From an uncultured Thermoplasmatales archaeon (GTDB taxonomy: Archaea; Thermoplasmatota; E2; DHVEG-1): a stretch of 64,000 nucleotides of DNA. Where the stretch lies: contig CAZTFR010000005.1 in the NCBI GenBank assembly GCA_964612945.1, positions 1,716-65,715 on the forward strand, in the 5' to 3' direction. The translations under genes were made by a program, and so were the position numbers. Below, one piece after another: positions 1 through 64,000 of the stretch (its first letter is position 1; the number at the start of each line of letters is the position of its first letter). The notes under the pieces are model-generated. The model had not been told where the DNA came from. It did no database searches and saw nothing but the letters and a program-made list of their open reading frames with translations.

Positions 1-63
1 CAGACCATCCTATAAGCATTGAAAACAATCAAATACTACTTCTGAATTACCACCACAAAAACC

Positions 64-1161
64 ATGACCAAACAAGATTACTACGAGATCCTTGGCGTAC
101 CCAAAGATGCAGACAAAAAACAAATTAAAAAAGCCTATAGAAAGCTTGCGCTCAAGTATCATCCAGACAAAAATCCATCAAAAGAAGCAACAGAAAAATT
201 CAAAGAAATCTCAGAAGCCTACGCGGTTTTAAGCGATGATGAAAAACGCCAGATGTATGATCAGTATGGTCATGCAGGAATCGATCAACGATACAGTACC
301 GAAGATATCTTCCGCGGCACCGATTTTCAGGACATCTTTCGAAACATGGGATTTGATTTTGGATTCGGCGTCGAAGACATCTTTGATCAATTCTTTGGAC
401 GACGAACCGGATTTCGCAGACAACCCCACCGACCACAGGGCCGCGATCTCCGCTATGACATCGAAATCAGCCTTGAAGATGCCTACCACGGCATGGAAAC
501 CGACATACGCATCCCCCGCACCGAACCCTGCGAGACCTGCAAAGGATCCGGTGCCAAACCAGGAACACAACCCAAACCCTGCCCGAAATGCAACGGCACC
601 GGACAAGCCCAGCAATCACGACGCACCGCCTTTGGCATGATGACCCAGATCACCACCTGCCCACAATGCAGAGGACAAGGAACTATCATAGACACACCCT
701 GCCCCGACTGCAAAGGACAGGGACTTATCCGCCGTACCCGAACCATCGAACTAAAAATACCACCAGGTGTCGACGAAGGATCACAACTCCGCCTCGAAGG
801 ACAAGGAGAACGACTGGGAAAACAAGGTATCGACGGCGATCTCTACATCGTCATACACATGAAAAAACACCCACAGTTCCACCGACGAGGAGACGACCTC
901 GTTCAAAAACAAACCATCACCTTTCCCCAAGCCGCACTCGGAGCACAACTCTCCATACCCACCATCACCAGCACCGAAACCATTAAAATCCCAAGCGGGA
1001 CACAACCTGGTGATCTCATCACCCTGAAAAACAAAGGAATGCCCCGCATCCAGGGCAGCAGACAGGGAAACATGTACATCGAAATTGACATCAAAACACC
1101 CACAAAACTTAATAGAAAAGCAAAAAAACTACTTGAAGAGCTCGAAAAAGAACTCTCCTAA
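64..1161 (+). CDS. dnaJ: Chaperone DnaJ (Hsp40), type I: J-domain, G/F region, four CxxCxGxG zinc-finger repeats, C-terminal domain
   Basis: N-terminus [12 protein letters not shown]...HPDKN carries the J-domain HPD motif. Four CxxCxGxG repeats follow ([32 protein letters not shown]). Length 365 aa. Coding strand is strongly C/A-rich. Confidence 0.95.
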
Positions 1162-1227
1162 CATAGACCGCAACATTTAAATAGAAGCTCTAACAAGTAT
1201 AGGGGTGACGACAAAAGGAGGCATGGC

Positions 1228-1791
1228 ATGGAGCCATTTGATAATAACAGAAATCGAAAAAGAAAAAATCCCTTCGACTTCATCTCAGACGACGAATTCG
1301 AAAAAATCTTTGATGAAATGCAAAAAATATTCGAACAAAACAACTTCAAAGACATCATAGAAGACATCATAAAAAACGGCATGGAACCAAACAAGAGGTT
1401 CATCCACGGATTCAGCATCAACCTTGGACCAGACGGCAAACCACACATCCAGGAATTTGGAAACAAACCCAAAAAAACACCCCAAGGAACCGCACGCATC
1501 TCCGACGAACAAGAACCACTCTCCGACATCATTGAAGGAGAAAGCGATGTCGCAATAACCGTCGAACTCCCCGGCGTCGAAAAAGACAACATCGATCTCA
1601 ACGTCACAGACACCATCCTCAACATCCATGTCGCCGACCCGCAGAGAAAATACCACAAAACCATTGATCTCCCCTGCGATGTGAAACCAAAAACCACCAA
1701 AGCAACCTACAAAAACGGAATCTTAGACATCGTCCTTAAGAAAAAAGACCCCGGTAAACCTGATGGCGGTTACCGCGTAACAATCGAATAA
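1228..1791 (+). CDS. hsp20: Small heat-shock protein, Hsp20/alpha-crystallin family
   Basis: C-terminal alpha-crystallin domain (ITVELPGVEKDNIDLNV...ILNIHV...GILDIVLKK). AAAGGAGG Shine-Dalgarno lies 5 nt upstream of the ATG. It is co-directional with dnaJ. Confidence 0.8.
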   Translation: MEPFDNNRNRKRKNPFDFISDDEFEKIFDEMQKIFEQNNFKDIIEDIIKNGMEPNKRFIHGFSINLGPDGKPHIQEFGNKPKKTPQGTARISDEQEPLSDIIEGESDVAITVELPGVEKDNIDLNVTDTILNIHVADPQRKYHKTIDLPCDVKPKTTKATYKNGILDIVLKKKDPGKPDGGYRVTIE

Positions 1792-1800
1792 AAAAAAAAA
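1791..1800 (-). terminator. Oligo-T tract (A-run on + strand) just downstream of the minus-strand regulator gene; candidate archaeal terminator
   Basis: A10-11 run between the convergent hsp20 and 1831..2211(-) genes. Archaeal terminators are oligo-T on the coding strand. Confidence 0.3.
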
Positions 1801-1830
1801 AGTAGAAAATAAGGGAGGGTCAACCCTTTA

Positions 1831-2211
1831 TTAATTTGTCCCTAACAATTGACGAAGCTGCGTGATATCATTTTGAACAGTTTCAACTTCTTTGAGTTTT
1901 TCCTCTTCAACAGTCTTTAAAATCTGTTTGAGATCACGTGTCGGCGAATAAATGTGCACAGGCCGGCCTTTGCCGTCTTTTTTCTGGTCACGTTTTCTTA
2001 CCCATCGTCGACGGCGTAGCTCCTGCATGGCAATACTGACTTCGGGTTGTCTAAGATTTGCAGCTTGTTCGATGTCTGAGCATTGACATTCATCAACTTG
2101 TGAGATATACATCAACGTTCTTGCCAAATTACGAGGCATCCCAAGTTTGACAAAGAGATCAATTGCCTTATCATCATTCTTATCCAAGGCGTATACTTCT
2201 TTTCGCTTCAT
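1831..2211 (-). CDS. Small winged-helix (TrmB/ArsR-like) transcriptional regulator
   Basis: 126-aa ORF. N-terminal wHTH-like segment (LARTLMYISQVDECQCSDIEQAANLRQPEVSIAMQELRRRRWV) with a basic wing. The family assignment is tentative. Confidence 0.55.
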   Translation of the reverse strand: MKRKEVYALDKNDDKAIDLFVKLGMPRNLARTLMYISQVDECQCSDIEQAANLRQPEVSIAMQELRRRRWVRKRDQKKDGKGRPVHIYSPTRDLKQILKTVEEEKLKEVETVQNDITQLRQLLGTN

Positions 2212-2491
2212 ATGATTTTTCTCCTCTTCTTCTCTTTTTTACCCCCACATCCATGAGGGTTGGTACCATGATGAAGAATGGAAGGGCCTATTTCTCTCTC
2301 AAGGGGAAAATATGAAGAAAAATGATAATCCCTTCCTTCTCTCCTCATCGCTTCCTCCAACGGATAGCGCTTGCTATCATGCAACACGTATACATTTTAG
2401 ATTTAAATTTGTTTCGAAATATTTAACGAAATTGATAGTTGTATAAAGAAAAAATTCCTAAATAAAAAAAAAAGGAGAAGAAGAGCGGTAA

Positions 2492-2731
2492 TTATTTCTT
2501 AACGCCGCCCCATTTTGAGATATAAATGATACCCAAGACACAGATAAGAGTTATCACAATTGCTACAACTACTGCGATTGCAGCACCAGCTGCATCTTGG
2601 AATTTATCCATGGTAATAACCATGTTTAACATTCCAATGATCACATCTCTCCAGATGAGAGCGATGATGAATCCAAACGCTCCCGCGATAGCAACAGCCA
2701 TGGTTGATTTTATTTCAGACATTGTTACCAT
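2492..2731 (-). CDS. Small two-TM membrane protein (hypothetical)
   Basis: 79-aa ORF with two hydrophobic helices. GGAGGAGG Shine-Dalgarno lies 9 nt upstream of the ATG on the minus strand. An oligo-T tract (A-run at 2464-2473 on +) follows the stop. Confidence 0.5.
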   Translation of the reverse strand: MVTMSEIKSTMAVAIAGAFGFIIALIWRDVIIGMLNMVITMDKFQDAAGAAIAVVVAIVITLICVLGIIYISKWGGVKK

Positions 2732-2811
2732 TTTATTATGCCTCCTCCATTTCCTACAATATGGTAGGTGGAAAAAAACGGTATGCTACTATAAATACTT
2801 AGCTACTTTTT

Positions 2812-3336
2812 TCAAAAGAGTTCTTTGAATCGTTCGATATTGGGGTTGACCATGCCACATTTTTTGACGGGGAAAATATTCTCAAGAAGTTCGATGCCAT
2901 CAATGATTTGCTGATACTCGCGCATGAGGCTTTCGCTAAAACGCTTTATTTGTTTGATATCTTTTGATGTTAAAATAAACAGCCAATCAAATGCTCCATG
3001 CAGATAGCTACTGCAGATGACATTAACCCCAAGTTCTTCTCCTTTTTTGTGGATGGTGAGCTTGACGATTTTATCTATTGCATCGCCTGCTGGTTTATTG
3101 GATCGTTTGATGAGCATGTAGAAATGTTTGAGTTCTAGTTTTTCAAAATCAGCAACGGCATAGTAGCCCCAGATAGTTTTGTTTTTTTCCAGTCGTTTGA
3201 TAATTCGCCAGACTTTTTGTCGTGAAAAACCGCATTTTTTTGCAATGTTGTCAATGCTTTCTTTTGCATTTGTTTGGAGTTCTGCAAGAATCTTTTTTTC
3301 ATCTCTATCTATTTGGGCTCGGCTTGATTTTGGCAT
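2812..3336 (-). CDS. lrp: Lrp/AsnC-family transcriptional regulator (HTH + RAM domain)
   Basis: N-terminal HTH (LDEKKILAELQTNAKESIDNIAKKCGFSRQKVWRIIKRLEKN) and a C-terminal RAM-like domain. Length 174 aa. Confidence 0.8.
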   Translation of the reverse strand: MPKSSRAQIDRDEKKILAELQTNAKESIDNIAKKCGFSRQKVWRIIKRLEKNKTIWGYYAVADFEKLELKHFYMLIKRSNKPAGDAIDKIVKLTIHKKGEELGVNVICSSYLHGAFDWLFILTSKDIKQIKRFSESLMREYQQIIDGIELLENIFPVKKCGMVNPNIERFKELF

Positions 3337-3362
3337 AATACTACCTCCCCGTTACCAAAAGA

Positions 3363-3797
3363 CTATAACATTCTTCTCTTAAATAGCTTACTCTTTGTAC
3401 CATTTATTTCATCTATAGTGATTTTTCCAAGTGTCTTCGTTGATTGTTGTGCAGAAATGAGGGTGTGGACTTGTTTGGTGTGTTCGTTTACCGTAAGAAC
3501 TCCGATGTGGTTGCCAATGAGGGTGTATTGGTGTTTTCGCAGCAGGCTGTAGATGTTCATGAGAGGAACAGCAAGGTAGACGTAGTCGGCGCCAAGTTGG
3601 TAGTTTTTGAGTTGGATGAGTGCTTTTTTCCAATCGCTGAGTTTGAGTTCTACTGCGATGACGTGGGTGTTGTTGAGAGCGATGAGATCAGCGCGGCAGT
3701 ATCCGATGCGTATTTCTGAAAATACCTGGTATCCTTGTTGTTGGAAGTAGTGAGTGACAGGCGGGCGGAGTTCATGTTCCTTTGAGAAGTGTTGCAT
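3363..3797 (-). CDS. PD-(D/E)xK nuclease, Holliday-junction resolvase Hjc-like
   Basis: EHEL...GYQVF...RADLIALNNTHVIAVELK aligns with the Hjc ERELxxLLxxxGFxVxR...DLVA...IEVK core (E, D, E-x-K). Length 144 aa. It overlaps the 3' end of the upstream polB-like gene by 26 nt. Confidence 0.6.
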   Translation of the reverse strand: MQHFSKEHELRPPVTHYFQQQGYQVFSEIRIGYCRADLIALNNTHVIAVELKLSDWKKALIQLKNYQLGADYVYLAVPLMNIYSLLRKHQYTLIGNHIGVLTVNEHTKQVHTLISAQQSTKTLGKITIDEINGTKSKLFKRRML

Positions 3798-6018
3798 AGG
3801 TTTGTTTCCTCATTTTTTTGGTGTTTAGATAGTGTTCGAATGTTTCTTTGGTGTATCCAAAGGGGGTCAGTAGGCTTTCTGCGCATTTAGCGAGGTGCCG
3901 CCGGTAGAAATCACGGTCAGGGGTGGTTGTTTCGGTGAGAAATTCTGCGATTTTAACTCGGTTTCGGGGGTCAGATGCGTGTTCGTCGGTGACCAGGTAG
4001 CGGACGGTTTGTCCGGGTTCAAAGTGGATGCCTGCATCGCGGAGTTGTATCAGTGCAGCTTTGGTAAGCGTGTTTGCTTTGTAGTCGGTGATGTCTCGGC
4101 TGATCTGGATGGTAAAGAGGAGGTCTTGTAGGGGGACTGTGCCTTCGAGAAGATGTTGGTAAAACGTGAGAGGTATTTTGAGAGCATGGGGGATCTGTTC
4201 GTAGAATTCGGTGGTAGTATGTGCCTGGGCAAGCGTGGTAAGCATTTCTTTCTGCATGACTTTAAGAAACGGTGGTGTGTTTTTTTGTCTGAGTTCGACA
4301 CCGCGGATGCGTAGTTTTCCTGCTGTGTTGAGGCCGTAGTAGCGGTTGAGAGCACCAACGTCGGTGTTTTTGCTGGGGAGAAAGACGATCCAGTGATACG
4401 TTGCTTCGATGTCGATACGTATGCCTGTGTGGGTGCTGATGTGTCTGGCGAGCTGCTCCGGGGTGAGACGGGGCGTATACGGTTGTATCCACAGGGAGTC
4501 GACGATGCCATGCAGGACGTAGTAACCGTGATGTTCGACGAGGTTGATGGTGGAAAGCAGGATGTCGCGGCTGTAGGCGGTGATGCTTTCATGGCATTCG
4601 ATGCGTCCGTAGCGGGCGTTGCGGTAGCCGGTGTAGCCGAAGCAGACGAGAAGAATCCATTTCCAGGCTTGTTGGAGTTCTTCGTATGTTTTGGTGTTGT
4701 ACTGGGGGTGTCGGGCGCGTGCTTTAAAGCAGAATCGTCTGTTGAGTATGGGCTCCAGGACTTGGGGGATGAGTCCTTTTTGTTTGGTGCAGATGGGATA
4801 CTTCAGTTGAGGAACTCGGTGTGTGGAGGTGGGGCAGCAGGAGCAGAGCAGGGTTTCCGGGCTGATATTGTGTTGGACCATGATGTGGGGGTAGAGTGAG
4901 GCGTAGTCGAGTTCGATTGCGCCTTCATGCAGGCCGATGTGTGGTTCGAGGATGAGGCCGCCGCGGTCGGCATTGAGAAGATCCCAGCTGGTTTTCCAGG
5001 ATTCCGGTTGATTTTTCTTCCAGGGGATGAGATAGTCCTGGCTCATAGCGGTGTTGACCTGTATCTGGCTGATCGCCGTGCCGGGTCCCAGGCGGGAGAG
5101 CATCTGCAGAGGGATGTTTGCACAGCGGGAGATGTCCAGAAGCCCTCGCAGACCGCTTTCGCCGTAGAGAAACGAGTTTTTCTGGTCAAGATGCACGCGT
5201 CCTTTGAGGGTATAGAAGGGTGGTCGGTAGACGATGTGGCCATAGCTGAAGTAGGATTTTCCCTGTTTTGCAGGTGCTTCATGAATGTGATCTCGTCCCA
5301 GGGTGAACTGGTGACCGATTGCGGCCTGTTTGGCACGATGGTAGAGGTAGGGCAGAAGTGTGCTGTCTCCGTCGTGGGTGTAGATGATATCTGGGTCTGT
5401 TGTTTGGAGGTGTTTCATCGCCGAAAGCAGGGTGTCTGCCTCGTTTTCTTCCTGTATTTCCATGTCATCAAGGATGAGAGCGCGGAGAGGGTCATGATGT
5501 GTTTTGATTCGTGCGGTGGTGTTTCGGGTGGCAGACAGATGCAGAGTTTTATAAGAAGGAAGAGGGTAGTCGATTGCCCACTGATCATCATGGAGATGAA
5601 AACGGCGGCCGTCCCAGCTGACCTGAGCGTTGCAGAAGAGGTGATGGTCGTTGAGGTATCTGGTGGGCAGGCGGATGTCAACGTTGTAGAGCTGGTAGTG
5701 ATGGTAGTTTCCCCAGGAGTCGATAAGGGCGGGGAGCCGGTGGAAGGCTTCCAGTGTTTTTGGGATGACCGTTAGGAAAAGCGTGGGTTTGGAGGATCCC
5801 AGTGTTGTTTTGTTGTAGGTAAAGCAGTAGTGTTTAATTTCAGGGAGCTGCCGAAGGGTGCGGGCAAGTGCGGTGAGTTTTTCATGGGATGCCTTGATGG
5901 AGACGCTGGGATGGTAGGGAGGGTGTATTTTATAGGGACGATGTCTTCCGGTAAGCCAGATCGTCATCGTGTTGTGGTGAAAGTCAGGGTAGACGTCCAG
6001 GATGTGTCCATGTATCAC
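3772..6018 (-). CDS. polB: Family B DNA polymerase homologue (archaeal PolB-like), highly divergent and probably catalytically impaired
   Basis: Collinear with archaeal PolB: an N-terminal ILDVxY start, ExoI D-x-E (LDDMEI), FTLGRD, motif A DYASLYPH, motif B KWILLVCFGYTGY, motif C HGIVDS. The ExoII Asp, ExoIII Asp, motif-B N/S and the first motif-C Asp are all substituted. Extreme H/T/P/Y/Q-rich composition. GTG start. Confidence 0.85.
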   Translation of the reverse strand: MIHGHILDVYPDFHHNTMTIWLTGRHRPYKIHPPYHPSVSIKASHEKLTALARTLRQLPEIKHYCFTYNKTTLGSSKPTLFLTVIPKTLEAFHRLPALIDSWGNYHHYQLYNVDIRLPTRYLNDHHLFCNAQVSWDGRRFHLHDDQWAIDYPLPSYKTLHLSATRNTTARIKTHHDPLRALILDDMEIQEENEADTLLSAMKHLQTTDPDIIYTHDGDSTLLPYLYHRAKQAAIGHQFTLGRDHIHEAPAKQGKSYFSYGHIVYRPPFYTLKGRVHLDQKNSFLYGESGLRGLLDISRCANIPLQMLSRLGPGTAISQIQVNTAMSQDYLIPWKKNQPESWKTSWDLLNADRGGLILEPHIGLHEGAIELDYASLYPHIMVQHNISPETLLCSCCPTSTHRVPQLKYPICTKQKGLIPQVLEPILNRRFCFKARARHPQYNTKTYEELQQAWKWILLVCFGYTGYRNARYGRIECHESITAYSRDILLSTINLVEHHGYYVLHGIVDSLWIQPYTPRLTPEQLARHISTHTGIRIDIEATYHWIVFLPSKNTDVGALNRYYGLNTAGKLRIRGVELRQKNTPPFLKVMQKEMLTTLAQAHTTTEFYEQIPHALKIPLTFYQHLLEGTVPLQDLLFTIQISRDITDYKANTLTKAALIQLRDAGIHFEPGQTVRYLVTDEHASDPRNRVKIAEFLTETTTPDRDFYRRHLAKCAESLLTPFGYTKETFEHYLNTKKMRKQTYATLLKGT

Positions 6019-6873
6019 CTACTGCGTCCCTCCCACCGAGGGCGCTATTTTTTGAAGCGGGGTGAAGTCGTCAAGGCTTTTTTGTGCGGTATGGCAGTGA
6101 TTGATGTGTGCGGTGGTGTTTTGGTTGAGAAGATGAATATGTGTGTAGTGGTGACGGGTGGTAAGAGAAACGACTTCGTGGGCATGCTGGTAAAAGAGGG
6201 GTTTGAGCGGTCGTCGTTTCCAAAAGGAGCTTTTTGAGTGATGGGTAAGCAGGGTGATGAGCCGGTAGGTGGTGGTAAGTGTGTTGAGTTTTTGCAGGGT
6301 GTAGGTGAGAAGAGCGGTAGCTTCTTTTGCAGGGACATCAGGGTCAAAAAAAAGGGTGGGAAACATGCCAATGATAAGGGTGCGCGGGGTGATCTGCTTG
6401 ATCATGGGTTCAAGGTATTCTTCAACGAGTGTGGTGAGTTGGTAGACGGTAAAGGCACGGCAGAGATAGACATGTTTGAGGAGATGGTGTTGGTTGAGAT
6501 GAAGCTTTCGAGCGTATGAGGCGAGTTGGTAGGGGTTTGCCTGCATGCCGCCGTCCAGGTAGAGGGTGGTGCTTTTGAAGGTATGGTAGGTGGATGCACA
6601 GAGGCGGTCCGGGAGATCTTTTATGAGATCGCTGGTGCCATCGATTGCGATGAGCTGCCCGGCTTTGAAGCCACCGAGGAGACGGTCCAGAGTGGTGATG
6701 CCGGAGTGGATGAACAGCTCTGGTTGGCAGCGCTGCTGAGTGAGAAGAAGAGATCGATGTTGTGGTGCGTGCGAGTGATGCACAAGTGGTATGCTCATAA
6801 GAGATGGGTGCCCCCTACAGAAAAAATCTGGTGGTACGCAGGGGCATAGGCGGGTGATGTTAAAAAGATACAA
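6019..6873 (-). CDS. RadA/RadB (RecA-superfamily) paralogue with degenerate Walker A and B motifs (predicted pseudo-ATPase)
   Basis: SGITTLDRLLGG...LKHVYLCRAFTVYQL...LIIGMFPTLFFD aligns with RadB/RadA (TGSKSLDELLGGG...LKHIYVARAF...LLIVDS). The GxxGxGKT P-loop is replaced by IDGTSDLIKD, and the Walker-B Asp by Gly. Its TAG stop is immediately followed by the polB GTG, so the two are translationally coupled. The true start may be an internal Met. Confidence 0.65.
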   Translation of the reverse strand: MYLFNITRLCPCVPPDFFCRGHPSLMSIPLVHHSHAPQHRSLLLTQQRCQPELFIHSGITTLDRLLGGFKAGQLIAIDGTSDLIKDLPDRLCASTYHTFKSTTLYLDGGMQANPYQLASYARKLHLNQHHLLKHVYLCRAFTVYQLTTLVEEYLEPMIKQITPRTLIIGMFPTLFFDPDVPAKEATALLTYTLQKLNTLTTTYRLITLLTHHSKSSFWKRRPLKPLFYQHAHEVVSLTTRHHYTHIHLLNQNTTAHINHCHTAQKSLDDFTPLQKIAPSVGGTQ

Positions 6874-6909
6874 AGGGGGTCGTCGAAAGTATCTGCAACA
6901 GATAAAAAA

Positions 6910-7467
6910 TCAGAGATGAGATTGCTTTTTCTTTTTTTTCGATTTCTTAGAAGATGCTTCTTCTGTACCGAGATGCAGTGTTCCGGTGGGAAGCGGTTTT
7001 CCTTTTTCTACATAGGATTCTGCTCGATCAGAAAGGGATTGTTGCAGCTTAGTAAGTTCTCGTTCGAGCCTTTCGACTTCTTTTGTTTTTCCTTTCTGTT
7101 TGTATTCCTGGATTTTAGCCTGGAGAATCTCAATTTCTTTTTGAATCGTTTTGATCGCCTGAGCGACCCATTCCTCGATGTTTTGCTCGGTGAGCATCTC
7201 TTTAAGGCGTTGTTCGAACTGTGATCGATCAGTATCTTTGATTTTTGTATACGAACGTCTTTTGTAGGGATCAACAGATGCTGGTGTATGCAGTGGAGAT
7301 AGAGCAGCAGTCGTGCTTCCTTCTTTTTTGATGATCTCATTAATGCCCATACGAATAACATCACTCAGCGTCATCCCGAGCCGGTCTGCTATTTGAGTGA
7401 TATGCTGATACATCCACGGGGAAAGACGGATATGCACCATCGACTGCTCAGCTGATTTGTATACCAT
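6910..7467 (-). CDS. Ribbon-helix-helix (CopG/Arc-like) DNA-binding protein with a long K/E-rich coiled-coil tail
   Basis: N-terminal VHIRLSPWMYQHITQIADRLGMTLSDVIRMGINEII is a typical RHH beta-strand plus two helices. The C-terminal ~110 aa are heptad-like and charged, ending in a poly-Lys stretch. Confidence 0.5.
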   Translation of the reverse strand: MVYKSAEQSMVHIRLSPWMYQHITQIADRLGMTLSDVIRMGINEIIKKEGSTTAALSPLHTPASVDPYKRRSYTKIKDTDRSQFEQRLKEMLTEQNIEEWVAQAIKTIQKEIEILQAKIQEYKQKGKTKEVERLERELTKLQQSLSDRAESYVEKGKPLPTGTLHLGTEEASSKKSKKKKKQSHL

Positions 7468-7668
7468 TTTGATACCTTTTGTATATTAAAATAATATACA
7501 TATTTGGTCTATTTATAGTTTTTGTGCCAAAGCGTCAAAGAAACTCTCCGCCGCATCAGAACGTATTCCCCTGTTTTTTATTCGAAGCTTTTACAATAAA
7601 CATTATAATACCCCGACACCTTTATCCTTCAAGAAAAACAGAGTTATCTGTGGGGAGTTGGCATTCAT

Positions 7669-9105
7669 ATGACACAAGTAAGCTTTTACGGCGGCGTCGA
7701 CGAAATCGGCGGAAACAAGATTCTTCTCGAAGATCAAGACACCCGCATCTTTCTTGACTTCGGACTGGGCTTTAAACGACGGGGCATGTACTTTGAGGAA
7801 TTCCTCACCCCCCGATCTGCAAACGGCATCGGCGATTTTCTTGAACTCAACCTACTCCCGGACATCCCTGGCATCTACCGAACCGATCTGCTCAGCCATC
7901 TCGGACGAACCCCTGAAGACGTCACCGTCCAAGCAGTCCTCTTAAGTCACGCCCACGCCGATCACGCCAACTACATCTCCTTTCTCCACCAAGACATACC
8001 TGTCTACTGCGGGGAGACCTCAAAATATCTCCTGCAAGCAATCGAAGAACAATGCATCAGAAGCATCGAAAACGAGGTCACAAAATACAAAGAACGACCC
8101 ATCTACCGCGGCGACTACAAAAAACCACCTATCAAACGCACCTTCAACACCTTCCGAACCGGCGACACCGTACACATCGGATCCCTGGACATCGAACCCA
8201 TCCATGTCGACCACAGCGTCCCCGGTGCCTACGGCTTTCTCATCCACACCTCAGAGGGAACCATCGTCTACACCGGCGATCTGCGCATGCATGGAAAAAA
8301 CGCACAAATGACCACCGACTTCATCCAAAAAGCACGAAAAGCAAAACCAGTCGCCCTCATCACCGAAGGAACGCGCATCGACCTCCCCCAAACCGATGAA
8401 TCCGAACAAAACGTCTACCAGCAGTCCAAACAGGAAATAGAGCAATGCAAAAAACTTTCTATCGTCGACTTTAACTTCAAAGACATCGACCGGTTCACCA
8501 CGTTTTATCAAATCGCAAAAGACCTCGGAAGAACACTGGTCATCAGCTTCAAACACGCCTGCTTTCTCGAACGATACCACCAAGACAAAAAACTACAAGC
8601 CCCCAACAGCACCGACAAGCACATCAAACTTCTCAAACCCAAACGCCTCACCGGCACCTACATCGACGAAGACTACACCGACTACTATATAAAGAAACGA
8701 CTGAATTATGAAAACATTATCACCGCCGAAGACATCACCAAAAACCCCACACAGTACATGGTCGTCCTCAACTTCTACTACTTCAACCGAATGGTCGATC
8801 TCAAACCACATCACGGCGTCTACATCCACAGCCTCTCCGAACCCTTCAACGAAGAAATGGAAATCAGCTACGAACGCATGCACAACTGGCTCACCCACTA
8901 CCACCTCAAATTTGTCCAATCACACTGCTCCGGACACATCTCCGGACCAGATCTCAAAGACCTCATCCACAAAATCAACCCAAAACACCTCTTCCCCATC
9001 CACACCGAACACCCCGAGCTCTTCCAAGACTTCCCTATGCACGTCACACGCGTACAAGAAGGAAAAACATATACCCTACCCACGCAAAAAATACTAAACC
9101 ATTAG
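7669..9105 (+). CDS. rnj: Metallo-beta-lactamase/beta-CASP ribonuclease, archaeal RNase J-like
   Basis: Starts MTQVSFYGGVDEIGGNKILLE. HAHADH (the HxHxDH motif) is present, followed by a beta-CASP region. No N-terminal KH domains, so aCPSF1 is excluded. Length 478 aa. Confidence 0.75.
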   Translation: MTQVSFYGGVDEIGGNKILLEDQDTRIFLDFGLGFKRRGMYFEEFLTPRSANGIGDFLELNLLPDIPGIYRTDLLSHLGRTPEDVTVQAVLLSHAHADHANYISFLHQDIPVYCGETSKYLLQAIEEQCIRSIENEVTKYKERPIYRGDYKKPPIKRTFNTFRTGDTVHIGSLDIEPIHVDHSVPGAYGFLIHTSEGTIVYTGDLRMHGKNAQMTTDFIQKARKAKPVALITEGTRIDLPQTDESEQNVYQQSKQEIEQCKKLSIVDFNFKDIDRFTTFYQIAKDLGRTLVISFKHACFLERYHQDKKLQAPNSTDKHIKLLKPKRLTGTYIDEDYTDYYIKKRLNYENIITAEDITKNPTQYMVVLNFYYFNRMVDLKPHHGVYIHSLSEPFNEEMEISYERMHNWLTHYHLKFVQSHCSGHISGPDLKDLIHKINPKHLFPIHTEHPELFQDFPMHVTRVQEGKTYTLPTQKILNH

Positions 9106-9119
9106 GAGAATGAAACCCT

Positions 9120-10196
9120 ATGACTGATATCTATCAGTATGATAAAAAAAACGAACAAAACCTGATAAAAGCAGACTCTGTGAAACGCAAAAAAGAACAA
9201 TACATCGAAAATCTCAGAGAGGGAGATGCAGTCGGCGACTTTTTCGCTGTCAAATCCAAACGACCTCTCCGCCCTTACAAACGAGGAACCTTCTTTGAAC
9301 TCATCGCAGGCGACAAAACCGGCGATATCAGCATCAAATACTGGGGGGGAGACAACAAAGACCGCGTCAAACGACTCTACGACAGCTTCGACATCGGAGA
9401 CGTCATACAGATACGCACCGGCGCAGTTGAAATCTTTGAAGAAAAAATGCAAATATCAGTCAACGAACAAACCGGTGGTCTTCGAAAATGCGCACCCACA
9501 GAATACGATGCCTCAGATTTTCTTGCCACACTCACCGAAGAAGAAATTAACAATCTCTACAAAATCGTCGAAACAGAAATCAAAAATCTCACCAACAAAT
9601 CACTCCAAACCCTACTTGCCGAATTCTTCAACGACGCCACCTTTGTCAAACAATTCAAAGCATCGCCCTCAGCGATGACCCATCACCATAACTACATCGG
9701 CGGAAACCTCGAACACACCGTCGGCGTCATACAGCTCACCAAAACCATCTGCACACAATATCCAGATATCAACCAGGATCTTGTGATATGCGGAGCCATC
9801 CTTCATGATGTCGGAAAACTCAAAGAATACGAATACACCGCCGCCATAGGCAAAACCGATGAAGGCAACTTCATCGGACACATCGTCATGGGCGACCGCT
9901 GGATACAGGAAAAAATCGGCATACTCCGAAACAAAGGAACAGCCTTTGCCGAACCACTTGAATTACAACTCCGCCACATGATCTTAAGCCACCATGGCCG
10001 CTACGAATACGGATCACCACGGATGCCACAAACCACCGAAGCAGTCGTCCTCCACCAAGCAGATCTAATGGATTCACAGGTCAAAAACTATCTACAGAAT
10101 GTAAAAGACGCCAGAAAAAACTCTGACTCCGACTGGGCGTTTATTTATGATCCCGATGTGGGGATGAGACGACCCATGTATTTAGGAAAAGACTAA
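9120..10196 (+). CDS. OB-fold + HD-domain phosphohydrolase, YhaM-like 3'-5' exonuclease family
   Basis: An N-terminal OB-fold segment (GDAVGDFFAVKS...GDVIQIRTGAVEIFEEKMQISV) is followed by an HD domain (HHNYIGGNLEHT...ILHDVGK...HH). The architecture matches bacterial YhaM. Confidence 0.7.
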   Translation: MTDIYQYDKKNEQNLIKADSVKRKKEQYIENLREGDAVGDFFAVKSKRPLRPYKRGTFFELIAGDKTGDISIKYWGGDNKDRVKRLYDSFDIGDVIQIRTGAVEIFEEKMQISVNEQTGGLRKCAPTEYDASDFLATLTEEEINNLYKIVETEIKNLTNKSLQTLLAEFFNDATFVKQFKASPSAMTHHHNYIGGNLEHTVGVIQLTKTICTQYPDINQDLVICGAILHDVGKLKEYEYTAAIGKTDEGNFIGHIVMGDRWIQEKIGILRNKGTAFAEPLELQLRHMILSHHGRYEYGSPRMPQTTEAVVLHQADLMDSQVKNYLQNVKDARKNSDSDWAFIYDPDVGMRRPMYLGKD

Positions 10197-10222
10197 AAAA
10201 CATACAACAGGTTGCACGCATC

Positions 10223-10396
10223 ATGAAAAAGGATTTAATAAAGATCTTATGCTGCCCGAGCTGCAAGAGCGATCTTAAGCTAAACGTTAAAAAACAAGAA
10301 AACGATGAAATAATCACAGGATCATTTATCTGCAAAAAATGCGATGTCACCTACCCCATCAAAGATGGGATCCCCGATCTTCTACCGAGAAAATAA
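10223..10396 (+). CDS. Trm112-like small zinc-ribbon protein (DUF343 family); not in the ORF track because it is under 60 aa
   Basis: 57-aa ORF MKKDLIKILCCPSCKSDLKL...FICKKCDVTYPIKDGIPDLLPRK. It has a CPxC...CxxC zinc ribbon and the conserved Y-P-I-x-D-G-I-P motif of Trm112/YcaR proteins. Confidence 0.6.
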   Translation: MKKDLIKILCCPSCKSDLKLNVKKQENDEIITGSFICKKCDVTYPIKDGIPDLLPRK

Positions 10397-10425
10397 CACC
10401 ATCCATCAGTTTATCTTTTACTATA

Positions 10426-13400
10426 TTAGGAGTATTCTTGCCAGCTTTTCACCAATAAATCATCAAGACTGCGATGAGAAATAGCCTCTACAAAACGTTT
10501 GGCAAGCTGAAGATTGGTAATAAGGGGAACATTAAAATCAACTGCTTTTCTTCGAATCAAATAATCATTGTCCAGCTCCGTTTTTTCAATATTTTTTGGA
10601 ATATTTATAACCAGATCAACTTTCTTCTGTTGAATGTAGGACAATACATTGGGCTCTTTTTGGTCAAGCGGCCAATACAATACCTTTGCCTTAAGACCAT
10701 TTTTTTTCATAAAATCTGCTGTACCCTTCGTTGCATAAAAGGTGAATCCTAACTGTTCCATCACCCGAGTGCTTTCTAGAAATTCAGCCTTATTTGATAT
10801 GGGTCCAGTGGACAATAACACGTTTTTGATGGCAAACCGAAAGCCAACAGAGATCAGACTCTTTAAGAAAGCCTCGTTAAAATCATCACCCAGACAGGCC
10901 ACCTCACCAGTGGATGACATCTCAACCCCAAGAACAGGATCTGAGCCTTTCAGACGGGTAAAAGAAAACTGGGGAGCCTTCACACCCACATAGTCAAGAT
11001 CAAAGGAGGATCGATCAATTGGTTTGAGGCGTTTGTTCATGATGATTTTGGTTGCGATATCGATAAAGTTGATGTTGAATACTTTTGATGCAAAGGGAAA
11101 ACTACGGGAGGATCGAAGGTTGAGTTCGATGACTTTGACATCGTTCTCTTTGGCGATGAATTGAATATTGAAAGGACCAGTGATCTGGAGTTCTTTTGCG
11201 ATGTTTTTAGCAATAATTTTCACCCGCCGCATGGTCTCTAGATAGGTGCGTTGCGGGGGAAGTACCAAGGTGGCATCACCGGAGTGAACGCCAGCGTTTT
11301 CCACATGCTCTGATATTGCATAGCAGTAGAGTGTTCCGTTTTTAGCAACTGCATCAAGTTCGATTTCTTTGGCACCCGTGATAAATTTACTGATTACCAC
11401 AGGGTATTTTTTACTCACCGCTGATGCCTTTTTCAGGTAAGTTTGGAGTTCTTTTTTGCTAAGAGCAATACTCATCGCAGCGCCGCTGAGGACATAGCTT
11501 GGTCGGATAAGCACGGGGTACCCAACTTGTTCTGCAAAACGTTCGGCGGCCTGCATGCTGGTTAGTTCCTTCCATTGGGGTTGATCAATCTGAAGAGTAT
11601 CCAGTAGCTTTGAGAATTTATGCCGGTCTTCTGCGTTGTCGATATGCTCTGGCGAGGTTCCAAGAATGGTGACATTCTGTTTTGAAAGTGGAAGGGCAAG
11701 AGTGTTTGGTATCTGACCGCCCATGGAGACAATAATACCAAGAGGATGTTCTTTTTCGTAGATGTCGAGAACGCGTTCGAAGGTGAGTTCTTCAAAATAG
11801 AGTTTATCGCAGATATCATAGTCAGTGCTCACCGTTTCTGGGTTGCAGTTGATCATAATGGAAGTGTACTTCATGTTCTGCAGAGACATCACGGCGTTGA
11901 CACAGCACCAGTCGAATTCAACAGATGATCCGATTCGGTAGGCGCCGCCGCCAAGAACGATGACTTGTTTTTTCTCTCTAAAAGAGAGATCATCGCTGGT
12001 GCCATGATAGGTCAGGTAGAGATAGTTGGTTTTTGTTGGGTATTCTGCGGCAAGCGTGTCTATTTGTTTAACCACGGGGGTGATTTCCTTTTTTTTTCGG
12101 AGGGTTCGAATAATATGTTCATCGGTATTGGTGAGCTGTGCGATTTGGTAATCGGAAAACCCGTTTTGTTTTGCATTCTTGAGAAGGTGAATGGGAAGCG
12201 AGGTTGCGGTGTGTTTTTGTACTTCTTTCTCAATTGCAACGATGTGTTGTATTTTATGTAAAAACCAGAAGTCCACATGCGTGAGCTGATGAATTTTTTC
12301 AATAGAATAATCCTGTCGGAAGGCTTCTGCGATGGCAAGCATGCGTTTGTCAGTAGGTTGTTTAAGCTCTCGATCGAGATTTCTAAAGGAAATGGCGTTG
12401 CAGACCAGTCCATTATACCCGATGTCCAGCATGCGGATTGCTTTTTGTAGAGATTCTTCAAAGCTACGTCCTAAGGCCATGACTTCTCCGACGGATTTCA
12501 TTTCTGATCCGATGTTAAGGCTGACTTTTTGGAATTTCTGAAGATCCCAGCGGGGGTATTTGACCACGATGTAGTCCAGAGCGGGTTCAAAGCAGGCGGA
12601 GGTTTCTTTGGTGATGATGTTGCGGATGTCGGTGAGATTTTTTCCAAGGGCAAGTTTTGCAGCGATAAAGGCGAGAGGATACCCAGTTGCCTTGGAGGCC
12701 AGGGCAGAGCTACGGCTCAACCGGGCGTTTACCTCTATGATACGATAGTCCTCGGACTTTGGATCAAGGGCGAATTGAATGTTGCATTCCCCAACAATGC
12801 CAAGATGACGGATGACCTTGATTGCTATCGATCGGAGTTTAAAATGTTCAGATGAGGAAAGCGTCTGTACGGGTGCAACAACAATGCTTTCACCGGTGTG
12901 TATCCCCATAGGATCAACATTTTCCATGGAGCAGACCACAATACAGTTATCAAACCGGTCTCGTACGACTTCATACTCAAGTTCCTTCCAGCCGCCACAG
13001 TACTCCTCAATAAGGATTTGTTTGGTATGAGAAAACGCTTTTTCTGCCAGATCCTGCAGTTGTTTTTTTGTCCGCGCGACACCTGAACCCAGACCGCCCA
13101 GGGCATAGGCGATCCGGCACATCACCGGATAGCCGATCTCATCAGCTGCTGCAAGAGCCTGCTCAACGTAGGTTACAGCGATGCTTCTGGGAACCTTCAG
13201 CCCGATTTCTTTGATTTTTTGGACAAACTCATCTCGATCTTCGGTGGCAAGAATCGACGGTATAGGGGTGCCCAGAACAGTGACATGATACTTTTGTAGA
13301 ATTCCCTGCTCATGTAGCTGCACCCCGACATTGAGCGCAGTTTGCCCACCAAAACTCAACAGTATTCCATCTGGTTTTTCTTTTTTGATAACAGATCCGA

Positions 13401-13629
13401 CAAAATGCACATCCAAGGGGAGAAAATATACTTTATCAGCAAGATACTCAGAGGTCTGAATGGTGGCAATATTAGGATTCAGCAAAATTGTTGTAATCCC
13501 TTCTTCCTTTAACGCTTTGATCGCCTGACTTCCAGAGTAATCAAACTCTCCGGCCTGCCCAATACGAATCGCACCGGAGCCAAGGATGAGCACCTTACGT
13601 ATCTTCTTTTTCATCCCCTTCTGTATCAT
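10426..13629 (-). CDS. carB: Carbamoyl-phosphate synthase large subunit
   Basis: 1067 aa with two ATP-grasp halves, an oligomerisation domain and a C-terminal MGS-like domain. The sequence is unmistakable CarB (…KVLILGSGAIRIGQAGEFDYSGSQA…). Confidence 0.95.
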   Translation of the reverse strand: MIQKGMKKKIRKVLILGSGAIRIGQAGEFDYSGSQAIKALKEEGITTILLNPNIATIQTSEYLADKVYFLPLDVHFVGSVIKKEKPDGILLSFGGQTALNVGVQLHEQGILQKYHVTVLGTPIPSILATEDRDEFVQKIKEIGLKVPRSIAVTYVEQALAAADEIGYPVMCRIAYALGGLGSGVARTKKQLQDLAEKAFSHTKQILIEEYCGGWKELEYEVVRDRFDNCIVVCSMENVDPMGIHTGESIVVAPVQTLSSSEHFKLRSIAIKVIRHLGIVGECNIQFALDPKSEDYRIIEVNARLSRSSALASKATGYPLAFIAAKLALGKNLTDIRNIITKETSACFEPALDYIVVKYPRWDLQKFQKVSLNIGSEMKSVGEVMALGRSFEESLQKAIRMLDIGYNGLVCNAISFRNLDRELKQPTDKRMLAIAEAFRQDYSIEKIHQLTHVDFWFLHKIQHIVAIEKEVQKHTATSLPIHLLKNAKQNGFSDYQIAQLTNTDEHIIRTLRKKKEITPVVKQIDTLAAEYPTKTNYLYLTYHGTSDDLSFREKKQVIVLGGGAYRIGSSVEFDWCCVNAVMSLQNMKYTSIMINCNPETVSTDYDICDKLYFEELTFERVLDIYEKEHPLGIIVSMGGQIPNTLALPLSKQNVTILGTSPEHIDNAEDRHKFSKLLDTLQIDQPQWKELTSMQAAERFAEQVGYPVLIRPSYVLSGAAMSIALSKKELQTYLKKASAVSKKYPVVISKFITGAKEIELDAVAKNGTLYCYAISEHVENAGVHSGDATLVLPPQRTYLETMRRVKIIAKNIAKELQITGPFNIQFIAKENDVKVIELNLRSSRSFPFASKVFNINFIDIATKIIMNKRLKPIDRSSFDLDYVGVKAPQFSFTRLKGSDPVLGVEMSSTGEVACLGDDFNEAFLKSLISVGFRFAIKNVLLSTGPISNKAEFLESTRVMEQLGFTFYATKGTADFMKKNGLKAKVLYWPLDQKEPNVLSYIQQKKVDLVINIPKNIEKTELDNDYLIRRKAVDFNVPLITNLQLAKRFVEAISHRSLDDLLVKSWQEYS

Positions 13630-14720
13630 CTCATCGCCCGTACAAACATGTCAAATAAAAACTCGGTATCATCAGGACCTGGTGATGCCTCAGGGTGAAA
13701 CTGTGCACCAAAAAAAGGCTTGGAAAGATGCATGATGCCTTCATTGGTGCCATCGTTATGATTACAAAACCACTCCCGCCAATCCTGCGGAAGGGTCTCT
13801 GCATCAATAGCATACCCATGATTCTGTGAGGTAATGTAACACCGGCGTGTCCCCGTCTCCATGCAGGGCTGATTATGACTGCGATGCCCATACTTCAGCT
13901 TATACGTGTTTGCCTCTGCGGCAAGACCAAGAATCTGAGAGCCCAAACAGATGCCAAGAAGCGGAATATGTTCATCCATCGCTCGGCGGACATGCTTGAT
14001 GGTCGTAGTGCATTTTTTTGGATTCCCCGGACCATTCGAGACAATCACCCCTGCGGCTTCCTCTTTGAGAAAATCATAATCCCATGGCACCCGAAGTACA
14101 GAAAACCCTCGGGAGAGAAACGCTCGAATAATGTTATGCTTGGTCCCACAGTCAACCAGCACAACCTGTTTGTCACCTACCCCATATTTGTGTGGCTCTG
14201 CGATGCTTACCTCTGATGCGAGGTTGCGTTTGTTGACATCTTCAAAATCAACATCTTCGCTGTCGTACACAATTTTTCCCGCAAGCGTTCCCTTTATTCT
14301 GATTTTTTTAGTCAACGCACGCGTATCAATCCCCGTAATGCCGGGGATATTGTATTGTTTCATCCATTTTGAAAGCGAACGGGTTGCATTCCAATGTGAA
14401 TACTGGTGTGAGTACTCTGATACCACCAAGCCCTCAACCTGGATACGATCGGACTCAAAAAAACGAAACAAACCATCCTGCTTGGTATCACCAGGAACTC
14501 CATAATTACCAATCAATGGATAGGTGAGCATCAGAATCTGACCATGATACGAAGGATCGGTAAGACCCTCAGGGTATCCCACCATCCCTGTGTTAAACAC
14601 CACCTCTCCAGAAACCGCTTTCTGAGCACCAAAACTCCATCCTACAAAACAGGATCCATCCTCAAGCACCAGCACTGCTTGTTGTTTTTTAGTATCCATC
14701 TGAAAAAGATCTCTCCCCAA
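13626..14720 (-). CDS. carA: Carbamoyl-phosphate synthase small subunit (glutamine amidotransferase)
   Basis: N-terminal CPSase small domain plus a class-I GATase with the catalytic GICLGSQ motif. It overlaps carB by 4 nt in the typical carAB operon arrangement. Confidence 0.95.
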   Translation of the reverse strand: MGRDLFQMDTKKQQAVLVLEDGSCFVGWSFGAQKAVSGEVVFNTGMVGYPEGLTDPSYHGQILMLTYPLIGNYGVPGDTKQDGLFRFFESDRIQVEGLVVSEYSHQYSHWNATRSLSKWMKQYNIPGITGIDTRALTKKIRIKGTLAGKIVYDSEDVDFEDVNKRNLASEVSIAEPHKYGVGDKQVVLVDCGTKHNIIRAFLSRGFSVLRVPWDYDFLKEEAAGVIVSNGPGNPKKCTTTIKHVRRAMDEHIPLLGICLGSQILGLAAEANTYKLKYGHRSHNQPCMETGTRRCYITSQNHGYAIDAETLPQDWREWFCNHNDGTNEGIMHLSKPFFGAQFHPEASPGPDDTEFLFDMFVRAMR

Positions 14721-14811
14721 AAGGTATTCGTTGTATAGTCACTAAAAATCTACAATCGTTTATGCTTTTAACAAGATTTCGAAATAAACAAAAAAAGAGA
14801 AACCGATGATA

Positions 14812-16788
14812 TTAGATTTTTTTGAGAAATGAATGAATATCCGAGAGAACATCAGAAGATTGCGAGAGATCATTGAGATATTTTTTGAAACGAACTGCTC
14901 GTTTATCTAAAATCAATGCAAGTCCTCGATCAGTTTCCGTGCGAATCAATCGACCAATCGATTGTTGGAGTTTTCGAGCTGTGGGGGCCTCCACGGTATA
15001 CTCCCAGCCTTTACCAAATTTGAGATCATAATATTTCTTTAGCCCACGCTGTCGAGCTGTTGGTTTAGGATAGGGAATACCTACGATGACTGCGATTTCA
15101 AGCTGTTTAGCGGGAAAATCCATCCCTTCACTGATGCGGCCACCCATCACAGACAGTAACGCTGCACCTTTGCCTTGTGATTCACCACAGGTCTTAAAAT
15201 CAGTAACTAAGTCCATGAGGTCCATCTGAGACATGGACTGTTCCTCAATGTAGAGCAGTCGTTGGATGTCATTGTATTGCTGCTGTTGTTTAAACGATGA
15301 GAGAATATTGAAACTAGGGAAAAACACAATGGTGTTCTGAGGAAAGGTGTTGCAGATCTCTTGAATATACGTCCACATTTTGGTAAGATTTTCTTCATTT
15401 CGCATGATGTCTTCATATCGTGTGGTGACATCGCGGGTGTACAAGATTTTTCGATTTTCTTTGGGAAAGGGAGAAGGATAAAAGACAAGTCCTGTATCAG
15501 TTGGGAGGTCGAGGGAGTCACGGTATTCCTCAAGTGGTTTGAGCGTGCCGGACATGTGAATGGTTGAGTGCACCTCTGAAAAAATACCGGCGCCCACGGA
15601 TGGATCCAGGCAATATGCTTCGATGCGTGGGTTTTTAGCCCGGGTGGTATCAACGACGAGTTTGATGTATTGGTCCATCTCAATGGCGGTCCAGAACTGT
15701 AAAAACACGCCGAGTTTATGCAGAAACGAGCGGGGAAGTTTTCCTTCTTTTTGCCGGTATTCCTGGATTTTTTCACCATAGGCTACAAGATCGGCGATGA
15801 TGTCTTGAAGGACTTGTGAGGTGATCTTCAGTCTGCTGAGTATCTCTGTTTCTAGTTCGTGGGAGGGGATGAGTGCGTCTTCTTTTTCATATTTTGATAC
15901 TCTTCGCAACCCGTTTTCAAGCAGACCGTAGATGTAATTATCCCGTAGTGAGTTGACAATTTCGATGAGCATTTTGCAGAATTCTGAGACCAGAATTCGT
16001 CCATCAGCAAGTGAAGGATCACCGAATTTATCTGCCTCAATAAGACAGGTTTTCAGCATGAAATAAGTGAGCTGTGCGGAATGAATATCGCGGAGATAAT
16101 CCGGGAGGTTATGTGCTTCATCGATGATGAGAATGATGTCTTCTTCTGCAATTGAGAGCCAGTCAAGAAGCATGTTGCGGATGTTTTTGTCAAAAATATA
16201 GATGTAGGGGACCACAACGAGAAGGGATTCGGCCATGAGTTGTTTGTTTACTTCATAGGGGCAGATGGTATGTTTTTTGCAGTAGCTGATCATTTCTTCT
16301 GCGGTGGGCACGTGTTGTTTGGCCCACTGAATTGTTTCTGACACAAGGTCTTTATTGTGAAGAAACGCCCGATAATACGGGCAGCCCTTACGTTTTTGGG
16401 GGTTGGTTGCCTGTTTTTTTTGGTTAGCGCAGAACCGGGAGAGTTCTTCTGAGGAGCCATTGGCAATATCTGGATCATCTCGTGCAAGAATACACATGTT
16501 TGCACGGCCCTGCATGCCCACACCATGGATCTGGTTATTTTGGGTTTTTTCTTTTATCGCCCGCAGTTCCATGATGACCTGGCGTTGTTGAGCGTTTGTA
16601 CGGGTGGTGTAGATGATTTTTTTCTCCTGCTCAAGGGAAAGAGGCAGTGCTGCAGAGAGCGTGCAGATGGTTTTTCCCGTCCCGGTCCCTGATTCGAAGA
16701 CAAAATGGGTATGAGCGTTGATTGCGTTGGTGACATCACGGATGATGTTGTCCTGATTTTTACGTGGCGTGTACGGAAAAAAGTCCAT
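14812..16788 (-). CDS. xpd: ATP-dependent DNA helicase XPD/Rad3 (DinG family, SF2) with FeS-cluster cysteines
   Basis: YTPRKNQ...FESGTGTGKT (Walker A), IIDEAHNLPDY (DEAH box). Conserved Cys residues lie between motifs I and II, consistent with a 4Fe-4S domain. Length 658 aa. Confidence 0.9.
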   Translation of the reverse strand: MDFFPYTPRKNQDNIIRDVTNAINAHTHFVFESGTGTGKTICTLSAALPLSLEQEKKIIYTTRTNAQQRQVIMELRAIKEKTQNNQIHGVGMQGRANMCILARDDPDIANGSSEELSRFCANQKKQATNPQKRKGCPYYRAFLHNKDLVSETIQWAKQHVPTAEEMISYCKKHTICPYEVNKQLMAESLLVVVPYIYIFDKNIRNMLLDWLSIAEEDIILIIDEAHNLPDYLRDIHSAQLTYFMLKTCLIEADKFGDPSLADGRILVSEFCKMLIEIVNSLRDNYIYGLLENGLRRVSKYEKEDALIPSHELETEILSRLKITSQVLQDIIADLVAYGEKIQEYRQKEGKLPRSFLHKLGVFLQFWTAIEMDQYIKLVVDTTRAKNPRIEAYCLDPSVGAGIFSEVHSTIHMSGTLKPLEEYRDSLDLPTDTGLVFYPSPFPKENRKILYTRDVTTRYEDIMRNEENLTKMWTYIQEICNTFPQNTIVFFPSFNILSSFKQQQQYNDIQRLLYIEEQSMSQMDLMDLVTDFKTCGESQGKGAALLSVMGGRISEGMDFPAKQLEIAVIVGIPYPKPTARQRGLKKYYDLKFGKGWEYTVEAPTARKLQQSIGRLIRTETDRGLALILDKRAVRFKKYLNDLSQSSDVLSDIHSFLKKI

Positions 16789-16835
16789 CCAGCAGAGGGT
16801 AAAGCGGTAGGTATTTTTAGAGTTGTTGGCTTACG

Positions 16836-17714
16836 ATGAGATTTATAGGAGGAACTGTATTGTCATCTGATATGCCAGAAACCCCCTTTGAGCAGATTCA
16901 AAAGCATGCATCAGGTTTTCTCTCGGAATCACTTGTGAAAAATCTACCGCGGAAGTGGGAAAAAATCGGTGATGTGCTTCTTCTAAAAATTCCAGAGGAG
17001 CTCAGTGGGTATGCTGAGCAGGTTGCACAACTATATGCAGACGTGTTGGACTGTAAATCCGTGTTACAGGATGTGGGAGGTATCTCTGGTGTGTATCGAG
17101 AACCACAAGTTGTTCTGCTCTATGGACTACCAGATACAGAAACTGTTCATGTGGAAAATACGGTGCGCTACAAATTAAATCCCAAAAGAGTAATGTTTTC
17201 TTCGGGTAACATGGATGAGCGGATTCGTATGGGCCGTGTTGTTTCTGATGGTGAGGTCGTCGTTGATTTATTTGCAGGAATCGGGTATTTCTCGCTTCCT
17301 ATCGCCGTGCACAGTAGTCCGCAGAGAGTTTTTTCTTGTGAGATGAATCCGGTTGCCTTTGAGTATTTGAAAGAAAATATTGTTCTGAATGATGTCACTC
17401 ATTTGATCAGACCAGTATTTGGTGATAACCGCAAGACTGCTCCACAGGGTGTTGCTGATCGGGTGATCATGGGGTATCTGAAGGATACCTGGCAGTATCT
17501 CCCTGTCGCTTTTAACTGTCTAAAAGACAACAAGGGCATTCTTCATTATCATGAAACCGGTGCAGTGGGAAATATTGTGAAGCAGTCCTGCAAGCGTCTT
17601 GATCGGTTTGCACAAAAAAAGAATAGAAAGATAACAAGGGTGAAATCACATATTATCAAGTCCTACGCCCCTGGTGTTTCACATGTCGTTCTTGATGTGA
17701 TGATCAATGAGTGA
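16836..17714 (+). CDS. trm5: tRNA (guanine37-N1)-methyltransferase, Trm5/Taw22 (Met-10+) family
   Basis: Class-I SAM methyltransferase core VVDLFAGIGYFSLPIA...CEMNPVAFEYLKENIVLNDV with NPxx. The length and domain order are typical of archaeal Trm5. Confidence 0.75.
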   Translation: MRFIGGTVLSSDMPETPFEQIQKHASGFLSESLVKNLPRKWEKIGDVLLLKIPEELSGYAEQVAQLYADVLDCKSVLQDVGGISGVYREPQVVLLYGLPDTETVHVENTVRYKLNPKRVMFSSGNMDERIRMGRVVSDGEVVVDLFAGIGYFSLPIAVHSSPQRVFSCEMNPVAFEYLKENIVLNDVTHLIRPVFGDNRKTAPQGVADRVIMGYLKDTWQYLPVAFNCLKDNKGILHYHETGAVGNIVKQSCKRLDRFAQKKNRKITRVKSHIIKSYAPGVSHVVLDVMINE

Positions 17715-18222
17715 GCAAATCAAATTATATGTGTATCATCTCAACGATGATGACCCTAAAAAATGTAGTGCAAAAAAGATGCAACGATTTGATCTAGCAA
17801 ACGTGGTCCATCAGATCAGGTGTCTCCCTCGAGGGGCAATAGTGTTGCATCCCTATGCAGAACAAAGTCTTTCTCCTGCAGATAGTAATCTGGCTGAAAA
17901 AAGAGGGATTATTGCTGTTGACTGCTCATGGAAACATGCCGAAGAGGTTTTTAAAAAATTATCAACATATGGAGTCTCTCGGGCGCTTCCATTTCTAGTG
18001 GCAGTAAATCCAGTTAACTATGGAAAACCATTTAAACTTACCACGTTGGAGGCGTTTGCTGGATCACTTTCTATTCTTGGAAAAGCAGATCAAGCTCAGA
18101 AAATTCTTCAAATATACAAGTGGGCACCGCAGTTTATGAAGTTGAATAGAGAACCTCTTGAAGAATACCAAAAAGCTAAAAATAGCGCTGAAGTTATTTC
18201 TATTATGAAGCAATATATTTAG
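17707..18222 (+). CDS. tsr3: Tsr3 (DUF367), 18S/16S rRNA aminocarboxypropyltransferase
   Basis: DDPKKCSAKKMQRFDLA and VDCSW motifs match Tsr3. Length 171 aa. It overlaps the trm5 stop by 8 nt. Confidence 0.7.
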   Translation: MSEQIKLYVYHLNDDDPKKCSAKKMQRFDLANVVHQIRCLPRGAIVLHPYAEQSLSPADSNLAEKRGIIAVDCSWKHAEEVFKKLSTYGVSRALPFLVAVNPVNYGKPFKLTTLEAFAGSLSILGKADQAQKILQIYKWAPQFMKLNREPLEEYQKAKNSAEVISIMKQYI

Positions 18223-18302
18223 ATATATAAATATATATCTTTTTCACTAGGTTTAAGTAATACCATCTGATGTCCAGCATATATATTTGATTTCTCGGTG
18301 AA

Positions 18303-19697
18303 ATGAGCATGAAAAAATCCAATCTCGACTCCTTTTTCAAACCAAAAAGCATCGCTGTCGTTGGTGCATCAAACACCAGCACCAAAATCGGTCATTCCGC
18401 CCTAAAAAATATTCTCATCTCAGATTATGACTGCGATATTTACCCCATTAATCCAAATGAAGAAGAAATCCTCAGACTGAAATGCTACCCAAAACTCACG
18501 GATGTTCCAAAAAAAATCGATCTTGCCATTATTGCCGTACCCGCACCGATTGTCAAATCAATCATCAAGGACTGTGTTAAAAAAGACATCAAATGGGCCA
18601 TTATCATCTCCTCAGGTTTCGGCGAAGTTGGAAGAGAAGACATGGAACACGAAATCGCATCCCTCATCAAAGGAACCAATCTGCACATCCTCGGACCAAA
18701 CACGATGGGATACAAGAACGCATCAGATGATCTGGATGCCTCCTTTGTGTTTGGTATGCCTCGAAAGGGAAACCTTGCGCTAATCAGCCAAAGCGGAGCA
18801 CTTGGAATGGGCATGATTTATCTGGCAAACAACGAGTTTGTCGGTCTTTCAAAAATCGTCGGAGTCGGAAACAAACTCGACCTTGACGATGATGATCTCA
18901 TCGATTATTTTGCAGAGGACGATGAAACCAAAGTCATCGGACTCTACATCGAAGCACTCAAAGACGGACGCCAATTTATGAACAGCATCAAAGCATGCAA
19001 AAAACCAGTCCTGGTCGTCAAGGCAGGACGAAGTCAGGCAGGAGCACGAGCAACCGCATCACACACCGGATCCATGGCGGGAAGTGACAAAATCTACGGC
19101 GCTGCCATCAGACAAGCCGGAGGCATCCGCTGCCGAGATGTCGTCGAACTCTTTGACATGGCACGCGCCCTTGCAGGACAACCCAACGCACAAGGCAACC
19201 GCATCGGCATCATCACCAACGGCGGCGGCCTGGGAATTCTACTTACCGACGCATGCGAAGCAAACGGCCTAGTCATCCCCAAGCTTTCGAAAAAAACATA
19301 TAAGAAAATCGATGACATCCTCCCGGATCTCATCCATCCAAACAACCCGGTAGACCTTGTTGCTGATGCTGGATTTGAACGCTACGAAGCAGCCACACGA
19401 GCACTCCTCGAAGATCCTAATATCGATGGTATCATTGTCGCATCGGTGCATGCAGGTTATGCTCGACCTCGGGAATATACCGGAGCGATTTTAAAAATGG
19501 TGCGAGAACGAAGACTGCATGAAGAATTTAAAAAACCTATACTGGGCTGCTGGGTAGGCGGCAAAGAATTCGAAGATATGGTCCTCGATCTCAAAGCCGC
19601 AGGCGTCCCCATATTTCCTTCATCCTGGAGAACCGCTCGAGCCATGCTCGCACTCTCTTTGGAGGGTGAACGAATCAAGCGTGAAAAAAAAGAGTAA
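18303..19697 (+). CDS. acdA: Acetyl-CoA synthetase (ADP-forming)/NDP-forming acyl-CoA ligase, alpha subunit (CoA-binding + CoA-ligase domains)
   Basis: N-terminal CoA-binding Rossmann segment (PKSIAVVGASNTSTKIGHSALKNI) followed by a succinyl-CoA-synthetase-like domain. Length 464 aa. Confidence 0.8.
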   Translation: MSMKKSNLDSFFKPKSIAVVGASNTSTKIGHSALKNILISDYDCDIYPINPNEEEILRLKCYPKLTDVPKKIDLAIIAVPAPIVKSIIKDCVKKDIKWAIIISSGFGEVGREDMEHEIASLIKGTNLHILGPNTMGYKNASDDLDASFVFGMPRKGNLALISQSGALGMGMIYLANNEFVGLSKIVGVGNKLDLDDDDLIDYFAEDDETKVIGLYIEALKDGRQFMNSIKACKKPVLVVKAGRSQAGARATASHTGSMAGSDKIYGAAIRQAGGIRCRDVVELFDMARALAGQPNAQGNRIGIITNGGGLGILLTDACEANGLVIPKLSKKTYKKIDDILPDLIHPNNPVDLVADAGFERYEAATRALLEDPNIDGIIVASVHAGYARPREYTGAILKMVRERRLHEEFKKPILGCWVGGKEFEDMVLDLKAAGVPIFPSSWRTARAMLALSLEGERIKREKKE

Positions 19698-20048
19698 TTA
19701 TTCCACCCAATCGACACCCAGTTCTTCCTTCCAATCGGGGTTTTTATTTTTCCATTTCTCCGCAATATCAGGTGAAAGACATTTCTCACATAACCCAACA
19801 AGATGATAATAACAAGAGGTACACACGGTTCGGCCACATTTAATACAGGTTGTAGCCGCAGGATTCTCTCCACAGATTTCACATTTCCCCTTTATCTTTT
19901 TCTTTTTCGCAGATGTCTTTTTGCCATCGGACTGCCTCTTTTTTTCTCCCTTCAACCATTTTTTTAAATCTTCGTTCATTTCCTGCTTGTTTTGTTTCGA
20001 GGTGTTTTTTGCAGATAAATTATGTGTGGTTTTTTTCATGTCTTTCAT
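19698..20048 (-). CDS. Lys-rich protein with a C-terminal C4+C4 zinc-ribbon (hypothetical)
   Basis: CEICGENPAATTCIKCGRTVCTSCYYHLVGLCEKC carries CxxC pairs. The N-terminal half is a K/E-rich low-complexity tail. Confidence 0.45.
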   Translation of the reverse strand: MKDMKKTTHNLSAKNTSKQNKQEMNEDLKKWLKGEKKRQSDGKKTSAKKKKIKGKCEICGENPAATTCIKCGRTVCTSCYYHLVGLCEKCLSPDIAEKWKNKNPDWKEELGVDWVE

Positions 20049-20091
20049 CGCTCAAAAGAAATGGTATCAGCACATAGATACTGGATGGTTT

Positions 20092-20688
20092 TTATGTTTT
20101 TGCCTGCTGTTGTTTTTTATGACCAAAGAGCACATTTCCAAGGATATGAATAAAAGGAGTTACAAGAAGCAGAACCACAGTCTGCCAGGGAAAAAGATGC
20201 TGAAGGAACCAATTATAATCAGTAACGCCACTAGCTTCAAGCATAGTGCTCATTAAGAAACAAAAGAACAAGGCACCAACGATAAAATCGAGTTGATCAA
20301 AGACCCGCCAGTCCTGACCGCGGTCTTTTCCAATTCTTCGTTTAAAAAAGCTTTCAATAATGTCACCAAGGAGTGCACCGAAGCAGAGGGAAAAGAGAAG
20401 AGGGATCATGAGGGGAAATCCTTCAAAATCGGTAAGATTAAGAAAGGAGTAGTCGGTCTGTTGCAGAAAGCGGGCGGCAATAACCAGGCCAAAGCCAAGA
20501 GTCATGCCAAGAAAGGTCCCTGAGAACAGGCCCCTCCAGGTTTTTCCATCCCCAAGGATCCGTCGGTTATCTCGCCAGATCTTTCCAAAATCAATGGGGA
20601 TGCCACCGCCCACGAGAACCGCGCTTGCATTGGTCATACAGATAGGGATGACGATCCAGAGGGCTTGGGCAACGACAATGTAGTCCAT
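20092..20688 (-). CDS. carS: CDP-archaeol synthase (CDP-2,3-bis-O-geranylgeranyl-sn-glycerol synthase)
   Basis: ALWIVIPICMTNASAVLVGGGIPIDFGK...ILGDGKTWRG matches the CarS/DUF46 signature. Multi-TM protein of 198 aa. Confidence 0.75.
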   Translation of the reverse strand: MDYIVVAQALWIVIPICMTNASAVLVGGGIPIDFGKIWRDNRRILGDGKTWRGLFSGTFLGMTLGFGLVIAARFLQQTDYSFLNLTDFEGFPLMIPLLFSLCFGALLGDIIESFFKRRIGKDRGQDWRVFDQLDFIVGALFFCFLMSTMLEASGVTDYNWFLQHLFPWQTVVLLLVTPFIHILGNVLFGHKKQQQAKT

Positions 20689-20741
20689 TTACAAGCTGTA
20701 TCTTTCAGTTCTTTAAAAATACAACGGGGAAAAAACAGAGT

Positions 20742-21251
20742 TTATTTTCGTGTAATCTTTAGACCCGTGTAGTTAAATTTATTGGATCGTTTCACCAGCG
20801 CCTTGAGTGCGGTATTTGAAATGTTAAAGGTTTCAGAGACCTTGTTTCCGAAGGTTCCATTTTCGCCGATAAAATCATAGATTTCTTCCTCTAGTTCTGA
20901 GAAATTCTGTTCATCAAGAACCGATATGTTAAAGATCTCGCTAATCTCATTGACCGGACAGGAGATGTTGATGTTGAAAAGGGAATAAAACGAGCGGTAC
21001 ATCTTTTGTGGTTTCCCATTGATTCCTTCATTAGGTGTCGTCCATTTGGTCTCAGCAAGTTTCATTTTCTCAAAGTATTCAACCGCGTCTCTTCCTTCAT
21101 CTCCATATTCATGAATGATAACGCTGGTGGGGGTCCAATCATCGGAAATACGGAGAAACACCTCTTTTTTAATGGATGAATCAAAGGCTCTGATAATAGA
21201 GACTAAATCTGCAGAATCATTGATGACTTTTGTGCGAATCATAAAAACCAC
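20742..21251 (-). CDS. Hypothetical cytoplasmic protein
   Basis: 169-aa ORF. It has a clean intergenic context with AT-rich promoter regions on both sides. No recognisable motif. Confidence 0.4.
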   Translation of the reverse strand: MVFMIRTKVINDSADLVSIIRAFDSSIKKEVFLRISDDWTPTSVIIHEYGDEGRDAVEYFEKMKLAETKWTTPNEGINGKPQKMYRSFYSLFNINISCPVNEISEIFNISVLDEQNFSELEEEIYDFIGENGTFGNKVSETFNISNTALKALVKRSNKFNYTGLKITRK

Positions 21252-21420
21252 TAATTTTTTATAGTAGCAATCTGAAAACAGTATTTTGCCTATTTAAACT
21301 TTTTGTATAAAAATTATTATATTAAAATATTACATCAAAAAATACTATTCAAAAGTAAATCAGCAATACCCGCTATGCAGTCATCTAAAGGAGCATTTCG
21401 ATATCGTTACACGATATAAT

Positions 21421-23838
21421 TTAGCTGATTACAAACGGACCTAAAGACAACGCAAAGGAAGTAAGATTTTCACGTCCAACAGAGACACAGATTTGAATTC
21501 TACCAAGCCCAAACTGAGCAGTCTCTACCGAACCAATATCTCCACAGTTCAAATCATACAAGGCAATCGTTTTTGGATGACGAGGATACAAAAGAATACC
21601 CTCTAAAGCAGTAACCGTAAGTGTAATATTCATCTCAGAAACAGCAAAATCACCCATATTAATAACTTCACCAAAGAGTTTTATCGGAGCTGTTTTCGTC
21701 CGCAACAAAAGACTGGTGACGGTGACCTGTTTAGCCGGAGACCAGTCACTTTGCACCCCATACGAATCACGAGCTTTTACTCGAACAAGATAGCTGCCTT
21801 GTTCTTTCCATAGATGAAAGGATTTCGGTTCAGAACGCCATCCACTTGTTGTTCCATCACCCCAATCAAAAAGATAAAACACCTCATCACCCTCCGGATC
21901 AGAAACCGCTGAGGTAAAAAACGTATGATTCCTATTAACAGAGAGACCTCCTGGCCCCGCAGGGGCGCCTGGAGTTTCAGGTGGCGCACTGAGTTCTATG
22001 ATCAGGGTGGGATCTCCAAAAAGATTTAACCCATAGTAGACCCATCGCATACATCCTTCATTAATTCGATAGAGGTTATCCTCCTTGGAATCCTGATTTG
22101 CCTGACCAAGCGAAGTAAAACTTTCTTCAAATATGGCATCATAAAACTCCCGATGAAACCGCTGTGAAGGACCATCTGTTGTTCCTTGTGCACCCCAGCC
22201 ATACCGCGCATTCCAAATCCCTGCAAATGCCGCATGAGCCGTTTTCACCGTAAACGATTCTGCAATACAATCTACACCAGTAGGATTATCAAATCCACCA
22301 GCCATACAACCCTGTGAATACATAAAAGCGGGATACTCATTTGTAAGCTCTTGTTCTACATCAAGGATAGAAAGTTTCATATTTGTTTGATAAAACGCAT
22401 GTCCATCATGATTAATTAAACCGACATTCTGATTTATCCGGTCGATGAGTTCGGATTTCGGCCAATTATTATCAGACCAGTTTCTATCATACAGCTTATC
22501 GATTGCATACACGCCAGAGGGGATACCCATAGTAGTATACCAATACTTGTCACACTGATCGATCAAGTCATCCATCGAATTTCCACCCCATCGTGCCACT
22601 CCAGTAAAACCAAGATCCTCCCCAACCATCAACGCCGTACTAAGACAGGGATCTTCAACGGTGAGATAGGTACAGGTTTTTTCAACAAAATTCTCGACCT
22701 CACTGAGCGTATCAACACAGGCACGTCCCACATAGACTTCAGCAATAAGATCAACATCGCCACCTTCATCGCCATCATCTGGTTCACCCCATTTATCATC
22801 ATTATCATAGTTAAACGTTCCATCCAGGCATCCATAGTAAAAATCCGAAGGCATCTCCATGACGTCTCCACCAGACCATGCCTCAACCCAAAGTTGCTGA
22901 GCAGGGACCTGCTCCGTATCCCCACCGAGTAACACATAATCTACGCCTTGATCAAGATACTCCGTTGAGATATATTCTCGAATCGCTTGGGGTGTTGTCC
23001 TATTTATTTCTTCTATTGTAACAATAGATGTCTGTAAGCCTTGCTCTTCATGGACAGATTTCAAGGGCAAAAATCCCTCCTTCAGTTGTTCTGTAGTAAT
23101 AATGAGAAGATGATGAGGTGAAAACCCCGTAGTTCGTGGCTGATCTGCGGAGAGCGGATAACTTTGAAGTTGCTCAGGGTTATCAACTCTGTTTTGTACA
23201 GCAAGATAGTCCCCATAGCTGTCTCGATACAGAGGTGAAAGGTTTTTATCTGTCGAAGATGTCTGTATGGTAAGCTGAATATTAGAGGAAAAGCAAAGTG
23301 ACTGATCAGAAGAATCATATACTATGGGTTTCAACTGAAGAACTAGCAGTTGATAGCCCCTGAAGTAATAGGTGCCAATAACCCTATACGAGCTACTATC
23401 AGACGGTGACGGCTCTGAAATAGCTGGTATAACTCGATTCTTAACAGTGCAAAAAGGTACAGGATATTCTGCATTTTTCAGACGAAATCCACTTCCTAAC
23501 GATATTGTTTCATCTGAAGAACACCTGATATCTTCTAGCTGCGAGTTTGCCGGAAGCAAAATGATTGCTGATTGAATAGGTAGTAGGGGATGTTCGGGAT
23601 TTGCTGACTGACTTATACCCGGTATCTGCACGAAATCATAGGGTTGATCATCAATTATCTTTTGGGTGAGGATGGGGTCTGAAAATATATACTCAAGCTG
23701 TATCGAATTTGGTGGCAATTGAGATTTTTTTAGACCACTGATGGATATCGATGAACCAATGAAGAGGAAGATTAAAAAAGTAGCAAGAAGGAGACTGAGA
23801 AAACAGCCCTGTTTTCTCATGTCCTGCCACCAAGGCAT
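21421..23838 (-). CDS. Secreted peptidase C25 (gingipain-like cysteine protease) with a PKD domain and a C-terminal type-A module
   Basis: Signal peptide present. YVLLGGDTEQVPAQ, SDFYYG and VYVGRACVDTLSEV match the gingipain YVLLIGD..IPAK / IGRFSCES motifs. Catalytic His (INHDGHAF) and Cys (SQGCMAGGFD) are retained. PKD motif FDWGDGTTSGW. C-terminus ...FGLGRIQI...SLGPFVIS. Confidence 0.75.
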   Translation of the reverse strand: MPWWQDMRKQGCFLSLLLATFLIFLFIGSSISISGLKKSQLPPNSIQLEYIFSDPILTQKIIDDQPYDFVQIPGISQSANPEHPLLPIQSAIILLPANSQLEDIRCSSDETISLGSGFRLKNAEYPVPFCTVKNRVIPAISEPSPSDSSSYRVIGTYYFRGYQLLVLQLKPIVYDSSDQSLCFSSNIQLTIQTSSTDKNLSPLYRDSYGDYLAVQNRVDNPEQLQSYPLSADQPRTTGFSPHHLLIITTEQLKEGFLPLKSVHEEQGLQTSIVTIEEINRTTPQAIREYISTEYLDQGVDYVLLGGDTEQVPAQQLWVEAWSGGDVMEMPSDFYYGCLDGTFNYDNDDKWGEPDDGDEGGDVDLIAEVYVGRACVDTLSEVENFVEKTCTYLTVEDPCLSTALMVGEDLGFTGVARWGGNSMDDLIDQCDKYWYTTMGIPSGVYAIDKLYDRNWSDNNWPKSELIDRINQNVGLINHDGHAFYQTNMKLSILDVEQELTNEYPAFMYSQGCMAGGFDNPTGVDCIAESFTVKTAHAAFAGIWNARYGWGAQGTTDGPSQRFHREFYDAIFEESFTSLGQANQDSKEDNLYRINEGCMRWVYYGLNLFGDPTLIIELSAPPETPGAPAGPGGLSVNRNHTFFTSAVSDPEGDEVFYLFDWGDGTTSGWRSEPKSFHLWKEQGSYLVRVKARDSYGVQSDWSPAKQVTVTSLLLRTKTAPIKLFGEVINMGDFAVSEMNITLTVTALEGILLYPRHPKTIALYDLNCGDIGSVETAQFGLGRIQICVSVGRENLTSFALSLGPFVIS

Positions 23839-26357
23839 ATCAGATTTTGAATTCGTTGAAGCATAGTACTAGCCCACTGAAAAAACGGCGTAAGAAATGT
23901 CTCGAAGCGCTGGATAATTCGATTAAATATTGGAAACATCGGATGGGAGTTTTGATGTGATGTGGAAAGGGTGACTGGTACTGAACAGAAATCAGATATG
24001 TTATGTGAATTTTCTATAACAATTTCCCCAGTGAAATTTGATTGTTTTTCATCAGGTGCTGTGACAACGACAAAAACGCTGAATTCTTGACCGTCTGCTT
24101 GAAGGTCTTCACCATGTTCTGGGAAAAACTGCCAAGTTCCCCAATCGGGAGTCTCAATGATTTCCCAATCAAGACGAGAACCAGTTTCGCCTATATTTTT
24201 AACGACAAAACTCCCTGTTTCAGCAGTTCCAGCGACCATGGTTTCAAACACAAGGTTTCCTTCGCAGCTGAGATCAGATCGCGGTTGCCGGGTGGTAAAC
24301 CGCCAAACAGGGCTTTGCATAAATCTGTTTGAATCATCCCAAATTACAACCCGCCAATAGTATTCTGATGAATACGCAAGAGCTCCTACTTGATATGAAG
24401 ATTCCTCTTGTGCTATGGATACCACCGGTGGTGGATTAGTGGTTCCAAAGTAGACATCATAGGTAAGCCGCTCCTCAGGATCAGGATCACTACCGATCCA
24501 TTGGAGAACAGGGTTGATTGTATGGATATGTGCTCCATCTGCAGGACGCGGGTCAGTGGGTTGATGTGGTGGAAGATTAATTCTAAAGTGTTGCTCGGGC
24601 GTTGTCGTAAGTTTTCCTCTTTTATTTTTGTAGCAAATACTCCAACTAACAACAGTGCCTTGTGCAATCGTTGGATTCGACCAGGTAAAATTTGTCCATA
24701 CCCACGTGTCCAGAAGAGTGAAAATCATAGTGGGGGAACCATATTTCCGTCCACTTTTATGTTCGTTTTCTTCCTCTTCGCCATAGGTTGCAATATTATG
24801 AAAACCATGACGATAGAAGTTGTTTCGTTCTGTTTGAATCCATGCATCACTGCGCGCGTCATTAAAGACGTGGAATTCATCAAAATTGCCAGAGAAGAAT
24901 TTTGTTTTATTAGCATTTGCTCCTATGAATAATCCGTTGGTACTGGCGCTGAGAGGTTGAGTTAGATTCACCTCATTTTCTAGTATTCCATCGACAAAAA
25001 TGGACATTTTGTGTTGAAGGGTATCAACTCGCATAACCACATGTGTATCATATGATATAGTGCGATTCTCTGAGGCCACTGATTCGGTAGTAGTATCTTC
25101 ATAGGTGACTGTTGCAAGGTATTTTCCAGAATAGTCTCCCTGATTGGGTACGTCCATAGCTGGATTTTGTGATCCATTAGAAGAGAATATAGGACGACCA
25201 CTATACTCCACGCCCAGATTTAGCGTAATGGTATATGATTTATCTCTAGGAATGGTGAAGTTATTTATTTCTTTGAAATTATATCCACTAGTATCAGCAT
25301 CCCAACCGTTGCCAGTACTATCTGTGTCATCTATCATATGATGAACCATGAGGTAATCATCATTCCAGACACCTGCTGGATTTTCCTGACTCTCGCATTC
25401 AAGATTACCATAGTACATGTAAAGTTCTGTATCATCTGTTGAGCTGAGATATGGAACCCGTACCCAGGCGTTGAGTGATTTTCGATTAAAGGTTTCAATT
25501 TCATGATCATAGCGTATACTATTTGTCATATCGGTGAAGACAAAATCATCAGCATCTGCTTGTGCCTTGTAGAAATCAATGGAGGTACATCGTATTCGAA
25601 TGGGAAAATCTTCAAAATCATCAAGTACTTCAGTATGATCAATGGTAATCTTTTTTCTATATTTCCATGCTGGATCCCACCATTCTCCATCGAGATGATA
25701 CCAGGTGCCATCCTCATTGACATTTAAGACAGCCTCTTGCAGACCATACTCATCTTTTCCTTGTGCAGAAAGTACGACAAAATTCTCCGGGTTGATCTTT
25801 GATTTTGATTGCTGTACATTTTGATACTGTGGCGGTTTATTCAAAATAGTAATCGTTGCATTATACGTGTCTGGTTCAAGAAAATCTCCAGAAGTTGCTC
25901 CATACCTTGTGACTGGGACAAATGAAAGGTTATGTTCTCCATCGGTGGACTCCTGAAAGACTCGGACAATAATTGTGCAGAGCTGCCCTTGTCCAAGGGG
26001 CAGACCTTCGCCGGGTGTACCCTCTGATTCTGAAAACCAGATTTTAATACGCCGACCACCCGAAGGGGGTGTTTTTATGATATAATTATATGGGTCTTCA
26101 TCTACACAGTTATCAAATTTCAGATCATACATATCTATTTCAGATTCATTAAACACGATATGCATGTTTACCCAGTCAACTTCCTGACTCCAGTTACCAA
26201 ACAACGGGATTTCATGATCAATAACACCTGCACGAGCCGTGGTGTGTTGAATGCGGACACTATCCGCTTCAGGTTCAAATTCTGCGCTTCCAAGAACATT
26301 AGAAAATACAAGAACAATCATCAATATCCCGATAAAGAAACTCTTTGCTTTTTTCAT
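23817..26357 (-). CDS. Secreted surface protein: DUF2341 + LamG/concanavalin-like + FN3-like domain + C-terminal type-B module
   Basis: Signal peptide MKKAKSFFIGILMIVLVFSNVLGSA. WWDPAWKYRKKITIDHTEVLDDFEDFPIRI is the DUF2341 signature. LamG-like segment (…LFIGANANKTKFFSGNFDEFHVFN). FN3-like segment (YYWRVVIWD...PVWRFTT). The C-terminus contains FVVKNIGE. Confidence 0.7.
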   Translation of the reverse strand: MKKAKSFFIGILMIVLVFSNVLGSAEFEPEADSVRIQHTTARAGVIDHEIPLFGNWSQEVDWVNMHIVFNESEIDMYDLKFDNCVDEDPYNYIIKTPPSGGRRIKIWFSESEGTPGEGLPLGQGQLCTIIVRVFQESTDGEHNLSFVPVTRYGATSGDFLEPDTYNATITILNKPPQYQNVQQSKSKINPENFVVLSAQGKDEYGLQEAVLNVNEDGTWYHLDGEWWDPAWKYRKKITIDHTEVLDDFEDFPIRIRCTSIDFYKAQADADDFVFTDMTNSIRYDHEIETFNRKSLNAWVRVPYLSSTDDTELYMYYGNLECESQENPAGVWNDDYLMVHHMIDDTDSTGNGWDADTSGYNFKEINNFTIPRDKSYTITLNLGVEYSGRPIFSSNGSQNPAMDVPNQGDYSGKYLATVTYEDTTTESVASENRTISYDTHVVMRVDTLQHKMSIFVDGILENEVNLTQPLSASTNGLFIGANANKTKFFSGNFDEFHVFNDARSDAWIQTERNNFYRHGFHNIATYGEEEENEHKSGRKYGSPTMIFTLLDTWVWTNFTWSNPTIAQGTVVSWSICYKNKRGKLTTTPEQHFRINLPPHQPTDPRPADGAHIHTINPVLQWIGSDPDPEERLTYDVYFGTTNPPPVVSIAQEESSYQVGALAYSSEYYWRVVIWDDSNRFMQSPVWRFTTRQPRSDLSCEGNLVFETMVAGTAETGSFVVKNIGETGSRLDWEIIETPDWGTWQFFPEHGEDLQADGQEFSVFVVVTAPDEKQSNFTGEIVIENSHNISDFCSVPVTLSTSHQNSHPMFPIFNRIIQRFETFLTPFFQWASTMLQRIQNLICLGGRT

Positions 26358-29300
26358 TTAATGTAACCCCTCCCAATTGAACAGAGTGAAAGTGCGATCG
26401 ATAAGACGTTCGAAAAAGAGTTGAAAAATGGGGAAATCTTGAAGATGAGTATGAACCCATTGAAGAAGAGGATGAGTAGGTGTGAATTGACTTGAAGGGA
26501 CACTAATAGAAATTGGGATATCACAGAAATCATCGGGGTCTTCTACATTTCGTACTCGTAAGGTTTCTTCATAAAGTACATTTGGTCTAAGCGGTAGTTC
26601 AACAATAACGTTCACCTTGCTTTCATCAAGGGTAGATGTGTATCCATTTTTTGGAAGAATTGTCCAGTTTCCCCAGGTTGGTATGTTTTCGGTTTCCCAG
26701 GCCAGAAGCGATAGTGGTTCACCAATATTCTTAACTACAAATTCTCCCGTTATGGTAGCGCCTGGTTGAATATCAGAAAATTCCAGATCGCCTTCACACT
26801 GTAAATCAGAGAGCCGTGGGATCAACTTTGGCTCCAACAGAATATCAACGTCATTGTCTATCTTCACAGATGCCACAGCTTGAAGACCAAAATCAGTAAT
26901 CGAGCTGGATCGATACTCAAAGGGAACGTTATCGACGAGCTCTTCTGGTGTGGACCATGTCTCGCCGCCATCATGAGTCACAGAAGAGTAAAGGATATTG
27001 TCTCTCATAAAGGTACAGACAAAGGTGGTTCCATCGACATGACGGACATCAGGAAATGATTCATCAAGAAGACTCGTTGCAATAGGGGTAACTTCAAGAT
27101 GATTAACATTGCCATGATAGCAGATAATGTCATCATTGTCCTTTTCAGTGGTCACCGCAAGGATCACAAGTTTTCCATTATCTGCAGCAATCGAAGGATA
27201 GCTGAGATTTCCCTCGCCTTCGATAAAGTAGAGTTCTCCATGAAGCGAAAAATCAGCGAAATAGTCCTGTCGAAGGATCAGTCGCCATCCATCTATTTTA
27301 GTCCATGTATCATAGATACTCCATACATCATGCCAGCTATGATCGATGTCTACATCAGTATGGTAACACTGATCATAATGGTAATGGTTCTGATATTCTT
27401 GATACGTGCTTACTACGATTTCATCTGGCCCGGTTTGGTAAATCAAGGAGGGTAAATTAACACCAGAATTATAGTATCCCGGTTCATTTACCCCGTTTTT
27501 ATCAGAGATAAACGAAGCAACACCAAAACGCCAATTCTCCTGTGTGTTGTCGCATGCAATCTCGATATCTCGGATGGAATGGTAACCAAGTGTATTAAGA
27601 GGATACCTTGAAATATCATATGATTCGTAATCCGTTGGATCGTCTGTTTCAAGAAGATAAAATGTTCCAGCATTTCCATCGGAAATAGATGGAATAAGTG
27701 TTGCAAAGAAACGGTTGGTATCCCATCGTTCAATAGCTGGATAATCTTCACCAGTAGTACCTTCAATAACACTGCCGTCATCGTATGTTCTTCCATCATC
27801 GGTAGAATATGTCCATACGGTTTTATTAGACTCTTCATCTCGATAGGCAAATAGATGTACACCGGATAACGATCTGCCAAGTGCAGGATGTAATTGATCA
27901 CCTGCAAGAAGCGGCTGAGGTATGCTGCCTTCTTTCACCAAGGGAGAGACTGCTGCATTGTGTGCAACAGATAGTTTTTCGGTGACTGGCTCCCAGTCAA
28001 TCCTTTCTACAGACACATCAGCATACTCAGTGTTTGGATCATGAGATACCGGCAGGGTAACGGAAAATGTCGCCCATGTACTTTCAACCTTGTAGCTATC
28101 CTGAGCTTTCGCACGGACTACATACTCACCTTTCTCAGACCAGCTATGAGAACGAGCTGCCTGTTGTCCTGAATTAAAGGGGCCGAAAAACTCAACATCT
28201 GAACCATCACCCCAGTCAACATAATACGAAATATTCTCATTTTCCGGATCTGTTGCCTCAAAGGTAAACTCATGCTCAACGTTGATTTTACCCTCAGAAG
28301 AACCTCTAATAATTGGTGAAGTTGGTCGAAGACTATAGATTTTTTCACCAGCAATATCACGATTCTCATTTTCCACCTGAAAGAGAGCTCTGACCCCCGC
28401 ATCACAGATATCTGCAGTCTTATATTCAGAAACAATAGTTTCTTCACCAGAAAACGATGCCTCTTCACTCCAGGTGCGACCGTTATCATATGAAAGTGAT
28501 TTATATAACACACCGTCTTTTTCAAAAGAGCAGATAAATACAGAATGCTCAACATGACGTAAATCAGGATATTGCTCATCACTTGAAGAGAAAGCAATGT
28601 CTACTCGTTTGAGCTTATTTGCATACGAGCCGTTCCCATAGAAGCAGACAATATCATTGTTGCCCTGTTCATCAGTCTCAGCTACAATAACGATAGAATC
28701 ATCATAGGCTGAAATAACAGGGTTTTTGATATTTCCTTCTGCGTTTTCAACTGTATAAATAGATCCTTGATGGGAAAGATCATTAAAGTTGTCTTTACGA
28801 TATACAAGTTTTATAGTCCCTTCATCATCCCAGTCATAGACTGCCCAACTATCCTCTGTGATAGCATCAATATCTGCATCAGTATGCATACATCCCATGA
28901 AATCGTCGTAGACATTAAGATGCATCAGATCAGGATCACTTTTATCTTTGTAGGCAATGTAGGGCCCATCGAATACATCCGGATATCCACAGCAGCGATA
29001 TTGACTGATGACAAGGGAAATGATACCAAATTCATGATCGTTTTGAGAGTTATCACAAGCGATCTCGGAATCAACCATGTTGAAAAAACCGCCCTTACTT
29101 AGATCCCAACGAGAGAGATCATATGTTCCATACTCCACGGGATCTGTTGTTTTAAAAAGATATAAAGCTGCACCTTCTGCATCATTTTCATCTGGCACCA
29201 TGGTTCCATAAAAGCAGGAGTCCGCCCAATGTTGAATGGATGGATAATCTGCTCCTGATCCTCCAGCAAGATACCGTCCTACACCAAAGGTTTCTCCGTC

Positions 29301-29642
29301 ATCTTCTGAATAGGTCCAAATGACCTGATCGAAATCATCTTCTTGATGTCTATAGGCTACCATTTGAATTCCTCCCTCAAGACGGCCGATTGCAGGATGA
29401 GTTTGATTTCCAGGTCCATTAACTGATCGGTCGGTGGATATAAAGGAGAGGGATCCCTCATTAGAAGATAACTGGACCGTGAATTGATTAGGCATGATAT
29501 CATTAATTTCTTTAATTGTAAACTGTTGTTTAGTTTGTCTATTGCTTTGAATGTGTGTTGCAGTAGCAAAGCTTGTCATTAGAAGACAGAGTGTAACGGC
29601 AAGCAGTACTCCTTTTTTAAACATGATATTGTTTTTTCTCAT
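26358..29642 (-). CDS. Secreted BNR/Asp-box repeat protein (sialidase-like beta-propeller) with internal duplication, a PKD domain and a C-terminal type-B module
   Basis: Asp-box repeats SEDDGETF, SYDNGRTWS, STDDGRTY, THDGGETWS. The two halves are clearly homologous. PKD motif YYVDWGDGS. The start is chosen at the Met preceded by GGAGG (9-nt spacing). The track ORF extends to 29678. Confidence 0.7.
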   Translation of the reverse strand: MRKNNIMFKKGVLLAVTLCLLMTSFATATHIQSNRQTKQQFTIKEINDIMPNQFTVQLSSNEGSLSFISTDRSVNGPGNQTHPAIGRLEGGIQMVAYRHQEDDFDQVIWTYSEDDGETFGVGRYLAGGSGADYPSIQHWADSCFYGTMVPDENDAEGAALYLFKTTDPVEYGTYDLSRWDLSKGGFFNMVDSEIACDNSQNDHEFGIISLVISQYRCCGYPDVFDGPYIAYKDKSDPDLMHLNVYDDFMGCMHTDADIDAITEDSWAVYDWDDEGTIKLVYRKDNFNDLSHQGSIYTVENAEGNIKNPVISAYDDSIVIVAETDEQGNNDIVCFYGNGSYANKLKRVDIAFSSSDEQYPDLRHVEHSVFICSFEKDGVLYKSLSYDNGRTWSEEASFSGEETIVSEYKTADICDAGVRALFQVENENRDIAGEKIYSLRPTSPIIRGSSEGKINVEHEFTFEATDPENENISYYVDWGDGSDVEFFGPFNSGQQAARSHSWSEKGEYVVRAKAQDSYKVESTWATFSVTLPVSHDPNTEYADVSVERIDWEPVTEKLSVAHNAAVSPLVKEGSIPQPLLAGDQLHPALGRSLSGVHLFAYRDEESNKTVWTYSTDDGRTYDDGSVIEGTTGEDYPAIERWDTNRFFATLIPSISDGNAGTFYLLETDDPTDYESYDISRYPLNTLGYHSIRDIEIACDNTQENWRFGVASFISDKNGVNEPGYYNSGVNLPSLIYQTGPDEIVVSTYQEYQNHYHYDQCYHTDVDIDHSWHDVWSIYDTWTKIDGWRLILRQDYFADFSLHGELYFIEGEGNLSYPSIAADNGKLVILAVTTEKDNDDIICYHGNVNHLEVTPIATSLLDESFPDVRHVDGTTFVCTFMRDNILYSSVTHDGGETWSTPEELVDNVPFEYRSSSITDFGLQAVASVKIDNDVDILLEPKLIPRLSDLQCEGDLEFSDIQPGATITGEFVVKNIGEPLSLLAWETENIPTWGNWTILPKNGYTSTLDESKVNVIVELPLRPNVLYEETLRVRNVEDPDDFCDIPISISVPSSQFTPTHPLLQWVHTHLQDFPIFQLFFERLIDRTFTLFNWEGLH

Positions 29643-29646
29643 ATCT

Positions 29647-32600
29647 TCAATCCTCCTGTAATAAGGGAATACCCTCAATGGTTACATCATCAATTTCAAC
29701 GACGTCTCCAACACCATATCCAACATTTTTTGCAGCAATTTTTAATTTAAAATCATCAATTAAGAATTCATCGGAGAGATCAATGGAAGCAAAATGCCAT
29801 TCATCATCATCACCTTGATTGTTGGTCCAGTGGAAAATCTCTCGATAGTTGGTTCCATTCCAACCATACACTTTCAAGTATTCGTAGGAGTGTCTATCGT
29901 CAACAAATCGCCAAAGACTTAATTGTGCCTGATAACAATTACTGAGATTGACTGTATGATTCATAAGTAGTGGTACTTCACCGTATTTTCCTATTTGTTT
30001 GGTACAGGTTGCAACTTGATTTGATGAGGGTTTATCTGGTAGGTCTTCAACTGTTTCATTTCCAATGACCCAATCGTCTGATTCATCTAGTGTCCAATTG
30101 ATAAACTGCCCGCTTTCAAAATCATCAAAGAAATATATTGTTGGCTCAGGGGGGGCAACTATTGTAACATTCATAGTATCCGTTGAGCGCGTTCCATCAG
30201 AATCGGTGACCCGTATGACTGCGGTATAATTTCCAGGGGTGGTATAGCTATGGTTTAGCCAGGCGGAATCGACTGACCACTCATCGTAGATACCGTCGTT
30301 TTCATAGTCCCATTCATAGAGACGAATGTCTCCATCGGGATCATAACTTGCTGTAGCATTGAAATGAATGGATTGACCAACATAGGCAAGATAGGGTCCA
30401 TTCCCATCGGCGATCGGTGCAACATTATCTGGATCATTGCTTTTTACTGAGATTGGTTTTTGAATAGATGAGACGGCCTCCTTGTTATCTGCAACAGAGA
30501 GGGTTATCACGTAGGTATCGCTCTCTTCATAGTGATAGGTTGGATTTTGTTCATGGGATATTGATCCATCACCAAACTCCCAATACCAGTTTTCTACCGT
30601 GCCGTCTGAGTCTGTGGAAAGATCAGTAAACGATACACGCTCAGAGATGCTGGGTTGCTCTGGTGTAAAGCTGAAATTCGGTTGTGGTAAGGAGTTGTTA
30701 CCTTCTTTTGGAATTCCGGTCAATAAGATGTCATCGGTATGGATGTTTTTATGGAGATTACTTGAAAGAACCCAGAATCGTAATTTGAATTGTGAAGTAC
30801 AGAATTTTTCTGGAAGTTTCCATTTCTCAATATGGTACCATCTGTTAAGAATATTTGGAATCACTGAGGTTACACTCCAGTATCCATGCCAACTAGACCC
30901 ATCATATACCTCACAATGCAGTCCTTCCCATTTTCCATCAACTTCTCGGCTGACATAAAACCACATATCAAAATAGACGGTTTCATAACTGCTTAAATCA
31001 AGTGGTTTTTTCATTTCAAGTTCACACCATCCAGGTTCACTATGCGTGGTGTGAATCTCAGAATAGCGATTATATTCAACATCATGACCGGGTACATTAC
31101 TCCACCAGTCATGACCTTTGGTAGTCCACCATTGAGCCCCTCGGTTTATCCAGGTTTCTGTATCGATTTTTCCCCCATTGAAATCCTCCAAAAATATTTG
31201 ATTGGGTAGTGGAGGATCAACTTTTACGAGATAGGTAACATTTGCGGCCGTTTGGTTGCTTGTTACAAAGAGGGTGACATTATAATGACCATACCAATCG
31301 TATTCATGAGAAATAATCTGACCGGTTCCGGTTGTTCCATCGCCGAAATCCCATGTATACGATTTGATAGGATCATTTGGATCATAGCTTGTGGATGCAT
31401 TAAACTCAACGACGAGACTTTTTTCTTTATAGGTGAAATTTGCAACAGGATCCATAGATGGTTTCCATGGTACTATGAGTGGATAGCGATCCTGACTGAA
31501 AAAAGTGGTTGAATACGGATTGGTGATATTGTAGGGATTTAATCCACCGGTTTCATTGTCACGATCAACAATGCCATCTGAACCCAAAATATTTTGAGAT
31601 TCACCTGTAAAATTGTCAAATGCACCTTCATCTTGTTCGTCGAAATCATTCCAATAATTTCCACCACCCGGGTAGTCTACATTCCAGAAATTATAACCAC
31701 TGGAGTCAAGGAAATCAACGGCTTGATCTGGTGTATTTGAGATAAAGTTATTATGATCAATATAATTTGCCATTGAATGCTCGAGGTAAATTGCTGCTTC
31801 CTTGTTTCTTACAAAGGTGTTTCTTTGGATTTTATTCAGCAATCCTTTGTAACTATAGATTCCTCTATTGTTTTCAATAAAGGAGTTTCCATTGATTTTT
31901 ATACCCCACGCAAGCCAATCCAATTTGATACCAACTTCATTTCCAATAAATGTATTATCATTGATATCTTGGACTTCAAAATAGAAATCCTTTTTTTCAG
32001 GACGATGAACACCAAAGGTAAGATTTGTGAAGATATTATCTTCAATATGATTATAGTTCATTTTCAAGAAGATCCCTGTTGTTGCATGCGTTGGTGGATT
32101 TGTTTTGCTTGTGGTAAAGATATTATTTTTTATGACATCATGCCAGCACCAGACACCAACTCCCATCTCACAACCGTCTTGAAGTAAGAAAGTGAAGTTA
32201 CTGACAGTAAGATGGGGTGATCCCCTCCCAATGGCAAAGAGTTTGTCCCCATCAAAAGAATCCGAGTTTGTGACTATTGTAGTATGCTTGTCTTCTCCGA
32301 TGATTGTTCCTCTATACCGATAATTACGGATTGCATCACCATGTGTCCCACTGTTGTCTCCAAAGAGACATACGGCTCGATCAACAGGGTAGATACCTTG
32401 ACTTACGATAACGGTGTGATCATCTTGCATTTCATATTGATAGACTGCGTCATTGAGAGTGTAGTAGTACTTATCCTTTTGAACATTGTAAATACTGCGA
32501 ACTATAATGTGTTGTTCACACGTATAATTTGTGTCAACTGCATCGGTGACAGTTAATGTAAGCGTATACTTTCCAGGATTCGAATAGACATGGACTGCAT

Positions 32601-35592
32601 CCTTTGTTTCAGCTGTTGTTCCATCACCAAAATCCCAAGACCAAGTGTATGGTACAAATCCACCAGATGCATCTGCAGAGACTTGGGCTACTTCTGCAAA
32701 TTCGACACCAAACATCGGTGAATTACTGTCAGATATCTGAGCAGAGACTTGTTCGTTTTCTGCAAGGGTAACCGTGATAGTATCCGAGCTTGTGTGTCCT
32801 TCCCGGTCAGTAACCGTTACTTTTTCAGTGAAAATACCTGCTTGGTTGTATGTTTTTGTCGGATTTTGAAAAGTGGAGATGGTTCCATCAGAAAACATCC
32901 ATTTCCAGCTCATTTCCCCAAGACCACCAATTACTGAGGGATTGAAAATGAGAGATTCTCCAGTGAAATTGAACCTGTTGGTTCCTGCATCTACGGTTGG
33001 TAAAAAAGATGATATAAGTGGCAGTTGATCTGCGGGGTTTTGAGAATCAGAAGGTATTTGATATGGTGTATCACCGATGCCGTCGTTGTTGTTGTCTCCG
33101 CCTGTGTAATCGCTCCAGTAGTTTCCATTAGTTGTAGTATTCCAGGTTGTTTCTCCATTGTCATAGGCTTGATATTCTTGATTGTCGATGAAATCATTTC
33201 CGACTACAACGTTCTGAGTGCTATCTGAGTTGATACGAATTCCTATGGTATTGTTTTTAATAATATTATTCTGAATGGTGCCCTCTGATATGGCGGAAAA
33301 TAATAGTCCACCACCGTCATTTCGAGATTGCATATGTTGTGTCTGACTATCAGGTATTGAGCGCGTGGTTAGTGATAGATCTTGTTTGAGTTTCAGTTGT
33401 CGTTGTATTTGAGATTCTTCCTGCTTAAGTTGCTGGATTTGTATGTTTTTTGTAAAGATATTATCAACGATGTGTATGGTATTTGAATTACCCTCTGCAA
33501 TCAGTCCCCAGTTGCAGCGTGATATCCTGCTGTTTTGTATGGTGATATCCTGTGAGGAATCGATTTGCACACCTGTTTGGGCATTGTCAATAGAACAATC
33601 ATTGACTAGTATGTCATTTGAATTTCTAATTGATAGGCCAACTATTCCTTCAGCTATGAAGAGGTCTTGTATTTTGACATCTGCTGCATCGGTGACACGG
33701 ATAACCGTATCTGCAGATGACTTGGCGGTAATTGTTGTTTGTTCACTTCCAATTCCTTTAAGAGAGATACTTTTTGAAATAGCGATGTTTTCTTTAAAAG
33801 TGCCTCCGGGGATTAAGATGGTATCCTCATCGTGTGCTTCATCTATTGCGCTTTGAATTGAGGTGTATTGTTTGTGTGTTCGAATGTTTTCAACAACCGG
33901 GTCACCAACTGACAGTGTGGTTTCAAAGGGGATGAAATTGTGTGCTGTGACCGTAACAGTGATATCTGTTTTTGATTGAGGGGTAACGCTAAAGTGTGCA
34001 TCTCCAAGTTCGTTTGTTTGACACACTTCAAATAGGTCATCGTCGTTTTGTAAACAGACGGTGGCATCAGCAACACTGCCTCCAGTTAATTTTTCGACAT
34101 GAATTGTGAGTTCTTTTGGTTGGCCAAGGGTAAGATCAGTATCTCTGGTTGCTCTCATATATTGGGGTATATCTGTCCAGATGGTCATGGCGGGATCGCC
34201 AAGTAAAAGAAACATTGCAGCTGCTGCTTCTCCTTCTTTGTCATATTGGTCGATAATGGTGTGTTTGGCCTCGTTGAGAAGATCACCTAGAACGTAATTT
34301 TCTTCCTTAAATAATTGTCTGTAGATTTCAGTATCAAAAGTGTTAAAAGGAATGCCATAAAAGGAATCACTAAAACCGTAGGTATAGTCCCATTCGAAGA
34401 AATATTCTGTTCCACCGATCGATGCCACGGCACCTCCAGGATATTTATTCATGAGTGCCTCACCAAGGCTGTCGGTTTCATAATCGATATCATTTAACCA
34501 ATAAACAATGTTGAAAAAGACAGGTGTGCGATTGAAATTATAGAGATGCTGGACATGTGGCCAATCCATCCAAGCTTCGTATTCACCAGGTCCACCGATG
34601 ATCCATGCTAGTCCATTGGGGAGTGCTTGTCCTCGGTAGTTGACAATACCCCGTCCCTCATCGATAGCCAGTGAGACATAACGGCTGGTTCCATTTTCAC
34701 CTTTGAGATATGCTCGGTCGCATGTAAATCCTGCAGGTTCTAAATATTCAGAGATAATAGCATCTTCTGTTTGACCGAATAAATCACCATTTCCTGCTAT
34801 CATCAGATTTTTCTTCAGCCAGTTATCTCGTGGTGGATTTTTTTCATAGGCAAGTATTTTTTGGATCTGATGTTCGGCTTGTTCTTCTGTTTGAACAGAA
34901 AGTCGGCCAATTGCTACATCGGCATAGGGATCAATTAAACCGTAGGTTGGATGTTCCATACAACTATACCAGTAATCGCTGAGAACGCCATTGTCTGTAT
35001 GATATAGCCACTCTGGAAATTTATAATGCTCCCAATATTTTGCAGGGATATATTGAACATCACCGATGAAAAGAACGTATTCGAGATTACCTTGCAAATA
35101 TCGTTCGGTGATGATATCTTTTATATCTTGTGGGTTGAACGTATCAATGGGGACGATTTCTGTTTTTTTGCCTGTTTTTTGGCGCCATGTTGCAAGTGTG
35201 AGAGCTTGGTTTTGAAAGTCTGGATGGGTAATAATAAGATAGGTGCATCCTTGTACATTTACAAATCGATGAAGGATATCTATGTTTTTGGTCTGATAAA
35301 AAGTACCGTTTTTATGATAGATGTGCGCTGATTCCTTTTTACCTGTATTTGATAAAACGGGTATTTGAGTCTGCAAATTTGTATATCGTGTGGTCGGATG
35401 AGTGGTTTCAGAATCTAAATGTACGGTTACTTGATTTTTTTCCTGAACATCCCCTGTATCTGTAGGAATACTTGTTGTAGGTTGAGTTATTGGTTCATCA
35501 GCCATACTAGGCGATAATGAAAGACTTGATACAATCAAGACCAGCATTAGTAAAAATACGGATATTTTTCCAGAAGCATGATGGTTCATCAT
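29647..35592 (-). CDS. Giant (1981 aa) secreted protein: degenerate C25-like domain + parallel beta-helix (PbH1/NosD) repeats + at least four PKD domains
   Basis: Signal peptide present. YVLFIGDVQYIPAK and AIGRLSVQTEEQAEHQI match gingipain motifs, but catalytic His and Cys are substituted. PbH1 repeats (…NDCSIDNAQTGVQIDSSQDITIQNSRIS…). PKD motifs WDFGDGTT (twice), WEFGDGS and YEWDYENDG. Confidence 0.8.
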   Translation of the reverse strand: MMNHHASGKISVFLLMLVLIVSSLSLSPSMADEPITQPTTSIPTDTGDVQEKNQVTVHLDSETTHPTTRYTNLQTQIPVLSNTGKKESAHIYHKNGTFYQTKNIDILHRFVNVQGCTYLIITHPDFQNQALTLATWRQKTGKKTEIVPIDTFNPQDIKDIITERYLQGNLEYVLFIGDVQYIPAKYWEHYKFPEWLYHTDNGVLSDYWYSCMEHPTYGLIDPYADVAIGRLSVQTEEQAEHQIQKILAYEKNPPRDNWLKKNLMIAGNGDLFGQTEDAIISEYLEPAGFTCDRAYLKGENGTSRYVSLAIDEGRGIVNYRGQALPNGLAWIIGGPGEYEAWMDWPHVQHLYNFNRTPVFFNIVYWLNDIDYETDSLGEALMNKYPGGAVASIGGTEYFFEWDYTYGFSDSFYGIPFNTFDTEIYRQLFKEENYVLGDLLNEAKHTIIDQYDKEGEAAAAMFLLLGDPAMTIWTDIPQYMRATRDTDLTLGQPKELTIHVEKLTGGSVADATVCLQNDDDLFEVCQTNELGDAHFSVTPQSKTDITVTVTAHNFIPFETTLSVGDPVVENIRTHKQYTSIQSAIDEAHDEDTILIPGGTFKENIAISKSISLKGIGSEQTTITAKSSADTVIRVTDAADVKIQDLFIAEGIVGLSIRNSNDILVNDCSIDNAQTGVQIDSSQDITIQNSRISRCNWGLIAEGNSNTIHIVDNIFTKNIQIQQLKQEESQIQRQLKLKQDLSLTTRSIPDSQTQHMQSRNDGGGLLFSAISEGTIQNNIIKNNTIGIRINSDSTQNVVVGNDFIDNQEYQAYDNGETTWNTTTNGNYWSDYTGGDNNNDGIGDTPYQIPSDSQNPADQLPLISSFLPTVDAGTNRFNFTGESLIFNPSVIGGLGEMSWKWMFSDGTISTFQNPTKTYNQAGIFTEKVTVTDREGHTSSDTITVTLAENEQVSAQISDSNSPMFGVEFAEVAQVSADASGGFVPYTWSWDFGDGTTAETKDAVHVYSNPGKYTLTLTVTDAVDTNYTCEQHIIVRSIYNVQKDKYYYTLNDAVYQYEMQDDHTVIVSQGIYPVDRAVCLFGDNSGTHGDAIRNYRYRGTIIGEDKHTTIVTNSDSFDGDKLFAIGRGSPHLTVSNFTFLLQDGCEMGVGVWCWHDVIKNNIFTTSKTNPPTHATTGIFLKMNYNHIEDNIFTNLTFGVHRPEKKDFYFEVQDINDNTFIGNEVGIKLDWLAWGIKINGNSFIENNRGIYSYKGLLNKIQRNTFVRNKEAAIYLEHSMANYIDHNNFISNTPDQAVDFLDSSGYNFWNVDYPGGGNYWNDFDEQDEGAFDNFTGESQNILGSDGIVDRDNETGGLNPYNITNPYSTTFFSQDRYPLIVPWKPSMDPVANFTYKEKSLVVEFNASTSYDPNDPIKSYTWDFGDGTTGTGQIISHEYDWYGHYNVTLFVTSNQTAANVTYLVKVDPPLPNQIFLEDFNGGKIDTETWINRGAQWWTTKGHDWWSNVPGHDVEYNRYSEIHTTHSEPGWCELEMKKPLDLSSYETVYFDMWFYVSREVDGKWEGLHCEVYDGSSWHGYWSVTSVIPNILNRWYHIEKWKLPEKFCTSQFKLRFWVLSSNLHKNIHTDDILLTGIPKEGNNSLPQPNFSFTPEQPSISERVSFTDLSTDSDGTVENWYWEFGDGSISHEQNPTYHYEESDTYVITLSVADNKEAVSSIQKPISVKSNDPDNVAPIADGNGPYLAYVGQSIHFNATASYDPDGDIRLYEWDYENDGIYDEWSVDSAWLNHSYTTPGNYTAVIRVTDSDGTRSTDTMNVTIVAPPEPTIYFFDDFESGQFINWTLDESDDWVIGNETVEDLPDKPSSNQVATCTKQIGKYGEVPLLMNHTVNLSNCYQAQLSLWRFVDDRHSYEYLKVYGWNGTNYREIFHWTNNQGDDDEWHFASIDLSDEFLIDDFKLKIAAKNVGYGVGDVVEIDDVTIEGIPLLQED

Positions 35593-35740
35593 ATTTATCC
35601 CCTTACTTCTATTGTTTAGACGACTATTTTATATATAGTTTATTTGGAATTCATCGAATTAATTATGAATATAATATAAAAATGATGATATGTATTATAA
35701 CTCTTTGTTAGGATACGAAAAAAAGAGAGGAGATATGATG

Positions 35741-38700
35741 TTACCCTATCTCTAGTTGAGGATTAACAACAAAAGGGAAGAACACAAAGGCAGTTGCTGT
35801 TTTTTGAATCGTTGTTGAATCAGTTGTGGCTTGCAGAGTTATTGTGACTCTTCCAAGACCGAATAAGAAAATTCGGACGTTAACAGATTCATCCGGTTCT
35901 AAGTTTTGAATGTGCCCTGTTTTCTGACGTCCAAGCGGTAAGAGCAGAAGTCCATTGTTTATTTCACATGACCAGTTAATGTCATGTATTGTGTCTTCGC
36001 CAGTATTGCTGATCGAGAGGGAAAGCCCTATTCCGCCGGTGATATTTGATATGTTGAGTTGCTCAGGTTTATATTGTGCGGGTGTAACAAACTGCCAGAG
36101 ATTGCTTTCGTTTTGTTGTCCCATACTATCTTTTGAGACAACCTTCCAATAGTAGGTTGTTGCTTCTTTAAGGTTATTTGTTTGATAGAAGGGTGTATCG
36201 ATATTATCAACAACTTTTGATGGAGTCGTGGTTGTTCCGAAGAAGACATCATATGTTGTGCTATCATCAGGATCTGGATCTCCTCCAATCCAGCTGAGAA
36301 GAGGACTATTGAGTGAAGAGATGGCTTCATCTTCTGGTATGGGTTTGTTGGGTTGATTTGGTGGATTATTACTCCACGTTATAGGATTGATAAGTGGATA
36401 ATGATCGTGGTCGTTTTCGGAGGGTTTATAGTATCCTTCAACTTCATAGGGTGTATCTCCTATGCCGTCACTTCCGGTCTCATTTTGTCCCGGGCCTGAA
36501 TAGTTATCTGACCCGTTGTAATCATCCCAATAGTTTCCGCCGAGAGGATACTCTTCATTCCAAAGATTATGGTCACGTGACCAAGCATTGCATTGATTGT
36601 TAATGAAGTTGTTATAATGGACTTTGTTCTTGTAGGTATCCCAGTCTGTTTCCACTCCGACATCATTGTTTTGGATGATATTTTCTGTTACCTCGCATCT
36701 GGAGGTAAAACAGTCGGCATCTGTGGTGGTGTAAAACATGACGCCGATACCGTTGTCTTCTATTTTATTATGAATAATTGGATTATATGCGGTGTCGATA
36801 TACCAGATACCATATTCGAGGTTGTTTCGTATAAGATTTTTAGATAGAGTATTGTTATGTTTGTTTTCCCAATCGTTTTCACATTCTATTGCCAGGCCAT
36901 ATTTTTGATTATTATCAACGATATTTTCTGTGATAATATTATGACACGATTGCTCATATGCCCACAAACCACCTCGTGAGTTATTGACAAATTTGTTTTG
37001 AACTACGACGTTACGTTCTGAGTTGAGCAGGGTAATCCCACGATAGTTTTGGTAGAAGGTATTACCAGAGAAGATGTTGTAATCAGAGGCGTATGCAAAT
37101 ACACCCATATAAAAAATCGGGCCGATTACATTTCGCGTTATAACATTGTAGTTACTTCGTTCCCGATCATTTCGATGATGTCCAGATAAGGAGATACCAA
37201 CTCGAGCGTTCTGAATATGGTTATGAGCAATAAAGGTATTATGTGCTGCACAGTAGATAGCTGCTAATTCGGTTATGTCATCACCACAATTCATCCGAGT
37301 CCCGGTGTTTTGAATCGTCAGACCCATAATTGAGACATTTTCTGCAATAATATAAAGAATTGAGTCCTTATCCCACCCATCAACAATCGTTGTATCTCTA
37401 TCTTCGCCTACAATAGTAATTGTCTTCCATATTGGCGAGTTGACCTCATGATAATACCCTGGTTTTACAACAATGGTGCCACCGTTTTTCACAGAGACAA
37501 TGGCGTCATGGATGGCTTCATATTTATCATATCCAAATCCAGGTGTTGTTTGGTCAAAATCATCATCAACAATTACTCTCTGAGGTACTATGGTTGGATC
37601 CTTTTTTGAGCTTATAAGTGGTTTTTTATCCTCTGCATTGCTTCCACTGATCTGATAGGGCGTATCTCCGATGCAATCACCATCCTTATCTTCTCCATCG
37701 TAGTCATCCCAGAAATTACCACCCTGTTGAGTATACCATTGAGTATTAAGGCCCTGATCATCTACGTTTTGATCATTGTATTTTATGTTATTGTTGGTTA
37801 CAAGAACGTCTGACACTGCATTTACATAGACTCCTTTTTGTCCGTTTTGTATGCCAAATCCGGTAACTGTTACTTTGTCGCAATATACACCAACAGCGTG
37901 ACCTTTAGTCATTCCATCGATGATTGTTGAGGTTCGGTTTTCACCGATTAATTCTATCTCTTTATCAATAGTAATGCTTTCCCTATAGATGCCATCTCGA
38001 ACAAAAATCCGATAGCCATCACTTGCATTGTCAATGGCATCTTGAATGGAGGTATAATCAACAAGGTAGTTTATTGGTTGACTATCCACAATAAATTGTT
38101 CGTATCCTCCGATGAGAACTATTTCTTTGTCACTATAGAGATATTTTTGAGTCTTAACTTTAAGATATACCTCGTATTTTGCCGATGATAAAACGCTTGT
38201 ATCAAAAGTGCATAATACTCCATCGATGACAGTTTCTGTAGAATTTACAAGTTCTATCCACTCCGAAACTCCACGTTTTGTATAACTGACGGTGTAATAT
38301 TCAAAGTCTTCAGACCAAGCCGATCCTGTGATATCAACAATGGGATCGCTTTCAATCACGATTTTATCAAGATTGGCAATTACGGGGTCTCGAATGATAG
38401 CATCATACGCATTAATTCGACCTCTACCAATCGGAACGGATGAAGATACCTCATCACAGGCATGTTTCAAAATCGTTTTTATCATATCAGGTTTTAAGGC
38501 TGGATTATTTGCAAGTAGCAGAGCAACGAGTCCTGCAGCATGCGGACAGGCCATACTTGTTCCACTTGCAACAGTATAATTCTCTCCGACATCAAGTCCC
38601 ATCGAGGTTCCTTCTGCCTCGAGTGAAAGAATACTTACGCCTGGTGCAGCAACGTCAACTAATTCACCCCAATTAGAAAATGATGCTTTTTTATCATTAT

Positions 38701-39850
38701 AATCGGTTGCAGCAATAACAATTGTTTCATCCATGTTTTGAGGAGTATAATACGATACATCATCATTTGCATTTCCAGCGGCAAAAACAACAACACATCC
38801 TTTGTTATGGACATATCGCACTGCAGATTCAATTACTGGAACGGATTCGACTCTACTGGAATAACTCCAGCTATTACTGACCACCTGTGCGCCATTATCT
38901 ACTGCCCATCGGAGACATTTAGCCAATGTATCAGTATAAGCAGATCCGCTACTGCTAAACCCTTTGACTCCCATAATCTGTGCATGCCAGTTGACACCTA
39001 CGACGCCCACAGAGTTGTTTCCCATACCTGCGATTGTTCCAGAGCAATGTGTTCCATGACCATGATCATCTTTAGGATCACCGTTGTTATACGCATAATT
39101 TGCGCCATAGATATTATCTACAAATCCATCATTATCTGTATCAGTGCCATCAAGTACTTCATCTTCATTAATCCATATGTTATCAACGATATCCTCATGG
39201 GTGTAATCGATACCGGTGTCAATAACGCCTACTACAACATCATGACTTCCCGTGCAAATATCCCATGCTTTGGCAGTATCGATGTTATGCATCCCATATA
39301 GGTCTTTGTAATTTTGATTCCAACTCCCAGATGTGTGATAATAGGGATCATTGGGTTCAAGGCAAAGCGTCGCAATATAATTAGGTTGAGCTAGTTCTAT
39401 CTCTGGTAATTGTTCCCATTCTCGTACTTCATTTTCAACATTAAAAGTGTCAGTATGGATCTTCACCCATCTATCAAGCCCATAGCAAGAGTTATCCGAT
39501 ATTTTCAACTGCGTCGTTTCGAATATGAAAGAAACATTTTCAACTGAAGAAAGATCTGGATTTTTGTTTTGTAATGCTTCAAGAAATATCTGTGTTTTAT
39601 CGTGTGTTGAAATATCAATATCCGATTGAATTTTTGCTAGGATTACACCGGGTTCACACAAGTTCTTATTCTCTTTTAAACGTTTGATACTATTGGTTTG
39701 GATTTTTTTATCAATATATGATTTTTGATAGATGGTCCGTTTTGAGTTATGCGGTGCTATCGATTCAAAAGAATTTGTTTCTATTGCGACAACAGAGGTA
39801 GCGGTTAATATCAGCATACAAATAGTTACTACTACAAGTTTTTCTTTCAC
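35741..39850 (-). CDS. Secreted subtilisin-like serine protease (peptidase S8) with PbH1/NosD repeats, an FN3-like domain and a C-terminal type-A module
   Basis: Signal peptide present. D/H/S triad motifs VGVIDTGID, HGHGTHCSGTIAG and GTSMACPHAAG. PbH1 repeats and an FN3-like segment (YYWKVVSKD...WQFVT). C-terminus …FGLGRVTI…FVFFPFVV. Length 1369 aa. Confidence 0.9.
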   Translation of the reverse strand: MKEKLVVVTICMLILTATSVVAIETNSFESIAPHNSKRTIYQKSYIDKKIQTNSIKRLKENKNLCEPGVILAKIQSDIDISTHDKTQIFLEALQNKNPDLSSVENVSFIFETTQLKISDNSCYGLDRWVKIHTDTFNVENEVREWEQLPEIELAQPNYIATLCLEPNDPYYHTSGSWNQNYKDLYGMHNIDTAKAWDICTGSHDVVVGVIDTGIDYTHEDIVDNIWINEDEVLDGTDTDNDGFVDNIYGANYAYNNGDPKDDHGHGTHCSGTIAGMGNNSVGVVGVNWHAQIMGVKGFSSSGSAYTDTLAKCLRWAVDNGAQVVSNSWSYSSRVESVPVIESAVRYVHNKGCVVVFAAGNANDDVSYYTPQNMDETIVIAATDYNDKKASFSNWGELVDVAAPGVSILSLEAEGTSMGLDVGENYTVASGTSMACPHAAGLVALLLANNPALKPDMIKTILKHACDEVSSSVPIGRGRINAYDAIIRDPVIANLDKIVIESDPIVDITGSAWSEDFEYYTVSYTKRGVSEWIELVNSTETVIDGVLCTFDTSVLSSAKYEVYLKVKTQKYLYSDKEIVLIGGYEQFIVDSQPINYLVDYTSIQDAIDNASDGYRIFVRDGIYRESITIDKEIELIGENRTSTIIDGMTKGHAVGVYCDKVTVTGFGIQNGQKGVYVNAVSDVLVTNNNIKYNDQNVDDQGLNTQWYTQQGGNFWDDYDGEDKDGDCIGDTPYQISGSNAEDKKPLISSKKDPTIVPQRVIVDDDFDQTTPGFGYDKYEAIHDAIVSVKNGGTIVVKPGYYHEVNSPIWKTITIVGEDRDTTIVDGWDKDSILYIIAENVSIMGLTIQNTGTRMNCGDDITELAAIYCAAHNTFIAHNHIQNARVGISLSGHHRNDRERSNYNVITRNVIGPIFYMGVFAYASDYNIFSGNTFYQNYRGITLLNSERNVVVQNKFVNNSRGGLWAYEQSCHNIITENIVDNNQKYGLAIECENDWENKHNNTLSKNLIRNNLEYGIWYIDTAYNPIIHNKIEDNGIGVMFYTTTDADCFTSRCEVTENIIQNNDVGVETDWDTYKNKVHYNNFINNQCNAWSRDHNLWNEEYPLGGNYWDDYNGSDNYSGPGQNETGSDGIGDTPYEVEGYYKPSENDHDHYPLINPITWSNNPPNQPNKPIPEDEAISSLNSPLLSWIGGDPDPDDSTTYDVFFGTTTTPSKVVDNIDTPFYQTNNLKEATTYYWKVVSKDSMGQQNESNLWQFVTPAQYKPEQLNISNITGGIGLSLSISNTGEDTIHDINWSCEINNGLLLLPLGRQKTGHIQNLEPDESVNVRIFLFGLGRVTITLQATTDSTTIQKTATAFVFFPFVVNPQLEIG

Positions 39851-40062
39851 GTGTCTTACGCCCCGTACAGATGTAGTGTTTTTTAGTTGCTCATCAATAT
39901 GAATAATGAGCAGTAGAGAAAATATATATAAGTTATATATATAAATTTTATTAAATGTTCACATTCTAATGTTCTTGTTTAAAAAAAGTTTACATAAATT
40001 ATATAAATGATTAAATTTACATTATAGTGGGAATAGACAAAATAACCTTCACCGTGGTAATT

Positions 40063-41703
40063 ATGAGAATGAATACAAAATTGAAAGTACTAATAAGCAT
40101 ACTGCTGTGCATATCTTTTTTTGCATCGAGTGCAACAGCAATAATACCAGAGATACCAGCTGATACAGAGCCCGTACCTTCACTTTTCGGTACGATTGGA
40201 GCATCTGAGCAGATGAGTCTCCCAGTTGGACCTCGGGGTGAACCTCCGGATGTATTGTGGAACAATACATTTGGAACATCGTTTCATGACGAGAAAGCAA
40301 GAGATATTAAAAAAACCAATGATGGTGGATATATTGTAACGGGGTATGCCCAGCCAGTTGGAGCAGATGCGGATGCATGGCTCTTAAAAGTTGATGCTGA
40401 GGGTAATAAACTCTGGAATACCACCTTCGGTGGCTGTGGATCTGAAATTGCCTATGCAGTATTGCAAACCGACGACAGCGGATATATTCTAACCGGAGAA
40501 TCACGTTCTACAGATACAAGCGGAGATGGTTTTGTCATTAAAACCGATAGCTTGGGCAACATGCTCTGGAATTTCTCCTTTGGAGTACCTGGGGGAGAAG
40601 ATTTTGGATATAAACTAATAGAATCATCAGATAACAACTACATTGTCGTAGGGACCACGAATCTATTAGCGACGCAAGAGATGTTAATAGGCAATGCAAC
40701 TCTTCTGAAAATTGATCAACAGGGTTCACTGATATGGCAAAAAACATATGGTGGAGAAACGATAGATGCAGGATTCTCCGTTGATCAAACCGATGATTAT
40801 GGATTCATCATCAGCGGATTTACCTACTCGTATGCGACAGGTGAGGCCTATGTTGATGCATGGCTGTTAAAAACAGATGCGCAAGGAAACGAACTGTGGA
40901 ATCTCTCTATTGGATATGAATATGCTGCTGAAGTTACCTATGATGTAATACAAACTAATGATGGAAGCTATGCACTGACCGGGTACAGCAGCACAAATGG
41001 CGATATGGATGTCCTTCTAATCAAAACAGATGGAAAAGATTCGCATGAAATCTTTACCTACGATCGATCAAAATTGGATGTGGGGCAGAGTTTTGATCAA
41101 ACCGACGATGAAGGGTTTATCATCGTTGGAACTACGATGAATTGGTATGATAACGAAGGTGGATGTGTTCCAGGCTGGGATCATATTGATTTTTGGATAT
41201 TCAAAACAGATAAAAGCGGAAAGCTTGAGTGGGACACATACTATGGAGGGAAATATGCTGACACCGCATATGCAGTTCAACAGACATCAGATGATGGATT
41301 TATTGTTGCAGGATATTGTATCAAACTTGTAGACGGTAATCAGTATACACGAGACGCATGGCTGATGAATTTTGGAACAAAAGAAGAACCCGAAGTGACG
41401 ATACAAGACGTGAAACCAGGTATCGGATCACTAAACATAACCTTTGAAAATACAGGTGCAGTGTTATGTGGTTGTGCGTGGAATATCAGTGTTCAGGGCG
41501 GCATTCTAAAAAACATTAATGTTTCAGAAAAAGGTGCAGTCTATGGTCTACCAGCCGGAGAGTCTGTATCTGTGGATACAGAAAAACCAATCTTTGGTCT
41601 AGGAAAAATTTCAGTTGAGATTACAGCCTCCTATGCCCGTCCCTGGTCAGGATCAGCATTTGTCATTGGGCCATTTATACTTCATATTCAATCCACCAGT
41701 TAA
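40063..41703 (+). CDS. Secreted beta-propeller protein (SBBP-type repeats: DGGYIxxGYt...DAWLxKxDxxGNxLWNxxFGG) with a C-terminal type-A module
   Basis: Signal peptide MRMNTKLKVLISILLCISFFASSATA. At least seven copies of the DGGYI-TG-...-DAWLLK-D-G-LWN-FGG repeat. C-terminus …ENTGA…IFGLGKISV…FVIGPFILHIQSTS. The start is chosen at the ATG; the track ORF begins at an upstream GTG (40027). Confidence 0.7.
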   Translation: MRMNTKLKVLISILLCISFFASSATAIIPEIPADTEPVPSLFGTIGASEQMSLPVGPRGEPPDVLWNNTFGTSFHDEKARDIKKTNDGGYIVTGYAQPVGADADAWLLKVDAEGNKLWNTTFGGCGSEIAYAVLQTDDSGYILTGESRSTDTSGDGFVIKTDSLGNMLWNFSFGVPGGEDFGYKLIESSDNNYIVVGTTNLLATQEMLIGNATLLKIDQQGSLIWQKTYGGETIDAGFSVDQTDDYGFIISGFTYSYATGEAYVDAWLLKTDAQGNELWNLSIGYEYAAEVTYDVIQTNDGSYALTGYSSTNGDMDVLLIKTDGKDSHEIFTYDRSKLDVGQSFDQTDDEGFIIVGTTMNWYDNEGGCVPGWDHIDFWIFKTDKSGKLEWDTYYGGKYADTAYAVQQTSDDGFIVAGYCIKLVDGNQYTRDAWLMNFGTKEEPEVTIQDVKPGIGSLNITFENTGAVLCGCAWNISVQGGILKNINVSEKGAVYGLPAGESVSVDTEKPIFGLGKISVEITASYARPWSGSAFVIGPFILHIQSTS

Positions 41704-41748
41704 TAAAAAAAAAAGAGGAAAAGAAAAGAATTGATAACATTGAATATT

Positions 41749-42168
41749 CTATCGATGAAGCCAATCACGAGCGATCCGATTGATCCTCATGTCCTCTACA
41801 AATCCTGATGCTAACAGTTTCTTTTTAATTTCTTCGATAGAAAGTGTGCTCTTTGAAATATCTGCTATAATATCCCATCGTGCTTTTGTGCCCCGTTGAT
41901 AACTTTTCGATTCGGTCATCACAAGATCAACGCGTAATGCTGCTAGCTCTGCAGCAATCTTTGCAAGACATCCCGGGGTGTCTCCGAAGTCAAGTTGTAT
42001 TTGAATGAGATCTTTGTGATCTGCGTAGATAGGACTGATGATAAGGGTATTGGTTTTTTTATCAAGACTGAGAAGAATTTCGTCTCCTTCTTTTAAATCC
42101 AAGGTTTCCCTATATTCAGTTGGAATAACCAGTCGACCACGAGTGTCAAGACGAATTACTGAGTTCAT
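41749..42168 (-). CDS. AbrB/MazE-type (SpoVT/AbrB swapped-hairpin) DNA-binding domain fused to an ACT-like domain
   Basis: N-terminal VIRLDTRGRLVIPTEYRETLDLKEGDEILL is the SpoVT/AbrB beta-barrel signature. The C-terminal GCLAKIAAELAALRVDLVM is ACT-like. An oligo-T tract (A-run at 41705-41714 on +) follows the stop. Confidence 0.55.
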   Translation of the reverse strand: MNSVIRLDTRGRLVIPTEYRETLDLKEGDEILLSLDKKTNTLIISPIYADHKDLIQIQLDFGDTPGCLAKIAAELAALRVDLVMTESKSYQRGTKARWDIIADISKSTLSIEEIKKKLLASGFVEDMRINRIARDWLHR

Positions 42169-42482
42169 AATACTCTACCTGTGGGAAATTCGTGGGTATA
42201 TGTATATTGTAGTATTTAAAAATTTCTATTGTACATACCTCCATAGCTCACATATTTAGAACTAATCGGAGAAACAAAAAATTGGTACAACAGACACCTC
42301 ACAAAAATACCTCAAACAAAAACCCAGCCACCACAAAAACACACATCGAATTTGCAGAAGAATACTACCGACAAGAACCCAAAGACTGTTTTTTACACGC
42401 ACTCCGAAAACATAAAAAAGGGTGAAATCAAGAGATGGAAAAAATAGGCTCTCTCACCAATATTCTCTGCTGTAGACAAGTA

Positions 42483-42554
42483 TGGACTCGTCGGGATTTG
42501 AACCCGAGGCCTCTTCCATGCCAAGGAAGCGATCTTCCGCTGATCTACGAGCCC
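42483..42554 (-). tRNA. tRNA-Ala (anticodon GGC)
   Basis: Cloverleaf folds by hand: acceptor GGGCUCG/CGAGUCC with a G3:U70 wobble pair (the Ala identity element), D-stem GAUC, anticodon stem CUUCC/GGAAG with loop UUGGCAU, T-arm UCGGG-UUCAAAU-CCCGA, discriminator A. CCA is not encoded. Length 72 nt. Confidence 0.85.
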
Positions 42555-42647
42555 ACAAGAATCGGAGCCTGAAAAAGAATTCAGGCACATAAAGCTTATG
42601 GATAACAAAAATTTAACTAACGGCTTGCAAATCAACATGCTGCATCA

Positions 42648-43256
42648 ATGAAACAAAAACAGCTCGAAATATTCTTACAAAAAGTACCCCTACCACAGGA
42701 TCCAAAACCAGAATGGGAACAATACATTACCCCCGCACCAATTGCAGCAGATATCATCTATGCAGCCCATCACTTTGACGATATCTACGACAAGACAGTT
42801 CTTGACCTTGGCTGTGGCACAGGTATTTTTGCAATAGGTGCAGCACTCACAGGTGCACAAAACGTCATCGGAATCGATATAGATACAAGACTCATCAGCC
42901 AAGCACAACACTTCGCTCAGCAAGAAAATATTTCGGTAACCTACAAAACCCAAAACATTACAACAGTCACAACACAAGCAGACACCGTGTTTATGAACCC
43001 GCCTTTTGGCGCACAAAAAGCACATCTGCATGCCGATCGACGATTCCTTGAAAAAGCATGTGAAATCAGCACTACCATCTACTCACTACATCTCAACAAA
43101 ACACTTCCCTTCATTGAAACAATGATTAAAGCACTACGAGCAGAGATCACTTGGGAAAAACAATACGCGCATACCATCCCCCATCAGTTTTCCTTTCATA
43201 CTAAACCACAAAAAAAATTTACAGTATCCGCCCTCAGAATACAAACAGATAAATAA
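42648..43256 (+). CDS. SAM-dependent methyltransferase with NPPF motif (METTL5/HemK-like putative N6-adenine or N5-Gln methylase)
   Basis: DLGCGTGIFAIGAAL (motif I) and FMNPPFG (the NPPF/Y catalytic motif). Length 202 aa. Confidence 0.65.
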   Translation: MKQKQLEIFLQKVPLPQDPKPEWEQYITPAPIAADIIYAAHHFDDIYDKTVLDLGCGTGIFAIGAALTGAQNVIGIDIDTRLISQAQHFAQQENISVTYKTQNITTVTTQADTVFMNPPFGAQKAHLHADRRFLEKACEISTTIYSLHLNKTLPFIETMIKALRAEITWEKQYAHTIPHQFSFHTKPQKKFTVSALRIQTDK

Positions 43257-43357
43257 GACTTAGACGAACAGAGTTACTTTTTAAGCATTATCCGAAAGTA
43301 TAATAATATACTACTTTATCTGCTTTCGATTCAGAACACCTAAAAAATATCAGGATA

Positions 43358-43765
43358 GTGAATACTTTGGCACGGAAAAAAACCAAGAAATTCAGAGGAT
43401 CAATGACACACGGCCGAGGAAAAAAAGCAGGCCGTGGATCAGGATTACGAGGCGGACGAGGAAACGCAGGGATGCTTAAACATCGCTATATGTATATGAC
43501 AAAAAATATGCCCGATCATTTTGGAAGGCATGGTTTTAAAAGACATAAAAGCCTTACGAAACAAGAGACTATCATAAACGTTGGTCGCCTTGAGGAGAGA
43601 TACCCCGGGAAAAAAGAAATCAATCTCACCAAAGAGGGAGTTGATAAACTTCTTGGTGGAGGAACCGTAAAAAACAAATTAAAAATAACAGTTAATAAAG
43701 CCTCTCAGAAAGCCGTTGAAAAAATAAAAGAACAAGGCGGCGACATCATCACACCAGAAACATAA
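43358..43765 (+). CDS. rpl15: 50S ribosomal protein L15 (uL15)
   Basis: ARKKTKKFRGSMTHGRGKKAGRGSGLRGGRGNAG matches the archaeal L15P N-terminus. It sits directly upstream of secY as in the conserved cluster. Non-ATG start per the ORF track. By my base count the A-run near the start appears one base out of register with the track translation, so the start coordinate may be off by ±1. Confidence 0.85.
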   Translation: MNTLARKKTKKFRGSMTHGRGKKAGRGSGLRGGRGNAGMLKHRYMYMTKNMPDHFGRHGFKRHKSLTKQETIINVGRLEERYPGKKEINLTKEGVDKLLGGGTVKNKLKITVNKASQKAVEKIKEQGGDIITPET

Positions 43766-43776
43766 AGGGTTTCACC

Positions 43777-45351
43777 ATGGCAGAAGAAAAACAAAGCAGA
43801 CTATACGCCCTTAAACCTATAATTGAACGATGGCCAGCCGTTACCAAACCGGAGGGCCACATCACCTTCAGAACAAAAATGTTCTGGACGATTTTGTGTC
43901 TGATTTTGTATTTCATTCTGACAAATATTACGATTTACGGACTCACTGGCCGTGCGATTGATATTTTTGCAAGCTTCCGTACAATTATGGCTGGAGCCTC
44001 CGGTTCGATTATGCACCTTGGTATTGGACCGATTGTTACTGCATCGATTATATTGCAGCTCTTTGTTGGTGCAAAAATTATCAATCTTGATTTGCAGAAA
44101 AAAGAAGACAAAGCAATTTATCAGGGGACGCAAAAGGTTCTTGTTATTGTTATGATCCTTGTGGAAGCAATTCCTCAAGTATTCGGATATTTAGTCCCAA
44201 ATGATGTATTGGTAAGTCAAGTAGATCTCGCTGGTGCTCGTCTAATTATCATAGGCCAACTATTCATAGGAGCATTTCTTGTATTTCTGATGGATGAACT
44301 GATTTCGAAATGGGGTATTGGTTCAGGTATTTCGCTTTTTATTGCAGCAGGTGTTTCACAGTCGATTTTTACGGGATTGTTTAACTGGCTACCAAGATCT
44401 GCTGGAGAATTATCGCCATTAAACCCTCCTGTTGGTTTCATTCCTGGGACAGCGTTTTTGCTATCTGATTTATCTTTAAGTGAAATTATTAGTGGAAGTG
44501 CTCGAACTGGCGGATTGGGGGGATTTGAAATTCTTTTTATTGGAAGAGGGATATTCCCTAACGCCATTGTCCCCTTAATAGGTACTATCGCAATATTTCT
44601 GATTGTAGTCTATGCAGAGTCATCTCGTATTGAACTACCTCTCGCTCATGGCCGAGTTCGTGGTGCACGAGGTCGTTATCCAATTCGGCTAATTTATGCA
44701 TCAAATATCCCCGTCATTTTGATGGCAGCATTGCTCGCAAATGTAAACATGTTTGCATTATTGTTTTATACCCACCCAACACTCAGTCGATTACCCTTTA
44801 TTGGTAAACAATGGTGGATTGGATATTATGACACATCTGCGTTAAACCAGAATCCATCCTCTCCCTTGTATGGGGGTGCGTGGTATGTTTCAGGTTTAAA
44901 TGGAATCGAGGGGTGGTTACTCCCCATATTGCAAGGAGGCGATGGAACACATGAACCATTTCAGTTTGCCATCAAAGTAATAATCTACCTATCGGTGATG
45001 ATTTTTGGCTCTATTCTCTTTGCAAAGTTCTGGATTGAGACAACAAATATGGGTCCACGAGCGGTAGCTCGGCAAATTCAAAGTTCAGGTATGCAGATAC
45101 CAGGTTTCCGTCGTGATCCCCGGGTTTTAGGCCGGGTACTCGAACGTTACATCCCTGTCGTCACAGTTATTGGTGGTGCTGCAGTTGGTGCACTTGCGGG
45201 AATCTCCGATGCGATTGGTACTATTGGAAATGCAAGTGGAACAGGACTATTGTTAACAGTTGGTATTATGATTAATCTCTATGAACAAATTGCAAAAGAG
45301 CAGGCAATGGAGATGCATCCTGTGCTGCGAGGGTTCTTTGGAAATGAATAA
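43777..45351 (+). CDS. secY: Preprotein translocase subunit SecY
   Basis: Ten-TM topology with the conserved SecY segments. It lies between rpl15 and adk as in archaeal ribosomal superoperons. Confidence 0.9.
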   Translation: MAEEKQSRLYALKPIIERWPAVTKPEGHITFRTKMFWTILCLILYFILTNITIYGLTGRAIDIFASFRTIMAGASGSIMHLGIGPIVTASIILQLFVGAKIINLDLQKKEDKAIYQGTQKVLVIVMILVEAIPQVFGYLVPNDVLVSQVDLAGARLIIIGQLFIGAFLVFLMDELISKWGIGSGISLFIAAGVSQSIFTGLFNWLPRSAGELSPLNPPVGFIPGTAFLLSDLSLSEIISGSARTGGLGGFEILFIGRGIFPNAIVPLIGTIAIFLIVVYAESSRIELPLAHGRVRGARGRYPIRLIYASNIPVILMAALLANVNMFALLFYTHPTLSRLPFIGKQWWIGYYDTSALNQNPSSPLYGGAWYVSGLNGIEGWLLPILQGGDGTHEPFQFAIKVIIYLSVMIFGSILFAKFWIETTNMGPRAVARQIQSSGMQIPGFRRDPRVLGRVLERYIPVVTVIGGAAVGALAGISDAIGTIGNASGTGLLLTVGIMINLYEQIAKEQAMEMHPVLRGFFGNE

Positions 45352-45910
45352 CGATCTCGGGGTAATTGTAGTCACCGGCATTCCGGGTGTCGGAAAAACA
45401 ACAGTGATGAAGCAGGCAGCTGAAGGAATGGATATTCAATTTGTGACATTCGGAACCGTTATGTTTGACATTGCAAAAGAAATGAACCTTGTCAAAGATC
45501 GAGACGATATGCGTAAGCTTACGCTTGTGCAACAAAAAGAGTTACAGATTAAATCTGCTGAACGCGTCAGTAACATGGGTTCTGTTATCTTAGATACTCA
45601 TTGCACGGTGAAAACTCCTAAGGGATATATGCCTGGTCTTCCAGAATGGGTGATCAAAAAGCTTGATCCAAGAGCAATCGTAGTTGTCGAAGCAGACCCT
45701 GAGGAGATTTATCAACGCCGACAGAATGATACCTCCCGAAATCGTGATCCTGACTCTACGGAAAAAATACATGAACATCAGATGATAAACCGCGCCGCAG
45801 CAATGTCATATGCAGCTCTATCTGGCGCAACCGTAAAAATTGTCTTCAACCACAATCATGCCATTGATCAAGCAGTAAAACAGGTCGAACCTGTTTTAAA
45901 AGAAGAGTAA
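45344..45910 (+). CDS. adkA: Archaeal-type adenylate kinase
   Basis: MNNDLGVIVVTGIPGVGKTT P-loop. The ATG overlaps the secY stop (ATGAATAA). The track ORF extends upstream into secY (45281). Confidence 0.85.
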   Translation: MNNDLGVIVVTGIPGVGKTTVMKQAAEGMDIQFVTFGTVMFDIAKEMNLVKDRDDMRKLTLVQQKELQIKSAERVSNMGSVILDTHCTVKTPKGYMPGLPEWVIKKLDPRAIVVVEADPEEIYQRRQNDTSRNRDPDSTEKIHEHQMINRAAAMSYAALSGATVKIVFNHNHAIDQAVKQVEPVLKEE

Positions 45911-45922
45911 AGGAAAATAGAT

Positions 45923-46600
45923 ATGAATCAAAAAGGGCAAGCAAGTCAACTGTTACTTCTTATGCTCGTGATGCTTATTGTCATCGTTGTCTTCGGAGAT
46001 CAAGGAATCCGATCGAGTATTGCAATCGGGCTCAACTCCGTCTTCTATCCGCTCATAGGATTTAACGGTCAATACCCCGTACTCACCATTATTCTTGCCG
46101 GCATCATTGTCGTCTTTCTTTCCTCGTTTTTTACCAATCTTTTCATGGACTGGACCGCTATGGGAAAAGCCCAAGAGGTCAGCCGAGCGTTTAACAAAGA
46201 ACTCAGCAAGGCCCGGCGAGAGGGAAACACGAATCAAGTGCAGAAACTGATGAAAAAACAAGGAGACATTATGAAGATGACCACTGAGTCACAGAGCGGC
46301 ATGATGAAACCCATGTTTTTTCTGTTTATTTTTATTGCACCGATTTTTATTTGGTTGCTATATTTCTTAGGGAACGTACAATATCAATTTTTCACGGTCC
46401 CCTGGGCAAGCAGAGTTTTTTTATTTTTTAGAGTACCTATCATTGGCAGCCTTATAACCATCTCAAGCTGGTTTTTATTATATCTCATATTTTCCATTGT
46501 AGTCGGCCAACTGATACGACAAGGGTTCAAATGGATCGGCTGGTCAGAATGGTGGAAAAACATGCGAAAAAATATTTTTCCCTCTGCTCGTTCACGGTAA
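45923..46600 (+). CDS. DUF106-family membrane protein (archaeal YidC/Oxa1/EMC3-like insertase homologue)
   Basis: Three-TM protein with a coiled-coil cytoplasmic loop. It occupies the conserved position between adk and cmk seen across archaea. Confidence 0.7.
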   Translation: MNQKGQASQLLLLMLVMLIVIVVFGDQGIRSSIAIGLNSVFYPLIGFNGQYPVLTIILAGIIVVFLSSFFTNLFMDWTAMGKAQEVSRAFNKELSKARREGNTNQVQKLMKKQGDIMKMTTESQSGMMKPMFFLFIFIAPIFIWLLYFLGNVQYQFFTVPWASRVFLFFRVPIIGSLITISSWFLLYLIFSIVVGQLIRQGFKWIGWSEWWKNMRKNIFPSARSR

Positions 46601-46601
46601 T

Positions 46602-47129
46602 ATGCATCCTATCACAATAAGCGGGCTTCCAGGTACCGGCACCACTACCATCGCTCAACTTTTAAAAAAAGAATTAAACCGTCCGTATGTCTACACTGGT
46701 GATCTATTTCGAACACTGGCAAAAAAACACAACATGAGTCTGGAGGAGTTTGGAATCTACAGCGAAACACATAGAGAAGTTGATGAGCAATTGGATAAAA
46801 AACAGCTTGAACTTCTTCAAACTGATGAAGTCATTTTAGAAGGGCGAATCGCGGGATGGATAGCCTATAAAAATAAGATTCCTGCCTTTAAAATTCTTCT
46901 CACCGCAGATCTCACAACGCGGGCACAGCGTCTTGTTAAACGAGAAGGTGGCTCAGTTGAACAACGAAAACAAGAAATTCTGGAACGGGAACGCAGTGAA
47001 AAAATGCGGTACAAACAATACTATGATATTGATCTTGAAGAACAATCTATTTACGATGTCGTCATCGATTCATCTGATAAACCTCCAGAGAAGATCGTGC
47101 AGATTATTCTGTCGCGTTTGAAAAACTAA
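46602..47129 (+). CDS. cmk: Cytidylate kinase (archaeal type)
   Basis: ITISGLPGTGTTTIAQLL P-loop. Length 175 aa. Confidence 0.85.
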   Translation: MHPITISGLPGTGTTTIAQLLKKELNRPYVYTGDLFRTLAKKHNMSLEEFGIYSETHREVDEQLDKKQLELLQTDEVILEGRIAGWIAYKNKIPAFKILLTADLTTRAQRLVKREGGSVEQRKQEILERERSEKMRYKQYYDIDLEEQSIYDVVIDSSDKPPEKIVQIILSRLKN

Positions 47130-47167
47130 TGCTTTTATAGCACATAGTAGCTCACCCCCTTAATAGA

Positions 47168-48169
47168 ATGCCTAAGAAAAAACCGCTCCTTCCTTCAGAT
47201 GTCGGGCGAAAACGGTTGATTAAAGTGTCTTCGAAAACCAACCCACATTATGGGAAGATACCAACTGAGAGGAGTATCGAAGAACTACTTGATTGTGGAA
47301 TGATTATCCTTGACAAACCCAGTGGGCCTACCTCTCATCAAGTTGTCTCCTGGGTTCGAGAGATATGTTCTCTTGAAAAGGCAGGGCATGGAGGAACACT
47401 TGACCCTCATGTTACGGGGGTACTTCCCCTTGGTTTGGGAACAGCAACACGAGCGTTATATGCTCTTTTGTTTGCAGGAAAGGAATATATTGCCGTAATG
47501 AAACTGCATAAAAAAATATCTGAAGAGAAAATAAGAAAGGTATGTGCAGATTTTGTAGGAGATATCGTTCAGCTGCCACCTGTTCGCTCGGCAGTAAAAC
47601 GGGTGCGAAGAAAGCGACATATATACTATCTTGAACTTCTTGAAATCAAAGATACAGAAGTTCTTTTTCTGGTGGGATGCGAAGCAGGAACATACATCAG
47701 AACGCTCTGTGTTGATATAGGAAAAAAACTAAAATGCGGAGCGCATCTTGCACAACTGAGAAGAACACGAGTAGGACACCTGCACGAAGAAAACGCGGTT
47801 CATTTACAGGATATAAAGGATGCTTACCTATTTTATAAAGAAGAACAAGAAGAGAAAGATATCAAAGCGGTGCTTCACCCCATGGAAATGCTGCTGCAAC
47901 ATCTTCCCGCCCTACTTATTCGTGATTCAGCAGTAGATGCGCTATGTCATGGTGCACAACTCGCCTTACCTGGATTGGTTGAGGTGGATACTGATATCAA
48001 AAAAAATGATACGGTAGCAGTATTTACCTTAAAAGGTGAAGGAGTTGCATTAGCTCGTGCATTGATGTCAACAGAAGAAATGGTGCAGAAAGATGCCGGT
48101 GTATGTGCGGATCTCCATCGTGTTCTGATGAAAAAAGGAACGTATCCGTCTTTTTGGAAAAAATCATAA
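47168..48169 (+). CDS. cbf5: H/ACA RNP pseudouridine synthase Cbf5 (TruB family) with a PUA domain
   Basis: ILDKPSGPTSHQVV...GHGGTLDPHVTGVLPLGLG carries the TruB catalytic Asp motif. C-terminal PUA-like region. Conserved cmk-cbf5 neighbourhood. Confidence 0.85.
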   Translation: MPKKKPLLPSDVGRKRLIKVSSKTNPHYGKIPTERSIEELLDCGMIILDKPSGPTSHQVVSWVREICSLEKAGHGGTLDPHVTGVLPLGLGTATRALYALLFAGKEYIAVMKLHKKISEEKIRKVCADFVGDIVQLPPVRSAVKRVRRKRHIYYLELLEIKDTEVLFLVGCEAGTYIRTLCVDIGKKLKCGAHLAQLRRTRVGHLHEENAVHLQDIKDAYLFYKEEQEEKDIKAVLHPMEMLLQHLPALLIRDSAVDALCHGAQLALPGLVEVDTDIKKNDTVAVFTLKGEGVALARALMSTEEMVQKDAGVCADLHRVLMKKGTYPSFWKKS

Positions 48170-48206
48170 AAAACAGCAGGATATACCACCCTCTTGATGT
48201 ATTCAT

Positions 48207-48292
48207 GCCGAGGTGGCCCAGCCCGGTACGGCGCGAGCCTGGAGAGCTCGTGGGGACTTGTCCCCTCGGGAGTTCAAATCTCCCCCTCGGCG
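48207..48292 (+). tRNA. tRNA-Ser (anticodon GGA)
   Basis: Acceptor GCCGAGG/CCUCGGC, anticodon stem CGAGC/GCUCG with loop CUGGAGA, long variable arm (UGGGGACUUGUCCCCUC), T-arm GGGAG-UUCAAAU-CUCCC, discriminator G73. CCA is not encoded. Length 86 nt. Confidence 0.85.
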
Positions 48293-48378
48293 TATTCTTT
48301 TTGTAAAAATCAAGAGATAGTACTTTATTGGAGGGGGCGATTAGCTTTTAAGATATAAGAGTGATACTTGTATGAAAC

Positions 48379-48834
48379 ATGAAAGTCTGTGTTGGTGGCA
48401 CATTTAATATCTTTCATAAAGGTCATAAAATACTTCTTGAAAAAGCACTTGTAAAAGCAGGTAAGACTGGCCGTGTCGATATTGGTGTAACAAAAGGAAA
48501 ACTTCTCGAAGGAAAAGAGTTTGTGAGACCTTACTCCAAGAGAGTGCAATCTCTTCAAACATTTATTGAAAAGAAAGAAGTCTCTATGAGAATTCGTATA
48601 ATCCCCATCGCTCATCCGTACGGTCTCGCCGTTGAGAAGTCGTATGATGCTATTGTGGTGTCTCCAGAGACTCGTGACACGGCAAATAAGATTAACTCAG
48701 AACGAATCAAAAGAGGAAAAAAAGCGTTAGATATCGTTGAGATTTCTTATGTCTTGGCTGAGGATGATAAACCTATTAGCTCCACTCGGATTCATCAAGG
48801 TATTATTGATAGTGAAGGACATCTTCTACGGTAA
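48379..48834 (+). CDS. Archaeal phosphopantetheine adenylyltransferase (cytidylyltransferase-like nucleotidyltransferase)
   Basis: VCVGGTFNIFHKGH carries the (H/T)xGH nucleotidyltransferase motif. C-terminal ISSTRI. Length 151 aa, typical of archaeal PPAT. Confidence 0.7.
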   Translation: MKVCVGGTFNIFHKGHKILLEKALVKAGKTGRVDIGVTKGKLLEGKEFVRPYSKRVQSLQTFIEKKEVSMRIRIIPIAHPYGLAVEKSYDAIVVSPETRDTANKINSERIKRGKKALDIVEISYVLAEDDKPISSTRIHQGIIDSEGHLLR

Positions 48835-48889
48835 AGTTTCTTTGATAAAGTAATATCTATAAATGTATGGTGAACTTGTTTTATGAGAG

Positions 48890-49789
48890 TCAGGGTGTTT
48901 CTATTTTTACAGGTATTTCTTTTTGTCGCTCTTTTAAGAGTTGTATACCTTTTTCGGTGATTTTAATTTCGTCCATGCTGATATGTCTGAGAATTTCATG
49001 TCGCAGGAGTCGCTGGACCATATGGCTAAACTCTGCTTCGGTCATTCGAAGAAGGAAGATCGCAGAGTCTACATCAAGATCGCGTGCGTACAGCATTTGG
49101 AGGAATTCGTATTGTTTATCTGTGAGCTGGAGTTCGTTCATCTTTTTTACATCTTTTCCGAAATCAGTGAGTGTTCGCACGTAGTATTCAATGATTTTAT
49201 TCAAATGAAGTTTGTCGAGTAGTCTGCCGTTTTTATCGTAGAGAAAACAGACATTGTTCCGATATTTAAATGATGCAACTGCATCCCAGGTATATTCAAG
49301 GATGTGGTCCTCAAGATCTTCTCGATAGTCGTCATCATCATGATTGAGCAGTGATTTTCTTCGCTCGAGTTGTTCGTGGAGGTGCCGCTGTTCAAGTTTG
49401 AGGAGTTCAATGTCGACTCCCCGGTTTTTGAGTTCGACGAGATCGTTTTCTCCCATGCGGTCTTTGAGTTCTTTGAGAAAGAAGAGACCGCTTTCTTCTT
49501 CGAGATCCATACAGAGAATTCGGATGATGGATTCGATTGCTTCGCCTATTTCTGATTTTGAAACTTTTTCTATATTTGTCTTGATAACGATAGCGTTTTT
49601 GGGGACTCCTTCAAAATAGGTCAGATCTTTTATCGTGACATGTGTGAGAAAGGAGTATTTTTCTTGAAGTGTTTGAATGATTGCGTCCATGAATGCGCAG
49701 GCGATTGTTTTGGAGGATCGTCTACCGGTGATGAGAATCAAGGTAAGGATAACGTGTTTGAAGAGATTGGCATTGGTTATTTTTTTCAT
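48890..49789 (-). CDS. Hypothetical protein with a C-terminal winged-helix-like segment
   Basis: 299-aa ORF. The C-terminal LTDKQYEFLQMLYARDLDVDSAIFLLRMTEAEFSHMVQRLLRHEIL resembles a MarR/wHTH segment. An acidic linker DDDDYREDLED is present. No enzyme motifs. Confidence 0.45.
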   Translation of the reverse strand: MKKITNANLFKHVILTLILITGRRSSKTIACAFMDAIIQTLQEKYSFLTHVTIKDLTYFEGVPKNAIVIKTNIEKVSKSEIGEAIESIIRILCMDLEEESGLFFLKELKDRMGENDLVELKNRGVDIELLKLEQRHLHEQLERRKSLLNHDDDDYREDLEDHILEYTWDAVASFKYRNNVCFLYDKNGRLLDKLHLNKIIEYYVRTLTDFGKDVKKMNELQLTDKQYEFLQMLYARDLDVDSAIFLLRMTEAEFSHMVQRLLRHEILRHISMDEIKITEKGIQLLKERQKEIPVKIETP

Positions 49790-50069
49790 GTTCCTCCATA
49801 GCCTTTTAGGAGCGTGAAGCGAGGGGTATGAATAGTATTAGTGTCGTAAGTATGTTTTGTTGTAGGTACAGGATGACGTTCAATGCTCCTTTTTTATAAT
49901 TATGTTATACTTTGCAATTTTTTATATATAAATATTATCCATTTGAATGTCAAAATGTAATACTATCATAAAAAAGACATATAAAAATATATATAAATTA
50001 GTGTAATAACAGAGCCGATCAACGTAGTACCCTTAAATAGCAGAACCATGTTTTCCCAAAAGCAATTCC

Positions 50070-50771
50070 ATGGAAGAAATTATCATCCCCCAGGCGAGTC
50101 TCTTTCTCGGCATCATCCCTGCTCTAATACTTCTTTATTTTACCCTTGACAAATTTGAAGGAACTTTTCAACATAAAATCGGATTTCTCATGTTTTTTAT
50201 CGGCATCGTCTTTGGATTCATCACTGCACTGGTACAATCTGCGTTTGAACTGTTTTTTATCGTCTATATTTTTCTTATCGTCATCGTCGGTCAACTTCTC
50301 AAAACAATTGTACTAAATCTCCCCAGATTTCATGAAAAGCCAGAAACTCTTATCTATGGTCTCACTCTGGGTCTAGGCTTTGGATCTACCTTTACCCCGT
50401 TTCTCCTTATCGCAGTCAGCACCTACATCTCCTCAAATCTTACCATACTTGTACTGATCGGCATTGCCTCGTTTGGTCAGATTTTCATCCATGGTGCAAG
50501 CGGTGCGTATATCGGATATGGCGTGTATAAAAATCATGTCTTTCGTAATCTCCTCTTCGCTATTCTCTTTGTTATTCCCTTCAATATCCTCACCGATCTT
50601 CTTATCATCTTATCAAATGAAGCAAACATTACAACACTTGTAGTTCTTGTCTGCATTCTGCTGCTCTACAGCATATTTATCTATGCATACTTTTTAAGAA
50701 AAATGCTAACCAGCCTCAAAACAACAGATGCAAAACGAAAACGAGCACTGAAAAATGTAAAAAATCAATAA
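50070..50771 (+). CDS. Polytopic membrane protein (hypothetical)
   Basis: 233 aa with about seven hydrophobic helices. An AT-rich promoter region lies upstream. Confidence 0.5.
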   Translation: MEEIIIPQASLFLGIIPALILLYFTLDKFEGTFQHKIGFLMFFIGIVFGFITALVQSAFELFFIVYIFLIVIVGQLLKTIVLNLPRFHEKPETLIYGLTLGLGFGSTFTPFLLIAVSTYISSNLTILVLIGIASFGQIFIHGASGAYIGYGVYKNHVFRNLLFAILFVIPFNILTDLLIILSNEANITTLVVLVCILLLYSIFIYAYFLRKMLTSLKTTDAKRKRALKNVKNQ

Positions 50772-50917
50772 ATACATAGAAGATCTACCTTTTTCTCACT
50801 CATTTACTATTTGGTTTTACAAATAAATAAGAAAAAACGATTTCTAATACGGCAACATTTCTTTTAAAAAAAACAAAAGATTCTCTTCTGTAGCAAACGT
50901 TAAATAGGTTCATAAAG

Positions 50918-51871
50918 ATGCATCTTATCATGAGTGGAGAGGATATTGATATTGGATATGTGATTAAAACATCATTCACCTCAGTTTTTCATGACCCCGG
51001 GTATATTCTTCTCTATGCTCTTCCAACGCTTGTCTTTTCGGTTTTTTTTGTGATACTATGGTATCTCTTTGGGTATAACATGATGAGTTTTACTGATCAA
51101 ACTCAAATGCAATCAATCATAAATGACAATATCATACTCGTTATAGGCTTAGGTCTCACATTTATTATTTTACTGATCGTTATTCATGTAAGTGTCATAG
51201 CAGCAGTAGTAAAAAAAGTGGATGCCCAACAGAAGGGGGGAAAGCTTGGCATCCGAGATGCATTACAGCAGGGATTTCAACTTGTTCCCCGCTTATTTGC
51301 TTCCATGATTCTTTTTTTCATTATTATCGCACTACCAATTATTGCACTTGTTGGCCTTATGATAGCAGGTACAATATCTGGTCTCTTCGCACTTATCTGT
51401 CTTTCAGCAGGGCTGTTAGTTATCCTTATTATTCCTCTGATTTATTTTTCCCTACGACTGAATTTGTTTAAACAATCATGTGTACTTGAAAATAAAGGCC
51501 CTCTTGATAGCTTGAAACATAGCTGGACGATAACCAAAGGAAATGTGCTGTATATCTTTGTAATATTGCTGATTATCGGAATTATCGGATTTGTTATTTT
51601 CCTACCGTTTATGCTGCTAAATATCTATTTTACGTTCAGTACTCTTTTCTCTGAAGGATTCATAACTTCAAATTCCTCCAGTTTTAACCAAACCGGTCTC
51701 GCTTTTCAAGGATTTTCTGCTATGTCATTTATCCCCTTAATAGGACAGATCATTGTCCAGCTTATTATAGCCCCAGTAACGGAAATCGCACTCACCCTGA
51801 TTTTCCTAAAGTTAACAAAAAAAACAGAAACATCTACCAAACCATTAGAAGTCAGCGAATGGCCAGAGTAG
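50918..51871 (+). CDS. Polytopic membrane protein (hypothetical)
   Basis: 317 aa with about six to seven TM helices. No recognisable motif. Confidence 0.5.
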   Translation: MHLIMSGEDIDIGYVIKTSFTSVFHDPGYILLYALPTLVFSVFFVILWYLFGYNMMSFTDQTQMQSIINDNIILVIGLGLTFIILLIVIHVSVIAAVVKKVDAQQKGGKLGIRDALQQGFQLVPRLFASMILFFIIIALPIIALVGLMIAGTISGLFALICLSAGLLVILIIPLIYFSLRLNLFKQSCVLENKGPLDSLKHSWTITKGNVLYIFVILLIIGIIGFVIFLPFMLLNIYFTFSTLFSEGFITSNSSSFNQTGLAFQGFSAMSFIPLIGQIIVQLIIAPVTEIALTLIFLKLTKKTETSTKPLEVSEWPE

Positions 51872-51877
51872 CCTCTT

Positions 51878-52447
51878 TTATTTACCCGTATCGAGAATCG
51901 TTCGGTTCTGTTTTCGAAAACACACTAATTCATCAAAAATGACTCCAATACTTACTCCAGTAATCCCACCCGCAAGAAGACCAGTGATAACTCGGACAAG
52001 ATTAGAGCTCTCCCAGAGACCAATAACCTGCCCAAATCCATCCACAGCAATGGGAGATAAACAGAGCAATAGAAACAGAAGAAATTTTTCATCTAAAGTA
52101 ACTCGATAAAACACAGTAAAACCAATGCCTATGACTACCCCAAGCCAGATCGCTGTACACCGACTGCAAAAAGGCATAGAATTTTCATTGAACATAAATG
52201 ATCGTTCGATTCGTTGATGACACATCACATCTCCGATCATATACACTTGACCCCAAGGGAATCCAAGATGAGAAAAATCATTTTCGTTATCTATTAAAAA
52301 AACAACCCCCGAACAATCGGTAAGTGTATTATTTGGTACGACAAATGGTGCCGCAAACAAAAGGACAACCCACAGTAAAAAAACAAGGAATATAAAAAAA
52401 AGAGGTGATCTAAAACACTTTCCCTTGCGTTCCATTCTCAAATTCAT
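51878..52447 (-). CDS. DUF2085-family membrane protein
   Basis: CHQRIERSF...CSRCTAIWLG matches the DUF2085 CHQRxxRSF...CxRCxG signature. The start may be the internal Met at 52435. Confidence 0.6.
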   Translation of the reverse strand: MNLRMERKGKCFRSPLFFIFLVFLLWVVLLFAAPFVVPNNTLTDCSGVVFLIDNENDFSHLGFPWGQVYMIGDVMCHQRIERSFMFNENSMPFCSRCTAIWLGVVIGIGFTVFYRVTLDEKFLLFLLLCLSPIAVDGFGQVIGLWESSNLVRVITGLLAGGITGVSIGVIFDELVCFRKQNRTILDTGK

Positions 52448-52988
52448 CCCGCGCAGAAATAATTAATCCTAATGCAATCAACGACAGAATAATACCAACA
52501 AACAGTCCAATAGAAAATACACCAAGAACGGCACATAACAAGGAAATACAAAAGAAACGTCTTTGAAATGAGGTGAGTGCACCAATAAAAGCGAAACAAG
52601 AGAACACAAGCAAGAACACGGCGACAAGCACATTATTGGTCACCGGACCGGGGAGATTGGAAATAAGTCCTTCAAGCTCCGGAAAAAGAATATGTTCACT
52701 TGACCAATAGACAACAGAAGTAAAAAGCCCTAAAATACCTACAGCAAGTAGAAAAAACGATGCAAACATCGGTTTGTTGCTATTATGTTTTAATGAGGAA
52801 AGAATCGTCTTCCGTGGCTCACCATGCTCCTCCCACCCACAGTCCTTTTTCTCCTCATCTTTACAGATCCGCTTGATCGTAAAGGTCTGTTTACACTTAG
52901 GACATGTCACGATATGAGTATCCTTACCCTCAGGGATATCTGCGACAAACTCCACAGAACACTTAGGACATATCGTTTTTCCTTTCAT
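52410..52988 (-). CDS. Membrane protein with an N-terminal double zinc-ribbon
   Basis: CPKCSVEF...CPKCKQTF zinc ribbon, followed by four hydrophobic helices. Length 192 aa. Confidence 0.5.
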   Translation of the reverse strand: MKGKTICPKCSVEFVADIPEGKDTHIVTCPKCKQTFTIKRICKDEEKKDCGWEEHGEPRKTILSSLKHNSNKPMFASFFLLAVGILGLFTSVVYWSSEHILFPELEGLISNLPGPVTNNVLVAVFLLVFSCFAFIGALTSFQRRFFCISLLCAVLGVFSIGLFVGIILSLIALGLIISARDEFENGTQGKVF

Positions 52989-53226
52989 AATCAGAAACCG
53001 GGATAGGTGTTCCTCGTTAAAGAATATTTCTGTCTTTTTAAAAAGTCACCCCCTCCATGATATAAATATCATGGCTTCCCCCTCAAGGGGGATAAAGCGC
53101 CTTTCGGCGTTTTAGGTTAAACAGTCCGGGCGATACATCCCAACGCTAAAGCATTGGGTTTTCTCGCTCGGTTTCCATAACAAAAAAAACTATCACACAA
53201 CGTACCATCGCCTCTTCTGACAGCAT

Positions 53227-53234
53227 CTTTAAAT
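53227..53234 (+). promoter_or_regulatory. TATA-box-like element (TTTAAATA) upstream of rpl40e
   Basis: Match to the archaeal TATA consensus about 42 nt upstream of the rpl40e ATG. Two stable hairpins lie further upstream (53079-53092 and 53096-53118). Confidence 0.3.
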
Positions 53235-53275
53235 AGCACCTGCATATTCCTCGTACACCAGAAAGGCGATAGCAC

Positions 53276-53425
53276 ATGGCACGCTTTCCAGAATCAGAAA
53301 AACGATTACTCATCAAAAAAATTTGCATGAAATGTGGCGCAAGCAATGCACCAAAAGCAGATCGGTGTAGACACTGCCGATCAAAAGAACTGCGCTTTAA
53401 AGCAAAGGAAGGACGAGGAACCTAA
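53276..53425 (+). CDS. rpl40e: 50S ribosomal protein L40e; missed by the ORF track (49 aa)
   Basis: [49 protein letters not shown] matches the L40e MARFPEAE...KKICxxCxARN...RCRKCG pattern, including the C4 zinc ribbon. Confidence 0.85.
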
Positions 53426-53506
53426 AGTAGGATACGATAAACTGGAAAAAACAGGTATCTTTTTAAAAACACATTCCATTTTTTAGTGTGAGCAGTTGGA
53501 GCATAT

Positions 53507-54925
53507 ATGCCTGAAACCAAAACAAAAAAAAGCGACGATTTCAACGAATGGTACAATGAAATCGTCGAGCTCGCTGATCTCTGCGATAAACGATACCCCA
53601 TCAAAGGCATGAATGTCTGGAAACCCTATGGCTGGACATTAATGACCAATGTCGATCGGCTTATCCGCACTCACATGAATCGCACTCACCATCAAGAAGT
53701 CTACTTCCCGCTTCTCATCCCAGAATCCTTTTTTAAAAAAGAAGAAGAACACATCGAAGGATTTGGAAGTGAAGTCTTTTGGATCACCCATGCTGGTGCA
53801 AACAAACTCGAGGAACGATGGCTTCTTAGACCAACATCTGAAACCGCGATGTATCCCATTTTTTCACTCTGGATTCGCGCGCATACCGATCTCCCCCTAA
53901 AGACCTTTCAAATCGTCAACACCTTTCGCTATGAGACCAAACAAACACGAGCCTTCATCCGAGTTCGAGAGATCCATTTTTTTGAAGCACACACCTGTCA
54001 CAAAGATGAAGAAGACGCAGAACGACAAATCAAGGAAGACAAAGAAATCGCTAACCAGTTTCTCAACCAACTCAGTCTCCCCTATCTTTTAAGCATTAGA
54101 CCAGACTGGGATAAATTCGCAGGAGCAGTGTATACGGTCAGCATTGATGTTCTCATGCCGTCTCTTCGCACCCTTCAGATTGGATCAATTCACCAATACC
54201 ATGAAAACTTCGCAAAACCCTATGAGATCACCTATGAAACCGAGCAAGGAACCCATAAACCAGTTCATCAAACCACCTATGGCATGAGCGAGCGGCTCTT
54301 GGGCGCAGTCGTTGGCGTTCATGGGGACAACAAAGGCCTTATTCTCCCGCCAGAAGTCGCACCCATACAAGTTGTGATCATCCCTATCATCTTCAAAGGA
54401 AAAGAAAAAGAGGTACTTTCGGCCTGTTCTATGCTTGAAGAGAGCCTACACAAACAGCAGATAAGAACGCATCTAGACAACCGAGATAGTACCCCCGGAA
54501 ACAAATATTACGAATGGGAGCTCAAAGGAGTGCCCTTGAGAGTAGAAATTGGACCGCGGGATATCAAAGAAAAGAAAATGGTTCTTGTCCGACGAGACAA
54601 GACAGAAAAAACAAGTATACCGCTTGATACTGCAGAAAAAGAAATTCAAAAAACACTCCAAGACATCAAAGAATCACTCTTTCAAAACGCACATACATTA
54701 CTCGAAAACAATATGCATCGGGTGAGCACCCTTCAAGAGGCGACCAGATTTTCAGGAATCATAGAACTCCCCTGGTGTGGCAATGAAAAATGTGCTCTTG
54801 AAATCGAAAACATTTTAGAGGGAAATACGATTGGGAAACCAGTAGATACGCAGGAGTGCCCGCACCCCTGCCCTATCTGCAACAAACCAGGAGTTACCTG
54901 GATGAGATACGCAAAATCATACTAA
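53507..54925 (+). CDS. proS: Prolyl-tRNA synthetase (archaeal/eukaryotic-type class II)
   Basis: FNEWYNEIVELADL...YPIKGMNVWKPYG N-terminus, class-II motifs, and a C-terminal zinc-binding CxxC...CxxC segment. Length 472 aa. Confidence 0.9.
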   Translation: MPETKTKKSDDFNEWYNEIVELADLCDKRYPIKGMNVWKPYGWTLMTNVDRLIRTHMNRTHHQEVYFPLLIPESFFKKEEEHIEGFGSEVFWITHAGANKLEERWLLRPTSETAMYPIFSLWIRAHTDLPLKTFQIVNTFRYETKQTRAFIRVREIHFFEAHTCHKDEEDAERQIKEDKEIANQFLNQLSLPYLLSIRPDWDKFAGAVYTVSIDVLMPSLRTLQIGSIHQYHENFAKPYEITYETEQGTHKPVHQTTYGMSERLLGAVVGVHGDNKGLILPPEVAPIQVVIIPIIFKGKEKEVLSACSMLEESLHKQQIRTHLDNRDSTPGNKYYEWELKGVPLRVEIGPRDIKEKKMVLVRRDKTEKTSIPLDTAEKEIQKTLQDIKESLFQNAHTLLENNMHRVSTLQEATRFSGIIELPWCGNEKCALEIENILEGNTIGKPVDTQECPHPCPICNKPGVTWMRYAKSY

Positions 54926-54945
54926 AAGGAGGGAAAAGAAACACA

Positions 54946-55320
54946 ATGGCAGGAAGAATTACCCGCATGCTACGAGAGTATATCATCATGTTTAGTATAC
55001 TTGTCTTAATTATCGGCGGGATACTTTTTATCATGGGATTTCTCTGGTTGTTCTTTGTGGATACAGTCAAAGATACCTTCATCAATGAACTGGGATATGC
55101 AAATATATATATGATAGTAGCAGGTCTAATCCTCATGGTCACCGGTGCCTATTACCTCTATAGTTTTTATCGAAAAAGAAAGTTTGTCCTTGAAGAAATC
55201 CAAACCAAAAAACGATCCGAATTTCTGAAAAAACATAAAGAACTCAAATCCACCGTGAAACATCTTCCCACAAAATACCAACAGATGGTCAAAGACAAAG
55301 AAGCAGAACTCAAAATATAA
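54946..55320 (+). CDS. Small two-TM membrane protein (hypothetical)
   Basis: ATG preceded by AAAGGAGGG about 10 nt upstream. Two hydrophobic helices and a basic C-terminal tail. The track ORF extends upstream into proS. Confidence 0.45.
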   Translation: MAGRITRMLREYIIMFSILVLIIGGILFIMGFLWLFFVDTVKDTFINELGYANIYMIVAGLILMVTGAYYLYSFYRKRKFVLEEIQTKKRSEFLKKHKELKSTVKHLPTKYQQMVKDKEAELKI

Positions 55321-55355
55321 AAAACATCTTCTCCTTTTCAAAAAGATGTCACACT

Positions 55356-56081
55356 ATGACTTCGAAAACATCAAAGTACATTGTTGTCCTTGTTGAACCA
55401 AAATATGGCGGCAACATCGGCGCTGTTGCACGAGCCATGATGAACTTTGATTTTCCTACTCTTTATCTTGTTAATCCCTGCGAATTTGACACAGAATGCT
55501 ACGCTCGCGCCATGCACGCACGCTCACTTCTTGACAACGCCAAAATCTTCAAAAGCTTCAAAGAAGCACAAAAACAACTCGATTACTGTATTGCAACCTC
55601 ATCAATCACCACAACATCAGAAAAAAAACATCTTCGCAAACCAATCACCCTACACACGCTCACGCAACAACTCCCCCAGGTCACCGGAACCATCGGTCTT
55701 ATCTTCGGCAGAGAAGACTACGGACTCTACAACGCTGAACTCGCCGCCTGCGATGTGATGTTACATATACCAACCAGCAACTCATATCTCTCCCTGAATC
55801 TCTCCCATGCCGTTACCATCGTTTTATACGAACTATACACCTATCAACATGACACAACCAACCCAAAACGAGAGTTAGGAAACATTGAAAAAGAAAAACT
55901 TCACGACTACTTTTCCCTTCTGCTTGACAAAATTAACTACCCGGATCATAAAAAAGAAAAAACAAAAATCATGTTCAGACGGATCATGGGACGAGCCATG
56001 CCCTCCACCTGGGAGTACCATACCTTGATGGGCGTGTTTACCAAACTCCTCGAAAAAGAAAGAAAAAATAAAAAAAAATAA
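55356..56081 (+). CDS. trmJ: SPOUT-class RNA methyltransferase, TrmJ-like (tRNA 2'-O-methyltransferase)
   Basis: VVLVEPKYGGNIGAVARAMMNFDF (SpoU motif 1), IFGREDYGL (motif 2), LNLSHAVTIVLYE (motif 3). Confidence 0.7.
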   Translation: MTSKTSKYIVVLVEPKYGGNIGAVARAMMNFDFPTLYLVNPCEFDTECYARAMHARSLLDNAKIFKSFKEAQKQLDYCIATSSITTTSEKKHLRKPITLHTLTQQLPQVTGTIGLIFGREDYGLYNAELAACDVMLHIPTSNSYLSLNLSHAVTIVLYELYTYQHDTTNPKRELGNIEKEKLHDYFSLLLDKINYPDHKKEKTKIMFRRIMGRAMPSTWEYHTLMGVFTKLLEKERKNKKK

Positions 56082-56091
56082 CACCACCAAG

Positions 56092-56316
56092 CTAAATGGT
56101 TTCAATTTTAAAATACACATGACACTTTTTTAAGGCAGCTTGCACACGATCAGCAAAAAAAATTAGTTCATTAATATCCGCACGCTCATTCCCCCAATCA
56201 TACACAAAATCATAGTTCCCCTGAGCTGCCTTAAATCCAAGATTCAACAGACTATTTTTTACCTCAGAGGGAAGCGCACCTTCACTATCGAACATGATCT
56301 GAAGATAGGTTTTCAA
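56092..56316 (-). CDS. Hypothetical small protein
   Basis: 74-aa ORF filling the gap between trmJ and the M50 protease. No motif. Weak call. Confidence 0.3.
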   Translation of the reverse strand: MKTYLQIMFDSEGALPSEVKNSLLNLGFKAAQGNYDFVYDWGNERADINELIFFADRVQAALKKCHVYFKIETI

Positions 56317-56384
56317 AAAACCACCTCACCACAGATAAGAATTCAGTACATAATAATAAAGATTACCCTCTAAAATCTACACAT

Positions 56385-57521
56385 CTATAGCAACTGTATT
56401 GGATACGGAATAAAACAGACAACAAGAATTGCTAAAGCTACAAAAAACAATGCCTTTCGTTTCATATCAAGGGAGGATGCATCATTTAAAGGAGGCGGAT
56501 GTAACATTCCAATAAAAAATACAATGATCAACGCAAAAAACCACCATCCTGTAAAGATCATGATAAAAACTGCAATCCAACCCGCATACTTTTGCTTCTC
56601 ACCCAGAAACGCACGAAAGATATGCCCACCATCAAGCTGACCAGCAGGTAATAGATTAATCGAGGTGATTAAAAGCCCGACCCAGCCTGCAAACGCAATC
56701 AGATTAAGATTTGCCGCATATCCCACAGGGATATCTAAAAAGAGCTGCCCAAGAAAATAAAACAAAAGAGAGCTTCCCAATATCGGCTGACCTTCCGGGA
56801 TTCCAGACAGAGCCACAATCTCAGAGGTCGCAATACCAATCACAGACACCGGTAGTGCAACAACAAATCCTGCAAGAGGACCCGCGATACCTACATCAAA
56901 CAATGCCTTTTTATTCGGCATAGGATCATGACTGGAAATCAACGCACCAAATGTCCCAATATTAAACGCGGGAACAATCGGTGGAATAGGCATAAAAAAT
57001 GGAAGGGAGGTCTCCATGCCATGACGTTTAGATACAAAATAATGACCCATCTCATGAATTAACAAAATGCTCAGTAAAGGAAACGCAAAAAACACAATCC
57101 CTTCAAATAATGGCTGAAACGAAAACACCTCGATCGGATTAGGAACAGACCACAGATCAAAATACTCCAATGAAAGCAACGCACCCGTTACCGAAGTCGT
57201 AATAAACGTGGCAATAAGAAGCACCACATTAATCAAAACCGACCGCTTCTTGCCTTTCTTTTTATGCATCACATAAATAACATGCTCTCCACCCTGATAT
57301 TTCAACAGAGGAAGATACCCTCGTTCAGAAAGCACCCGACGTAACGCATTAAAATTCTCTTCCAAACGCTGCTCATCAATCCGACAAAAAAATGCAATAC
57401 CATTCACATTCTGCTTCATGTCATAAAAAGGAAACCGCTGACCCACCTCACGTTTGATTAACTCCACATCAAAATTACTCTCAGAGGACGAGAAGGAAAA
57501 ACTTTTCCACGAATCAGCCAT
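56385..57521 (-). CDS. Site-2 protease (peptidase M50 family) intramembrane metalloprotease
   Basis: HEMGHYFVSKRHG (HExxH) and AGQLDGGHIF (LDG motif) within a polytopic membrane protein. Confidence 0.8.
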   Translation of the reverse strand: MADSWKSFSFSSSESNFDVELIKREVGQRFPFYDMKQNVNGIAFFCRIDEQRLEENFNALRRVLSERGYLPLLKYQGGEHVIYVMHKKKGKKRSVLINVVLLIATFITTSVTGALLSLEYFDLWSVPNPIEVFSFQPLFEGIVFFAFPLLSILLIHEMGHYFVSKRHGMETSLPFFMPIPPIVPAFNIGTFGALISSHDPMPNKKALFDVGIAGPLAGFVVALPVSVIGIATSEIVALSGIPEGQPILGSSLLFYFLGQLFLDIPVGYAANLNLIAFAGWVGLLITSINLLPAGQLDGGHIFRAFLGEKQKYAGWIAVFIMIFTGWWFFALIIVFFIGMLHPPPLNDASSLDMKRKALFFVALAILVVCFIPYPIQLL

Positions 57522-57607
57522 GCGACCAGTCGATAGAAACTCTCTCTTATAAACTCTTCGACAACAGAAGAAAAAAATTCATAACACCCTTCTAAATACC
57601 TACCCCC

Positions 57608-59551
<1,944 letters not shown>

Positions 59552-59552
59552 T

Positions 59553-59693
59553 CTATTTAACCTTTATCCGTTTTGCAATGGTAGGACGTTCTTTATAAAA
59601 TACTTTACTTCCGCAGTATGGGCATTGCATGCCAATATTTTTTACATCAAACTGTACTGTTTTTTTACATAATCCACATTTATACCCCGTCAT
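59553..59693 (-). CDS. rpoP: DNA-directed RNA polymerase subunit P (Rpo12/RpoP); missed by the ORF track (46 aa)
   Basis: MTGYKCGLCKKTVQFDVKNIGMQCPYCGSKVFYKERPTIAKRIKVK has a C4 zinc ribbon and the YxCxxCg...vrCpyCGsrilyKeRp pattern. It lies between rpl37ae and pcc1. Confidence 0.8.
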   Translation of the reverse strand: MTGYKCGLCKKTVQFDVKNIGMQCPYCGSKVFYKERPTIAKRIKVK

Positions 59694-59698
59694 ATCTA

Positions 59699-59983
59699 TC
59701 ACTCTGATGTAGTTGAAGGTTGAACTTGGCCCTTTAGTACTTTTTCAACATCGGATCCATGGGCGGTTTTTGGTAGATATGCACCACCCGCGAAGACAAG
59801 ACCACATTTTTTACAGGCCCAGATACCGGTTCCGGTTCGTTTCACAGCGAGTTGACCGCATTCTGGGCAGGGATGTTTCTTTTTTTGTTGCATTTCAAGA
59901 TCGCGTACCCGGGTTCGGGCTCGAACGCCGTAACGAGCTTGATATCGGCCAGCTGAGCTTACTTTTTTTGTTCGTTTGGACAT
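59699..59983 (-). CDS. rpl37ae: 50S ribosomal protein L37Ae (eL43)
   Basis: MSKRTKKVSSAGRYQARYGVRARTRV...CPECGQLAVKRTGTGIWACKKCG matches L37Ae, including the zinc ribbon. Confidence 0.9.
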   Translation of the reverse strand: MSKRTKKVSSAGRYQARYGVRARTRVRDLEMQQKKKHPCPECGQLAVKRTGTGIWACKKCGLVFAGGAYLPKTAHGSDVEKVLKGQVQPSTTSE

Positions 59984-59984
59984 A

Positions 59985-60845
59985 TTATTTCCCTATACTT
60001 TTATATAATTGCTTGCGGATGTTTCGCCCGGTATCAAGAGATACTTTTATAACTTTTTGTATCTCTTCTTTAGTAAAACTGCCGCTGAGCCCTTTTTGCA
60101 TGGCTCTAATATCACCCTTATTATCTGTTGCAACGGTAAGTCGCGCGTCAGCGACTTCTTCTTCGTCTAAACCGGGGTCGATAACTACAACATTTCCAAG
60201 TTTTGTTGAGGTGCAAGAGATCGGTGGTTCTTTGATTGGAAGATCGTAATTCTTTGTATGATCCTTTAGATATTTTTGAATCGCAGATGCTTGCTCTTTA
60301 TCATCCTTCATTTTTTCCAAAGTTCGCTCAAGTTTTGGTTGGAATCGTTCGATAGGTACCTTTGTGGTTGATAGGGCAGCTAGTGCAGCAAGACTTGCAG
60401 TATCAAATAAGTTTCCATCATAATCAAGCACATGTATATCGATAAATACAATCCATACCATGTTTTCGGGAAGGATACAAAGTTTATTGAGATCGATGAT
60501 TTCTGATTCGCGAATTCCCCGGTCAACGACACGTGCAAGCTCTATTGCGTCCTCGCGAGGTGGTCCGGATTCAAAATCAGGTGAGGCCAGAGGGATAAGT
60601 TCTGCTGCGGTAGTTATCACACCGGTATCAGGGGTATCGGGGTAGGGCACACCCAAATCCATTTTTATTCCGGCAAGCACCTGGGTGTTGCCAATAGAGA
60701 CTCGTGCGGAGCCTTCGGCTCGCTTTACAACATCTGTCTCAATTTTTATAGGTCGATACTCTTCAAATTTTCGTCCGTCAAATCTCTTACCCTGTGCAGC
60801 TAATTTGTAGATATATTCTTTTTTGATTAATGGAACAAGTGTCAT
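59985..60845 (-). CDS. rrp42: Exosome complex component Rrp42 (RNase PH-like, non-catalytic)
   Basis: RNase PH-like domain (GRKFEEYRPIKIETDVVKRAEGSARVSIGNTQVLAGIK). The start is set at the ATG 1 nt after the rrp41 stop, with GGAGGT 8 nt upstream. The track ORF extends to 60881. Confidence 0.8.
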   Translation of the reverse strand: MTLVPLIKKEYIYKLAAQGKRFDGRKFEEYRPIKIETDVVKRAEGSARVSIGNTQVLAGIKMDLGVPYPDTPDTGVITTAAELIPLASPDFESGPPREDAIELARVVDRGIRESEIIDLNKLCILPENMVWIVFIDIHVLDYDGNLFDTASLAALAALSTTKVPIERFQPKLERTLEKMKDDKEQASAIQKYLKDHTKNYDLPIKEPPISCTSTKLGNVVVIDPGLDEEEVADARLTVATDNKGDIRAMQKGLSGSFTKEEIQKVIKVSLDTGRNIRKQLYKSIGK

Positions 60846-60846
60846 T

Positions 60847-61578
60847 TTAGACGACCTCCTGTATGGATTGATATTTTTCAAGTAACGCCTTTTTCTGAAT
60901 TTCAGAGACGGTGTAGCAGCCTTTCATGGCAAGGTCCAGTGCCTTATTGAACTCCTCTATGGAAAGGTGCCCATCCATTTGTAGAAGTAATATCTCTCCA
61001 GTCCGTGGGGATATGGCAATAGGTAAATCTGCGTCACCATAGTTGTCTTCTTCCTTTGCAAGATCAAGCACGACCTGGTTTTCTATTTTGCCGGCGGCAC
61101 ATCCAACAGGGATATCTTTCATGGGTATACCTGCGTCTGCAAGAGCCACTCCTGCTGCAGTGAGACCTGCAACACGGGTACCTGCTTCAGCATCGAGAAC
61201 CTCAATTGCTACTTCGATTGCGGATCGGGGGAACTGTTCGGTAAGCACCACTTTCTCGAGTGCTTCGGAGATAACTTTTGATATCTCTCTGCTTCGTCGA
61301 TCCGGACCGGGTCGTTTTCGATCTCCAACACTAAAGGCAGCCATATTGTATTTTGCATTTACAATTGCTTTCAGAGGATCTTGGGTGTGTCGAGGAATGG
61401 CCTCTCGTGGACCATAGACCGCTGCGATGACTTTATTTCCACCCCATTCGAGGTAACATGAGCCATCTGCTCGGTGGAGTACTCCAGCTTCAATTTTAAC
61501 CGTGCGGAGCTCTTCTGCGGTTCGTCCATCGAGACGTTTTCCATTTTTATCAATGAGTTTAATATCATCTGATTTCAT
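60847..61578 (-). CDS. rrp41: Exosome complex exonuclease Rrp41 (RNase PH catalytic subunit)
   Basis: [45 protein letters not shown] matches the Rrp41 N-terminus. Length 243 aa. It overlaps rrp4 by 4 nt. Confidence 0.85.
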
Positions 61579-62261
61579 GTTCTACCTTCCTTTTTTGTTT
61601 CATTTTTTAACATTGTTTCAATGCGATTGGTTAATCCATAGGTGATTGCTTCGTTTTCTATTTTTGTTATGACACGGATGACCTTGTCAATGTCCTCAGT
61701 TTCTCCATCTATCCAGATGCGTCCATTTTGGCCAACAAAGATCCGGACCCGTATGTAATTTTTTATCAACGCGAGCATGGATCCTTTTTTTCCAATAATC
61801 CGTGGGACGCGTGCAGGTTCCACGTTTATGATAAGTCCCCCTTTGATTTTGTAGAGGTTTCGATCATTGAGGGTGATCTGCATTTTTCGTTGTTCATCAA
61901 CGGAGAGAATTTTGGCCATGATGGCATCGCCATGATTTAAATATTTGCTCGTTTCTCCGAATTGGATTTTCCAAGGTGTTTCGTTTTGATGAAGTAGTGC
62001 GGGAGAGGATGCTTTGATGTCAACCAGCCATCCTGAGGAAAGAGATTGTTCAACAACTCCGATGACAAATTCACCCTCAATAGGATCATACACTCCTTTC
62101 AGAGAGGTGACTTGTATTTGGTTGTGCTGTTCGCTTAAAATACCGAGGCGTTGTGAGTAAATCTTTCCTTTTTCAACATAGGTGCCGTGTCCTGCTTTTT
62201 TTGATCTGATGTCACCTATCTGCTGGCTAGGAAATACAATCGTTCGTTTTTGTTCTGCCAT
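61575..62261 (-). CDS. rrp4: Exosome RNA-binding subunit Rrp4 (S1 + KH domains)
   Basis: N-terminal domain, central S1 ([21 protein letters not shown]), and a C-terminal KH with GxxG (IIGKKGSML). Length 228 aa. Confidence 0.8.
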
Positions 62262-62280
62262 AAAATGTTCATCCTTAATG

Positions 62281-62976
62281 CTATTTTATTATTCGTGTTT
62301 CAACATTTCCTTTAGTTGCATCATTTAATCTATCATAAAATTCAGTTTGCATGCCCGCAGGAAGTTTAATAACACCCATCCAGGATCCATCAGACTGCCA
62401 GTCTTCGCGTTCAAGCATCCCAAAGTTTCGAACAATTCCATATGCTTTTCCTATATTTTCTGCAGGGATTTTAACAGAGATTTTTATCTGATCCATGGAG
62501 AGCGGAAGAAGCGGTCTGATTGCTTCAACGACCTGTTTTACTTGTTGGTCGACAGGTTTGAAAGGATCGATATGGATATTTGCTTCTTTTATGGAGAGCT
62601 CAATTCTTTGTCTTGGATGAGGCATTTTTGTTTGGGGATCCATTGCGTTTCTTGCGATGGTATCGACAATACGTTTTCGTTTCCTCTCCTGCATCTCATG
62701 TCGTTGTTCTGTAGTGAGTTGAATATCACCTTTGCAGATTATTTCTTTTGCAATTTCTTCTATGTTATCGGTGTTGAAATGTCGTTGCAAGGCTTCTTGA
62801 GGTGCATGTGTTCCTTTTTTTGCATTAATAAACACTGCGTCGATGGCAAGATTAGCTAAAATATCGACTTCTTTGCCCTCAATAAGTTGTTCCGCGGCAT
62901 GCGGATCAACAAGGATTTCGAAATGATCTTCTTGTTTTTTTAACCGTGCAATGACACAATCATCCAGACTTACCAC
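62281..62976 (-). CDS. sbds: Ribosome maturation protein SBDS/Sdo1
   Basis: 231 aa. The N-terminal FYSH-like domain and C-terminal ferredoxin-like fold order is consistent with SBDS. Canonical position between psmA and rrp4 in the exosome superoperon. Confidence 0.75.
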   Translation of the reverse strand: MVSLDDCVIARLKKQEDHFEILVDPHAAEQLIEGKEVDILANLAIDAVFINAKKGTHAPQEALQRHFNTDNIEEIAKEIICKGDIQLTTEQRHEMQERKRKRIVDTIARNAMDPQTKMPHPRQRIELSIKEANIHIDPFKPVDQQVKQVVEAIRPLLPLSMDQIKISVKIPAENIGKAYGIVRNFGMLEREDWQSDGSWMGVIKLPAGMQTEFYDRLNDATKGNVETRIIK

Positions 62977-62978
62977 TA

Positions 62979-63701
62979 CTACTTACCTCCGATTGCTTTG
63001 GACACATATGCCTTGGTATCCTCCGCGGAGATTATATGAAACATAACATCCTTTCGGACAAGTCCTGCCTCGATGGCATCAGGGTTGAGTTTTCCTTCAG
63101 TTCCTTTATGTAAGGCTTTAATTCCCATGAGAATGGCATCTTCCATACCAAATTCTGCATTGTAGTTTTCTTCAAAGTACGCCATCGCACCAGTTCTTCC
63201 TGCACCCTCACTGCTGGCTTTATATTCCATAAGAGCACCAGAGGGATCGGTGGAGAAGAGACGCGGACCGGTTTCATCAACACCCGCGATGAGAAGAGCA
63301 GTTCCAAAGGGGCGTACACCACCATACTGGGTGTAGGTTTGTTTAAAATCACAGATGCGTTTCACCAGGCTTTGCACCTGGATTTTTTCGCTATATGTGA
63401 TTTCGTTTATCTGTGCATCTAGACGAGCGCGATCAATTAACGCTCGAGCATCCGCCACTAGTCCAGAAGTTGCACAGCCGATGTGATCATCAATCACAAA
63501 GATTTTTTCAATGGATGCTGGCTCAATGAGACGAGATGCGATGCGTTTATCAACAATTAACACCACGCCGTCTTTAAATTTAATACCAACAGTAGTAGTC
63601 CCACGTTTTACAGCCTCCCGAGCATATTCCACTTGAAACAGTCGTCCGTCGGGAGAGAACACTGTAATTGCTCTATCATATGCCATGTTCGATGGTTGCA
63701 T
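62979..63701 (-). CDS. psmA: Proteasome subunit alpha
   Basis: MAYDRAITVFSPDGRLFQVEYAREAVKRGTTTVGIK is the hallmark alpha-subunit N-terminus. Length 240 aa. Confidence 0.9.
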   Translation of the reverse strand: MQPSNMAYDRAITVFSPDGRLFQVEYAREAVKRGTTTVGIKFKDGVVLIVDKRIASRLIEPASIEKIFVIDDHIGCATSGLVADARALIDRARLDAQINEITYSEKIQVQSLVKRICDFKQTYTQYGGVRPFGTALLIAGVDETGPRLFSTDPSGALMEYKASSEGAGRTGAMAYFEENYNAEFGMEDAILMGIKALHKGTEGKLNPDAIEAGLVRKDVMFHIISAEDTKAYVSKAIGGK

Positions 63702-64000
63702 ATTTTTCTTTCACCTCACTCAATTTATTATAACCTTCAAGCAAAGAGCCTCAGTATAAGTTATGTTGAATGTTCAACCAAGAATACACTTTTACTGTAT
63801 ATACTTTGTGCATTCCCTACGGCAGAAAAAAATAATTCTATACTCCAGGTTTATCCCCCCAGATGATTTTATGAAGTTGCATGCCGAGACGAACAGGCAA
63901 CCCATCACGCAAAATCCATGCTGCCAGGGACTGCATACTAGTGCCCCATACTGGCTGGAAAAAAATATCGCAACAAACATGATGCGTCTCTATCAGATTC

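Follow-up and report, generated by a model that had tools for sequence, protein, structure and literature searches.

A PolB2-type DNA polymerase, probably a non-proofreading translesion extender, encoded next to an inactivated RadA paralogue at a Thermoplasmatota locus without PPB2

The PolB2 group of family B DNA polymerases was historically described as 'inactivated archaeal PolB' (Rogozin 2008; Makarova 2014, PMC4104785). Purified Dpo2 of Sulfolobus islandicus is nevertheless a robust polymerase that has no 3'-5' exonuclease activity and extends mismatched and lesion-opposed termini (PMC8764526), and damage-induced mutagenesis depends on Dpo2 (PMC7390963). Published models assemble PolB2, iRadA and three copies of PPB2 into one complex (PolB2-iRadA-3xPPB2; PMC11791011). 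PPB2 (arCOG07300 / Pfam PF26485, DUF8156) is a helical protein of ~80-90 aa with an N-terminal MGRT arm, which is central to the modeled mutasome and is touched by a D(K/R) motif of PolB2 (PMC11791011). PIP motifs are known in iRadA proteins, and horizontal transfer of PolB2 among archaea has been reported (PMC11791011).

Here, we analyzed a 64,000-nt stretch of DNA (hereafter the window) and show that its ORF at 3772..6018, which has a GTG start, encodes a 748-aa polymerase of this group. The coordinates match those of an earlier note exactly. Two adjacent genes make up the core of the locus:

3772..6018, minus strand: PolB2, a Dpo2-type family B DNA polymerase (orthology, Pfam/PDB matches, NCBIfam scores, AF2 model)
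6019..6798, minus strand: iRadA, a RadA/Rad51 paralogue without the N-terminal domain (Pfam Rad51 at 0.005; RAD51D alignment)

The 748-aa protein is homologous to family B polymerases, collinearly and far above chance, as the earlier note had proposed from a hand alignment: Pfam PF00136 matches it (E=1.6e-33), HMMER pairs it with P. abyssi PolB in the PDB (E=5.9e-41), and a PDB search with the PolB2 family profile reaches E=5e-60. Over its full length, it is 56% identical to P0026, the PolB2 of Thermoplasmatales archaeon SG8-52-3, which is catalogued with operon type 1a (iRadA-PPB2-PolB2) and motif IID (Timinskas, Timinskas & Venclovas 2025, suppl. file 1); the nearest relative reaches 58-59% identity. 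The PolB2-type NCBIfam models NF004416 and NF004418 score 434 and 417 bits, respectively, against only 103-152 bits (i.e., 3-4x lower) for the Dpo1/PolB3-type models, and Pfu PolB3, run as a control on the same models, shows the reverse ranking. The 417 bits lie under the 692-bit cut-off of NF004418, verified as the haloarchaeal PolB2 model, and the PolB2 assignment was made from identity to a catalogued member and NCBIfam scores. The family is already large (~740 representative clusters at E<1e-30), and the window adds one further Thermoplasmatota lineage to it. We put at about 85% the probability that the protein is a PolB2 with a non-proofreading, active translesion-extender role, partnered with iRadA.

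These scores also bear on a different origin, namely that the gene encodes a mobile-element or viral polymerase (casposon PolB or protein-primed PolB) or the cell's replicative PolB3. Its GC content above that of the flanking genes and the reported horizontal transfer of PolB2 among archaea (PMC11791011) would suit such an origin, which we nonetheless regard as barely credible given that the PolB2 models score far above the PolB1/PolB3 models, that the exonuclease is dead, and that synteny with iRadA is kept across ~80 loci. Moreover, Cas1, integrase, terminal repeats and viral genes are absent nearby, and the neighbors are chromosomal housekeeping genes (DnaJ, CarAB, XPD, SecY, ProRS).

Among the described systems, SG8-52-3 (locus L001) shares with the window PolB2 motif A, KW.LLVCFGYTGY, HGI(I/V)DS and the same exonuclease-domain deletion, as well as an upstream iRadA and a PD-(D/E)xK gene that runs into the 3' end of PolB2. 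It differs in carrying a 78-aa PPB2 (VGRTVPTF...) in a 232-nt iRadA-PolB2 gap, whereas the window has no gap, and in amino acid composition (His 6.3% and Thr 9.1% in the window PolB2 vs 2.2% and 3.0%). Dpo2 of S. islandicus and S. solfataricus, a distant relative compared here by published description, has in common the I-x-D motif C, the catalytic residues of motifs A and B, the lack of an exonuclease site and a locus that also encodes iRadA; in contrast, it is much shorter (motif C at 401-403 vs 505-507 in the window), its exonuclease domain is more decayed, and its operon follows the order PPB2-PolB2-iRadA (type 3a). Haloarchaeal PolB2 (Haloarcula, Haloferax volcanii) shares HGIVDS, ADRGG and a carboxylate-free ExoI strand (LRLSVPVTE), while PPB2, SRAP and orc1/cdc6 neighbor it, none of which occurs in the window. 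The closest solved structures are those of Thermococcales PolB (Pfu/KOD/9°N; PolB3 group), which have the same fold (TM 0.76) and collinear motifs A, B and C but only ~20% identity, intact ExoI-III, DTD as motif C and KxxxNSxYG; the exonuclease domain of the window protein is ~57 aa shorter.

The AF2 model of the window PolB2, from a run with 118 sequences, has a pLDDT of 95.3 and a pTM of 0.93; an earlier AlphaFold run with 26 close relatives (pLDDT 70, pTM 0.49) was set aside in its favor. Foldseek aligns the model with KOD/9°N PolB at TM 0.76-0.77 over ~820 alignment columns. Model and sequence both show a complete PolB fold with N-terminal, exonuclease-like, palm, fingers and thumb domains.

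Motif registers were taken from HMMER and from MAFFT L-INS-i with verified Pfu PolB and 160 relatives, with family counts taken over 161 sequences. In the exonuclease domain, they place the following features:

5524..5550, minus strand: ExoI-equivalent beta-strand KTLHLSATR (K157-R165), with Pfu D141 replaced by S162 and, by ungapped extension, E143 by T164
5455..5472, minus strand: LDDMEI (residues 183-188), beta-hairpin that follows the ExoI strand and corresponds to Pfu IIMISYADE
5344..5379, minus strand: ExoII-equivalent THDGDSTLLPYL, with Pfu D215 replaced by L221 (HMMER)
5152..5202, minus strand: junction of a ~57-aa deletion, between GRVHLD and QKNSFLYGESG, with the ExoIII Tyr missing

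Because the HMMER alignment starts past residue 190 (residues 1-190 not being alignable to PDB polymerases), the ExoI register rests on MAFFT with the 160 intermediates, predicted secondary structure and conservation. MAFFT pairs Pfu D141 with S162 and leaves E143 opposite a gap, so that the pairing of E143 with T164 is our ungapped extension of the KTLHLSATR strand, which the AF2 model predicts at residues 158-165. On this alignment, both ExoI carboxylates are lost. The earlier note had read LDDMEI as a surviving ExoI D-x-E; that peptide instead forms the hairpin after the carboxylate-free true strand, and its Glu position is occupied by C/V/T/I/L in relatives. The loss of the ExoII Asp is seen with both programs (L221), and MAFFT finds L/I/V at this position in 112/161 sequences. 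The proposed ExoIII YxxxD (YGESG) was mis-registered, since HMMER pairs FLYGESG with Pab FELGKEF, ~10 residues downstream of ExoIII. A shortening of ~60 aa had likewise been noticed and is real (~57 aa), but it lies inside the exonuclease domain, at GRVHLD/QKNSF, rather than in the linker to the palm. The deletion takes out the Tyr of YxxxD together with the first part of its helix, and in the AF2 model strand 275-278 is followed directly by helix 283-300. As MAFFT and HMMER place the deletion differently, the register of the near-invariant D278 is ambiguous, equaling either Pfu D258 (GRIHFD) or D315. Sequence and model thus show a destroyed 3'-5' exonuclease site, its ExoI and ExoII carboxylates replaced and the start of its ExoIII helix deleted. 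The changes in exonuclease and polymerase motifs are family-wide and not special to the window gene; the ExoI/ExoII positions are not conserved as carboxylates among the 161.

The polymerase domain carries the following features:

4963..4968, minus strand: D351-R352, putative PolB2 'D(K/R)' motif, in ADRGG before the palm (position, conservation)
4879..4914, minus strand: motif A ELDYASLYPHIM, with catalytic D371 and with Y376 at the Pfu Y410 position
4789..4845, minus strand: Cys cluster CSCC...C (C392, C394, C395, C410), conserved to 90% or more among 118 diverse PolB2
4624..4662, minus strand: motif B KWILLVCFGYTGY, with K453 kept and Asn replaced by L457, Ser by V458 and Tyr by F460
4495..4512, minus strand: motif C HGIVDS, with the first Asp replaced by I505, then V506 and catalytic D507 kept

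What the earlier note had reported for these three motifs holds with both HMMER and MAFFT: motif A is kept (D371, Y376), motif B has lost its Asn/Ser (L457, V458), and motif C has changed from YSDTDG to HGIVDS, the motif-A Asp and the second motif-C Asp (D507) surviving. In the MAFFT alignment, the motif A Asp is present in 159/161 sequences and the Tyr in 143/161; Y376, aligned to Pfu Y410, presumably acts as the steric gate. The motif B Lys occurs in 159/161, and V/L/I replaces Asn in 160/161. At the first motif C position, 124 of the 161 have I, 24 have L and none has Asp, while the D507 position is Asp in 160/161. The IVD of the window belongs to the IVD/IID type of haloarchaeal and Sulfolobus PolB2. 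Overall, the polymerase core (D371, Y376, K453, D507) is intact and under strong purifying selection, with 4 private substitutions at 186 columns invariant in 25 relatives (family range 0-10).

With its core residues kept, and with activity shown for Dpo2, whose motif C is likewise I-x-D, the polymerase of the window PolB2 is very probably live. The competing reading, found before 2020 and in the earlier note, is that the protein is a PolB paralogue without catalytic activity, serving complexes of replication or repair only as a structural or regulatory part. It draws on the lost first motif-C Asp and motif-B Asn/Ser, the destroyed exonuclease site, the historical annotation as inactivated (PMC4104785) and a partner, iRadA, that is itself an inactivated enzyme. 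We consider it improbable: the metal- and triphosphate-binding D371, D507 and K453 are (near-)invariant across the 161, which is hard to square with a scaffold, and Dpo2 with an identical I-x-D is a robust polymerase in vitro (PMC8764526) and is genetically required for mutagenesis (PMC7390963). The earlier note had thus recognized the right group in likening the gene to 'inactivated' PolB paralogues, i.e., PolB2, under a label that Dpo2 activity has since overturned; by analogy with Dpo2, that label is outdated, the exonuclease being dead and the polymerase very probably live. We suggest the label PolB2/Dpo2-type translesion polymerase (exonuclease-deficient), with iRadA for the neighbor, in place of 'inactivated PolB' or the generic 'DNA polymerase elongation subunit'.

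iRadA is co-oriented with PolB2, and its stop abuts the PolB2 GTG with 0 nt between. It lies upstream of PolB2 in 79/81 related loci. This adjacent inactivated RadA, the defining genomic context, was passed over in the earlier note. From the alignment, its start is likely M26 of the 6019-6873 ORF. Its Walker A reads GTSDLIKD (GPGSGKT vs GTSDLIK in the RAD51D alignment) and its Walker B has lost the Asp (VVVVDS vs LIIGMF), so by its sequence iRadA is ATPase-dead. One further feature lies close to its C-terminus:

6061..6084, minus strand: PIP-like motif QKSLDDFT, putatively PCNA-binding (by-eye match to QxxLxxFF)

Within this tail, Q264, L267 and F270 show 90% or higher conservation across 45 iRadA sequences.

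By homology to the Sulfolobus enzyme, the window PolB2 would be an active, distributive, non-proofreading polymerase. Another polymerase would insert a base opposite the lesion, and PolB2 would then extend the mismatched or lesion-paired primer end, i.e., act as an 'extender' in translesion synthesis (TLS). In line with the published complex models, PolB2 would be bound to iRadA via a Rad51-like oligomerization motif, and the iRadA tail would recruit PolB2 to PCNA. The PPB2 trimer, the usual third subunit, is not at the locus and might be encoded elsewhere in the genome or be dispensable in this sub-lineage. A functional analogue is eukaryotic Pol zeta (Rev3), a B-family TLS polymerase that acts as an extender. 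Another is the E. coli Pol V mutasome, its use of RecA paralleling iRadA (PMC11791011). Such TLS enzymes are exonuclease-deficient or error-tolerant and work together with accessory subunits. Both are analogies only: Pol V is a Y-family polymerase, the partners of Rev3 differ, and homology of accessory subunits is implied only for RecA/RadA.

As a counterweight to an active TLS role, the biochemistry, like the evidence for damage-inducible expression, comes from Sulfolobus Dpo2, which is much shorter and distant, and not from a Thermoplasmatota PolB2. A further counterweight is that the locus departs from the canonical three-gene operon, the N-terminal arm of PPB2 being central in the published models. 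On the PolB2 side of that contact, ADRGG probably corresponds to the published D(K/R) motif, judging by where it lies with respect to the palm domain and by the halophile sequences; its D351 and G353 do not vary across 118 diverse PolB2.

PPB2 was absent across the 64-kb window in searches with tblastn and a 78-sequence HMM (positive control 1.5e-51), while the order iRadA-PPB2(MGRT...)-PolB2 is found in 75/79 related loci with upstream iRadA. The PolB2 locus is a two-component operon variant, provided that the rest of the genome does not encode PPB2 either. Besides the window, PPB2-less junctions occur in the P0070 lineage (L014/L015) and in that of P0045 (L099). The NJ tree puts the window PolB2 in an H/T-rich clade with P0114, P0045, P0070 and P0089, a clade in which compositional attraction is possible. 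The sister grouping is weakly supported (bootstrap 48% for P0114, 22% for P0045+P0070), and PPB2 may have been lost once or several times. It is a tentative and rather doubtful idea that a Thermoplasmatota sub-lineage (window, L014/L015, L099) runs the PolB2 TLS complex without PPB2, perhaps via iRadA and the clade-specific, translationally coupled PD-(D/E)xK protein as a new fourth component. In a few lineages, purifying selection maintains PolB2-iRadA although the operon encodes no PPB2, which bears on whether PPB2 is obligatory.

The missing PPB2 also invites the view that this copy is decaying or was disabled recently, and that its ORF stays open merely through a C/A-rich, G/T-poor coding strand with few stops. 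The GC content of 0.53 against ~0.40 in the surroundings, the strong skew with numerous long but spurious ORFs in alternative frames, and the closest relative being just 58-59% identical speak in its favor. The composition of the PolB2 gene is indeed strongly biased and stop-poor, so the long ORF is weaker evidence of function, for which the conservation test (4/186) compensates. We judge decay very improbable, as those 4 changes at family-invariant positions lie inside the family range, the motif residues and D351-R352 are all kept, and conserved residues are retained in iRadA and the PD-(D/E)xK gene. In addition, the composition bias reaches other window genes and most genes of the related lineage L014, and the PPB2-less layout recurs in two lineages (L014/L015, L099) whose PolB2 is ~42% different and has thus persisted under selection.

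A candidate trace of PPB2 and a candidate replacement for it were discarded. The terminal 'VGGT' of the iRadA ORF looked like what might be left of a PPB2 start, (M/V)GRT, but the corresponding ends in L014 (...YMGSYTTA*) and L099 (...FMLPH*) share nothing with it, and we consider it a coincidence. The other was a possible PPB2 replacement upstream of iRadA:

6910..7467, minus strand: 185-aa protein with ribbon-helix-helix (RHH) and coiled coil, 36 nt upstream of iRadA (weak RelB/BrnA/ORF56 RHH matches)

This protein had a homologue in none of ~100 related loci, including the other PPB2-less ones, and its codon skew differs; its membership in the operon is doubtful.

On the other side of PolB2 lies a gene that recurs among relatives:

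3363..3797, minus strand: small PD-(D/E)xK nuclease-like protein, 144 aa (26-nt overlap with the PolB2 3' end)

The protein matches the NCBIfam sce7726 family (7e-10) and Pfam PDDEXK_9 (6e-4), with D37, E50-x-K52, Q62 and K64-N-Y-Q67 conserved. Its gene lies directly 3' of PolB2 in 53/84 related loci and may represent a clade-specific fourth operon gene. Most Thermoplasmatales loci link this unnamed protein closely to PolB2, and in the complete genome CP070724 its gene lies between PolB2 and SRAP, an abasic-site sensor.

On the minus strand the gene order is RHH/coiled-coil, iRadA (an inactivated RadA paralogue), PolB2 (a Dpo2-type family B DNA polymerase), PD-(D/E)xK and Lrp/AsnC regulator.

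Genes at the PolB2 locus
6910-7467, minus strand: RHH/coiled-coil protein, 185 aa (N-terminal ribbon-helix-helix, long coiled coil, Lys-rich tail)
6019-6798, minus strand, within the 6019-6873 ORF: iRadA, Rad51/RadA core
3772-6018, minus strand: PolB2 ORF, 748 aa, GTG start
3363-3797, minus strand: PD-(D/E)xK protein, 144 aa, sharing 26 nt with the 3' end of PolB2
2812-3336, minus strand: Lrp/AsnC regulator

The homology of the PolB2 ORF to family B polymerases is real and collinear over its full length. Pfam returned DNA_pol_B at 1.6e-33 and a weak DNA_pol_B_exo1 match, and the best solved-structure matches were Thermococcales PolB (P. abyssi, 5.9e-41), lifted to 5e-60 by a profile built from 26 relatives. 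Given 118 aligned sequences, AlphaFold2 produced a very confident model (pLDDT 95.3, pTM 0.93) that superposed on DNA-bound KOD, 9°N and Tgo PolB at TM 0.76-0.77. The collinear PolB homologue that the earlier note had aligned by hand is thus borne out by Pfam, PDB matches and the predicted model.

Database searches returned >1,500 relatives, the best being 53-59% identical at full length and from Thermoplasmatota MAGs; an exhaustive search of representatives gave 738 clusters at E<1e-30. A Thermoplasmatales archaeon SG8-52-3 protein (P0026, 56% identity) is catalogued as PolB2, operon type '1a (iRadA-PPB2-PolB2)', with motif HGIIDSLWV / IID, by Timinskas, Timinskas & Venclovas 2025 (suppl. file 1; PMC11791011), where haloarchaeal PolB2 rows read HGIVDSIWV. 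Our protein scored 434 bits with NCBIfam NF004416 and 417 bits with NF004418, versus 103-152 bits with Dpo1-type models, while Pfu PolB3 gave the reverse ranking; NF004418 was verified as the haloarchaeal PolB2 model, as a published halophile PolB2 fragment scores 812 bits. Judged by its sequence, given the catalogued relative, the motif match and these scores, the protein is PolB2. The feature that the earlier note likened to inactivated PolB paralogues is real but was only partly recognised: it belongs to a PolB2 member in which only the proofreading site is inactivated. The label 'inactivated' fits that site only, and the ORF is another member of a well-described family rather than a new kind of inactivated polymerase.

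Motif registers were taken from a MAFFT L-INS-i alignment of Pfu PolB (reference sequence identical to PDB 3a2f_A), the window protein and 160 relatives; HMMER concurs on motifs A, B and C and the ExoII position. Motif A, ELDYASLYPHIM, retains D371 and Y376; motif B, KWILLVCFGYTGY, retains K453, with Asn replaced by L457, Ser by V458 and Tyr by F460; and motif C, HGIVDS, retains D507, with I505 at the first Asp. The motif A Asp and motif B Lys each occur in 159/161 sequences and the second motif C Asp in 160/161, whereas the first motif C Asp is found in none (I in 124, L in 24). The polymerase catalytic core is, as aligned, intact. On all of these points (motif A kept, motif B Asn/Ser lost, only the second motif C Asp kept) the hand alignment had been correct, as it had in calling the ExoII Asp lost, since both MAFFT and HMMER place L221 there.

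Its other exonuclease assignments fared less well. LDDMEI (residues 183-188), proposed as an intact ExoI, is a hairpin past the ExoI strand (Pfu equivalent IIMISYADE..KVITW; model strands 178-183 and 186-188), and its Glu is replaced by C, V, T, I or L among relatives. ExoI itself corresponds to the strand KTLHLSATR (residues 158-165 in the model), where MAFFT aligns Pfu D141 with S162 and E143 with a gap, or with T164 if the strand is read ungapped; relatives often carry FDIKR or LDVTS here. YGESG, proposed as ExoIII, is misplaced as well: in the HMMER alignment FLYGESG sits opposite Pab FELGKEF, which comes after YSMED. The supposed shortening of the exonuclease-to-palm linker by about 60 aa is real in extent (~57 aa) but lies inside the exonuclease domain, between GRVHLD and QKNSF, and removes the ExoIII Tyr. 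A near-invariant D278 is equivalent to either Pfu D258 or D315. All three exonuclease motifs are disabled on these alignments, and the losses, like the polymerase motif changes, are family-wide, with none peculiar to the window.

Two further features were noted among PolB2 sequences. C392, C394, C395 and C410 (CxCC-x14-C; 4789-4845, minus strand) are at least 90% conserved in 118 diverse PolB2 and may form a metal-binding or disulfide site; Pfu PolB Cys428 and Cys442, which form a disulfide in that enzyme, align here. Eight PolB2 representatives (P0125, P0129, P0167, P0170, P0183, P0190, P0193 and P0240) are 1,200-1,300 aa long, and their matches to the window protein break at about residue 460/461, within motif B, which suggests intein insertions.

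The PolB2 gene has a GC content of 0.53 versus ~0.40 in its surroundings, with a C- and A-rich coding strand, and its product contains 6.3% His and 9.1% Thr. Because the region is stop-poor and spurious ORFs in other frames reach 282 aa, the open frame alone is weak evidence of function. At 186 columns invariant across 25 relatives, the window protein carries four private changes (F39V, A490T, F564N, V648A; family range 0-10), and conservation of this kind shows purifying selection to be acting on the gene. The bias is not limited to the operon, affecting other window genes, most genes of the related lineage L014 and many of L017. Third codon positions are extremely skewed in a gene subset (C>>G, GC3 skew -0.55 to -0.78, A>T, raised GC3) that includes DnaJ, Hsp20, the PolB2 operon, a beta-CASP RNase and a YhaM-like HD nuclease, with skew near zero in adjoining genes.

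Regions with coding-strand third-position skew
64-1161
1228-1791
3363-6873
7669-10196
42648-43256
55356-56081
57608-58006

The skew leaves these regions poor in stops and rich in spurious overlapping ORFs, and in L014 it affects most genes; it may stem from selection on codons, from transfer or from a mutation bias linked to expression.

The iRadA has GTSDLIKD as its Walker A, lacks the Walker B Asp and ends in QKSLDDFT, a PIP-like motif with at least 90% conservation at Q, L and F. The iRadA-PolB2 locus is the published PolB2 operon, to which Makarova et al. 2014 first drew attention and which was modelled in 2025 as a PolB2-iRadA-(PPB2)3 'mutasome' (PMC11791011). Directly supported here are the PolB fold, the dead exonuclease site, the conserved, intact polymerase core and the coupling to iRadA. 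By analogy with Dpo2 of S. islandicus and S. solfataricus (PMC8764526; PMC7390963), PolB2 would be an active, distributive, exonuclease-free enzyme that extends mismatched or lesion-opposed termini in damage tolerance. It may bind iRadA via a Rad51-like oligomerisation motif and reach PCNA by way of the iRadA tail, as the 2025 models predict (PMC11791011). The RHH/coiled-coil protein, 36 nt upstream of iRadA, had no homologue in ~100 related PolB2 loci and may be a local regulator, or unrelated.

We surveyed 13 genome loci, 80 metagenome loci and several contigs from exact protein look-up for PPB2, the small third operon component. Upstream sequence of 1.1 kb or more was available for 81 loci; 79 of them had iRadA upstream of PolB2, and 75 of these 79 carried an intact ~80-aa PPB2 (start MGRTVPTF...) in a ~230-nt iRadA-PolB2 gap; in locus L058 PPB2 was disrupted. 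At our locus the iRadA TAG abuts the PolB2 GTG with zero gap (junction 6018-6021), and neither tblastn nor a 78-sequence HMM (positive control 1.5e-51) detected PPB2 within the 64-kb window. The same PPB2-less junction occurs in two related lineages, L014/L015 (P0070; L014 5985-6001) and L099 (P0045; 2023-2067), whose PolB2 proteins group with ours in the PolB2 tree, in a single H/T-rich clade with weakly supported internal branching. Since the window PolB2 retains D351-R352, a motif type that binds the PPB2 arm in published models (PMC11791011), a PPB2 encoded elsewhere in the genome is mildly favoured. The published catalogue is limited to operons with all three components (PMC11791011), so the PPB2-less variant is undescribed there and represents a modest lead.

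The PolB2-coupled PD-(D/E)xK gene is likewise a modest lead. Of 84 loci, 53 carry it immediately after PolB2, mostly overlapping the PolB2 stop, and the complete genome CP070724 shows the order iRadA-PPB2-PolB2-PD-(D/E)xK-SRAP. Its product conserves D37, E50-x-K52, Q62 and K64-N-Y-Q67, matches sce7726 and PDDEXK_9 weakly, and has only 73 homologues, all unnamed and none with a precomputed Pfam domain; it is absent from the 2025 survey's list of enriched PolB2 neighbours (PMC11791011). Its most distant homologue (37% identity; locus L103, 1237-2385) adjoins an RNase_H_2 (PF13482) exonuclease-like gene, a family enriched near PolB2 in that survey (PMC11791011).

Elsewhere in the window, an XPD/Rad3-type helicase (DEAD_2, HBB, Helicase_C_2; 14812-16788, minus strand) is a further DNA-repair gene, at a distance of ~8 kb from the PolB2 operon. 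Very large genes follow one another at 21421-39850 (minus strand); their products, of 805-1,981 aa, are predicted to be secreted or located at the surface. Domain scans of those shorter than 1,981 aa gave Peptidase_C25+PKD, Laminin_G_3, BNR and subtilase+NosD/beta-helix.

Follow-up and report, generated by a model that had tools for sequence, protein, structure and literature searches.

How a stretch of a cellular archaeal chromosome comes to be so one-sided in nucleotide composition that its proteins change with it is the question raised by positions 3400-6900 of the 64-kb stretch of DNA analysed here (the window). The original prediction was that an overwhelming G+T skew of the + strand in this block reaches into the amino-acid usage of PolB-like and RadB-like proteins, and that it signals either relaxed constraint or origin in a virus, a plasmid or an organelle-like element with a very different mutational regime. 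The skew itself is strong, with + strand frequencies of A 0.199, C 0.164, G 0.354 and T 0.283, equivalent to 63.7% G+T and a keto skew of +0.273. Its cause, however, appears to lie elsewhere.

Genes and composition of the skewed block

The block is a chromosomal iRadA-PolB2-PD-(D/E)XK operon of an uncultured Thermoplasmatota archaeon, predicted from sequence to serve translesion synthesis and syntenic at 13 Thermoplasmatota genome loci (51-61% identity). The 'PolB-like' product could be refined to PolB2, a putative family-B translesion DNA polymerase of 748 aa with a GTG start (3772..6018, - strand), on the basis of Pfam (DNA_pol_B, 1.6e-33; exo1, 2.7e-8), NCBIfam (NF004416 'type B DNA polymerase', 434 bits, below cutoff) and its motifs. 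Motif A (DYASLYPH) is retained, motif C reads GIVDS, where IVD replaces DxD, and conservation is lost at the acidic Exo I motif. The coding strand contains A 0.287, C 0.353, G 0.173 and T 0.187. Likewise, the 'RadB-like' product is better described as iRadA (6019..6798, - strand), a Rad51/RadA paralogue with a putatively inactivated ATPase. Its Pfam Rad51 match is weak (E 0.005), several orthologues carry a precomputed PF08423 match, and in an alignment with true RadA it lacks the N-terminal HhH domain and has IDGT-SDLI in place of the Walker A sequence GEFGSGKTQ. The mechanical open reading frame (ORF) reaches 6873 from a TTG; the start is probably the ATG at 6798. The third gene (3363..3797, - strand) begins within the 3' end of PolB2 and encodes a small PD-(D/E)XK-like (nuclease-like) protein of 144 aa (PDDEXK_9, E 6e-4; sce7726 family, E 7e-10; both below cutoff). 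An orthologue (44-53% identity) directly follows PolB2 at 12 of the 13 loci, L009 being the exception, and at L014 an ORF occupies the same position. Judged by gene order, the PD-(D/E)XK gene is thus a conserved putative downstream partner of PolB2 in Thermoplasmatota.

The PolB2 mutasome operon comprises PolB2, iRadA and PPB2 (Timinskas et al., 2025; PMC11791011). As in that system, the PolB2 studied here has Ile for the first Asp of DxD and a predicted dead exonuclease, and iRadA is adjacent, co-oriented and devoid of Walker A and the N-terminal domain. Unlike in that system, no PPB2 gene was found, either within the operon or elsewhere in the 64 kb, and the PD-(D/E)XK gene is not described as a partner in PMC11791011.

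Downstream of the operon lies an Lrp/AsnC-type regulator gene (2812..3336, - strand; Pfam HTH_24 and HTH_AsnC), whose four-fold skew (-0.52) is as in the operon and whose GC3 is only 0.38. Directly upstream of iRadA, a 185-aa protein with an RHH-like N-terminus and a coiled coil (6910..7467, - strand) is encoded by a gene with unskewed synonymous sites (four-fold +0.02, GC3 0.40), its overall A+C excess deriving from a Lys/Glu/Gln-rich composition.

The block is no isolated outlier. It falls within the top 0.7% of 3.5-kb windows of the 64-kb stretch by absolute skew, but 55201-58700 (-0.281) matches it, 7901-10400 (-0.31) exceeds it among 2.5-kb windows, and all five of the most extreme 500-bp windows lie outside it. 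Four-fold skews of the block genes (-0.32 to -0.41) are exceeded by those of the DnaJ, Hsp20, beta-CASP RNase, HD/YhaM-like and OsmC-like genes (-0.66 to -0.77). At four-fold sites C and G stand at 0.49-0.50 and 0.13 in PolB2 and iRadA, and at 0.39 and 0.08 in the PD-(D/E)XK gene; the synonymous-site signal in the block is mainly C over G, A being about equal to T, and the A excess derives from codon positions 1-2. GC content is 0.52 in the block vs 0.42 across the window, and the skew keeps the same level from the 5' to the 3' end of genes. A comparison of codon usage with genes of the same contig gave a divided answer: the block matches the flanking DnaJ, Hsp20, RNase and HD genes (RSCU r = 0.91), whereas the translation-apparatus genes differ (r = 0.22). 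Ribosomal-protein genes and SecY, expected to be among the most transcribed, are almost unskewed, so that the skew is not a simple function of expression.

Amino-acid usage and overlapping reading frames

The skew indeed reaches into the proteins. His, Thr, Pro, Gln, Tyr and Leu together account for 43.4% of PolB2, 51.4% of iRadA and 40.3% of the PD-(D/E)XK protein, vs 27-29% of AT-rich PolB2 orthologues. His, Thr, Pro, Ala and Gln are raised in the skewed proteins and Val, Lys, Phe and Asn lowered; relative to the AT-rich orthologues, His changes 3.2-fold, Thr 2.6-fold, Pro and Ala 1.5-fold, Val 0.44-fold and Lys 0.57-fold. Leu codons are 99% CTN, and C/(C+T) at two-fold sites of skewed genes is 0.69 vs a baseline of 0.28. 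G and T are depleted to a constant degree; the A:C ratio differs from lineage to lineage.

This shift was found to spare conserved residues. The window PolB2 keeps 333 of 395 strongly conserved columns, a deviation rate (13.5%) similar to that of unskewed orthologues (10-17%), and all three operon ORFs are intact. Codon positions 1+2 have a skew of -0.02 in conserved columns (orthologues +0.03 to +0.07) and of -0.51 in variable columns (orthologues -0.13 to -0.28); codon position 3 stands at -0.50. With variable columns and third positions saturated, this pattern indicates a directional nucleotide pressure acting under what is, judging by the alignment, purifying selection rather than relaxed constraint; such selection keeps the family motifs while amino-acid usage shifts.

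The three long ORFs first listed at 4927..5775(+), 4050..4592(-) and 6045..6371(-) exist, but their attribution to a stop-poor strand holds for the latter two only. On the - strand of the block, stop trinucleotides are 3.3 times rarer than the baseline (0.0154 vs about 0.050), and this depletion of the sense strand keeps open a spurious 180-aa frame in the +1 frame of PolB2 (4050..4592, - strand) and another in the +1 frame of iRadA (6045-6371, - strand). On the + strand, stop frequency is normal (0.0503). The spurious 282-aa ORF at 4927..5775 (+ strand) lies antisense to PolB2, in register with its codons. PolB2 has only six CTA/TCA codons, and two of them (at 5775 and 4899) mark the exact limits of this ORF; TTA occurs 0 times among the 749 PolB2 codons. 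These alternative and antisense ORFs are by-products of the nucleotide pressure.

Skew domains across the window

We delimited skew domains by binary segmentation and examined them in a fine skew profile. Four skewed segments make up about 25% of the window, and three of them (1-1812, 7844-10408 and 51733-59334) are skewed as strongly as the block or more. The block belongs to a domain at 3033..7333 (+ strand keto skew +0.27, GC skew +0.32, AT skew -0.21, GC 0.49). A domain of opposite sign (1..1812, -0.32) carries DnaJ (64-1161, + strand; four-fold -0.72) and Hsp20 (1228-1791, + strand; -0.77), with its end at the Hsp20 stop codon. The next opposite-sign domain (7844..10408, -0.31) carries a beta-CASP/RNase J-like gene (7669-9105, + strand; -0.72) and an HD/YhaM-like gene (9120-10196, + strand; -0.66) and overruns the last stop codon by about 200 nt, into the 3' spacer. 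Polarity flips in an unskewed divergent-promoter region (7334..7843, keto skew -0.03) that includes the AT-rich intergenic spacer separating the RHH gene and PolB2 operon from the beta-CASP gene. The fourth domain (51733..59334, -0.21) comprises several divergent and convergent units: DUF2085 and a 192-aa protein (- strand), ProRS, a TM protein and TrmJ (+ strand), M50 (- strand), and OsmC-like and PurA (+ strand), in a gene order common to L019, L021 and L022. Its + strand is A+C-rich whatever the gene orientation.

The embedded M50 gene, encoding a site-2 protease by its Pfam match (56385..57521, - strand), runs opposite to the domain's majority. G and T predominate on its coding strand (four-fold +0.41), and its amino-acid composition has moved in the direction opposite to PolB2, with Thr at 0.024 vs 0.048 (z = -3.0) and G+V+F+W+C at 0.275 vs 0.228 +/- 0.018. 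The orthologue in the skewed relative L019 reaches +0.64, and those in L021 and L022, unskewed with the same gene order, stand at 0.00-0.01. In L016, TiaS (+0.68) is flanked by genes at -0.85 and -0.74. A regression over genes (n = 109, R2 0.70) gave a neighbour effect of 0.75 +/- 0.07 and an own-orientation effect of -0.12 +/- 0.02. All 12 intra-domain spacers, three of them divergent-promoter spacers, have the domain polarity (62.1% of 1469 bases, p = 2e-20). Polarity is a property of multi-gene DNA domains, and embedded opposite-strand genes and spacers take it. Overall, the A+C-rich strand is the sense strand in 51 strongly skewed genes and not in 6 (p = 6e-10).

Only the operons of L011, L014, L016 and L018 resemble the window's skew; most orthologous operons range from about -0.3 to +0.48 at four-fold sites, and their PolB2 genes from -0.04 to +0.40. 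Near-identical locus pairs differ by only 5-6 SNPs. The pressure is lineage-specific and directional: it strips G and T from one DNA strand over multi-gene patches of 2-8 kb and acts at every weakly constrained site, whether a four-fold position, a variable residue or a spacer between genes.

Explanations for the skew and known parallels

The best overall explanation, to which we assign a probability of about 0.55, is a translesion operon lying under a domain-wide, strand-asymmetric and probably transcription-linked mutational pressure. The unusual mutational regime of the original prediction would thus survive, without its separate replicon. The pressure would consist of surplus T>C and G>A transitions on a domain's sense strand, which appear as A>G and C>T on the complement. 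Polarity would most likely be set by the direction in which RNA polymerase mainly travels over a segment, because the sense strand is A+C-rich in 51 of 57 genes and the skew stops near transcription-unit ends. Repeated error-prone repair synthesis on the template strand, or damage to it, are possible routes. Read-through may extend across weakly expressed opposite-strand genes, a plausible event given that the sense strand, poor in T, is almost devoid of oligo-T terminators (T5+ tracts 0-1.2 per kb vs a baseline of 3.3-4.2 per kb; the one at 3225 is the sole - strand tract within or downstream of the PolB2 and PD-(D/E)XK genes, up to the Lrp stop). Some T5 tracts nevertheless sit on the proposed read-through path; these, the several divergent and convergent units and the skewed divergent-promoter spacers would require either extensive read-through or a non-transcriptional mechanism. 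Transcription-associated asymmetry in E. coli and mammals runs in the opposite direction to the A+C-rich sense strand seen here. An excess of A over T at four-fold sites is also contrary to 91.7% of prokaryotic genomes (PMC4844684).

Selection on codons or RNA is an unlikely alternative. C- and A-ending codons might be favoured for Watson-Crick pairing with G34/U34 tRNAs, A+C-rich messages for remaining unstructured as GC rises, since A and C cannot pair, or C over G as the cheaper nucleotide. Third positions are indeed most skewed and end in C and A, both tRNAs of the window have G34, and C>G is the usual prokaryotic direction at four-fold sites (PMC4844684). PolB2 mRNA at 53% GC folds at -0.172 kcal/nt, close to a 35% GC orthologue (-0.176), whereas a symmetric sequence of the same GC folds at -0.285. 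However, embedded opposite-strand genes overshoot the baseline in the other direction (C/(C+T) 0.08 vs 0.28 at two-fold sites), in skewed lineages only, as the four-fold values of M50 and TiaS illustrate. Skewed spacers between divergent genes, the deviating translation-apparatus genes and variable amino-acid positions shifted as much as synonymous sites also argue against selection, and nucleotide cost predicts the opposite of the observed A>T.

Replication asymmetry, either between leading and lagging strands or through mitochondrial-type single-strand exposure, is distinctly improbable. It would account for intra-domain polarity independent of gene orientation, for the complementary-strand C>T and A>G changes, which are the classical single-strand deamination pattern, for the ND6-like opposite-strand gene and for the A+C-rich + strand common to the window's strongly skewed genes, the PolB2 block and an ORF at 48890-49789 excepted. 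Flips would then reflect inversion or translocation of segments, and the PolB2 operon has moved, since its flanks differ in every relative. Such a model is difficult to reconcile with a polarity that flips twice among the three domains in the first 10.4 kb and is absent from 41 kb between domains, or with flips every 5-10 kb in L014 and L016 in step with gene direction. The skewed ProRS...PurA core-gene block, moreover, keeps the gene order of unskewed relatives and adjoins unskewed ancestral neighbours, and the pattern of embedded genes is still present at 74% nucleotide identity, a divergence at which inverted segments should have re-equilibrated.

Horizontal transfer of the block from a virus, plasmid or compositionally different donor is very improbable. 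The higher GC, the variable neighbours, the two unskewed, AT-rich small regulator genes flanking the operon and the reported movement of PolB2 operons among archaea (PMC11791011) would fit, but codon usage is near-identical to that of the flanking genes, every close relative is a Thermoplasmatota contig carrying this operon, the best phage or plasmid matches reach 30-34% identity with none in IMG/VR, and syntenic core genes carry the same skew. As one of several skew patches on the contig, the block does not point to a viral, plasmid or organelle source. That PolB2 and iRadA are under relaxed constraint or at the start of pseudogenisation, with the fold alone kept, can practically be dismissed, for although the missing exonuclease motifs, first Asp of motif C, Walker A and PPB2 could be so read, the motif losses are family-wide traits of active PolB2 systems, and conserved columns are retained, unskewed, in intact ORFs. 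Overall, the data agree best with a strand-asymmetric transition bias (T>C and G>A on the sense strand) that may follow the main direction of transcription, its mechanism being hypothetical; selection on codons or mRNA, simple replication skew and a foreign source are all poor fits.

In vertebrate mitochondria, genes with an L-strand sense are A+C-rich and the opposite-strand ND6 is G+T-rich. The sense strand here is similarly depleted in G and T, with reshaped amino-acid usage and comparable magnitude (four-fold GC skew about -0.8 and AT skew about +0.5 to +0.6 in DnaJ, Hsp20 and beta-CASP), and the opposite-strand M50, like ND6, has a mirror-image codon and amino-acid bias. Unlike mitochondria, this is a cellular archaeal chromosome with patchy domains, repeated polarity changes and most of the contig unaffected. 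Replication-associated strand bias also reaches into the proteins of Borrelia, Chlamydia and Lawsonia (PMC2671203, PMC3269012), where, as here, strand mutational bias dominates codon usage, shifts amino acids and is reversed in minority-strand genes. In those bacteria, however, polarity is replichore-wide with a G+T-rich leading strand, whereas here it is local, follows the majority gene direction and leaves the sense strand A+C-rich. Chen et al. (2016; PMC4844684) described transcription-associated four-fold skews, with T favoured in 91.7% of genomes. The skews reported here are likewise tied to the transcribed sense strand, with C>G at synonymous sites, but are far larger and of the minority A>T direction; replacement sites are shifted in the same way as synonymous sites rather than towards A/G, and in embedded genes and spacers the skew is set by the domain rather than by their own sense strand.

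Strand asymmetry within and beyond the PolB2 block

The + strand of the block at 3400-6900 is composed of A 0.199, C 0.164, G 0.354 and T 0.283, giving 63.7% G+T and a keto skew (positive for an excess of G+T on the + strand) of +0.273; in a 1-kb profile the GC skew ranged from +0.22 to +0.41 and the AT skew from -0.08 to -0.28. Because all three genes of the block, iRadA (6019..6798), PolB2 (3772..6018) and a PD-(D/E)XK-like gene, lie on the - strand, their sense strands are rich in A+C, that of PolB2 having A 0.287, C 0.353, G 0.173 and T 0.187. His, Thr, Pro, Gln, Tyr and Leu together account for 43%, 51% and 40% of the residues of PolB2, iRadA and the third, smaller protein, respectively, and 99% of the Leu codons in the block are CTN. 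The strand skew and the H/T/P/Q/Y/L-rich proteins of the original prediction are therefore real, but the block is not a lone outlier. Segmentation of the window delineated four strongly skewed segments, at 1-1812 (keto skew -0.32), 3033-7333 (+0.27, containing the block), 7844-10408 (-0.31) and 51733-59334 (-0.21), with 41 kb of flat sequence (+0.02) separating the third and fourth, and none of the five 500-bp windows with the strongest skew falls within the block. The four-fold skew (negative for an A+C-rich coding strand) is -0.32 to -0.41 in the block genes and stronger, -0.66 to -0.77, in the DnaJ and Hsp20 genes of the first segment, the beta-CASP RNase and HD/YhaM-like genes of the third and the OsmC-like gene of the fourth.

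Two small genes of DNA-binding type with unskewed synonymous sites (four-fold +0.02) and low GC3 (0.37-0.40) were found at the borders of the skewed operons, namely an RHH-like/coiled-coil gene 5' of iRadA (6910-7467, -) and a MarR-family gene beside Hsp20 (1831-2211, -). The window also contains five successive very large ORFs at 21421-39850 (-), of 805, 846, 1106, 1981 and 1369 aa, with AT-rich third positions and weak skew. They probably encode secreted or surface proteins; the first (805 aa), the only one scanned, carries a C25 peptidase and PKD domains. Rfam and tRNA scans of the window detected tRNA-Ala(GGC) at 42482-42555 (-) and tRNA-Ser(GGA) at 48206-48293 (+), and no other RNA genes.

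The three long alternative frames noticed earlier (4927..5775(+), 4050..4592(-) and 6045..6371(-)) are present as described. They had been attributed to a skewed strand that rarely generates stops, an explanation that holds for the two - strand frames. Stop trinucleotides occur at 0.0154 on the sense (-) strand of the block against about 0.050, a 3.3-fold depletion, and for this reason 4050..4592(-), in the +1 frame of PolB2, and 6045..6371(-), in the +1 frame of iRadA, remain open. It does not extend to 4927..5775(+), as stop frequency on the + strand is normal (0.0503). This is the codon-aligned antisense frame of PolB2, open because PolB2 never uses TTA and uses CTA/TCA only six times; both its ends coincide with two of those six codons.

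Identity of the operon and constraint on PolB2

The 748-aa protein of the block is a family-B polymerase, matching Pfam DNA_pol_B over residues 320-718 (E 1.6e-33) and an archaeal PolB in the PDB (E 6e-41). We retrieved >1,500 homologues, the nearest being 51-61% identical and located on contigs of uncultured Thermoplasmatota. Motif A (DxASLYPN) is kept across the whole family, and the first Asp of the DxD motif is substituted, with HGIVDS in the window and HGI[IV]DS in 13/13 orthologues replacing YGDTDS. Ile at this position is a hallmark of PolB2, the sequence in S. islandicus being IID (PMC11791011). The column in which Exo I DxE would be expected is variable among PolB2 proteins (LSATR, FDVQ, FEIR), the exo1 Pfam match is weak and no conserved Exo I motif is present in the family alignment.

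Directly 5' of PolB2 and co-oriented with it, in every locus reaching upstream of PolB2, lies iRadA, the stop of which (6019-6021) abuts the PolB2 start (6018) in the window. Aligned with the RadA of the related locus L014, this Rad51-like gene has IDGT-SDLI in place of the Walker A motif GEFGSGKTQ and is without the ~60-residue HhH N-terminus; its Pfam Rad51 match is weak (E 0.005). Both losses agree with the published features of the mutasome (PMC11791011). The mechanical ORF begins at TTG 6873 (-), and alignment with orthologues favours ATG 6798 as the true start, giving 259 aa. The PolB2 gene set is co-oriented in 13/13 genome loci, and in 12 of these (the exception being L009) a 144-aa PD-(D/E)XK-like (sce7726-like) gene is found directly 3' of PolB2, overlapping or following its 3' end. 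In the window this gene occupies 3363-3797 (-), and L014 has an ORF at the same place. The PolB2 'mutasome' for translesion consists of PolB2, iRadA and PPB2 (arCOG07300), a small helical partner (PMC11791011); that paper does not name the PD-(D/E)XK partner and never uses the word 'nuclease'. In 15 related loci (L001-L010, L012, L013 and L016-L018), iRadA and PolB2 are separated by a highly conserved 84-aa DUF8156 gene (56-85% identity), and from its position and size we infer that it is PPB2. Neither the window nor L014/L015 has space for this gene in the iRadA-PolB2 gap, and a tblastn search of the 64 kb gave no DUF8156/PPB2 match at E < 1. PPB2 could be encoded elsewhere in the genome; we found no evidence for its fusion to iRadA or concealment in another frame. 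Judged by sequence, the block's own genes are ordinary, apparently forming an operon of a known kind, the PolB2 translesion mutasome, without PPB2 and with a conserved small nuclease-like partner.

The coding-strand A+C content of PolB2 is 0.64 in the window compared with 0.47-0.52 in most relatives, whose four-fold skew is about -0.04 to +0.40, and H+T+P+Q make up 26% of residues compared with 12-14%. Relative to AT-rich orthologues, His is raised 3.2-fold, Thr 2.6-fold and Pro and Ala 1.5-fold, while Val and Lys fall to 0.44 and 0.57. Synonymous sites are saturated, since even the closest orthologues share only 51-61% protein identity, and conserved and variable PolB2 columns were compared in place of dN/dS. 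The window protein shows no decay: it keeps 333 of the 395 columns that are strongly conserved, and its rate of deviation, 13.5%, falls within the 10-17% found for unskewed orthologues. At conserved columns, codon positions 1+2 are unskewed (-0.02; orthologues +0.03 to +0.07) and position 3 reaches -0.50 (orthologues mostly +0.10 to +0.32, with L009 at -0.01), and at variable columns positions 1+2 reach -0.51 (orthologues -0.13 to -0.28), the orthologue ranges leaving out L011. This split contradicts the relaxed constraint previously offered as an explanation and argues for nucleotide-level pressure. The skew is derived and acts under purifying selection, the pressure having saturated every weakly constrained site, whether synonymous or replacement, with constrained residues held.

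Polarity of the skewed domains and their recurrence in relatives

Across five skewed loci, the sense strand is A+C-rich in 51 of the strongly skewed genes, and 6 are reversed (p = 6e-10). One of the reversed genes is the M50 protease at 56385-57521 (-), which is surrounded by + strand genes and whose coding strand is G+T-rich (+0.41). Its amino acids are shifted in the direction opposite to PolB2, with Thr halved (z = -3.0), Phe and Val up, and G+V+F+W+C at 27.5% vs 22.8 ± 1.8%. In L019, a relative with the gene order of the window, M50 stands at +0.64 between PurA (-0.49), OsmC (-0.75) and TrmJ (-0.33), compared with 0.00-0.01 in the unskewed L021 and L022, which share this order. Likewise, TiaS of L016 (12768-14105, +), with a four-fold skew of +0.68, is flanked by genes of the other strand at -0.85 and -0.74. 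At two-fold sites C/(C+T) is 0.08 in embedded - strand genes of the window, where the baseline is 0.28 and the block reaches 0.69. In a regression over 109 genes (R2 = 0.70) the neighbour coefficient was 0.75 ± 0.07 and that of own orientation -0.12 ± 0.02. Spacers inside same-polarity domains took the polarity of the domain in 12/12 cases, including three between divergent genes, and 62.1% of their 1,469 pooled bases were of the favoured class (p = 2e-20). Polarity is thus a property of DNA domains and not of single genes. Together, the embedded genes, regression and spacers argue for a persistent DNA-level strand-asymmetric process, and against codon-level or own-mRNA selection and recent inversion. 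A recent inversion of M50 is also rejected on the gene order shared with L019, L021 and L022. Membrane-protein codon usage does not account for its reversed skew either, as the membrane genes, SecY among them, do not depart from baseline and M50 is unskewed in L021 and L022; the mildly G+T-biased genes are cytosolic CarA, Trm5 and a C25 peptidase.

The same H/T/P/Q enrichment was found in the PolB2 homologues P0070/P0045, P0114 and P0090, which are 52-58% identical to the window protein and to each other (only P0070-P0045 reach 67%) and each of which has unskewed nearest neighbours. No single monophyletic skewed clade was found; the trait is either old with repeated loss or has arisen several times. 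Their loci show the same patchy pattern with neighbours unrelated to those of the window, and GC4 among their genes ranges from 0.20 to 0.86, L016 (1-17720) alone spanning 0.36 to 0.86. A much closer relative of the window organism is represented by L019/L020 (JGI 3300017527 / 3300017613), 6.2 kb syntenic with 54.6-60.8 kb of the window (~74% nucleotide identity, M50 79% protein identity) and sharing its domain-wide skew; no PolB2 as close to that of the window was found in any database. The near-identical pairs L014/L015 and L019/L020 differ at 6 and 5 sites, respectively, too few for polymorphism spectra. Our literature search found no description of this skew pattern in Thermoplasmatota.

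Candidate processes and comparison with known asymmetries

The constant trait is depletion of G and T on the sense strand of a domain, the A:C ratio being lineage-dependent (OsmC four-fold sites: A 0.67 and C 0.21 in L019, A 0.44 and C 0.44 in the window). The process would thus be an excess of T>C and G>A transitions in the sense strand, which read as A>G and C>T when seen from the complement. Several observations point to a link with transcription, polarity being tied to the dominant direction of transcription: the great majority of strongly skewed genes are A+C-rich in sense, and the skew breaks off with the stop codon of Hsp20, is missing between 7334 and 7843, where the AT-rich divergent promoter region lies, runs ~200 nt beyond the stop of the HD gene and is flat along gene bodies, without a 5'-3' gradient. 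The template strand would be resynthesised repeatedly by an error-prone polymerase, with T:dGTP and G:dTTP mispairs as the commonest errors, or alternatively damage would fall preferentially on the template strand. However, the neighbour effect exceeds that of own orientation, spacers between divergent genes are skewed, ribosomal-protein genes are almost unskewed, and the transcription-associated asymmetries known from other organisms run in the opposite direction. Sense-strand oligo-T tracts are archaeal termination signals, and runs of T5+ are nearly absent from the sense strands of 1-1812, 3033-7333 and 7844-10408 (0, 1.2 and 0.4 per kb; baseline 3.3-4.2), with none on the - strand between 3226 and 6345, compared with 6.5-12.7 per kb on the antisense strands of the same domains. 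Read-through across embedded genes is therefore plausible, although T depletion by itself could account for the scarcity just as well.

Selection for unstructured PolB2 mRNA is unlikely as the primary cause, because embedded genes and spacers follow the domain. The predicted folding of this mRNA (53% GC) is nevertheless weak, at -0.172 kcal/nt compared with -0.176 for a 35% GC orthologue, about -0.245 for unskewed orthologues of 44-45% GC and -0.285 for symmetric sequence of equal GC, and is compatible with a selective benefit. Replication-associated asymmetry, with one polarity per replichore switching only at origin or terminus, fits poorly with segment signs of -, +, -, - in 64 kb, two flips among the three domains of the first 10.4 kb, the lack of polarity across the 41 kb between segments and the reversals in L014 and L016, which recur at intervals of 5-10 kb and accompany changes of gene direction.

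A replicon with a different mutational regime had also been proposed as the source of the block. The regime proved right in spirit, although it occupies patches of the host chromosome rather than a foreign replicon. A horizontally acquired island or mobile element is contradicted by the codon usage of the block, which matches its neighbours DnaJ, Hsp20, RNase and HD (RSCU, r = 0.91), and by phage and plasmid matches of 30-34% identity at best, the lack of any IMG/VR match, and the absence of integrase, repeats or tRNA at the block borders. The same skew moreover covers the core genes ProRS, TrmJ, M50, OsmC and PurA, in an order common to the unskewed L021 and L022, and this stretch runs on into unskewed ancestral neighbours, including Cbf5. 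Translational selection, by which preferred codons would be common with ribosomal-protein and translation genes, is at odds with an RSCU correlation of only r = 0.22 with the contig's translation-apparatus genes.

The asymmetry is therefore real but not block-specific, a regime of patches of the host chromosome in this lineage. A bolder reading, to which we assign a probability of roughly 0.3, is that several divergent uncultured Thermoplasmatota lineages independently gained a kilobase-patchy, strand-asymmetric mutational process of mitochondrial magnitude (T>C and G>A on the strand read as sense by most local transcription). It would prevail over the codon usage of opposite-strand genes lying within a patch and alter as much as a quarter of protein composition. 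Template-strand repair synthesis or deamination could be the cause, in cells with a mutation input dominated by transcription and repair rather than replication. If that reading is true, the map of skew in these uncultivable archaea would preserve, like a fossil record, where RNA polymerase has travelled over the long term. In practical terms, protein divergence is inflated by the skew, with a risk of misleading phylogenies, gene callers can be confused by the long spurious ORFs that it creates on either strand, and composition-based tools could read a within-genome GC3 spread of 0.3 to 0.86 as contamination or horizontal transfer.

Neither compositional asymmetry between strands nor amino-acid usage driven by mutation is new in itself, and the strand asymmetry of vertebrate mitochondrial DNA is of comparable strength to that of the window. 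The asymmetry seen here, patchy, domain-wide and with an A+C-rich sense strand, is an unusual form of this bias: it occurs only in stretches of 2-8 kb on an archaeal chromosome, every gene and spacer of a patch has the same polarity, as a rule that of the majority gene direction, and it is found again in PolB2 lineages that share no more than 52-58% identity. If mutational, it would reflect a DNA-damage or repair process with a strand and domain specificity not described for archaea.

Follow-up and report, generated by a model that had tools for sequence, protein, structure and literature searches.

An ATPase-dead RadA relative, iRadA, encoded directly before PolB2 in a Thermoplasmatota operon that lacks PPB2

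We analyzed a 64-kb stretch of DNA from an uncultured Thermoplasmatales archaeon, hereafter the window, and found that one of its minus-strand genes encodes iRadA, the previously described ATPase-dead relative of RadA/Rad51 that is paired in archaea with the damage-tolerance polymerase PolB2. We consider it likely that this iRadA is a catalytically dead RadA/Rad51-family accessory subunit of an archaeal PolB2 (Dpo2-type) translesion polymerase system, and this is the best explanation of the locus. An inactivated RadA beside PolB2 is a published association, and the locus is no new discovery. An operon of inactivated RadA, PolB2, and arCOG07300 has been described (PMC4104785). The iRadA proteins fall into arCOG04294, arCOG07763, and arCOG08101 and are found in a PolB2-PPB2-iRadA operon (Makarova et al. 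2014; Timinskas et al. 2025); the iRadA/PolB2 operon was described in 2013-2014 (Makarova 2014), and its complex was modeled in 2025 (Timinskas 2025). Two points go beyond the published accounts of this operon cited here, namely, the absence of PPB2 from the window operon and the presence of a PD-(D/E)XK gene beside PolB2. The genes of the locus and the junction between iRadA and PolB2 are as follows.

3363..3797, minus strand: PD-(D/E)XK-fold protein, 144 aa (D37, E50, K52), overlapping the PolB2 3′ end by 26 nt
3772..6018, minus strand: PolB2, 748 aa; Pfam DNA_pol_B at 1.6e-33; motif A ELDYASLYP intact; motif C HGIVDS
6016..6021, minus strand: iRadA-PolB2 junction; iRadA TAG (6019-6021), then directly the PolB2 GTG (6016-6018), in the same frame, with no PPB2 between
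6019..6798, minus strand: iRadA coding sequence, 259 aa, ATG start, TAG stop; RecA/Rad51 core without the RadA N-terminal helical domain
6799..6873, minus strand: N-terminal extension from a TTG, as first proposed; not conserved, probably 5′ leader or promoter region
6910..7467, minus strand: upstream gene in the same orientation as iRadA; ribbon-helix-helix (RHH) domain, coiled coil, Lys-rich tail

A preliminary description of this DNA had placed an ORF with a RecA-like core at 6019..6873. The ORF is present on the minus strand and the gene is real, but the TTG at 6873 adds 25 residues that are common to no relative, and we favor the ATG at 6798 as the start codon. This start is backed by the public gene call (P0001, 259 aa) and by all homologues, whose start codons lie ∼26 to 30 residues ahead of a conserved P(D/E)(I/L) motif.

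As a single sequence, the window protein matches Pfam Rad51 only weakly (E = 0.004-0.005; 16.5-16.9 bits versus a cut-off of 22), and its best match in the PDB is RAD51D (E = 7e-4). The same Pfam model is matched by 24 of 24 aligned homologues, with a best E of 1e-12, and a profile of the family retrieves Pyrococcus furiosus RadA at 3.8e-8 and RAD51D at 8e-8 from the PDB. The RecA-superfamily relationship proposed at the outset is therefore well above chance. An AlphaFold2 (AF2) model of the protein (pLDDT 84, pTM 0.78) has a disordered stretch at residues 1 to 24 (pLDDT < 50) and a core that begins at about residue 28. Foldseek matched this model to RAD51D, RAD51, DMC1, and RadA with E ∼1e-13 and query-normalized TM scores of 0.66 to 0.72. 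The protein thus has the RecA/Rad51 core fold without the RadA N-terminal domain. It has neither the N-terminal HhH domain nor the functional ATPase site of a RadA/Rad51 recombinase, and it scores below the cut-offs of that family.

Alignment of the family HMM to RadA places the remnants of the ATPase motifs within the core, together with two segments that are characteristic of the family.

6616..6648, minus strand: Walker A relic AIDGTSDLIKD (residues 51-61); Lys replaced by Ile59 and Thr by Lys60, loop one residue shorter (HMM alignment)
6544..6561, minus strand: YLDGGM (residues 80-85) at the position of RadA IDTE, which aligns with LDGG; catalytic Glu replaced by Gly
6439..6459, minus strand: family signature RAFTVYQ (residues 114-120), invariant in 46/46 homologues
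6361..6381, minus strand: Walker B relic TLIIGMF (residues 140-146); LLIVD aligns with LIIG, Asp replaced by Gly144
6064..6084, minus strand: C-terminal PIP-box-like QKSLDDF (residues 239-245), a putative PCNA-binding site

In this alignment, RadA GEFGSGKT corresponds to DGTS-DLIK of the window protein, in agreement with the motif mapping from which both Walker motifs had been called degenerate. The Walker A Lys, the catalytic Glu, and the Walker B Asp are all replaced, so that, judged from its sequence, the protein is probably the pseudo-ATPase of the RadA/Rad51 family that it had been taken for. The loss of these three residues is conserved in 46 of 46 close homologues, which all lack a P-loop, and 2 of 149 representatives of 50%-identity clusters contain a Walker A pattern, the one match that was located (in P0264) sitting away from the P-loop position. 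Within the relic itself, G54 and S56 are invariant and I59 is nearly so, and the alignments identify the loss of the ATPase motifs as a family trait. An alternative start or frame that restores a P-loop was rejected, since a six-frame scan of 5701..7300 contains no [AG]x4GK[ST]; its single GKT belongs to the coiled coil of the RHH protein encoded upstream.

Nucleotide binding survives degenerate motifs in some Rad51 paralogues and pseudo-ATPases, and iRadA conserves D82 of YLDGG along with several glycines that line the pocket. Both observations would fit a cryptic switch that binds ATP or another ligand in a noncanonical pocket. We regard such a switch as highly improbable. The P-loop is shortened and has lost its second Gly as well as its Lys, the catalytic Glu and Walker B Asp are gone, and all three losses are fixed across the iRadA family.

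The family is large, with 438 clusters matching the profile at E ≤ 1e-10; a metagenome scan that used the single window protein as query found no relative. The window iRadA is the most divergent member among the aligned homologues, at a mean identity of 42.6% versus 59% among the others. The RAFTVYQ signature is present in relatives from Bathyarchaeia and Nitrososphaeraceae as well. A clamp-binding motif near the C terminus is frequent in iRadA, if not universal: Qxx[LIMV]xx[FYW] falls within the last 30 residues of 43 of the 46 homologues. The window protein carries a candidate motif of this kind, QKSLDDF, in which the aligned family never varies at Q239 and L242 and hardly at F245. Its position is that given for the Thermoplasmata iRadA motif, QSHLEAFG at 239 (PMC11791011 supplement). 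The window motif lacks a second aromatic residue and is followed by a further 13 residues.

The protein had also been labeled RadB-like, which proved imprecise. A close relative scored 3.6e-11 with the NCBIfam RAD51 model, 1.3e-8 with RadA, and 2.9e-5 with RadB, all far under the cut-offs (24 bits versus 172.4 for the RadB model, TIGR02237). The window protein matched none of the NCBIfam models, TIGR02237 giving no match at E ≤ 0.01, and no chain named RadB appears among the 55 PDB profile matches of the family. Close to this label is a reading in which the protein is a RadB-type mediator, works alongside RadA or Hjc in homologous recombination, and has no part in the action of the polymerase. 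The weak RadB score of the relative, weak KaiC matches, and the nature of RadB as a short RadA paralogue without the N-terminal domain are all in keeping with such a mediator. Rad51 and RadA nonetheless outscore RadB, and the window protein has neither the intact Walker A and B motifs nor the score of a RadB. In addition, iRadA is strictly linked to PolB2 in its relatives, and the RAFTVYQ signature and PIP-like tail are specific to the iRadA family. A RadB-type role is accordingly very unlikely, and we retain the assignment to iRadA.

The gene that follows iRadA in the same orientation encodes a family-B polymerase of the PolB2 group, as the preliminary description had noted in part: the iRadA TAG stands directly before the PolB2 GTG, and a GGAGG sequence lies 10 nt upstream of this GTG. 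The two ORFs share a frame across the single TAG. The frame is also shared in a second locus, L045, across a TAA and an 18-nt spacer, and probably not in a third, L046. Stop-codon readthrough to an iRadA-PolB2 fusion was considered and set aside, the shared frame being compatible with chance. In alignments with 24 PolB2 sequences and with Pyrococcus abyssi PolB, the DTD of motif C reads IVD, the first Asp being replaced by Ile, and HGIVDS is common to all Thermoplasmatota PolB2, to which the window PolB2 is 53 to 59% identical. The proofreading exonuclease site is degraded: Exo II reads GDSTLLPYL where GDNF(D/A)FPYL is expected, no alignment to P. abyssi PolB was obtained for the Exo I region, and the Pfam match covers the exonuclease domain only partly. 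Nearly all positions invariant in the 24-sequence alignment are kept, including the LGRD loop region (...LPYLYHRA...LGRD, residues ∼220-244), which is conserved. The earlier term "crippled polymerase" is thus outdated, since the partner is a typical PolB2 and the Sulfolobus member of the group, Dpo2, is active. Dpo2 is a robust polymerase without proofreading and a damage-inducible translesion extender (PMC8764526; PMC7390963), and the isolated enzyme is active in vitro without partners (PMC8764526; PMC11791011).

In relatives, the gene order is iRadA-PPB2-PolB2, and, in line with published accounts, one subgroup also has SRAP and DUF72 genes in the vicinity. PPB2 (arCOG07300/DUF8156, with an MGRT N terminus) directly follows iRadA in 21 of 22 Thermoplasmatota representative genomes, in 6 of 6 Bathyarchaeia loci, and in other loci too, and the published model gives it a key part in the complex (PMC11791011). 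The window operon does not contain it. Within the 64-kb window, tblastn found no PPB2 (best E = 0.62), nor did a PPB2 HMM run on every stop-to-stop segment of 25 aa or more in the six-frame translation (best E = 0.45). We built this HMM from 29 sequences and used it in place of our copy of Pfam, in which bona fide PPB2 has no match and which seems to lack DUF8156. The upstream RHH/coiled-coil protein gave no signal with it, and SRAP and DUF72 genes are likewise not in the window. A PPB2 that is hidden in the window or fused to a neighbor was rejected on the basis of these searches and because iRadA and PolB2 are collinear with their relatives and carry no extra domain. A relic of PPB2 start codons before the iRadA stop was also considered; the match, 10 of 15 nt, is too weak to claim.

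The junction without PPB2 is not confined to the window. An independent lineage from metagenomes, at 49% identity, has it too (L045 and the P0004 contig, the latter with a gene call), as L046 probably does. Three PPB2-less iRadAs share the changes E48 to Q/H (E in 40/40 others), S122 to T/A (S in 40/40), and N186 to H (N in 38/40). These observations raise the possibility, which we hold tentatively, that PPB2 was lost rather than moved and that a two-subunit PolB2-iRadA variant, possibly with the downstream PD-(D/E)XK nuclease, functions independently of it. Consistent with such a variant are the lack of PPB2 from 64 kb of a 66-kb contig and the in vitro activity of isolated Dpo2. Conversely, PPB2 could sit elsewhere in the genome, the search covering the 64-kb window; haloarchaea have separate arCOG07763-arCOG07300 pairs (PMC4104785); PolB2 retains its family-invariant positions almost completely, the LGRD loop region among them; and the shared substitutions may reflect only common ancestry. 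It is conceivable, if doubtful, that a Thermoplasmatota sublineage (the window, P0004/L045, and probably L046) runs its PolB2 translesion system without PPB2, iRadA alone partnering PolB2 through lineage-specific changes such as E48 to Q/H, perhaps together with the PD-(D/E)XK nuclease.

The missing PPB2 and the divergence of the window iRadA could also mark a decaying relic, in which iRadA or the whole operon is nonfunctional and on its way to loss, the deletion of PPB2 being the first step. A clearly decayed locus is known in a relative (L023), in which iRadA is truncated and runs into a PD-(D/E)XK fragment and neither PPB2 nor PolB2 is present, and the possible start-codon remnant before the iRadA stop would point the same way, weakly. 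Against decay, none of the three ORFs (259, 748, and 144 aa) is disrupted, iRadA retains all 47 invariant family positions (in an alignment that includes the window protein), the invariant positions of PolB2 are nearly all retained, and the AF2 model of iRadA is confident. Moreover, lineages now only 49% identical have the PPB2-less arrangement in common, implying that selection has maintained it for long. We thus judge decay very unlikely.

The 3′ end of PolB2 overlaps the PD-(D/E)XK gene, and a small gene of this kind lies beside PolB2 in 17 other loci that we fetched; it forms a conserved fourth member of the PolB2 operon in many Thermoplasmatota. A PDB sequence search with its product returned no match. 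Because it has no strong Pfam match, neighborhood surveys based on Pfam would miss it. At the other end of the locus, the RHH gene is no conserved neighbor of iRadA in other loci, which makes it doubtful that this gene belongs to the operon. A horizontal-transfer island was rejected as an explanation of the base composition, since high C3/low G3 is not specific to the operon and is common to most genes at 64..10196.

A scaffold or regulatory role had been suggested for the protein from the first, and proteins of the iRadA family are currently viewed as noncatalytic accessories or scaffolds (PMC4104785; PMC11791011). Published work offers a heteropentamer model, a RadA-like docking motif, and clamp-binding motifs in iRadA (PMC11791011), the architecture being a purely computational prediction. 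From its motifs, the window iRadA would neither bind nor hydrolyze ATP and would act as a structural partner of PolB2. If the published model applies, PolB2 would dock on iRadA via a loop that mimics the RadA/Rad51 oligomerization motif, and the PIP-like box QKSLDDF may tether the complex to PCNA. Once tethered, PolB2, being deficient in proofreading, could elongate primer ends beyond lesions. We infer that the predicted architecture, and the translesion extender activity seen in Sulfolobus experiments, hold in the window organism. Points that count against this reading are the lack of PPB2 from the operon and the window, the marked divergence of the window iRadA, and the form of its PIP-like motif, with no second aromatic residue and 13 residues behind it.

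Compared with RadA, Rad51, and Dmc1, the window iRadA has the same core fold (Foldseek E ∼1e-13) and a collinear alignment over ∼160 residues. It differs in lacking the N-terminal helical domain, Walker A and B, and the catalytic Glu, and it is not expected to form filaments or to exchange strands; in the model, a short segment (residues 188-198) appears to occupy the site of the long L2 loop of RadA. Euryarchaeal RadB is likewise a short RadA paralogue without the N-terminal domain. RadB retains a working P-loop and differs from the window iRadA in genomic context. The eukaryotic Rad51 paralogues (RAD51D, XRCC2, and others) are accessory, nonrecombinase RecA-fold proteins too, and RAD51D is both the best single-sequence PDB match and the top fold match of the window protein. 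They act on Rad51 filaments in recombination, whereas iRadA is a predicted polymerase subunit, and the likeness is one of analogy, not orthology. A parallel is provided by Pol V, in which a RecA-family subunit of a translesion polymerase is bound via an oligomerization-like motif (PMC11791011). There, RecA is an active recombinase with ATP in the complex, the polymerase belongs to the Y family, and the small subunit is UmuD′ rather than PPB2.

The closest comparison is with published iRadA. The window protein agrees with it in its RecA/Rad51 core without the N-terminal domain, in the loss of the ATPase residues, in adjoining a co-oriented PolB2 whose DxD motif reads IVD, and in its PCNA-binding-like motif at the position given for Thermoplasmata; its close relatives lie in canonical type 1a operons, with SRAP and DUF72 nearby in one subgroup. 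It differs in the lack of PPB2 from the operon and from the 64-kb window, in its divergence (∼43% mean identity to the other aligned homologues, the lowest of all), in the 13-residue tail after the PIP-like motif, and in the PD-(D/E)XK gene coupled to the 3′ end of PolB2. Because an inactivated RadA beside PolB2 is already published, the locus opens no new question, and its residual value is comparative. Operons without PPB2 are a natural test of the need for PPB2 in the predicted PolB2 complex, and the widely conserved PD-(D/E)XK gene that Thermoplasmatota couple to PolB2 is a candidate for a further component of archaeal damage tolerance. Were the PPB2-less system real, it would be a naturally occurring minimal mutasome of the predicted kind, extended by a nuclease that is absent from the published accounts cited here. 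For groups that study PolB2/Dpo2, the PPB2-less operon and the PD-(D/E)XK gene are leads that should come as no surprise.

The preliminary description had reported a RecA-like protein with degenerate Walker A and Walker B motifs beside a polymerase. This observation was correct and its interpretation directionally right; the feature, however, belongs to a family already described, the inactivated RadA proteins (iRadA), of which it is a divergent member, in a described operon with the Dpo2-type polymerase PolB2. The features concerned are:

3363..3797, minus strand: 144-aa ORF, overlapping the PolB2 ORF by 26 nt
3772..6018, minus strand: PolB2 ORF, 748 aa, family-B polymerase, GTG start
6019-6021, minus strand: TAG stop codon of iRadA, immediately adjoining the PolB2 GTG (6016-6018)
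6019..6873, minus strand: iRadA ORF as first described, with a TTG start
6910..7467, minus strand: 185-aa protein directly upstream of iRadA, same orientation

The iRadA ORF is real, but its TTG start was not upheld. The public gene call (P0001, 259 aa, 100% identical to the window protein) starts at an ATG at 6798, and the 25-residue extension that the TTG would give is unsupported because all homologues begin ∼26 to 30 residues ahead of the conserved core.

The window iRadA alone matched Pfam Rad51 marginally (E = 0.004–0.005, under the gathering score) and RAD51D in the PDB at E = 7e-4. Its 45 homologues (∼248 aa, E from 1e-46 to 1e-64) mostly carry a precomputed Rad51 domain, and Pfam Rad51 was matched by 24 of 24 aligned members (best 1e-12). 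The family profile retrieved Pyrococcus furiosus RadA (3.8e-8), and RAD51D (8e-8), followed by dozens of RadA, Rad51, and Dmc1 chains from the PDB. From the alignment, AF2 produced a confident model (pLDDT 84, pTM 0.78), with residues 1 to 24 and the C-terminal tail disordered, and Foldseek matched it to RAD51D, RAD51, DMC1, and RadA at E ∼1e-13. Profile and structure searches thus both support the RecA-superfamily relationship. HMM alignment to RadA placed the same motifs as the preliminary description, whose segment-by-segment mapping was therefore right. Walker A (GEFGSGKT in RadA) is DGTS-DLIK in the window, one residue shorter, with Lys replaced by Ile59 and Thr by Lys60; the catalytic Glu of IDTE is Gly in LDGG; and the Asp of Walker B (LLIVD) is Gly144 in LIIG. 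The P-loop motif was absent from every frame of 5701..7300, so that no alternative start or frame restores it there. The window protein is a RecA-fold protein with dead motifs.

This loss is conserved. Among the 46 iRadA proteins from the homologue search with the window sequence, none contains [AG]x4GK[ST], whereas RAFTVYQ and L[IL][IL]G[MKR] occur in all. Searched against 1.84 billion cluster representatives, the iRadA profile found 438 clusters at E ≤ 1e-10, and a Walker A regular expression matched two of the best 149 (P0264 and P0282); the P0264 match (AIKAFGKT) immediately precedes the conserved YVDG segment rather than occupying the P-loop position. Distant members from Bathyarchaeia and Nitrososphaeraceae are without Walker A, and some retain Asp at the Walker B position. 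A cryptic nucleotide binder is regarded as a highly improbable reading of the window protein. Five loci from Nitrososphaeraceae/Nitrososphaerales MAGs (L037, L038, L039, L041, and L042) carry at ∼5300..6700 iRadA-like ORFs of ∼330 to 420 codons, stop to stop, with the SRAFTVYQL signature, a zinc-ribbon-like stretch (CxxC...CPxC) at the N-terminus, and again no Walker A. Neither PPB2, the usual third operon partner, nor PolB2 was found within ∼6 kb of these ORFs, which appear to form an orphan, domain-extended iRadA branch.

The protein had been called RadB-like; membership in the RecA family stands, but Rad51 and RadA score better than RadB. In NCBIfam, the relative P0005 matched RAD51 at 3.6e-11, RadA at 1.3e-8, and RadB at 2.9e-5, and no chain named RadB occurs among the PDB profile matches of the family. 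Judged by sequence profiles, Rad51 and RadA are closer to the family than RadB is. We regard a RadB-type mediator as very unlikely.

PolB2, in turn, is not a crippled enzyme: the Sulfolobus islandicus member, Dpo2, polymerizes robustly, lacks proofreading, and can extend termini that are mismatched or paired with a lesion (PMC8764526). Dpo2 is damage-inducible and is responsible for targeted mutagenesis (PMC7390963). The window PolB2 has an intact motif A (ELDYASLYP), and in its motif C (HGIVDS) the first Asp of DTD is Ile, as in 24 of 24 aligned PolB2 proteins. Alignment with P. abyssi PolB puts GDSTLLPYL in place of the Exo II segment GDNF(D/A)FPYL and leaves the Exo I region unaligned.

In relatives, the gene order is iRadA, an 84-aa gene (Pfam DUF8156, MGRTVPTFR...), and PolB2, with SRAP and DUF72 genes upstream in one subgroup. 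The 84-aa type of product, arCOG07300, was described as a small helical protein that is also a member of inactivated-RadA/PolB2 operons (Makarova 2014, PMC4104785). Timinskas et al. (2025, PMC11791011) named the three proteins PolB2, iRadA, and PPB2 and modeled a PolB2-iRadA-(PPB2)3 heteropentamer, in which PolB2 docks on iRadA via a motif mimicking RadA/Rad51 oligomerization and one PPB2 reaches in between PolB2 and iRadA with its N-terminal MGRT arm. Their supplement types Thermoplasmata operons as "1a (iRadA-PPB2-PolB2)", with SRAP and DUF72 neighbors and an IVD motif. Many iRadA proteins, in their analysis, end in a PCNA-binding motif, and for a Thermoplasmata iRadA the supplement gives QSHLEAFG at position 239. 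The window iRadA has QKSLDDF at residues 239 to 245, at the same position; Q239 and L242 are invariant in the alignment and F245 nearly so, and the motif is present in 43 of 46 homologues. The window protein is thus very probably the iRadA of the PolB2 system, sharing its general role: it would bind PolB2 as a non-catalytic subunit and may recruit PCNA. The architecture of the complex is computational (PMC11791011), and a 2026 review still treats it as a prediction with experimental verification to come, whereas PolB2 activity and damage induction are experimental in Sulfolobales.

We scanned one genome per species, obtaining 36 loci (22 from Thermoplasmatota, the rest from Bathyarchaeia and Nitrososphaerales). 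A PPB2 HMM placed PPB2 directly after iRadA in 21 of 22 Thermoplasmatota loci, all six from Bathyarchaeia, and one from Nitrososphaeraceae; the match in L019 is shorter than elsewhere. The sole Thermoplasmatota exception, L023, is decayed: in this Thermoplasmatales MAG (429..1248), iRadA breaks off at ∼residue 210 and continues into a piece of the PD-(D/E)XK gene described below, and PPB2 and PolB2 are missing. That the window iRadA is itself a decaying relic was given very little weight.

The window operon has no room for PPB2, the iRadA stop and PolB2 start being contiguous, and its PolB2 aligns with relatives from the first residue (VIHGHILDVYPD versus MLSGNILDVYPD). GGAGG sits 10 nt 5′ of the PolB2 GTG, and the gene set is presumably co-transcribed. 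In the 64-kb window, nearly all of the 66,432-bp contig, PPB2 was found neither by tblastn with three PPB2 queries (best E = 0.62) nor by an unfiltered search of all stop-to-stop segments of ≥25 aa with an HMM from 29 sequences (best E = 0.45). The two ORFs share a reading frame with one TAG between them (6016..6060, minus strand). The last 15 nt ahead of the iRadA stop, GTGGGAGGGACGCAG (VGGTQ), match the PPB2 start ATGGGCCGGACGGTG (MGRTV) at 10 of 15 positions, a resemblance that may be a deletion relic or chance.

The closest homologue, P0004 (49–51% identity), is followed after 18 nt by a gene of at least 314 aa that reaches the contig end. In L045, whose iRadA is 97% identical to P0004, TAA and 18 nt precede MTPGFILDAY..., a PolB2 N-terminus. 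In L046 (79% to P0004), no MGRT start was found in the 40 nt remaining after iRadA. The PPB2-less junction of the window thus recurs in a second metagenomic lineage (L045) and probably in a third (L046):

window 6016..6021: PPB2-less junction
L045 2190..2303: PPB2-less junction
L046 920..1018: probable PPB2-less junction

These three iRadAs share substitutions at E48 (Q/H, versus E in 40 of 40 others), S122 (T/A, versus S in 40 of 40), N186 (H, versus N in 38 of 40), and L240 (K/R, versus L in 39 of 40). Recurrence and common substitutions fit the loss or relocation of PPB2 in one clade; that the window lineage truly functions without it is doubtful.

The 144-aa protein is conserved in many Thermoplasmatota operons: homologues (44–57% identity) overlap or just follow the 3′ end of PolB2 in 16 other fetched loci (L007/L015, which are one contig, L014, L018, L020, L021, L024-L030, L050, L054, and L055). 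In one further locus, L017, the gene adjoins PolB2 on the opposite strand. None of 72 further database proteins of this ∼140-aa family has a precomputed Pfam domain. Invariant residues include E7, D37, E50, and K52, and members weakly matched many Pfam families of the PD-(D/E)XK type (MTES_1575, Hjc, PDDEXK_9, AHJR-like, Mrr_cat, and MmcB-like) and, under the cut-off, NCBIfam sce7726_fam (7e-10). Its confident AF2 model (pLDDT 90) matched XisH-family (E = 1.4e-5), AF2093, SfsA, and Hjc structures, all nuclease-fold. From modeled fold and linkage, this PD-(D/E)XK protein is a plausible candidate nuclease partner of the PolB2 system in Thermoplasmatota.

The best matches of the window iRadA, PolB2, and downstream gene are all from Thermoplasmatota MAGs, at ≤60% identity, which makes a divergent Thermoplasmatota archaeon the probable source of the window. 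The 185-aa protein, with a RelB/CopG-like ribbon-helix-helix N-terminus, long coiled coil, and Lys-rich tail, is a database singleton and was found beside iRadA in no other locus. Composition is heterogeneous: at third positions, C is 0.40 to 0.55 and G ∼0.1 in most genes of 64..10196 (DnaJ, Hsp20, PD-(D/E)XK, PolB2, iRadA, a beta-CASP/metallo-beta-lactamase RNase, and an HD/OB-fold protein), whereas most other genes have GC3 of ∼0.33. PolB2, iRadA, the RNase, and the PD-(D/E)XK protein are His-rich (6–8%). Farther off lie:

14812..16788, minus strand: XPD/Rad3-type helicase (DEAD_2, HBB, Helicase_C_2), a further DNA-repair gene, ∼8 kb from the PolB2 operon
21421..39850, minus strand: run of five very large genes (805–1981 aa) with Peptidase_C25, subtilase S8, PKD, NosD/beta-helix, laminin-G, and BNR domains, whose products are probably proteases and adhesins that are secreted or lie on the surface

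The published survey (PMC11791011) counts PolB2 and iRadA equally (1823 each); PPB2-less operons fall outside its scope because it tabulates only operons with all three genes, and a figure legend restricts to such groups. Its Table S1, in which neighbors required Pfam matches better than 1e-5, does not list the PD-(D/E)XK gene among the 20 most abundant PolB2 neighbors. Beyond the known family and operon, the window thus adds a PPB2-less variant and a PD-(D/E)XK neighbor unreported in the PolB2/iRadA literature examined.
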